Shown: one piece after another, positions 1 to 24,000 of the stretch
How positions within the stretch are numbered: position 1 is the first letter of the stretch
Layout of the letters: each line of letters opens with the position of its first letter
NCBI GenBank assembly: GCA_943788865.1
Contig: CALSRX010000004.1
Coordinates: 679,720-703,719, forward strand
Reading direction: 5' to 3'
DNA from: an uncultured Polaribacter sp.
GTDB taxonomy: Bacteria > Bacteroidota > Bacteroidia > Flavobacteriales > Flavobacteriaceae
Length of the DNA: 24,000 bases
The notes under the pieces: generated by a model
The model's database searches: none
Told to the model about the DNA's origin: nothing
Seen by the model: the letters and a program-made list of their open reading frames with translations, nothing else
Translations under genes and position numbers: made by a program

Positions 1-591
1 AGCTTGTATCGCAACAGAAAGCGTGTTTTCTTTAGGTGTTAACGGACAAGAATATCTATTGCTATATGCACAATATGGGTTGTAAGCTTTGTTGAAATCT
101 AAGACAATCGTTCCGTCTTGTTTTTCATCAGTTGTAAGCACATCTAAATAACGACCCCCACCATAAGAACCTTCTCCGCTTGTTTTATCAGTAAAAGGCA
201 TAAACAAATAATCAATGTATTGTGGATCTCTATCTAGATCTTTATTTTGATAGATAGGAATTTGTTGCTCAACCCCATCAATAGTAAAAGTTACCATTCC
301 ATATTTAATGTATAAGGGTTTTCTTTCTGTGGTAGTTGTCATTTCAAAAATTGGAGCATCAACTGTTTTTTCTAATTTAGCAAGTACTTTATATTTTTTA
401 TCAATAGGATAAAACTCTAACTTTTTAAATGTTTTCAAATCTTCTTTGGTTAAAGGCGATTTACTTTCGTCATGAAACTTTAAATTTTCTTCATACTGAT
501 AGTCTTCAATTTTTTTAAGATAATCATCCTTTGATTCGTTGTTGCAAGAAATAAAAAGAAATAAAAAGAAAAAGGCGAAAAGGTTTTTCAT
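1..591 (-). CDS. DUF1684-like lipoprotein; C-terminus cut by the window edge
   Basis: The minus-strand frame is open from ATG (591-589) to base 1, 197 codons with no stop. It is missing from the ORF track because it is truncated. My translation: MKNLFAFFFLFLFISCNNESKDDYLKKIEDYQYEENLKFHDESKSPLTKEDL...SGEGSYGGGRYLDVLTTDEKQDGTIVLDFNKAYNPYCAYSNRYSCPLTPKENTLSVAIQA. It has a lipobox-like FISC. The GGGRY and NPYCAYS..YSCP blocks match what I recall of DUF1684. Confidence 0.75.
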   Translation of the reverse strand, partial: MKNLFAFFFLFLFISCNNESKDDYLKKIEDYQYEENLKFHDESKSPLTKEDLKTFKKLEFYPIDKKYKVLAKLEKTVDAPIFEMTTTTERKPLYIKYGMVTFTIDGVEQQIPIYQNKDLDRDPQYIDYLFMPFTDKTSGEGSYGGGRYLDVLTTDEKQDGTIVLDFNKAYNPYCAYSNRYSCPLTPKENTLSVAIQA

Positions 592-641
592 CAAGTAAGA
601 AGTTTTAAAAAATAAAAATACTGATTTTACAATTATTTATG

Positions 642-649
642 TAGTTTTG
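642..649 (+). promoter_or_regulatory. Candidate Bacteroidota -7 promoter box (TAGTTTTG) for the leader/MFS transcript
   Basis: TAGTTTTG fits the TAnnTTTG -7 consensus known for Bacteroidota sigma-A promoters. It lies in the 232-nt spacer between divergent genes. I see no clean -33 TTG. Confidence 0.3.
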
Positions 650-775
650 AGTCATTAAAAAATTAAAAATGAGAATTGTCAATACGTATACCTGTCAGAA
701 GTCGATTAACAATCGAAAAAGTCGAGCATCATTTGTATTGTAATTATAGCAACATAAAATAATACGATTAAATTG

Positions 776-808
776 AGTCCGACTTCACAGTCGGACTTTT
801 TATTTTTA
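776..808 (+). terminator. Intrinsic-terminator-like hairpin inside the 5' leader of the MFS gene (possible attenuator)
   Basis: AGTCCGACT (776-784), loop TCAC, AGTCGGACT (789-797) form a perfect 9-bp stem, followed by TTTTTATTTTT. It is oriented for the + strand only; the minus-strand reading has no T run. It ends 16 nt before the ATG at 824. Confidence 0.6.
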
Positions 809-823
809 TACAACAACCAAAAA

Positions 824-2029
824 ATGAAAAAATTATACGTTGATTATCTCAACACTTTCAGAGGGCTTTCTAGAGAAGTATGGTGGTTAGCATTGATCAC
901 TCTAATCAATAGAGCTGGAACTATGGTAATTCCGTTCTTATCATTATACTTAACAAAAAGCTTAGACTTTACCTTATCTGATGTGGGTTGGATTATGTCT
1001 TGCTTTGGGGTAGGCTCAGTTTTGGGTTCATGGATTGGAGGAAAATTGACCGATGTATTAGGATACTATAAAGTAATGCTTTTTAGTTTGATTGGTACCG
1101 GATTTGCATTTGTGGCGATGCAATTTGTAACCTCTTTTACCGGTTTTTGTTTAGGAATTTTCGGATTAATGCTAATAGCAGATGCATTTAGACCTGCCAT
1201 GTTTGTGGCATTAAGCTCGTATAGTAAACCTGAAAACAAAACACGTTCGGTAACACTAATTCGTTTAGCAATCAATCTTGGTTTTTCTGCGGGTCCTGCC
1301 GTTGGTGGTTTGATTATTGCTTCTTTAGGATATGCGAGTTTGTTTTGGGTAGATGGAATTACTTGTTTTTTAGCAGGGGTTTTATTATTACAAGTTTTAC
1401 ATCCTAAGAAATCAAAAGTATTGGATGAAGTTAAAGTGGCAAATCCCATTTCTGCATATTCTGATAAAGCATTTTGGATTTTTCTAATAGCCATGATGTT
1501 GTTTGGAGCCGTGTTTTTACAATACTTCTCTACCATGCCGTTGTATTATAAAGATGTTCATTCTTTATCAGAACAAAATATTGGTTTGTTGTTAGGAATG
1601 AATGGTTTTGTAATTTTCTTATTTGAAATGCCTCTTATAAAATGGTTAGAACATTCAAAATTCACAAAAGTTGGACTCATGTTTTTTGGAGGTGTTTTAA
1701 CAGCATTAAGTTTTGTTGTGCTTTTGGTTACCAGTTGGACAGGTATTTTAATTGTCGGTATATTTTTAATGACTATAGGAGAGATGATCGCATTTCCGTT
1801 TTCAAATGCTTTTGCAATGGAAAGAGCTAAAAAAGGAAATCAGGGAGAGTACATGGCTTTGTACACCATTGCATTTTCTTTTGCTCATATTTTTAGTCAT
1901 AATTCTGGTATGCAATTAGTAAGTGCCATTGGTTTTGATTCTACTTGGATGATCGTCACAGGAGTTGCAGCTCTTTCTGCATTTTTTATGTTTGTATTGG
2001 TTAGAATGCTAAAAAAAGAGTTGGTATAA
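824..2029 (+). CDS. MFS transporter
   Basis: This is ORF-track 773..2029 with the start moved. The TTG start at 773 would translate the terminator hairpin, so I use ATG 824 (MKKLYVDYLNTFRGLSREVWW...). The protein is about 12 hydrophobic helices with a central loop (HPKKSKVLDEVK). The overall layout is typical of the major facilitator superfamily. Substrate unknown. Confidence 0.85.
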   Translation: MKKLYVDYLNTFRGLSREVWWLALITLINRAGTMVIPFLSLYLTKSLDFTLSDVGWIMSCFGVGSVLGSWIGGKLTDVLGYYKVMLFSLIGTGFAFVAMQFVTSFTGFCLGIFGLMLIADAFRPAMFVALSSYSKPENKTRSVTLIRLAINLGFSAGPAVGGLIIASLGYASLFWVDGITCFLAGVLLLQVLHPKKSKVLDEVKVANPISAYSDKAFWIFLIAMMLFGAVFLQYFSTMPLYYKDVHSLSEQNIGLLLGMNGFVIFLFEMPLIKWLEHSKFTKVGLMFFGGVLTALSFVVLLVTSWTGILIVGIFLMTIGEMIAFPFSNAFAMERAKKGNQGEYMALYTIAFSFAHIFSHNSGMQLVSAIGFDSTWMIVTGVAALSAFFMFVLVRMLKKELV

Positions 2030-2069
2030 AAAAATCCTAAAAGGGAACTTTGATTTTATTATAAAATTA

Positions 2070-3101
2070 TTAATATTTAATTTTTTTAAATTCTTGCCGC
2101 GAAATTACGTTTGATCTAATAAAACCAGTGACCTCACTATTGTCATTATACAATAGTTTACCAAAACTATTACCGATTGTGAAATATGTTTTTGAATCAG
2201 GATAAAAATTAATTTCACCAAAAGGATTATCACTAGCCCCATTCTTCCAAGTCCAAATCAATTGATTATTTCTCTTAATTATTTGATATATAATCTCACT
2301 TTGGTTAGATTTGTAGGTGCCAATATAGTGTTCAAAATTTTTCACATTCTTTGTAATAGAACTGTCTATAGGAATATTTAAATAATCACTAAGTTCACTA
2401 TATCTCTCTATGGCTTTATTTCGGAACTCTATATTATCCTTAGAATGTTCACCAAGCCAAGCCGTTTTATAATAAGTAACCTCATTTATATAAGTTGGGT
2501 CTAATAAAAAATAGTCAAGCATTTCGTTAGTTACTGTTCTAAAATTATAGTATTGGTAATACCAATCTTGCTCATTTTTCTGTTTTTCAATAACCCAAAA
2601 TATGTACTCACCAATTTTGGCGTCCATCATATCAATTTCATGCTTATTAACACCATAAAGAGACTTTAATTTTAAAATGAGTGAATCTTGAGTCTGAGAT
2701 GTGTTTCCTTTCTCGTTGATTAAGTTTTGAAATGCTTCATCAGAAATATTTGTGGCTCTTCCAGTTATTAATAGATTAAGATATTTTTGTGGATTTAATC
2801 TGAATTCTTCCTTGCTTACTTTTTTGTTAATTATTTTATATGCTATAGAATCTTTATTTCTGTAAATATTTATAATATTATTCGTTGTTTTTATATTTAA
2901 TTCTAATTCTTTATGTAGCTTCTTAAATAATAACATTGTGTTTTCAGCAGCTTTCCGTTCTTCATTTTTATTATTAATATTAAGAGCAATTAATATTCCT
3001 ACCACAACAAGTATTGTTTCACCAATTGCATAAAGTAAATATTTGCCTACTTTATTTTTGTTAAGTAAGTTTTGACGGATTTTACGAAAAAATTTGATCA
3101 T
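2070..3101 (-). CDS. Membrane-anchored hypothetical protein with a DUF6090-like N-terminus and an extra beta-rich C-terminal domain
   Basis: This is ORF-track 2070..3173. The likely start is the internal ATG at 3101 (MIKFFRKIRQNLLNKNKVGKYLLYAIGETILVVVGILIALNINN), which matches the N-terminal anchor I recall for the flavobacterial DUF6090 family. The C-terminal ~90 aa (YIGTYKSNQSEIIYQIIKRNNQLIWTWKNG...FYPDSKTYFTIGNSFGKLLYNDNSEVTGFIRSN) resemble the small beta domain appended to some serine hydrolases. The gene is visibly more AT-rich than its neighbours: about 20% GC in the one 60-nt line I counted (2881-2940), against about 42% in a line of the PepX gene (8401-8460). Confidence 0.75.
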   Translation of the reverse strand: MIKFFRKIRQNLLNKNKVGKYLLYAIGETILVVVGILIALNINNKNEERKAAENTMLLFKKLHKELELNIKTTNNIINIYRNKDSIAYKIINKKVSKEEFRLNPQKYLNLLITGRATNISDEAFQNLINEKGNTSQTQDSLILKLKSLYGVNKHEIDMMDAKIGEYIFWVIEKQKNEQDWYYQYYNFRTVTNEMLDYFLLDPTYINEVTYYKTAWLGEHSKDNIEFRNKAIERYSELSDYLNIPIDSSITKNVKNFEHYIGTYKSNQSEIIYQIIKRNNQLIWTWKNGASDNPFGEINFYPDSKTYFTIGNSFGKLLYNDNSEVTGFIRSNVISRQEFKKIKY

Positions 3102-3171
3102 AAGTAGTTGATTGACATCTTTAAAGATAAATAAAATTATAACAGGATTATTAAACTGAAATGTTACTAAC

Positions 3172-3201
3172 AAAAAAGCATCCTAAAAGGATGCTTTTTT
3201 T
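3172..3201 (-). terminator. Rho-independent terminator downstream of the DPP IV gene (symmetric, could act in both directions)
   Basis: AAAAAA-GCATCC-TAAAA-GGATGC-TTTTTTT. The stem is GC-rich with A and T runs on both sides. It lies 16 nt downstream of the minus-strand stop at 3217. Confidence 0.75.
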
Positions 3202-3216
3202 ATTTTAATAAAAAAA

Positions 3217-5454
3217 CTATTGCTTTACTTTAATCAAATCTTTATAAGCAAACACCTTTTTCCAATATCTCACCATTGTCTGTCTAAGATGAAAAGAAGT
3301 ATTTCCGCCTCTAATTCCATGATCTCGCATCGGATACGACATCATGTCGAACATTTTATTATGTTTGATTAGCTCGTTTGTAAGTCTTTCAAAACTTTGA
3401 TAATGCACATTATCATCGCCAGTTCCATGCATAATCATCAAGTCACCTTTTAAGTTTTTAGCATGTGTTATTGGAGAGCCAGCAATATAGTTTGCTTCAT
3501 TTTCTTCTAACAATCCCATGTATCGTTCTTGATAAATATTATCATACAAGCGCTGGTCAGCTACAAAAGCAACTGCTAATCCAGAAGTATACACATCAGG
3601 GTATCTAAACAAGCAATTCATAGTCATTTGACCACCGCCACTCCAGCCCCACATTCCAACTTTATTGGTGTCAATAAAAGGGTAGGTTGCAAACATTTTC
3701 TTTGCAGCTGCAGCTTGATCATGTGCTGCTAAAATTCCGATTTGTCCATAAATCGATTTTCTCCAATCTCTTCCTCGTGGCGTTCTTGTTCCTCGGTTAT
3801 CAATACTAGCTACAACATATCCTTGTTGTGCTAAATATTGATGCCATAAATCTCCACCGCCCCAATTATCTTGTACCGTAGAACCGGCAGGCTCTCCATA
3901 CACATAAAATATAATTGGATATTTTTTAGTTGTGTCAAAGTTTTTTGGTTTAATCATCCAAGCATCAAAAACCACCTCTCCAATATCAACTTTTATAAAC
4001 TCCTTTGGAGATAAATTTAAGGCCGCAACTTTGGTTTTTAATTCGTTATTATCTTCTAAAACACGAATGGTTTTATGCTTCTGAAGATTGATTAATGAAA
4101 TTTTATTTGGTGTGCTTGCATTTTGAAAACCATGGATGGCAAATTTTGCATCAGCAGAAATTTGATACGAATGTTGTCCAGCTTGATTCGCAGGAGTTAC
4201 TCTTTCTGGTTTTGATTTTCCGTTAATTTTACTTCTGTATAAATAACGTTGTGTGTAATTTTCTGGAGAGGCAGTGTAATATACATATCCACTTTTTGGA
4301 TCGATACAATTGATACGAACTACATCTATGTTTCCTGTAGTTATTGTTGTCGACGTTTTACCATCTCTAGATACTTTATACAAGTGTAAGTATCCATCTT
4401 TTTCACTAGTCCAAGTAAAATATTTTTCATTTTCTAACCACATAATATTATCATGAATATCTAACCAAGCATCATCTTTATCTGTTAAAATTGTTTTTAA
4501 AGACATGGTTTTGGTGTTTCCAACTCTAACAGTATTGGTGTTTTGTTTTCTGTTTAATTGTTGAATCATTACTTCGTTAGAATTTGGAATAAAATCCATT
4601 CTAGCTAAATAGTTATTTCTTGAATCTCCAGGAACATCAAACCATTTTGTTTTTCCGCCAGCAGCATTAACAACACCAACCTTTACAGCAGAATTTGTTG
4701 TTCCAACTTTCGGATATGGTAACGGAATTAATTTTGGATAAATAGAATCTACATTGTTAATCATGTAAAATGTTCCAATCCCTTTGGTATCCGATTGCCA
4801 ATAAGCTATTTGTGTTCCGTCTGGACTCCATCTAAAACCATCTCTACATCCCAATTCTTCTTCGTATACCCAGTCAAATGTGCCGTTAACGATAGAAGTA
4901 CTACCGTCAAAAGTAAGTTGTGTAATTTTATTTGTTGCAATGTTTTCTACATAAATATTATTTTTACTCACAAACCCAACGCGAGTTGCATCTGGAGAAA
5001 ATTTAGCAAACATCATTGTGGTTCTCTCAACAGATTTTCCTAATTGAGTTAATTTACCACTTTTCATGTCTAGAACCCAATAATCACCTCTTGTATTATA
5101 ACGCCAAACTTTACGAGTGTTTGTGAAAATCAACAATTTTGAATTGTCTATTGACCATTCATAATTAGAAATTGATAGTGGTTTTGTTTCTCCTTTTGGG
5201 ATTAATTGTTTTGCAGAAACAAGAACAGAGCGTTTTCCAGATGTTGCTTCATACCTAATAATATCCCTTCCGCCAACATCATTATTTCTTTGTAATGTAG
5301 AGTATCCTTTGTTGTCTTTCATCCATCTAACAGGACCATAACCTTTAGCATTATAAGTTCCGTTTTTAAAAGCATCTTCTAAAGTAAGTTTTTCTTGAGA
5401 AGAAGAAATAAATGAAATTAAACAAGCAAAAGTGAATAAAATTATTTTTTTCAT
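3217..5454 (-). CDS. Dipeptidyl-peptidase IV / prolyl oligopeptidase family S9B, secreted
   Basis: 745 aa with an N-terminal signal peptide (MKKIILFTFACLISFISSSQE). A long beta-propeller-like N-terminal half is followed by an alpha/beta hydrolase domain. The nucleophile motif is GMWGWSGGG, followed by GTGDDNVH and MRDHGI (Asp/His candidates). Confidence 0.92.
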   Translation of the reverse strand: MKKIILFTFACLISFISSSQEKLTLEDAFKNGTYNAKGYGPVRWMKDNKGYSTLQRNNDVGGRDIIRYEATSGKRSVLVSAKQLIPKGETKPLSISNYEWSIDNSKLLIFTNTRKVWRYNTRGDYWVLDMKSGKLTQLGKSVERTTMMFAKFSPDATRVGFVSKNNIYVENIATNKITQLTFDGSTSIVNGTFDWVYEEELGCRDGFRWSPDGTQIAYWQSDTKGIGTFYMINNVDSIYPKLIPLPYPKVGTTNSAVKVGVVNAAGGKTKWFDVPGDSRNNYLARMDFIPNSNEVMIQQLNRKQNTNTVRVGNTKTMSLKTILTDKDDAWLDIHDNIMWLENEKYFTWTSEKDGYLHLYKVSRDGKTSTTITTGNIDVVRINCIDPKSGYVYYTASPENYTQRYLYRSKINGKSKPERVTPANQAGQHSYQISADAKFAIHGFQNASTPNKISLINLQKHKTIRVLEDNNELKTKVAALNLSPKEFIKVDIGEVVFDAWMIKPKNFDTTKKYPIIFYVYGEPAGSTVQDNWGGGDLWHQYLAQQGYVVASIDNRGTRTPRGRDWRKSIYGQIGILAAHDQAAAAKKMFATYPFIDTNKVGMWGWSGGGQMTMNCLFRYPDVYTSGLAVAFVADQRLYDNIYQERYMGLLEENEANYIAGSPITHAKNLKGDLMIMHGTGDDNVHYQSFERLTNELIKHNKMFDMMSYPMRDHGIRGGNTSFHLRQTMVRYWKKVFAYKDLIKVKQ

Positions 5455-5546
5455 AAGTAGGTTGATTTGTTAAGTATGCAATTTAACAATTTTTACTGAT
5501 ACTAATTGTTCAATGTTTGATGGTATTTAATCCTCTTAAAAATCCC

Positions 5547-5554
5547 TATATTTG
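5547..5554 (+). promoter_or_regulatory. Candidate -7 promoter box (TATATTTG) for the serine dehydratase gene
   Basis: Fits TAnnTTTG and ends 29 nt upstream of ATG 5584. Confidence 0.4.
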
Positions 5555-5583
5555 TTAAATACGTATTTTAAAATCTTTTAGGT

Positions 5584-7164
5584 ATGGCAAATTATCCAAG
5601 TGTTTTTAATGATGTTATTGGCCCTGTTATGCGAGGTCCATCAAGTTCTCATTGTGCTGCTTCATTGCGAATTGGTAGAATTTGTAGAGATTTAATGGAT
5701 GCTGAATTGACAGCTGTTTTAATAGAGTTTGATCCAAATGGTTCGTTAGCAACAACACATGAAAGTCAAGGCTCAGACATGGGTCTTTTTGGTGGTTTTT
5801 TAGGTTGGGAAGCCTATGATGAAAGATTAGTGAATTCTGCAAATGAGATAAAAGCAGCAAGAATAAACGTAAATATTGAAATACTTGATATCAATGCTAC
5901 ACATCCAAACACCTATAAGTTAACCTTACACAATACAAAAGAAACACATAAAGTCATTGCAATTTCCATTGGAGGCGGAATGATTGATGTCATTGAAATT
6001 GATGGTAATGCAGTTACTATGGAAGGTGATTATTTTGAAACCTTAATTTATTGTTCTGACAAAGGAACTATTTCTGAGTTTATAGAAAAATTTATTCCGA
6101 ATGAATCGCTACAGTTTTTAGATGGAAAAACAAAGTTTTATCAAGTAAAAACAAACACTCCAATAAATGAAGATGTGTTGCAAATGCTTTCTGAATTGAA
6201 AGAAGTAATTAATATAAAGTCTATTTCACCTGTATTACCTGTGTTATCAAGAAAAGGAATTCAAGTCCCATTTAACACTTGTGATGAAATGTTAGCTTAT
6301 AATGCTGATAAAAATCTAGAACTATGGGAATTGGCAGTACATTATGAAAGTGCCAGAGGAAACATTTCTCATAAAGAAGTTTTTGAGAAAATGGGAGAGA
6401 TTATAGATATTATGGATGCTTCTATCAAAAGTGGACTAAAAGGAACCGAATTTAAAGACCGAATTTTGGGTGCACAATCTTTAGTGTTTAAAGAAAAATT
6501 AGAATCAAAAAGTTTGTTAGAAGGAGATATGATGAACACCATTATCATGTTTGTTTCTTCAATGATGGAAGTAAAAAGCTCAATGGGTGTTATTGTTGCA
6601 GCACCAACAGCAGGTTCATGTGGCGCATTACCTGGAGCAATTATTGGAGCCGCTTCGAGTTTAAATTTATCAAGAGAAGAAACAATAAAAGCCATGCTTG
6701 CCGCTTCAATTATAGGTGTGTTTATCGCTGCACATGCAACTTTTGCCGCAGAAGTTGGAGGATGCCAAGCCGAATGTGGCTCTGGCGCAGGAATGGCAGC
6801 TGCTGCGTTGGTATTTATGGCAAATGGTAGTTTACAACAATCATTGTCTGCCGCATCTTTGGCATTGCAAAACTCTTTAGGAATGATTTGTGATCCCATT
6901 GCAAATAGGGTAGAAGCTCCTTGTTTAGGAAAGAATGTATTGGCTGCAACCAATGCGCTTTCTTGTGCAAATATGGCGTTGGCAAATTATGATCATTTGA
7001 TTCCATTAGATGAAGTTATAGATACTATGGATAAAGTAGGAAAAGCTATTGATTCAGATTTACGCTGTACTGCGTTAGGCGGATTATCAATTACTAAAAC
7101 AGCTAAAGAAATTGAAGCAAAACTAGGAGAAGTTCATTCTGGTTTTGCCTTTAAAAGTTGTTAA
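5584..7164 (+). CDS. sdaA: L-serine ammonia-lyase (L-serine dehydratase), iron-sulfur dependent, fused beta-alpha single chain
   Basis: 526 aa. The N-terminus SVFNDVIGPVMRGPSSSHCAA is the characteristic GPSSSH start of the beta part. The C-terminal half carries the alpha-domain cysteines (AGSCGALPGA, GGCQAECGSG, MICDP...EAPCLGKN). Confidence 0.92.
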   Translation: MANYPSVFNDVIGPVMRGPSSSHCAASLRIGRICRDLMDAELTAVLIEFDPNGSLATTHESQGSDMGLFGGFLGWEAYDERLVNSANEIKAARINVNIEILDINATHPNTYKLTLHNTKETHKVIAISIGGGMIDVIEIDGNAVTMEGDYFETLIYCSDKGTISEFIEKFIPNESLQFLDGKTKFYQVKTNTPINEDVLQMLSELKEVINIKSISPVLPVLSRKGIQVPFNTCDEMLAYNADKNLELWELAVHYESARGNISHKEVFEKMGEIIDIMDASIKSGLKGTEFKDRILGAQSLVFKEKLESKSLLEGDMMNTIIMFVSSMMEVKSSMGVIVAAPTAGSCGALPGAIIGAASSLNLSREETIKAMLAASIIGVFIAAHATFAAEVGGCQAECGSGAGMAAAALVFMANGSLQQSLSAASLALQNSLGMICDPIANRVEAPCLGKNVLAATNALSCANMALANYDHLIPLDEVIDTMDKVGKAIDSDLRCTALGGLSITKTAKEIEAKLGEVHSGFAFKSC

Positions 7165-7184
7165 GTTGTACTATTATAAAATAG

Positions 7185-9002
7185 TTATTTTATTGCTTTA
7201 TCGAACATCGCTTTTCCTCCAACTACTGGAAGCGTAATAGAAGTTCCGTTTAAATCAACCGTTAACTCAGTTCCAGGTTTTGGTAATAATGTGAAGTTAT
7301 TATCACTAGAAAAAATCATCAAACCAATTTGTTGTCCTTTTTTAATGATTTGATCATCTGGTTGTAAATCAAATGTCATTTCATAAAACTTCCCAGGCTT
7401 TAAAGGACTACTTTTTCTTAACGATTTGTAGTTCTGTAAATCTGCCCAACCACGAGTTATGATGTTGTCAGTAATAACAGTTCTTCTATCTGTACTCCAA
7501 GGCAAAGAAACTAACCAAATCGATAAATTTGCAGCAGGCTTGCTACTTGCAATTTTTACTGTGATAGAAGCTAGTCCAGAAATATGTATGTCTTCTTTTA
7601 AGGTTGGACTCACATATAACAATCTATGATTTGTGTAATCTGCTTGTGCCAATGCTTCTCCTGAGAAAGAGTAATTATCAACTAAGGTTTCAGTAATTTT
7701 TTTAGAAGATTTTAATGTAGATAAACTTCCAGCTTCTGGTGCTCCAGGATGTAAATAAAGTGTAACAGGATTCGCATCCGGATTTGGATAATCTTTATAG
7801 GAAGTAGGTTGGTCTCTTTTGTCATTTTCTCTAACAATCCAAGCTTTTGCATCGTTTTCAACACCATTTTGTATTCCGTGTAAATAACGCGTAAACCAAC
7901 GATTCATCATCGTCATCGGTGGTGGGCCACCATGTCCGTTTTGATGATAATATATTTGTGTTGGCAAGCCCATTTCTGAAGCTCTTTTATAGATACGATA
8001 ACTATGCTCTGGCATCACATTCCAATCATTAAATCCATGCGACATTAATAATGCAGCTTTCATAGGTTTCATGTCATTTAAATAATCACGTCCAGCCCAA
8101 AAATCATTATAATCTCCTGTAATTCGATCTAAATTATTTGCCATTTCTGTATCACGAACTACTTTATTGTTATGAGCTCTATTTGCCTCCTTTCCACTGT
8201 GAATATAATCGTACAAAACATCAATATCTTCTCCTAAATATCCACCTGGAGAACGAACCAATCCATTTGAACGATAATAATGATAATACGAAGTATTTGG
8301 TGCAATAGGAATGATTGCTTCTAGCCCTTTTACACCAGTTGTTGCTGCTGCTAAAGGAATGGTTCCATTGTAAGAAGTTCCTGTCATTCCGACTTTGCTA
8401 GTAGACCAAAAGGCGGTTACTGTTTCATTTCCTTCTCTAGAAGTAAATCCCTTAGCTCTGCCACTCAACCAATCGATGACCGCTTTCGGAGCCAATGACT
8501 CGTTGTCGCCTCCAACAGTTGGAGAACCATCTGATAAACCTGTTCCTGGTGATGAAGAATGTACTACAATGTATCCTCTTGGAACCCAAGTATTAATTTG
8601 TGAATTTGAAATAATAGGGCGTTTTCCTCTTCGAACTACTTCTGTGTGATTTCTTGGTTTTGGGGCTGTTCCAAGCTCGTGTTTTACATCCCAAAAGATT
8701 GGTGCATTTCCTGCAGTTCCTGAATAATATGGACTAGACTCATAGACAACAGGTAATTTCAAACCTTCTGTGTCCGTTTGTTTTGGTCTGGTAACGGATA
8801 CATGCATTCTATCCAGTTTTCCGTCTCCATCTGTATCAAAAGTGGTTTCTACCCATAAATCATGTCGAATCCAATCTTTCGGGTTTTTAAATGCTTCTAC
8901 GATTTGTGCTTCTCCATCTTTAAAAACAGGAACGGCTTTTTCTTGCGCTTGTATTTTAAATCCTACAAATAAGAATGTAAAAATTAGAATTTTTATTTTC
9001 AT
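7185..9002 (-). CDS. Xaa-Pro dipeptidyl-peptidase, S15 (PepX/CocE/NonD) family, secreted
   Basis: 605 aa with signal peptide MKIKILIFTFLFVGFKIQAQE. The nucleophile motif is GMTGTSYNGT (GxSYxG), with later SHGFNDWNV and HQNGHGG as Asp/His candidates. It is the last gene of a tightly packed minus-strand operon. Confidence 0.9.
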   Translation of the reverse strand: MKIKILIFTFLFVGFKIQAQEKAVPVFKDGEAQIVEAFKNPKDWIRHDLWVETTFDTDGDGKLDRMHVSVTRPKQTDTEGLKLPVVYESSPYYSGTAGNAPIFWDVKHELGTAPKPRNHTEVVRRGKRPIISNSQINTWVPRGYIVVHSSSPGTGLSDGSPTVGGDNESLAPKAVIDWLSGRAKGFTSREGNETVTAFWSTSKVGMTGTSYNGTIPLAAATTGVKGLEAIIPIAPNTSYYHYYRSNGLVRSPGGYLGEDIDVLYDYIHSGKEANRAHNNKVVRDTEMANNLDRITGDYNDFWAGRDYLNDMKPMKAALLMSHGFNDWNVMPEHSYRIYKRASEMGLPTQIYYHQNGHGGPPPMTMMNRWFTRYLHGIQNGVENDAKAWIVRENDKRDQPTSYKDYPNPDANPVTLYLHPGAPEAGSLSTLKSSKKITETLVDNYSFSGEALAQADYTNHRLLYVSPTLKEDIHISGLASITVKIASSKPAANLSIWLVSLPWSTDRRTVITDNIITRGWADLQNYKSLRKSSPLKPGKFYEMTFDLQPDDQIIKKGQQIGLMIFSSDNNFTLLPKPGTELTVDLNGTSITLPVVGGKAMFDKAIK

Positions 9003-9011
9003 AAGTAACGT

Positions 9012-10454
9012 TTATTTAAATTGTAATTGTTTGTCTGCTATTTTATTTATTCGCAGTGTTTTATAATCTCTAAAATAATTTTGGTATAATTTCCATGGCG
9101 TTTTTGAACCTTGTCTTGGAAATTCTTTTTCTGACCGATGAATGTAGCCAGAGTTAAGATTTAATAAAGGTTGAGTTTCCATATTACTGTCTATGACCTG
9201 TGGAACAACATAGGTGTGGTTTTTTTTCTCCATGAACTTTAAAAGACGACTACTATACTCGCTAGTTAAATCACTTTTCAATGTCCAAGATGCATTTGTA
9301 TAGCCTGCAAAAAACACACAATTTGGTAGTCCACTTAACATCAATCCTCGGTAGGTTAATGATTTAGAAATATGAAAATCTTTATTGTCTATTGTAATTT
9401 TAGCACCACCAAAAGCAAGTAGTTTTAACCCAGTTGCACTAATGATGATATCAGCTTCAATCTCTTTTCCTGACTTTATTTTTATGCCGTTTTCTGTAAA
9501 AGTATCAATGTGATCTGTAACTATAGAAGCTTTCCCACTTTTTATAGCAGCAAATAAATCGCCATCAGGAGCAATACAAAAACGCTGATCCCATGGTTTA
9601 TAATTTGGAGCAAAATGTGGGTCAGCAGCAATACTACCCAATTCTTTTTGAGCACCTTTAATAATCATTTTTTTCATGGTGTTTGGCCACCACCTGCAGA
9701 CATTAAAGAAAATAATTTGAGTTACAATGTTTTTAAATCGGATGCATTTATGAGCTACTTTTTTTGGAAATATTTTTTTAAAAAAAGCCGCAATTTTGTC
9801 TTTGTTAGGAAATGCACCAACATAGGTTGGAGATCTTTGTAACATGGTAATATGAGCAGTCTCATTCGCCATTTTTGGTACAATAGTAACAGCAGTAGCA
9901 CCACTACCAATGACCACAACTTTTTTTCCTTTGTAGTTGAGGTCCTCTGGCCAAAGTTGCGGATGAATTAGTTGACCTTTAAAATTTTCAACACCAGGAT
10001 AATCGGGTGTATACCCATTTTTGTAGTTGTAATATCCCGTACAAATAAATAGAAAATTACAGGTGTACGTGTTTACTGTATTTGTTTTAGAGTTTGTTGT
10101 GTTTACCGTCCAACTATTTTTTGTTGAATCAAAATTTACAGAGGTAACTTTTGTTTGATATTGAATTTTATCTCTTATTTGATATTCATCAACAGCCTCA
10201 TTTAAATACTTTAAAATGTTAGGAGCATCTGCAAAAGATTTAGGATTGTCCCAAGTTTTAAAAGAATAACCAAAAGTATACATGTCAGAATCTGATCGGA
10301 TTCCTGGGTATTTAAACAAACTCCAGGTTCCACCAATTTCTTCTCGAGCTTCTAATATTCTATAGCTTTTGTTTTTATTCTTTTGTTCTAAATGACAAGC
10401 TGCACCTATTCCAGATAATCCGCCACCAACAATTATAATATCTGTATGCAACAT
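9012..10454 (-). CDS. Class B flavoprotein monooxygenase (Baeyer-Villiger/FMO type), cytoplasmic
   Basis: 480 aa with no signal peptide. The N-terminal FAD motif is IIVGGGLSGIGAA and the second dinucleotide motif is VVVIGSGATAV. FKGQLIHPQLWP matches the BVMO fingerprint FxGxxxHxxxW(P/D). Confidence 0.88.
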   Translation of the reverse strand: MLHTDIIIVGGGLSGIGAACHLEQKNKNKSYRILEAREEIGGTWSLFKYPGIRSDSDMYTFGYSFKTWDNPKSFADAPNILKYLNEAVDEYQIRDKIQYQTKVTSVNFDSTKNSWTVNTTNSKTNTVNTYTCNFLFICTGYYNYKNGYTPDYPGVENFKGQLIHPQLWPEDLNYKGKKVVVIGSGATAVTIVPKMANETAHITMLQRSPTYVGAFPNKDKIAAFFKKIFPKKVAHKCIRFKNIVTQIIFFNVCRWWPNTMKKMIIKGAQKELGSIAADPHFAPNYKPWDQRFCIAPDGDLFAAIKSGKASIVTDHIDTFTENGIKIKSGKEIEADIIISATGLKLLAFGGAKITIDNKDFHISKSLTYRGLMLSGLPNCVFFAGYTNASWTLKSDLTSEYSSRLLKFMEKKNHTYVVPQVIDSNMETQPLLNLNSGYIHRSEKEFPRQGSKTPWKLYQNYFRDYKTLRINKIADKQLQFK

Positions 10455-10456
10455 TT

Positions 10457-12643
10457 TTATTTTTTATCTCCAGGGTGATAAGTTGATTTAGCTCTTTTTA
10501 AAACATCTTCTCTATAATAGGCAACATCTTTAAACTCTTTATCTGCATAACGTTGTGCTTGATCAGAAAAATGAGGAGATTTTGGATCTCCACTTTGACC
10601 ACCTGCTAACATTGTTTTTGCAGTAACTTTATCTCCAAATTCAACTACAGCTACAAAGCTGTTTCCTGATGTTCCGTATTGACGTTTTGTGTCTTTTCCA
10701 AAACGCGTTCCGAATGAAGCCAACGCGCCCCAAGAGCTAGAAGCCATACCTACTGGTAAACTAGGTTTTGCATCATTGAAATCTTGTTGAATTTTCCCAT
10801 CATTTCGTTGGTAACGATTAAATTCTCCCCAAGGAGTTTTCCAAGAGCCAAAATCTGCTTTTAACTTCTCTAAACTTTGTTGAAAAATGGCTAATCGTTC
10901 TTTATAACTTGCCGTTTTACTCATGTAATTGAATCGACCTAATCTAGTTATTCTTTTGTTTCCTTCCATTCTTGGTATTTTTCCAGAACTGAAATAGGCA
11001 TTCAAGTAAAATTGCGTTAAGGTCATTTCAATAGAATTTACCGAAACTTTGAAATCCCAATTTTTTAATAGTGCAATTGCTTCTCGAGCTTCTCTGCTTT
11101 GAACTCTAGATTTTTTTGCTGCTTCCAATAGTCCTGTAATTAATAGGTCTGCGCCTGGTAAATATGGGTCATACGCCAAATCAATTAAAGAATCTAAGGT
11201 TAAATCTTCCGCTTTTGTAAGTAAAGGAATGGCATGAATTCCTCTAAAGTTTTCTGGAAACGAATACATATAAGCTGGATAATCTTCTTTTTTCGGACTG
11301 TATTCTAAAGCGCTTGTAAACGGAGTAGAATTACAGTTCTGAATCCAACCATTTGGTGGATTCAACACTAAAATATTATCTTCTAAAGGATGTAATCCTT
11401 GCCAGTCTGTTTTAGGATTGCTCCCGTCTACAGGTTTGGTGTAATCAAAACTTACATCTCTTTTTGGGATGAAGTTTCCGTGATAATACGCAATGGTTCC
11501 ATCAGCATCAGCATAAACCGTATTGTTTGAAGAGTTTGTTCTGATGTCCATCATTTCATAAAACTCTTTATGATTTGATTTTTTTGTTCTTGTAAACGAC
11601 TGTTCTAGTGCTTTTACTGGACTCCACATCATTGCAGTTGAAACCCATTTATCGCCATCTGCATGTGTAATTGGTCCGTGATGTGTTCTGTAGGTCATAA
11701 AAGATTTCTCTTTAAATCCATCTGAAGATTTGTATTTTAAATTGACTTTGATAGAATCCATTGGTTTGATTTCATCTCCGTATTGATACGAAGTTTTAGC
11801 ACCATTTTTTACAACAGTTTCTTTAAATTCATCCATAATATCTGTTCCTGTTGAGGTATGCATCCAACCTGTTTTGCTATTGAATCCTTGATATACAAAA
11901 AATTGCCCCCAAGTTACAGCTCCGTAGGCATTCAATCCTTCTTCACTAACCACATGAACTTCTCCTCTAAAAAAGAAAGACGTATGTGGATTGATTAGTA
12001 ACATTGCTTTTCCAGATTTTGTTTTAGAACCTGCAATTGCAAATCCGTTTGAACCTCTAGGTTCATCATCTTTTAAACGAATCAAACCATTATTTACAAT
12101 AGCCATTTTGTTGTCTCGATCATAAAAATCTTTAATTTTTCTAGTAGAAACTCTTTCAATGTCTCCGCCAATTGAGCCTTCACTGAAATACATGGGCATC
12201 CAAGGTTCAAAATGCGTAATTAATTTTGGCTTTACATCTGGGTTTTTAGCTAAATAATAATTCAATCCATCAGCAAAAGCAACACATAGTTTTTGTAACC
12301 ACGCCGGACTATTTTCAAAATTTTCTTTGGCTTCTTTTTCGGTCATATACAAACGAGCACGTAAATCGCTATACAACGATTCTTCTCCTTCTACTTCTGC
12401 CAATCTTCCAATTGCCCAAATATAATTTCGTTCTACACGATTAAAATCATCCTCTGCTTGTGCATATAATAATCCAAATACAGCATCTGCGTCTGTTTTA
12501 CCATACACATGGGGTACTCCAAAATCATCTCTAATAATTTCTGTGTTTTTGGCATGTTGTTCCCAACGTTCTTGTTCAGTTAATTCGGTTTTGTTGTTGC
12601 AACTAGCAAGGACAAGTAAAAATAGTACCAATAGTTTTTTCAT
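10457..12643 (-). CDS. Penicillin acylase family (peptidase S45, Ntn hydrolase) lipoprotein
   Basis: 728 aa with lipobox LVLASCNN. The N-terminal alpha-subunit-like region is IIRDDFGVPHVYGKTDADAVFGLLYAQAEDDF. The candidate autoprocessing site is EPRG-SNGFAIAGSKTKSGKAMLLINPH (Ser-Asn N-terminal nucleophile context). From memory, this resembles the PvdQ/AHL-acylase branch. Confidence 0.9.
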   Translation of the reverse strand: MKKLLVLFLLVLASCNNKTELTEQERWEQHAKNTEIIRDDFGVPHVYGKTDADAVFGLLYAQAEDDFNRVERNYIWAIGRLAEVEGEESLYSDLRARLYMTEKEAKENFENSPAWLQKLCVAFADGLNYYLAKNPDVKPKLITHFEPWMPMYFSEGSIGGDIERVSTRKIKDFYDRDNKMAIVNNGLIRLKDDEPRGSNGFAIAGSKTKSGKAMLLINPHTSFFFRGEVHVVSEEGLNAYGAVTWGQFFVYQGFNSKTGWMHTSTGTDIMDEFKETVVKNGAKTSYQYGDEIKPMDSIKVNLKYKSSDGFKEKSFMTYRTHHGPITHADGDKWVSTAMMWSPVKALEQSFTRTKKSNHKEFYEMMDIRTNSSNNTVYADADGTIAYYHGNFIPKRDVSFDYTKPVDGSNPKTDWQGLHPLEDNILVLNPPNGWIQNCNSTPFTSALEYSPKKEDYPAYMYSFPENFRGIHAIPLLTKAEDLTLDSLIDLAYDPYLPGADLLITGLLEAAKKSRVQSREAREAIALLKNWDFKVSVNSIEMTLTQFYLNAYFSSGKIPRMEGNKRITRLGRFNYMSKTASYKERLAIFQQSLEKLKADFGSWKTPWGEFNRYQRNDGKIQQDFNDAKPSLPVGMASSSWGALASFGTRFGKDTKRQYGTSGNSFVAVVEFGDKVTAKTMLAGGQSGDPKSPHFSDQAQRYADKEFKDVAYYREDVLKRAKSTYHPGDKK

Positions 12644-12646
12644 TTC

Positions 12647-14575
12647 TTAGTTTTTAAGTACTGTAAATTCGATTGCAGAATCTGTAAATACGGTATGAGT
12701 TTGGGTTTTAAAATCTTTTGCATCTGCTTTATAAATATTGTCGACGTAGGTTTGTGGATTTAAATCGATCAAAGGAAACCAAGTGCTTTGCACTTGAATT
12801 TGCAATTTGTGTCCTTTTTTAAACGTATGAAAAACATCTTGTAATGTTAAATTTACATCAGTTTTTCTTTTAGCGACAAATGGTTCTGGTGTAGAAAAAC
12901 TATTTCTAAAACGACCACGCATTACTTCACTACGAACCATTAAATGGTAGTTGCTCATTTTTAAATGCGATTGCATATTTTTATTGTTGTTTTTTGTGTC
13001 TTTTGGATGTACATCAATTACTTTAACAATCCAATCTGCTGCAGTACCTGTAGTAGCTACTTTTAATTTTGCTAAAATATCTCCAGCCAAGGTAAAATCT
13101 TCTGTCAATACATCAGTCTCATAAACCAAAACATCTGGTCTTCTTGCTGCAAAACGTTGATCATCGGTCATGTATTTTCTTGGTGTGAAAACGGTTTTGA
13201 TATCTTCTGAATAAGGAACAGGACGTTTGATGTCGCTAATAAATTGAATTCCTTTGTTTCCTTTTTTTGATGCGGTTAATTTTTGATTCTCAGATAAATA
13301 CCAATTTTCTTTAACGGCTTGTTTTGGAGGCCAAACATCAAAAGAATTCCATTCTTTTTTTCCAGAATCATATACATAAGCTTCAGGTAAGCCAGAATTT
13401 TTATCACCACTTCCTTTTAAGAAATGATTGAAGAATTTAGATTCTATTTCTTTTTGAAATTTCAACGAAATTGAATCTCCAAAATAATAGTTTCCAACAA
13501 TATTTTTTACAGAACTTCTAGACCACCCTCCGTGATCCCAAGGTCCAAAAACCAACGTATTGTAATTGTTTGGTTGGTGTTTTTCAATTGCTTTATAGGT
13601 TGCTAATGGTCCGTATAAATCTTCAGCATCAAATTCTCCGCCAACAACCATGGTGGCAACTGTAGAAGGCACCTTGTCTAAATGCTGAACAATTCCTTTA
13701 CTTTTCCAAACTTCATCATAATTTGGATGTTCTACAATTTCTTTCCAAAAGAAATCATCTATTCTGTTATTGTTTTGCGGACTTAAATTGTCTACCGTTT
13801 CTTTTCTAAAATATTTGTTTAAGTTTTTTAGCGGGCCAGCATCTAAGAAGAATTGATATTGATCTTGAGAATCCATCGTTGGCAAAGCGTACCAAGCTGT
13901 ATCTGTTGGAGAATCTTTATAAGTTCCGAAAAGAGAAACTGCTCTAAAATAACTCAATAAAAAGGCTCCGTTATGATGAAAATCATCGAAGAAGAAATCT
14001 GCTATCGAAGCTTGTGGTGAAGCGGCTTTTAATGCTGGATGCGCATTAACGGTAGAAACAGTTGCATAATGCCCTGGATATGAAATACCCCAAGTACCAA
14101 CTCTACCATTGTTGTTTTCTATATTTTTAACCAACCAATCAATGGTATCATAAGTGTCAGATGTTTCATCTGTTTGCGTTCCTGTTTTATTTGGAATGTA
14201 TGCACGCATATTATCATAAACTCCTTCACTCATCCAACGTCCACGTACATCTTGATATACTACAATATTTCCTTCTTTCATCAATTGTGTATTCGGAGCA
14301 ATCTTCGTTTTAAACTTTCCTTCACCATAAGGAGCACAACTATACGGAGTACGTTGTAATAAAATAGGATAGGTTTTGCTTTGGTCTTTTGGAGCATAAA
14401 TTACAGTATGTAATTTTGTTCCATCACGCATTTCAATCGTGACTTCTTTTTTAGTGTAGTTGTCTTGAACATAGGTGTTTGCTGCTTTTGTGTCATCTTT
14501 TGAGGTAGTTTCACAACTACTGACAAAGGTGATTAAAAATAGCGATAAAAGGGTGTAGAAAACTTGTTTTTTCAT
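12647..14575 (-). CDS. CocE/NonD-type S15 hydrolase (alpha-amino-acid ester hydrolase / X-Pro dipeptidyl-peptidase-like) lipoprotein
   Basis: 642 aa with lipobox FVSSCETT. The nucleophile motif is GTWGISYPGH (GxSYxG), with FGPWDHGGW later, and a C-terminal beta-sandwich-like region. It is the first gene of the operon. Confidence 0.88.
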   Translation of the reverse strand: MKKQVFYTLLSLFLITFVSSCETTSKDDTKAANTYVQDNYTKKEVTIEMRDGTKLHTVIYAPKDQSKTYPILLQRTPYSCAPYGEGKFKTKIAPNTQLMKEGNIVVYQDVRGRWMSEGVYDNMRAYIPNKTGTQTDETSDTYDTIDWLVKNIENNNGRVGTWGISYPGHYATVSTVNAHPALKAASPQASIADFFFDDFHHNGAFLLSYFRAVSLFGTYKDSPTDTAWYALPTMDSQDQYQFFLDAGPLKNLNKYFRKETVDNLSPQNNNRIDDFFWKEIVEHPNYDEVWKSKGIVQHLDKVPSTVATMVVGGEFDAEDLYGPLATYKAIEKHQPNNYNTLVFGPWDHGGWSRSSVKNIVGNYYFGDSISLKFQKEIESKFFNHFLKGSGDKNSGLPEAYVYDSGKKEWNSFDVWPPKQAVKENWYLSENQKLTASKKGNKGIQFISDIKRPVPYSEDIKTVFTPRKYMTDDQRFAARRPDVLVYETDVLTEDFTLAGDILAKLKVATTGTAADWIVKVIDVHPKDTKNNNKNMQSHLKMSNYHLMVRSEVMRGRFRNSFSTPEPFVAKRKTDVNLTLQDVFHTFKKGHKLQIQVQSTWFPLIDLNPQTYVDNIYKADAKDFKTQTHTVFTDSAIEFTVLKN

Positions 14576-14690
14576 GATATAAGTTTGGTTATTAATGAAG
14601 TAAATCTACAAAAGAAAAAACATTTTATAAAGATTTGAGATGTTAAATTCAGTTTTAATACTTTTATGATTCTTAAAAACACAACATCAA

Positions 14691-15437
14691 ATGAAATTCA
14701 CCTTTATTTTATTCTTATCATTGACAACAATTGGTTGTAAAAACAACTCAGCAACTAAGATGAATCATGACGAAATTGAAGCCTCTCAGAAAATATTTCC
14801 TGAACTAAAAAAAGGAAGATATAATGTGGCTTTTCTGATTATGGATGGAACCTTCAATACAGAATTAACAGCCCCATATGATATTTTTCAACACACTATT
14901 TTTAGAGAAGGAATTAAACCAATGAATGTGTTTACTGTGGCAAATACAGATGAAATAATTACCACTTTTGAGGGGATGCGAATTATGCCAGATTTTAACT
15001 ACCTAAAAGATAGCTTGCCAAAAATTGACATCCTTGTTATACCAAGTGCAGAGCATCATTTAGATTCTGATTTGGATGATGTTGAAATGATTCAATTTGT
15101 GCAACGTGTAGATAAAGAAGCACAATTTATGACGTCACATTGCGATGGTGCTTTTGTATTGGCAAAAGCTGGATTGTTAAAAGATAAAACAGCAACCACT
15201 TTTCCGAGTGATATCGATCAAATGAGAGAAACTTTTCCAGAATTAGATATTAGAAAGAATGTGCTTTTTGTGCACGATGGTAAATATATTACCTCTGCAG
15301 GCGGAGCAAAATCGTTTGAAGCAGCATTGTATTTATGCGAATATTTATACGGAAAAGAAATCACTAAAACATTGGCTGATGGTTTGGTAATAGATTGGAA
15401 TCTAGAAAAAATACCACACTTAATTGTAAAACAATAA
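14691..15437 (+). CDS. DJ-1/PfpI family protein with lipoprotein signal
   Basis: 248 aa. It has an N-terminal lipobox (LSLTTIGCKNN). The nucleophile-elbow-like motif is MTSHCDGAFVLAKAGLL, and the layout is typical of the class I glutamine-amidotransferase-like fold. Confidence 0.85.
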   Translation: MKFTFILFLSLTTIGCKNNSATKMNHDEIEASQKIFPELKKGRYNVAFLIMDGTFNTELTAPYDIFQHTIFREGIKPMNVFTVANTDEIITTFEGMRIMPDFNYLKDSLPKIDILVIPSAEHHLDSDLDDVEMIQFVQRVDKEAQFMTSHCDGAFVLAKAGLLKDKTATTFPSDIDQMRETFPELDIRKNVLFVHDGKYITSAGGAKSFEAALYLCEYLYGKEITKTLADGLVIDWNLEKIPHLIVKQ

Positions 15438-15442
15438 GCAAT

Positions 15443-15473
15443 AAAAAAGGCTGCAAATTTTGCAGCCTTTTTT
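15443..15473. terminator. Bidirectional rho-independent terminator between convergent genes
   Basis: AAAAAA-GGCTGC-AAATTTT-GCAGCC-TTTTTT (stem 15449-15454 / 15462-15467). It sits between the stop of the DJ-1/PfpI gene (15437) and the stop of the M61-like gene (15494). Confidence 0.8.
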
Positions 15474-15493
15474 GTCTTTTAAAATTCTATTGA

Positions 15494-17353
15494 TTATCCT
15501 TTTAACCAAGCTTCTCTTAGTTTTACTTTAGGATTATCTGCAGGTAAATCTTCAATTACATAACCTTCTTGTTCAGCTTGAGGAACAATGGCAGTGCCTT
15601 CTAAAGTTATTGTTTTTCCGTCTCTAACAACTTCTAAGGTAATTGTATCTCCCGGTTTCCAAGCAAATGTTTTTACAATAATTGTGTTGGCAGATTGCAA
15701 TGTAAACTCTTCTCCATTTACCTTTTTTAATACATCATTTTCTTGAACACATAATGCTGCTAATCCACTATTCGTTTTCTTTAAAAAGTATATTTCACGG
15801 TTTTTATTTACACCAACAAAAGGTTGATTGCTGTTGTCAATAAAATATCTTGTATCAACAGTTTGTTTTTTCTTTACAATTCCTGTTTTGTTAAATAAAG
15901 CATCATAATCTATAGGTGTTTTTCCTTCAACATGATTTTTAAAGAATTCTCCAACAGCAGGATAGGTCATACTTACAATCTCAGCAATAATTTCATCATC
16001 TTTAAATGGTTTGTGTGAACCATATTTTTTAGATAAATCCAACATTAAGTTTCTAATACCATAGGCTCCTTTGCTTTCTTCCCTTAAAATAATATCTAAA
16101 GACATTCCGATTAAAGCGCCTTTTTGATATACATTTCCGTAGTTTCTTGCATATTTTGGTTCTAAAATATTTTTACTCATTTCTGTAAAAGGCATGGTGT
16201 CATCAAAACGAGAAGCCGCAGATATTTTGCTTTGCATTTCATTAATAAACGCTTGCTCTGTAATCAACCCTTGATTTACTTGAAATAAGTTTGCAAAATA
16301 CTCTGTTGTTCCTTCATACATCCATAAATGTTTTGACATTTTTGGAGTGTTGAAATCAAAGGAATGAATCTCTTCTGAATGTACAGAAAGCGGAGAAACA
16401 ATATGGAAAAACTCATGAGAAACCGTTCCATTAATCATTCCGTCTGACAATTGTTTTTTAGTATAGGTTTCAGGATATACAACAGTTGTAGAAGACAAAT
16501 GTTCTAAGGCTCCAAAACTACTCCACTTGTATACCTTAGGGTCAAACAAGTACAATAAAATATTGTATTCGTTTGTGGTTTTAAATCCTTTTAAGAAGTT
16601 AGATTGTGCCTGTACCATTTTCTTTAAATCAGCTTCCATGTCTTTTGCAGAATGCTTGCTGTTAGGAGAATATATGGCTAACGTTACTTCAATTCCGTCT
16701 ACATTAAAACTCACATTATTTAATGGAGCATACATAATCGGGTTGTCAGAAATTTCATCGTATCGAGAAGCAACAAATACATCTTTAGAATTGTCTGTTT
16801 TTGTTGTGTTTTTGTTAATTAATGAAGTTGTTTCATATAAATAGATTGGATGAGAAACGGTAATGGTATATGGGGTTTCTTTCTTATTTTTAAAATACCC
16901 AACAAAACCAGGAAGGTTTAATAAGAAGTTTTTACCTTCTTCAATATTGGTTCCGGCCATTACATAGATGCCGTGTTTCAATTCAGAATCAAAAGTGTCA
17001 TCAACCCAATAAGAAACTTTATCCATTTTTTTGGCATTGTTTACTTGCCAAGAATTGTCGTCTAATTTTTGAACTGGCATTTCTTTTCCGTCATAATCAT
17101 AAGCTTTAAAATCTGAAACAAATCTTCCATAATTACTCATTGCATAGGTTCCAGGAACAATAGCCGGAATTTGATATACAACTACTTCTTCTTTGATTTT
17201 TTGTGGATTTACACCTACTTGAACTTTGTCATCTACAACATTGTTTAAGTTGATGCCTACTTCAATTACATTCTTTTTGCTTCTAGCAATGTTTGAGGTA
17301 GCACAACTACCTAAAAAAGCGATGGTTATTATCGCTAATACTAATTTTTTCAT
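15494..17353 (-). CDS. Zinc metallopeptidase, M61-like (HEXXH) with PDZ-like C-terminal domain, lipoprotein
   Basis: 619 aa with lipobox AFLGSCATS. The HEXXH site is VSHEFFHIV, followed by WMYEGTTEYF (candidate third ligand Glu). The C-terminal ~90 aa (LKKVNGEEF...GDTITLEVVRDGK) look PDZ-like. The family call is from memory of M61 architecture. Confidence 0.85.
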   Translation of the reverse strand: MKKLVLAIITIAFLGSCATSNIARSKKNVIEVGINLNNVVDDKVQVGVNPQKIKEEVVVYQIPAIVPGTYAMSNYGRFVSDFKAYDYDGKEMPVQKLDDNSWQVNNAKKMDKVSYWVDDTFDSELKHGIYVMAGTNIEEGKNFLLNLPGFVGYFKNKKETPYTITVSHPIYLYETTSLINKNTTKTDNSKDVFVASRYDEISDNPIMYAPLNNVSFNVDGIEVTLAIYSPNSKHSAKDMEADLKKMVQAQSNFLKGFKTTNEYNILLYLFDPKVYKWSSFGALEHLSSTTVVYPETYTKKQLSDGMINGTVSHEFFHIVSPLSVHSEEIHSFDFNTPKMSKHLWMYEGTTEYFANLFQVNQGLITEQAFINEMQSKISAASRFDDTMPFTEMSKNILEPKYARNYGNVYQKGALIGMSLDIILREESKGAYGIRNLMLDLSKKYGSHKPFKDDEIIAEIVSMTYPAVGEFFKNHVEGKTPIDYDALFNKTGIVKKKQTVDTRYFIDNSNQPFVGVNKNREIYFLKKTNSGLAALCVQENDVLKKVNGEEFTLQSANTIIVKTFAWKPGDTITLEVVRDGKTITLEGTAIVPQAEQEGYVIEDLPADNPKVKLREAWLKG

Positions 17354-17369
17354 GTTTTTTAATTTTGAT

Positions 17370-17377
17370 CAAATATA
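17370..17377 (-). promoter_or_regulatory. Candidate -7 promoter box (TATATTTG on the minus strand) for the M61-like gene
   Basis: The + strand reads CAAATATA, which is TATATTTG on the minus strand. It lies 17 nt upstream of the minus-strand ATG at 17353. Confidence 0.4.
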
Positions 17378-17480
17378 CAAACAAGACTCTCATATATAAA
17401 AGTTGTTACCTTGGTTTAACAAAATTTTAGTTTTAAAATCGGAAACAAGTATAAAAATAGCAGAATCAGTTAAAAACTCG

Positions 17481-17488
17481 TATTTTTG
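17481..17488 (+). promoter_or_regulatory. Candidate -7 promoter box (TATTTTTG) for ygiQ, implying a very short or absent 5' UTR
   Basis: Fits TAnnTTTG and ends 6 nt before ATG 17495. This is one reason I prefer ATG 17495 over the TTG at 17486 used by the ORF track. Confidence 0.45.
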
Positions 17489-17494
17489 CAGCGC

Positions 17495-19453
17495 ATGAGT
17501 GAATTGAAATTAACAGATTGGTTACCAACTACAAACAAGGAGGTAAAATTAAAAGGATGGGATGAATTAGACGTCATTTTGTTTAGTGGTGATGCCTATG
17601 TAGATCATCCATCTTTTGGGCCAGCTGTGATTGGACGAATTTTAGAAAGTTACGGATTACGTGTTGCCATTGTACCACAACCAAATGTAAACGATAATTT
17701 ACAAGATTTTGAAAAATTAGGAAAACCTCGTTTGTTTTTTGCAGCAACTGGCGGTTGTATGGATCCAATGGTTTCTAATTATACCGCAAGTAAAAGAAGA
17801 CGAGATAAAGATGCATACACACCAAATGGAGATAAAGGTTTTAGACCCGATTATGCAACCTCTGTGTATTCTAAAATTTTAAAAGAAAAATTCCCTGAGG
17901 TTCCTGTTTTAATTGGCGGGATTGAAGCTTCATTAAGACGAGTAACACATTACGATTATTGGTCAGATAAACTATTGCCAACTATTTTAGAAACTTCTAA
18001 AGCTGATATGTTGGTGTATGGAATGGGAGAACAACCTTTACGAGAAATCGTTGAATTATTGCAAAAAGGCGTTCCGTTTTCTAGTTTAAAAAACATCAAA
18101 CAAACCGCCGTTTTAATCAATCAAAAAGAAGAAAAAATTCCGGTTGTAAACGATTGGGAAGATGTCACCATCAATTCTCATGAAGCCTGTTTGGCAGATA
18201 AAAAAACATTTGCATCTAACTTTAAAGTCATAGAGCAAGAATCAAACAAATTAAAAGCAAGAAGAATTTTTCAAGAAGTTGGAAAAAATACGTTGGTAAT
18301 TAATCCTCCTTTTCCAACAATGACAGAAGCAGAAATTGACAGCTCTTTTGACTTGCCTTATACGCGTTTACCCCATCCAAAATACAATAAGCGTGGGCCA
18401 ATTCCGGCGTTTGAAATGATCAAATTTTCGATTAATATTCACCGTGGTTGTTTTGGTGGATGCAGTTTCTGTACCATTTCTGCCCATCAAGGAAAATTTA
18501 TAGCAAGTAGAAGTCAAGAGTCTATTTTAAAAGAAGTAGACACGGTGGCAAACATGCCAGATTTTAAAGGGTATTTATCTGATATTGGCGGACCTTCGGC
18601 TAACATGTATCAGATGAAAGGAAAGATTCAATCTATCTGTGACAAATGTGTAGCTCCCTCTTGTATTTCGCCGGTGATTTGTAGTAATTTAGATACTTCA
18701 CACAAGCCATTAACGGAATTGTATCAGGCTGTTGATAAACATCCAAAGGTGAAAAAATCATTTATTGGAAGTGGAATCAGACATGACATGTTGGTGCCTG
18801 AATTCAATAAAAATGCAGACCCTAAAGAATTGGATGCGTACACAGAAGAAGTAATGACCAATCATGTTTCTGGTCGATTAAAAGTGGCGCCAGAGCATAC
18901 TTCTGATCCGGTGTTAAAATTGATGCGTAAACCATCATTTACCTATTTTCATAAGTTTAAAGAGCGTTTCGATAGAATTAATATCAAGAAGAAATTAAAC
19001 CTACAATTGATTCCGTATTTCATTTCTAGTCACCCAGCAAGTGAAGTAGAAGACATGGCAAACTTGGCAGCAGAAACCAAAGACATGGGTTTTCAGTTAG
19101 AGCAAGTACAAGGTTTTACACCAACTCCAATGACGGTTGCTACGGTAATTTATTATTCAGGATATCATCCGTATACTTTAAAACCAACCAAAACTCCGAA
19201 AACAAAAAAAGAACGAGAAGACCAACATCGTTTTTTCTTTTGGTATAAAAAAGAAAACAAAGATTGGATTCGAAATACTTTAAACAAAGTTGGTAGACAA
19301 GATTTGTTAAAAGTGTTGTTACCTGACAACAACTCTTGGAAGAAAAACAAAAAAGCGCAAGAGGCCAAAAATACGTTTGATGATGCCATCCCTTTTAACA
19401 GACGTAAAAAGAAAGTTTCTAGAGCTCCCCAAAAGAAGAAAACGAGGAGGTAG
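17495..19453 (+). CDS. ygiQ: YgiQ-family radical SAM protein (UPF0313)
   Basis: This is ORF-track 17486..19453 with the start moved to ATG 17495 (MSELKLTDWLPTT...). The radical-SAM cluster motif is HRGCFGGCSFCTISAHQG (CxxxCxxC). The N-terminal domain DVILFSGDAYVDHPSFG is typical of YgiQ. The C-terminal tail is strongly basic (RRKKKVSRAPQKKKTRR). Confidence 0.9.
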   Translation: MSELKLTDWLPTTNKEVKLKGWDELDVILFSGDAYVDHPSFGPAVIGRILESYGLRVAIVPQPNVNDNLQDFEKLGKPRLFFAATGGCMDPMVSNYTASKRRRDKDAYTPNGDKGFRPDYATSVYSKILKEKFPEVPVLIGGIEASLRRVTHYDYWSDKLLPTILETSKADMLVYGMGEQPLREIVELLQKGVPFSSLKNIKQTAVLINQKEEKIPVVNDWEDVTINSHEACLADKKTFASNFKVIEQESNKLKARRIFQEVGKNTLVINPPFPTMTEAEIDSSFDLPYTRLPHPKYNKRGPIPAFEMIKFSINIHRGCFGGCSFCTISAHQGKFIASRSQESILKEVDTVANMPDFKGYLSDIGGPSANMYQMKGKIQSICDKCVAPSCISPVICSNLDTSHKPLTELYQAVDKHPKVKKSFIGSGIRHDMLVPEFNKNADPKELDAYTEEVMTNHVSGRLKVAPEHTSDPVLKLMRKPSFTYFHKFKERFDRINIKKKLNLQLIPYFISSHPASEVEDMANLAAETKDMGFQLEQVQGFTPTPMTVATVIYYSGYHPYTLKPTKTPKTKKEREDQHRFFFWYKKENKDWIRNTLNKVGRQDLLKVLLPDNNSWKKNKKAQEAKNTFDDAIPFNRRKKKVSRAPQKKKTRR

Positions 19454-19463
19454 TTTTTTAAGT

Positions 19464-19600
19464 TTCGCTAACGTGTTTGTATATGAAAAGTAGCGCCATT
19501 ATACGGCACTATCTTTTCAGCTAGCGTAAACATATTAAAAAAGCGCAAGCTTTAATGACTTGCGCTTAACAAGCTATTTTTTATATACATTGTTAGCTAC
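19464..19600. repeat. Foldback element L (137 nt): imperfect palindrome with GCTAAC/GTTAGC outer box and GTATAT/ATATAC inner box
   Basis: The left arm is TTCGCTAAC-GTGTTT-GTATAT-GAAAAG-TAGC (19464-19494). The right arm is GCTA-TTTTTT-ATATAC-ATT-GTTAGCTAC (19573-19600). Paired blocks are 6+6+4 bp plus an A/T run, with unequal spacers (6 vs 3 nt). The 78-nt centre contains its own hairpins. Confidence 0.6.
19535..19567 (-). terminator. Rho-independent terminator for the minus-strand lipoprotein gene, nested in the centre of foldback L
   Basis: The minus strand reads AAGCGCAAG-TCATTAAAG-CTTGCGCTT-TTTTAATATG, a 9-bp stem (19541-19549 / 19559-19567) followed directly by a T run. In the + strand reading the T run is displaced by about 10 nt, so it is a weaker terminator for ygiQ. 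Confidence 0.7.
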
Positions 19601-19605
19601 TGGCT

Positions 19606-19620
19606 ATTATTATTATTATT
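19606..19620. repeat. (ATT)5 trinucleotide microsatellite
   Basis: Five perfect ATT units lie between foldback L and the stop codon (19631-19633) of the lipoprotein gene. Confidence 0.9.
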
Positions 19621-19630
19621 TACGCTTTTG

Positions 19631-20050
19631 TTAATCACAACCAGAGCTTAATCGAACTAAACTATATCCTGGTGTTTCAAAATATGCTTCCCCACCATTA
19701 CATTTGAATACAATTGGAGTAACTAATTCATGTCCAAAATTCAAATCAACAGTTAGCACATCGTTTTCAAATGTATATTCATTTGTTCCTGGGATGGCGT
19801 TAGAATCTCCTGCTGCAAATGATTCATATTGTGATGCGCAATCATCACCAATACAATAATAAGTATATCTAATTCCATTTTCAAAAATGTACATTGTATT
19901 TGAGATACCTTGATCACTTATTCCAGGTGTGTCGGACGGGAATAACCATTTACCTTCAATATCATATACTATAGGTGTTTCGGCCGAATCATCTTCTTCG
20001 CAGCTCACAAAACTTAATATGAGTGCACTGAGCAATAAAATTTTTTTCAT
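19631..20050 (-). CDS. Small Cys-rich lipocalin-like lipoprotein, hypothetical
   Basis: 139 aa with lipobox LSFVSCEEDD. A GKW motif follows soon after the signal, as in lipocalin-like domains of Bacteroidota. There are four further Cys residues (YYCIGDDCAS, FKCNGG, SSGCD). It is flanked by unusually long spacers (177 and 287 nt). Confidence 0.8.
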   Translation of the reverse strand: MKKILLLSALILSFVSCEEDDSAETPIVYDIEGKWLFPSDTPGISDQGISNTMYIFENGIRYTYYCIGDDCASQYESFAAGDSNAIPGTNEYTFENDVLTVDLNFGHELVTPIVFKCNGGEAYFETPGYSLVRLSSGCD

Positions 20051-20156
20051 AAGTAAAATATTAGATTATTTTTTATAAAACATTTAACAACATAAAATTC
20101 CTACCTGTTTGTTTAGTTATTTAGTAAAAAACCTCATTTGTTGCTTTTTTTTGCTT

Positions 20157-20215
20157 GTAGCTAACTGCATTTTGATATGAATCCGTTTTAATGATTTATA
20201 TCAGCAGTTAGCGAA
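20157..20215. repeat. Foldback element R (59 nt): imperfect palindrome related to element L
   Basis: GTA-GCTAACTGC-ATTT-TGATAT-GAATC-cgttttaat-GATTT-ATATCA-GCAGTTAGC-GAA. Stems are 9+6+5 bp (one G.T) with a one-sided 4-nt ATTT bulge and a 9-nt loop. It shares the GCTAAC/GTTAGC box and an xxATAT inner box with element L. Confidence 0.65.
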
Positions 20216-20337
20216 GTTATATTTTTTTGAGTTTAGAAACAAAATAAATATAGTTCTCAGAAATATTAAGAAGGTAAAAGATTCTTATTTGTGAATTATT
20301 CTTACTTTTAGGATTGATTATTTAAATAACCAATCTA

Positions 20338-22857
20338 ATGAAACTTACCAAACCTATTTTTTTACTGTTTTTTATTTTATTAATTACTAGCGCAACACAA
20401 GCACAAGATTATTTTTTTAAAGACAAAGCGCCTTTTAATAAAACCATACCAACTCCAGAAGAATTTTTGGGGTATCCTATTGGAGAGCAACACACACGTC
20501 ACGATCAAATAGTAGCCTATTTTTATAAACTTGCGGAGGTTTCTGATAGAGCTACGATAGAAGTATACGGAAAAACACATGAAAACAGAAAATTGGTGAT
20601 GCTCACCATTTCTACCAAAGAAAATCTATCAAATTTAGCCTCTTTAAAAGAAAAACATTTACAATTTGTAAACCCGAGTTTGAGTCCAAAAAACTATGAT
20701 GAAGTCCCAATTTTTATTCAATTAGGATACAATGTACACGGAAACGAACCATCAAGTTCAGAAGCAGCTTTATTAACTGCGTATACATTAGTGGCTTCAA
20801 ACAATGCAGAGGTAACCAATTATTTGAATAAGTCGGTCATTTTTATCGACCCAACCATAAATCCAGACGGAAGAGATAGACACACACAATGGGCAAATCA
20901 ATACAAAGCGAAAGCATTGGTTTCAGACAATACAGATGCAGAACACAACGAAGCTTGGCCAGGAGGTAGAACAAATCATTATTGGTTCGATTTAAATAGA
21001 GATTGGTTGTTGGGTGTGCATCCAGAGAGTCAAGGTAAATTAAAATGGATGCACAATTGGTATCCAAATGTGGTTACAGACTTCCATGAAATGGGCACCA
21101 ATAGCAATCACTTTTTTGAGCCAATGAAACCTATTGGTTCTTTAGATCCAATCATGCCAAAAGAAAATTACGAGGATTTAAATAATTTATTTGCAAAGTA
21201 TTTTTCAAGTGCTCTAGACAAAATAGGGTCTTTTTATTACACCAAAGAATCGTTTGACGGAACCTATCCTGGGTATGGTTCTTCGTATCCAGATTTACAA
21301 GGTGGTTTGGCATTGTTATTTGAGCAGGCAAGTTCTCGCGGACATGTACAAGATACAGATTTCGGGAAGATTACTTTTGCATTTACCATTAGAAACCAAT
21401 TCACCTCTGGTTTTGCAACCCTAAAAGCAGCAGTAGAAAATAAAGCCTACTTAAGAAAATACCAGCAAACATTTTTCAAATCAGCCATGACTCAAAAAGC
21501 AGCAACAGGTTTTGCTGGATATGAATTTGGAGACGCGTATGATATGAATCGTAATAAAGCCTTTGTTGAGCAATTGTTATCACATAAAATTAAGGTATAT
21601 AAAAACGGAGATAAGTTTGTGGTTCCTCTAAAACAGCCACAGCATAGAATGGTGCAAACCATGTTTGAAACCTATTCTAAATATAGAGACAGTGTGTATT
21701 ACGATGCATCGGCTTGGAGTGTTGCTAATTTTTACAACATGAACTACAAAGGATTGAAATCTGTTAAATTAGGAACGGAAATTACATCCGCAGAAAACCT
21801 TGTAAACAACGCAAAAATTCAAAGAGCTAGTTACGCCTACATTATAGATTGGGATGATTACAATACGCCAGCAGCCTTATATTATATGCAAGCTAAAGGA
21901 TTAACAGTGTCATCTGCATTCAAGCCTTTTACAATCAATACCTCAGGAGGAAAGAAAAGTTTCAACTACGGTAGTTTGTTAATTCCGATTAGCAAACAGA
22001 AAAAATCGAGTGCAGAAGTATATCAAATTGTTTCAGATGCACAGGCAAAATACAATGTGCCAATTTTCGGAACAAACAGTGGGTATAGCATCAAAGGAAT
22101 CGATTTAGGATCTAATAATTTTAGAGCATTGAGCAAACCTAAAGTAGCCATGTTAATTGGCGAAGGTGTTAGTTCTTCAGAGGCAGGAGAAGTATGGCAT
22201 TTGTTAGATACAAGAGTAGATATGCCAATTACTAAAATTAGAATGAATAGTTTTGGAAGAGCAAACCTTGATAAGTACAATACACTGGTTTTAGTTTCTG
22301 GGGGTTATGCCGATTTAGATTCTGTTAAAAGAGAAAAACTAAAAAACTGGATTTCTAAAGGAAACACGATTGTTACCATCGCTAGAGGTTCTAAATGGAT
22401 GATTGATAAAAAAATGGTGAAAGAAAGCTTAACAAAAAAACCGAAGTCAAAAGAAAAAGAAGCAACCAAAAGATTGCCCTATGTAGATGCTGGTGAATAT
22501 GCAGGAAGAGATCGAGTAGGAGGCATCATTTTAGAAGTAGATTTAGATGTAACACATCCTTTAGGGTTTGGATATCGTTCTGCTAAAATGCCTGTTTATA
22601 AAAATAATATGGTGTTTTTAGCACCGAGTAAAAACCCGTATGTAACTGTTGCAAAATATTCTGAAAGTCCACATATCGATGGATACATCACAAAAAAGAA
22701 TTTAGACACCTATATAAAACCTTCTGCGTCGTTAATTGTGAGTACGATTGGTAGAGGGAGAGCAGTGCTATTTGCAGACAATCCAAATTTTAGAGGCGCT
22801 TGGTACGGAACCAATAAATTGTTTTTAAATGCACTCTTTTTCGGGAATAAATTTTAA
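20338..22857 (+). CDS. M14 family zinc carboxypeptidase with large C-terminal extension, secreted
   Basis: 839 aa with signal peptide LITSATQAQD. The zinc ligand motif is YNVHGNEPSS (HxxE), with the later His in TDFHEMG. The roughly 380 aa C-terminal region resembles the amidotransferase-like domain seen in long flavobacterial M14 proteins (from memory). Confidence 0.9.
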   Translation: MKLTKPIFLLFFILLITSATQAQDYFFKDKAPFNKTIPTPEEFLGYPIGEQHTRHDQIVAYFYKLAEVSDRATIEVYGKTHENRKLVMLTISTKENLSNLASLKEKHLQFVNPSLSPKNYDEVPIFIQLGYNVHGNEPSSSEAALLTAYTLVASNNAEVTNYLNKSVIFIDPTINPDGRDRHTQWANQYKAKALVSDNTDAEHNEAWPGGRTNHYWFDLNRDWLLGVHPESQGKLKWMHNWYPNVVTDFHEMGTNSNHFFEPMKPIGSLDPIMPKENYEDLNNLFAKYFSSALDKIGSFYYTKESFDGTYPGYGSSYPDLQGGLALLFEQASSRGHVQDTDFGKITFAFTIRNQFTSGFATLKAAVENKAYLRKYQQTFFKSAMTQKAATGFAGYEFGDAYDMNRNKAFVEQLLSHKIKVYKNGDKFVVPLKQPQHRMVQTMFETYSKYRDSVYYDASAWSVANFYNMNYKGLKSVKLGTEITSAENLVNNAKIQRASYAYIIDWDDYNTPAALYYMQAKGLTVSSAFKPFTINTSGGKKSFNYGSLLIPISKQKKSSAEVYQIVSDAQAKYNVPIFGTNSGYSIKGIDLGSNNFRALSKPKVAMLIGEGVSSSEAGEVWHLLDTRVDMPITKIRMNSFGRANLDKYNTLVLVSGGYADLDSVKREKLKNWISKGNTIVTIARGSKWMIDKKMVKESLTKKPKSKEKEATKRLPYVDAGEYAGRDRVGGIILEVDLDVTHPLGFGYRSAKMPVYKNNMVFLAPSKNPYVTVAKYSESPHIDGYITKKNLDTYIKPSASLIVSTIGRGRAVLFADNPNFRGAWYGTNKLFLNALFFGNKF

Positions 22858-22899
22858 TATCAACCTTTTATGTATTTTTAAGCAAAAAAGTTTGAATAA

Positions 22900-23017
22900 T
22901 GTCAGTTCGAGTGATTTTTTGAAAAAAAATTGTATCGAGAACTAATTAATAAAGTAAAATTCTTATTCTCGATACAAATTTCACCCATTTCAATTGTGAA
23001 ATTCACTCGAATTGACA
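22900..23017 (+). repeat. 118-nt three-stem structured intergenic element (candidate ncRNA or REP/MITE-like palindrome)
   Basis: Outer stem: TGTCAGTTCGAGTGA (22900-22914) pairs with TCACTCGAATTGACA (23003-23017), 15 bp with one G.T that is only tolerable as G.U on the + strand. Inner stem 1: TTGTATCGAGAA (22930-22941) with TTCTCGATACAA (22966-22977), a perfect 12 bp. Inner stem 2: ATTTCAC (22978-22984) with GTGAAAT (22996-23002). A T6-G-A8 tract lies at 22915-22929. Confidence 0.5.
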
Positions 23018-23080
23018 GAATTTAATCAAAATAAAGACTAAAATTTTTTAAAAAAAACTAACCAAAATATCATTAAAAAG

Positions 23081-24000
23081 ATGAAAAAAATCGTTTTAAT
23101 ATTCGCGCTATTATTAAGTTTTCAAGGATTTTCACAAAAAGAATATTTGGGAGACGGACCCTATTCGCAATTAATTATCAGAGGAGTGATGTTGATTAAC
23201 GGAGATGGTTCTCCACCTCGGGGTCCAATGGATATTGTTGTAGAAAACAACAAGATTGTCAACATGCAAATTGTGGGGTATCCTGGTGTAAAAATTAATG
23301 AAAAAGGCAGGCCCAAATTAAAAAGTGGAGGAAAAGAGTTAGATGCCAATGGTATGTATTTGTTGCCAGGTTTTATTGATATGCACGGACATATTGGAGG
23401 AGGCGCTCAAGGAGCAAATCCAGAATATGTTTTTAAATTATGGATGGCTCATGGTATTACTTCTGTTAGACAACCCAGTGGACGAAATGCCATTGAATTA
23501 AAAAAACAAAGTGCTGCCAATAAAATTGTAGCGCCAAGAATTTTTGAATATACAGGTTTTGGGTCTGGAAGTAAAAAACCGATTACAACTCCAGACGAAG
23601 CAAGAGCTTGGGTGCAAATGAACGCAAAGAATGGTGCAGACGGAATTAAATTTTTTGGTGCAGAACCAGAAATTATGGATGCTGCTATCAAAGAGAATAA
23701 AAAATTAGGTTTACGTTCTACAGCCCATCATGCACAACTAAGTGTTGCACGTTGGAATGTCTTGCATTCTGCAAGAGCAGGAATGACATCCATGGAACAT
23801 TGGTACGGATTGCCTGAAGCATTATTTAATGACAAAACTGTTCAAAATTATCCAGCAGATTATAATTATCAAAATGAACAACATCGTTTTGAGCAAGCGG
23901 GTAAATTGTGGAAACAAGCTGCAAAACCTTATTCAGAACATTGGAATAAAGTGATGGATGAATTGTTAAGTCTAGATTTTACTCTAGATCCAACGTTTAA
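23081..24000 (+). CDS. Amidohydrolase-family metal-dependent hydrolase, secreted; C-terminus beyond the window
   Basis: The frame is open from ATG 23081 to the window end. It is not in the ORF track because it has no stop. My translation: MKKIVLIFALLLSFQGFSQKEYLGDGPYSQLIIRGVMLINGDGSPPRGPMDIVVENNKIVNM...DANGMYLLPGFIDMHGHIGG.... It has a signal peptide and the HxH metal motif (DMHGH) of the amidohydrolase superfamily. Confidence 0.85.
   Translation, partial: MKKIVLIFALLLSFQGFSQKEYLGDGPYSQLIIRGVMLINGDGSPPRGPMDIVVENNKIVNMQIVGYPGVKINEKGRPKLKSGGKELDANGMYLLPGFIDMHGHIGGGAQGANPEYVFKLWMAHGITSVRQPSGRNAIELKKQSAANKIVAPRIFEYTGFGSGSKKPITTPDEARAWVQMNAKNGADGIKFFGAEPEIMDAAIKENKKLGLRSTAHHAQLSVARWNVLHSARAGMTSMEHWYGLPEALFNDKTVQNYPADYNYQNEQHRFEQAGKLWKQAAKPYSEHWNKVMDELLSLDFTLDPTF

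Follow-up and report, generated by a model that had tools for sequence, protein, structure and literature searches.

Results

A 693-bp cassette with a single lipoprotein gene sits in a lone hairpin behind ygiQ in an uncultured Polaribacter sp., where it was likely put by site-specific recombination through an integron-like gene-capture system of that genus. We show the insertion itself, its site both empty and with a second occupant, the swapped foldback tips, the structural covariation of the foldback family and the adjacency of cassette arrays to a recombinase gene. The features lie in a stretch of 24,000 nucleotides, the whole of which is called the window (Table 1).

Table 1. Features of the insertion locus, with positions in the window.
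Feature	Position	Strand	Basis or remark
ygiQ-type radical SAM gene	17486..19453	+	Pfam Radical_SAM_N, E 3e-123; syntenic in relatives
Foldback L, the cassette's own attC-like site	19460..19604	-	AGCTAAC-AAT-GTATAT...ATATAC-AAACAC-GTTAGCG
X, tip and core TTCGCTAAC	19464..19472	+	Identical beside ygiQ in P. porphyrae; TTCGCTAAT in the L111 empty site
Inserted cassette, 693 bp	19473-20165	-	Deletion recreates the sister-species sequence; boundaries common to five other loci
Two intrinsic-terminator-like hairpins within foldback L	19541-19567, 19491-19511	-	Directly downstream of the lipoprotein gene
Lipoprotein gene, 139 aa	19631..20050	-	ORF; signal peptide ...LSFVSC, then EEDD; all-beta; function unknown
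Cassette 5' leader	20051..20156	-	Conserved among homologous cassettes (alignment of window, L087, L088, L089)
Foldback R, resident short attC-like hairpin	20153..20219	-	CGCTAAC-TGC-TGATATAAATC-ATTAAAACG-GATTCATATCA-AAATGCA-GTTAGCT
Conserved 37-nt flank of the resident site	20216..20252	-	Minus strand TTTGTTTCTAAACTCAAAAAAATATAACTTC
M14 carboxypeptidase gene	20338..22857	+	Pfam Peptidase_M14; sister-species synteny; chromosomal neighbor, outside the element

The cassette and its two foldbacks

The resident recombination site begins 10 nt past the ygiQ stop codon. Read on the cassette (minus) strand, the 9-mer X is G/TTAGCGAA, and it is likely to be the chromosomal half of the resident site, at the right-hand cassette junction. 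The other three tip 9-mers are GTTAGCTAC (19592-19600), GTAGCTAAC (20157-20165) and GTTAGCGAA (20207-20215). An earlier note on the window, made from the letters alone, had reported these four 9-mers with their coordinates and the minus-strand lipoprotein ORF; all of this held exactly and is well beyond chance. Its observation that the tips are swapped between the two foldbacks also held, and generalizes to 27 cassettes.

The two attC-like sites of the window are 555 nt apart, and it holds one cassette. On the minus strand, the cassette consists of a tip, a 5' leader of ~106 nt, the lipoprotein gene and foldback L. The crossover can be placed only to within the 6-bp GCTAAC that stands at each end (19467-19472 and 20160-20165). 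A covariance model, R1, built solely from repeats of other genomes, gave exactly two matches with E < 0.1 in the window, namely foldbacks L and R, both on the minus strand. Foldback L was matched at full length (66.5 bits, E 2e-12); the 17-nt arms of its long-range stem are 88% complementary, and a terminator scan found two hairpins in it where 0.5 were expected, with their folds computed too. Its body recurs in L088, after a cassette homologous to this one, and L101 has a related one.

Foldback R scored 23.9 bits (E 0.002) and is a strong hairpin by DNA folding (z = -6.6; none of 200 shuffles folded equally well). Its right tip (GTTAGCTAC) is that of the cassette. Shuffled sequences gave an expectation of 0.00 for the pattern GCTAAC-N15-45-GTTAGC, which the window contains once. 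Homologues of foldback R were found at the same site in P. porphyrae and in L111, and its loop was also found in L089 and in attC1 of phage P12002L. The 37-nt flank, which gives a T-run behind hairpin R on the plus strand, is kept between the window and P. porphyrae despite the different next gene, and L111 has two copies of it, on either side of an aminotransferase gene. Neither the window nor the examined sequence around it, up to 10 kb from the lipoprotein gene, contained a recombinase gene, and an Rfam scan of the whole window at gathering score returned no family.

The lipoprotein had no match in Pfam, and its AF2 model was poor (pLDDT 55), too low for a fold search. The gene is not the orphan that the earlier note took it for, as it has 640 homologues in marine Bacteroidota. 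The cassette itself was found in at least five other contexts with identical boundaries, GTTAGCTAC...GTAGCTAAC. Homology with five other loci begins at GTTAGCTAC and stops at GTAGCTAAC(AA). Homologues with 92% and 68% identity occur in differing contexts (L087, L088, L089, L090), the homology running from GTTAGC to GCTAAC. The conserved 5' leader presumably holds the gene's own expression signals. Family foldbacks were absent at the distant homologues (the Saprospiraceae loci, L091 and L104), so the lipoprotein family is older than its mobilization.

The same site empty and with a different cassette

A relative with one matched-tip foldback and no lipoprotein gene had been predicted, and the sister species L111/L112 fulfills the prediction with 2 differences. 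There, a single matched-tip foldback (TTCGCTAAT...GTTAGCGAA) lies right behind ygiQ without the lipoprotein gene, in the layout ygiQ-TTTCGCTAAT-(R body)-GTTAGCGAA. When positions 19473-20165 are removed from the window, the remaining foldback of ~70 nt differs from this empty site at those 2 positions; the flanking genes, by comparison, share only 84% identity. AAT takes the place of the expected AAC in the empty site, which might possibly be an inactive variant. At the same junction in P. porphyrae, X/X' and an R-type body are kept, and the occupant is a different, two-ORF cassette bounded by its own self-complementary tips, GTTGTAGCAC...GTGCTACAAC. The window site is a clean natural example of one site seen empty, with cassette A and with cassette B.

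These comparisons support the earlier claim that a circular single-ORF cassette recombined in the core of a resident foldback, although the circle itself was not observed. The junctions implied by this model are TTCGCTAAC-TGCATTTTG for the empty site and GTAGCTAAC-(body L)-GTTAGCTAC for the circle. A metagenome scan with the predicted empty-site 20-mer, TTCGCTAACTGCATTTTGAT, gave 7 chance matches on unrelated contigs, 6 of them representing one GC-rich locus; the scan missed the real empty site because that site has AAT, not AAC. Among ygiQ relatives in 80 genomes, none had the M14 or lipoprotein gene downstream and no empty site was found; the only useful yield of this set was the shared junction in P. 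porphyrae.

Tip exchange and structure in the foldback family

Members of the family are foldbacks of ~125 nt between small ORFs, with the layout xxxxAAC-3 nt-stem...stem-6 nt-GTTxxxx. In 27 cassettes, complementarity of the tips at positions 1-7 past the triplet was 94% across the cassette; for the two tips of one foldback and for randomly paired tips it was 45% and 40%, respectively. A permutation test of the tip swap at positions 4-10 of the same cassettes gave p <= 5e-5. All of these 27 cassettes have their junctions exactly at the AAC/GTT triplet, and each has self-complementary tips of its own. The crossover feature of integrons, in which the tip of the right box is owned by the neighboring cassette, is therefore met by the 27 cassettes as well as by the comparison of empty and occupied sites. 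One junction, at the AAC end, is an exception to crossover at the GTT end. L087/L089 carry the same cassette as L088 with different foldback bodies, the break falling directly after GCTAACAA; this junction at the AAC end of the foldback is not predicted by exchange at the GTT end only.

The L box and the inner helix are backed by covariation: 97% of cells were paired and 11 of 16 pairs had changed on both sides. None of 500 shuffles did equally well, and slid controls reached 25-42%. Since the sequences had been preselected on a perfect 6-bp L box, the inner helix is the sole unbiased test. AAC and GTT were invariant in all 23 aligned repeats, which had likewise been preselected for AAC...GTT ends. 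Judged by eye, the Y/R rule of attC sites is kept only at the position adjacent to the triplet (TGCCAAC, GGGTAAC, GTTGGCA). The asymmetry of the family sites lies in conserved spacers of 3 nt and 6 nt instead of single extrahelical bases. The earlier note had listed these spacers as a deviation; this did not hold, as they are the family signature.

Over 1.04 Mb of related loci, model R1 gave 46 matches, all on the cassette strand. All but one lie in cassette arrays or cassette-flanking spots (45/46), the exception being the lone foldback L027. A simple AAC...GTT stem finder had too high a background (752 matches vs. 534 in shuffled sequence), and its output served only as a guide for curation.

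Cassette arrays beside an Xer-like recombinase

In four Polaribacter genomes, a conserved gene for a 385-aa tyrosine recombinase is followed by a cassette array. The entry site, ATATTTGATTnnATATAAC-NN-G/TT (...ATATAAC-NN-G/TT), lies 32 nt past the recombinase stop in 4/4 genomes; the first cassette starts at this site and its far tip is complementary, again in 4/4. The integron criterion of an attI-like entry site beside the recombinase gene is met in all of them. The recombinase and its array occupy four different chromosomal neighborhoods in the four genomes. The arrays documented are those of L090, ALD11 (CP025119) and KT 15 (LT670850) / P. huanghezhanensis, and they hold small, mostly co-oriented ORFs without known domains, plus toxin-antitoxin pairs. 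An IS110-family element sits inside one array site.

XerA was the best profile for the recombinase, at 218 bits against a cut-off of 220. The IntI models scored below their cut-offs: TIGR02249 gave 210 bits in two stretches (cut-off 265) and PRK15417 gave 154 (cut-off 435). Aligned to VchIntIA (2a3v), the enzyme has 13 residues where IntIA has residues 189-246 (58 aa), and it has an N-terminal extension of ~95 aa. Its translation visibly retains the catalytic motifs; activity was not observed. The protein is ~70% identical among named Polaribacter genomes (top matches), and it is from this conservation only that we infer that the source genome of the window encodes it. Neither IntI nor an HUH (Y1) transposase was seen in the gene tables around the arrays.

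The IntI-specific domain (intI_Cterm, I2 helix) required by the integron definition of Cury et al. 2016 / IntegronFinder is absent, and recombinases without this additional domain have not been counted as IntI (PMC4889954). The system is therefore not a canonical integron: its working is integron-like and it fails the defining test. The attC-like cassette insertion proposed in the earlier note is supported, also by arrays that adjoin a dedicated recombinase; as a refinement, the enzyme is Xer/XerA-like and lacks the IntI domain.

Copies in Polaribacter phages

Polaribacter phages contain many copies of the family. Two sites in phage P12002L had been predicted as attC by HattCI/Infernal and read as classical attC; one of them recombined with IntI1 and attC1 did not (PMC9892861). 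We find that attC1 is a short family member with 3/6 spacers and the CATTAAAACG loop seen in foldback R, and that the region has many further copies with swapped tips beyond the two described. That paper (PMC9892861) treats the region as a CALIN and, unlike the present analysis, gives no host chromosomal platform or recombinase.

Discussion

We propose that foldback R would act as a lone attC-like landing hairpin for the cassette. The chromosomal platform of the system would be the 385-aa recombinase gene with the attI-like site past its stop and the cassette array. Each cassette would end in a foldback made up of a 7-10-nt tip with AAC, then a 3-nt spacer and the first arm of a stem, a variable body, the second arm, a 6-nt spacer and GTT with the next tip. 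With the foldback read on the ORF strand, exchange would occur at its 3' GTT/AAC triplet, so the tip past GTT would always be that of the next cassette; this would account for the reciprocal swap of tips between L and R. That the 385-aa recombinase is the responsible enzyme is inferred, as no enzymatic activity was observed. By analogy with integron attC, its substrate may be a folded single strand or a cruciform, with the R-box and L-box duplexes as binding sites; since the enzyme lacks the domain that reads folded attC, single-stranded substrate use rests on analogy only. The cassette is predicted to move as a circle, but no circular form was seen. The lone hairpin behind ygiQ may serve as a secondary landing site that lies outside the array next to the recombinase gene.

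In organization, the system resembles sedentary chromosomal integrons such as the Vibrio cholerae superintegron (IntIA, VCR-type attC). In both, the recombinase gene adjoins the entry site, the arrays are long, and small, mostly co-oriented domainless ORFs occur with toxin-antitoxin pairs. Each ORF is followed by an imperfect palindrome, ~125 nt long and rather uniform between copies, which ends in AAC...GTT and has another paired box; exchange is at G/TT with the right tip belonging to the next cassette, and an IS110-family element is found within a site. The AAC-N2-GTT of the Polaribacter entry site also resembles the simple site of integron attI. Unlike in chromosomal integrons, the recombinase is XerA/Xer-like, with the 13 aa in place of 58 and the N-terminal extension noted above, and its gene is co-directional with the cassettes, the entry site lying past its stop. 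The Polaribacter sites further differ in a paired tip 10 nt long with a conserved C/A mismatch, in a 3 x 6-nt internal loop with no single extrahelical bases, in RYYY/RRRY not being conserved, and in a host among the Flavobacteriia.

CALINs, as IntegronFinder defines them, are clusters of two or more attC sites within 4 kb without an integron integrase nearby. The window resembles one, or a lone attC, in having two attC-like sites, a single cassette and, in the sequence examined up to 10 kb from it, no integrase, but its resident site is a conserved hairpin adjoining the 3' end of a housekeeping gene, reused by different cassettes across species. CTX phage integrates as a folded single strand at dif through XerCD; the combination of a Xer-type tyrosine recombinase and a hairpin-folded site is shared with the Xer-like Polaribacter enzyme, but CTX/XerCD has no cassette arrays, swapped tips or entry site beside the recombinase gene. 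REP/RAYT and IS200/IS605 elements are likewise short, imperfect, intergenic palindromes, some at gene 3' ends. The present foldbacks differ in bounding gene cassettes and in having cassette-specific self-complementary tips and AAC/GTT junctions. Membership in either group was not met, as there is no HUH gene near the arrays and the ends are cassette-specific. A transposon with terminal inverted repeats was rejected, since the inverted ends vary from cassette to cassette.

The swapped tips might be a coincidence of four bases in AT-rich DNA, and the window alone does offer only four discriminating positions; the empty site, the independent model matches and p <= 5e-5 over 27 cassettes all but exclude this. 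Another explanation is that these are canonical integron cassettes (CALIN), moved by a true IntI elsewhere or from mobile integrons, with the Xer-like recombinase a bystander. In its favor, AAC...GTT ends, a second paired box, the tip swap and arrays are integron hallmarks, and P12002L sites were predicted as attC, one recombining with IntI1 (PMC9892861). However, the array starts 32 nt past the stop of the Xer-like recombinase gene with a matching first-cassette tip in 4/4 genomes, that recombinase is under the IntI model cut-offs and lacks the IntI insertion, and no IntI was seen near any array examined. P12002L attC1, a clear family member, failed to recombine with IntI1, and IntegronFinder surveys mention only In0 and one complete integron in Bacteroidetes, with Flavobacteriia unmentioned. 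We consider this explanation unlikely.

Also unlikely is that the 385-aa protein is the housekeeping dimer resolvase and its site dif, with IMEX-like cassettes accumulating there. XerA is the best profile (218 bits vs. cut-off 220), the protein is conserved at ~70% identity in the top matches from named Polaribacter genomes, single-recombinase Xer systems often have dif beside the xer gene, and CTX phage is a precedent for folded-single-strand integration via XerCD. Against it, four neighborhoods in four genomes are unexpected for a terminus-bound dif, the protein has an additional N-terminal domain of ~95 aa, and to our knowledge IMEX form neither arrays of twelve or more cassettes bounded by hairpins nor lone sites elsewhere. 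Very unlikely, in our view, is that the foldbacks are REP-like or terminator-like repeats without a dedicated recombinase, the gene having been gained by homologous recombination or slippage at short cores. The terminator hairpins inside foldback L, foldback R with its T-run at the ygiQ end, and the occurrence of junctions at both foldback ends are compatible with it. However, a common core of 3-6 bp is too short for homologous recombination, AAC/GTT junctions are exact in 27 cassettes with their own self-complementary tips, compensatory changes maintain the stems, and the arrays are strictly tied to the recombinase gene and a conserved entry site.

We return, then, to the integron-like system as the preferred reading. 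In its bolder form, which taken as a whole we favor only by a narrow margin, Polaribacter, probably other marine Flavobacteriaceae and their virulent phages would share a distinct integron-type system. Its integrase would be Xer/XerA-like without the IntI domain, would have its own N-terminal domain and would read hairpins with 3 x 6-nt loops; it would also be able to place cassettes in lone hairpins that adjoin housekeeping genes at their 3' ends.

What defines an integron is an integrase carrying a special domain, which is considered indispensable for the recombination of folded attC, and IntegronFinder-based surveys show very few of them in Bacteroidetes and record none in Flavobacteriia. 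Here, an abundant marine genus has full arrays, an entry site, lone landing sites and phage copies, that is, the logic of an integron with an Xer-like recombinase. If the integrase is indeed the 385-aa enzyme, an entire branch of cassette systems falls outside the accepted definition, gene capture in the ocean is underestimated by standard tools, and the Xer-type origin of integron recombination becomes testable with a natural comparison case. If the bolder reading is true, hairpin-cassette capture would either be older than IntI or have evolved twice.

Insertion Site in Three States

Deleting the 693-bp cassette from the window leaves the sequence of a sister species (L111), apart from two foldback differences. 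The M14 protein of that species is 89% identical to the window's, and the flanking genes are 84% identical in DNA. There, ygiQ is followed by TTTCGCTAAT-TGCATTTTGATATGAATCCGTTTCAATGATTTATATCAGCA-GTTAGCGAA, a single foldback with matched tips (tips are the nucleotides beyond the AAC and GTT triplets) and no lipoprotein gene. The earlier note had predicted just such an empty site in a relative, and this held. An exact-match metagenome scan for the predicted empty site gave chance matches only; it missed the real site because of an AAC-to-AAT difference. P. porphyrae presents a third state. The same TTTTCGCTAAC as in the window follows its ygiQ stop, and an R-type foldback with the same 37-nt flank lies on the other side, while the occupant is a different two-ORF cassette with bounds GTTGTAGCAC...GTGCTACAAC.

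The surroundings of the site also vary. The sister species has an aminotransferase gene separating the empty site from M14, with ~75-nt direct repeats of the site's conserved flank on either side of the gene; in the window this repeat is single and the aminotransferase is absent. A T-run in the flank of the window and P. porphyrae is an A-run in the sister species. In a Guaymas Bacteroidetes MAG (L027), a solitary foldback whose tips match (AGCACAAC...GTTGTGCG) follows an RluA-like gene adjoining ygiQ; it is apparently a further unoccupied site.

Coordinates of the features discussed
Locus	Positions	Strand	Feature
Window	2070-3173	minus	367-aa ORF
Window	19473-20165	minus	cassette
Window	19592-19604, 20153-20165		inverted ends of cassette
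Window	19631-20050	minus	lipoprotein ORF, 139 aa
Window	19739-19757		19-nt stretch (ATTCAAATCAACAGTTAGC)
Window	20160-20212		hairpin of foldback R
Window	20194-20212		right arm of foldback R
Window	20223-20229		site flank, GTTATATTTTTTTGAG (also P. porphyrae)
L111	~4516-4522		site flank, GTTATCAAAAAATGAG
L111	~4505-4580, 5875-5960		direct repeats of flank
L111	4583-5806		aminotransferase gene
L027	2899-3042		lone foldback
L087	2771-2917		foldback, first body
L089	826-972		foldback, first body
L088	561-706		foldback, second body
L091	~4960, 5421, 5870		distant-homologue locus with ~30-nt repeat
L104	10403		distant-homologue locus with ~30-nt repeat
L108	5655		distant-homologue locus with ~30-nt repeat
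L101	4478-5770		IS110-family element
L105 (ALD11)	12460-12890, 17327-17755, 20454-20880		cassettes without called ORFs
L121 (P12002L)	30000-48689		part of record used

Lipoprotein Cassette in Other Contexts

Housekeeping genes, rich in peptidases, make up the window, and no recombinase gene is among them. By its ygiQ gene the source organism belongs to Polaribacter. The locus was found identical on many marine metagenome contigs, and the region was invariant among six of them. The positions that the earlier note gave for four 9-mers at the foldback tips were exact, but its claim that the lipoprotein is an orphan failed: there are 640 homologues in marine Bacteroidota. No Pfam domain was found in the protein, and we assign it no function.

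A 92% identical homologue occurs in three differing contexts (L087, L088, L089), and L090 provides a fourth context, with a 68% homologue. Across these and the window, homology on the gene strand extends from exactly GTT(A/G)GCTAC to ATAGCCAGTAGCTAAC(AA). Beyond these limits the sequences are unrelated, yet again form foldbacks with xxxxAAC...GTTxxxx ends. Common boundaries in differing contexts show that the cassette is mobile; no circular form or activity was observed. L088 shares all of foldback L, the cassette's own attC-like site, with the window, and homology ends at GTT. Near-identical cassettes encoding the same protein (P0001) carry two unrelated foldback bodies, one in L087 and L089 and the other in L088. 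Their homology breaks directly after GTAGCTAACAA, so exchange is also possible at the AAC end of the foldback.

Distant homologues without foldbacks occur at three loci (L091, L104, L108), where another conserved direct repeat of ~30 nt, AAACCATRGSCATATCTTCTTCYTTCAAYTCAG, comes after the small tandem ORFs instead. A tRNA gene directly precedes the start of the L104 array.

Foldback Structure and Tip Exchange

Foldback R, the resident attC-like hairpin, is strong (DNA fold z = -6.6; no shuffle folded as well), and the window contains one GCTAAC-N15-45-GTTAGC where 0.00 are expected. The stem of foldback L is long-range, and within this foldback are two hairpins on the lipoprotein strand that resemble terminators. 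An Rfam search of the window at gathering score returned no family.

Among 27 cassettes from eight loci, tip complementarity over seven positions past the triplet was 94% across the cassette; the two tips of one foldback reached 45% and randomly paired tips 40% (permutation test, positions 4-10, p <= 5e-5). When 23 repeats, all from other genomes, were aligned, 97% of cells were paired and 11 of 16 pairs had changed on both sides, which no shuffle reached (slid controls, 25-42%). Since the outer stem was one criterion for selecting these repeats, the test is free of bias for the inner helix alone (7 pairs, 6 with double changes). A covariance model of the 23 sequences matched just two places in the window, L at E 2e-12 and R at E 0.002, both on the cassette strand. 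It gave 46 matches in 1.04 Mb of related loci, again all on the cassette strand; 45 were in cassette arrays or flanked a cassette, the exception being the lone L027 foldback.

Cassettes at all loci, including the L105 arrays and the window, have inverted ends of up to 13 nt with a conserved C/A mismatch 8 nt past the triplet. The ends come in two flavours, (A/T)AC-N7-AAC with GTT-N7-AT(T/A) and GCC-N7-AAC with GTT-N7-AGC. The right arm of foldback R shares 84% identity with a 19-nt stretch within the lipoprotein gene, a likeness that is probably due to chance.

Cassette Arrays and a Tyrosine Recombinase

In L090, small genes run on one strand, and every one has a family foldback behind it. They encode a toxin-antitoxin pair, DUF6090, an aspartic protease, the lipoprotein and other products. 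Successive foldbacks match by their tips: the nucleotides following GTT in one are the reverse complement of those preceding AAC in its successor (e.g., GTTGTGC/GCACAAC and GTTGGCATT/AATGCCAAC). The window also has an ORF with a weak match to DUF6090 (E 2e-4, under the Pfam cut-off), the domain family encoded by an L090 cassette; no foldback was found near it.

Downstream of a 385-aa tyrosine recombinase gene at L101 come G|TTATGGGC, a first cassette ending in GCCCATAAC and further cassettes, one with a lipoprotein homologue. The next foldback, with GCCCATAAC as its left box, has an IS110-family element (also at L102 and L103) inserted between that box and the stem, reminiscent of the IS1111-attC elements, whose targets are integron attC sites. 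Among top matches only, the recombinase is ~70% identical across many named Polaribacter genomes. ALD11, KT 15 and P. huanghezhanensis share a conserved ATATTTGATTnnATATAAC-NN-G|TT 32 nt past its stop, and downstream lie small-ORF arrays without known domains, with ~125-nt repeats between ORFs. The recombinase and array follow MscL, a tRNA-Met gene, RecJ or TamB depending on the genome (L101, L105, L106, L107), and therefore the whole platform has moved. ALD11 also has ~0.45-0.6 kb cassettes without called ORFs, one duplicated within the array, with internal repeats rich in GCGGAATTT / GAACGCTGAAAA.

Copies in Phages

The family repeat is present in viral contigs, one of them clearly a phage in which two copies bracket a DNA methyltransferase gene. 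The cultured, virulent Polaribacter phages P12002S (L120) and P12002L (L121) each have at least 8 model matches (E < 0.01), between small early genes and methyltransferase genes. Their repeats have swapped tips (pairing across the cassette), and the foldbacks are oriented opposite to the strand that carries the ORFs. A 2023 paper (PMC9892861) described a two-site 'CALIN' in P12002L, in which attC1 did not recombine with IntI1 and attC2 did. That attC1 is a short member of the family, with the same loop as foldback R.

Relation to Known Systems

An alternative is that this is a Xer/dif system, which we cannot exclude. The best profile score of the recombinase is to XerA (218 bits versus a cut-off of 220), and it also scores under the cut-off for integron-integrase models. 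In an alignment with VchIntIA, the recombinase has 13 residues in place of a region of 58 that includes the IntI-specific domain, as well as ~95 extra N-terminal residues. Its catalytic motifs are visible in translation; activity is inferred from sequence only. Because the defining integrase feature is unmet, we do not class the system as an integron. Whether the recombination substrate is single- or double-stranded is left undecided by the evidence.

For Bacteroidetes, the literature that we searched reported nothing beyond In0 elements and a single complete integron, and nothing for Polaribacter chromosomes, although publication elsewhere is not excluded. The pairing of recombinase and cassettes holds for four Polaribacter loci, and a recombinase in the source genome is only inferred. 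The window element is CALIN-like in form, and the Polaribacter cassette system follows the same logic as a sedentary chromosomal integron.
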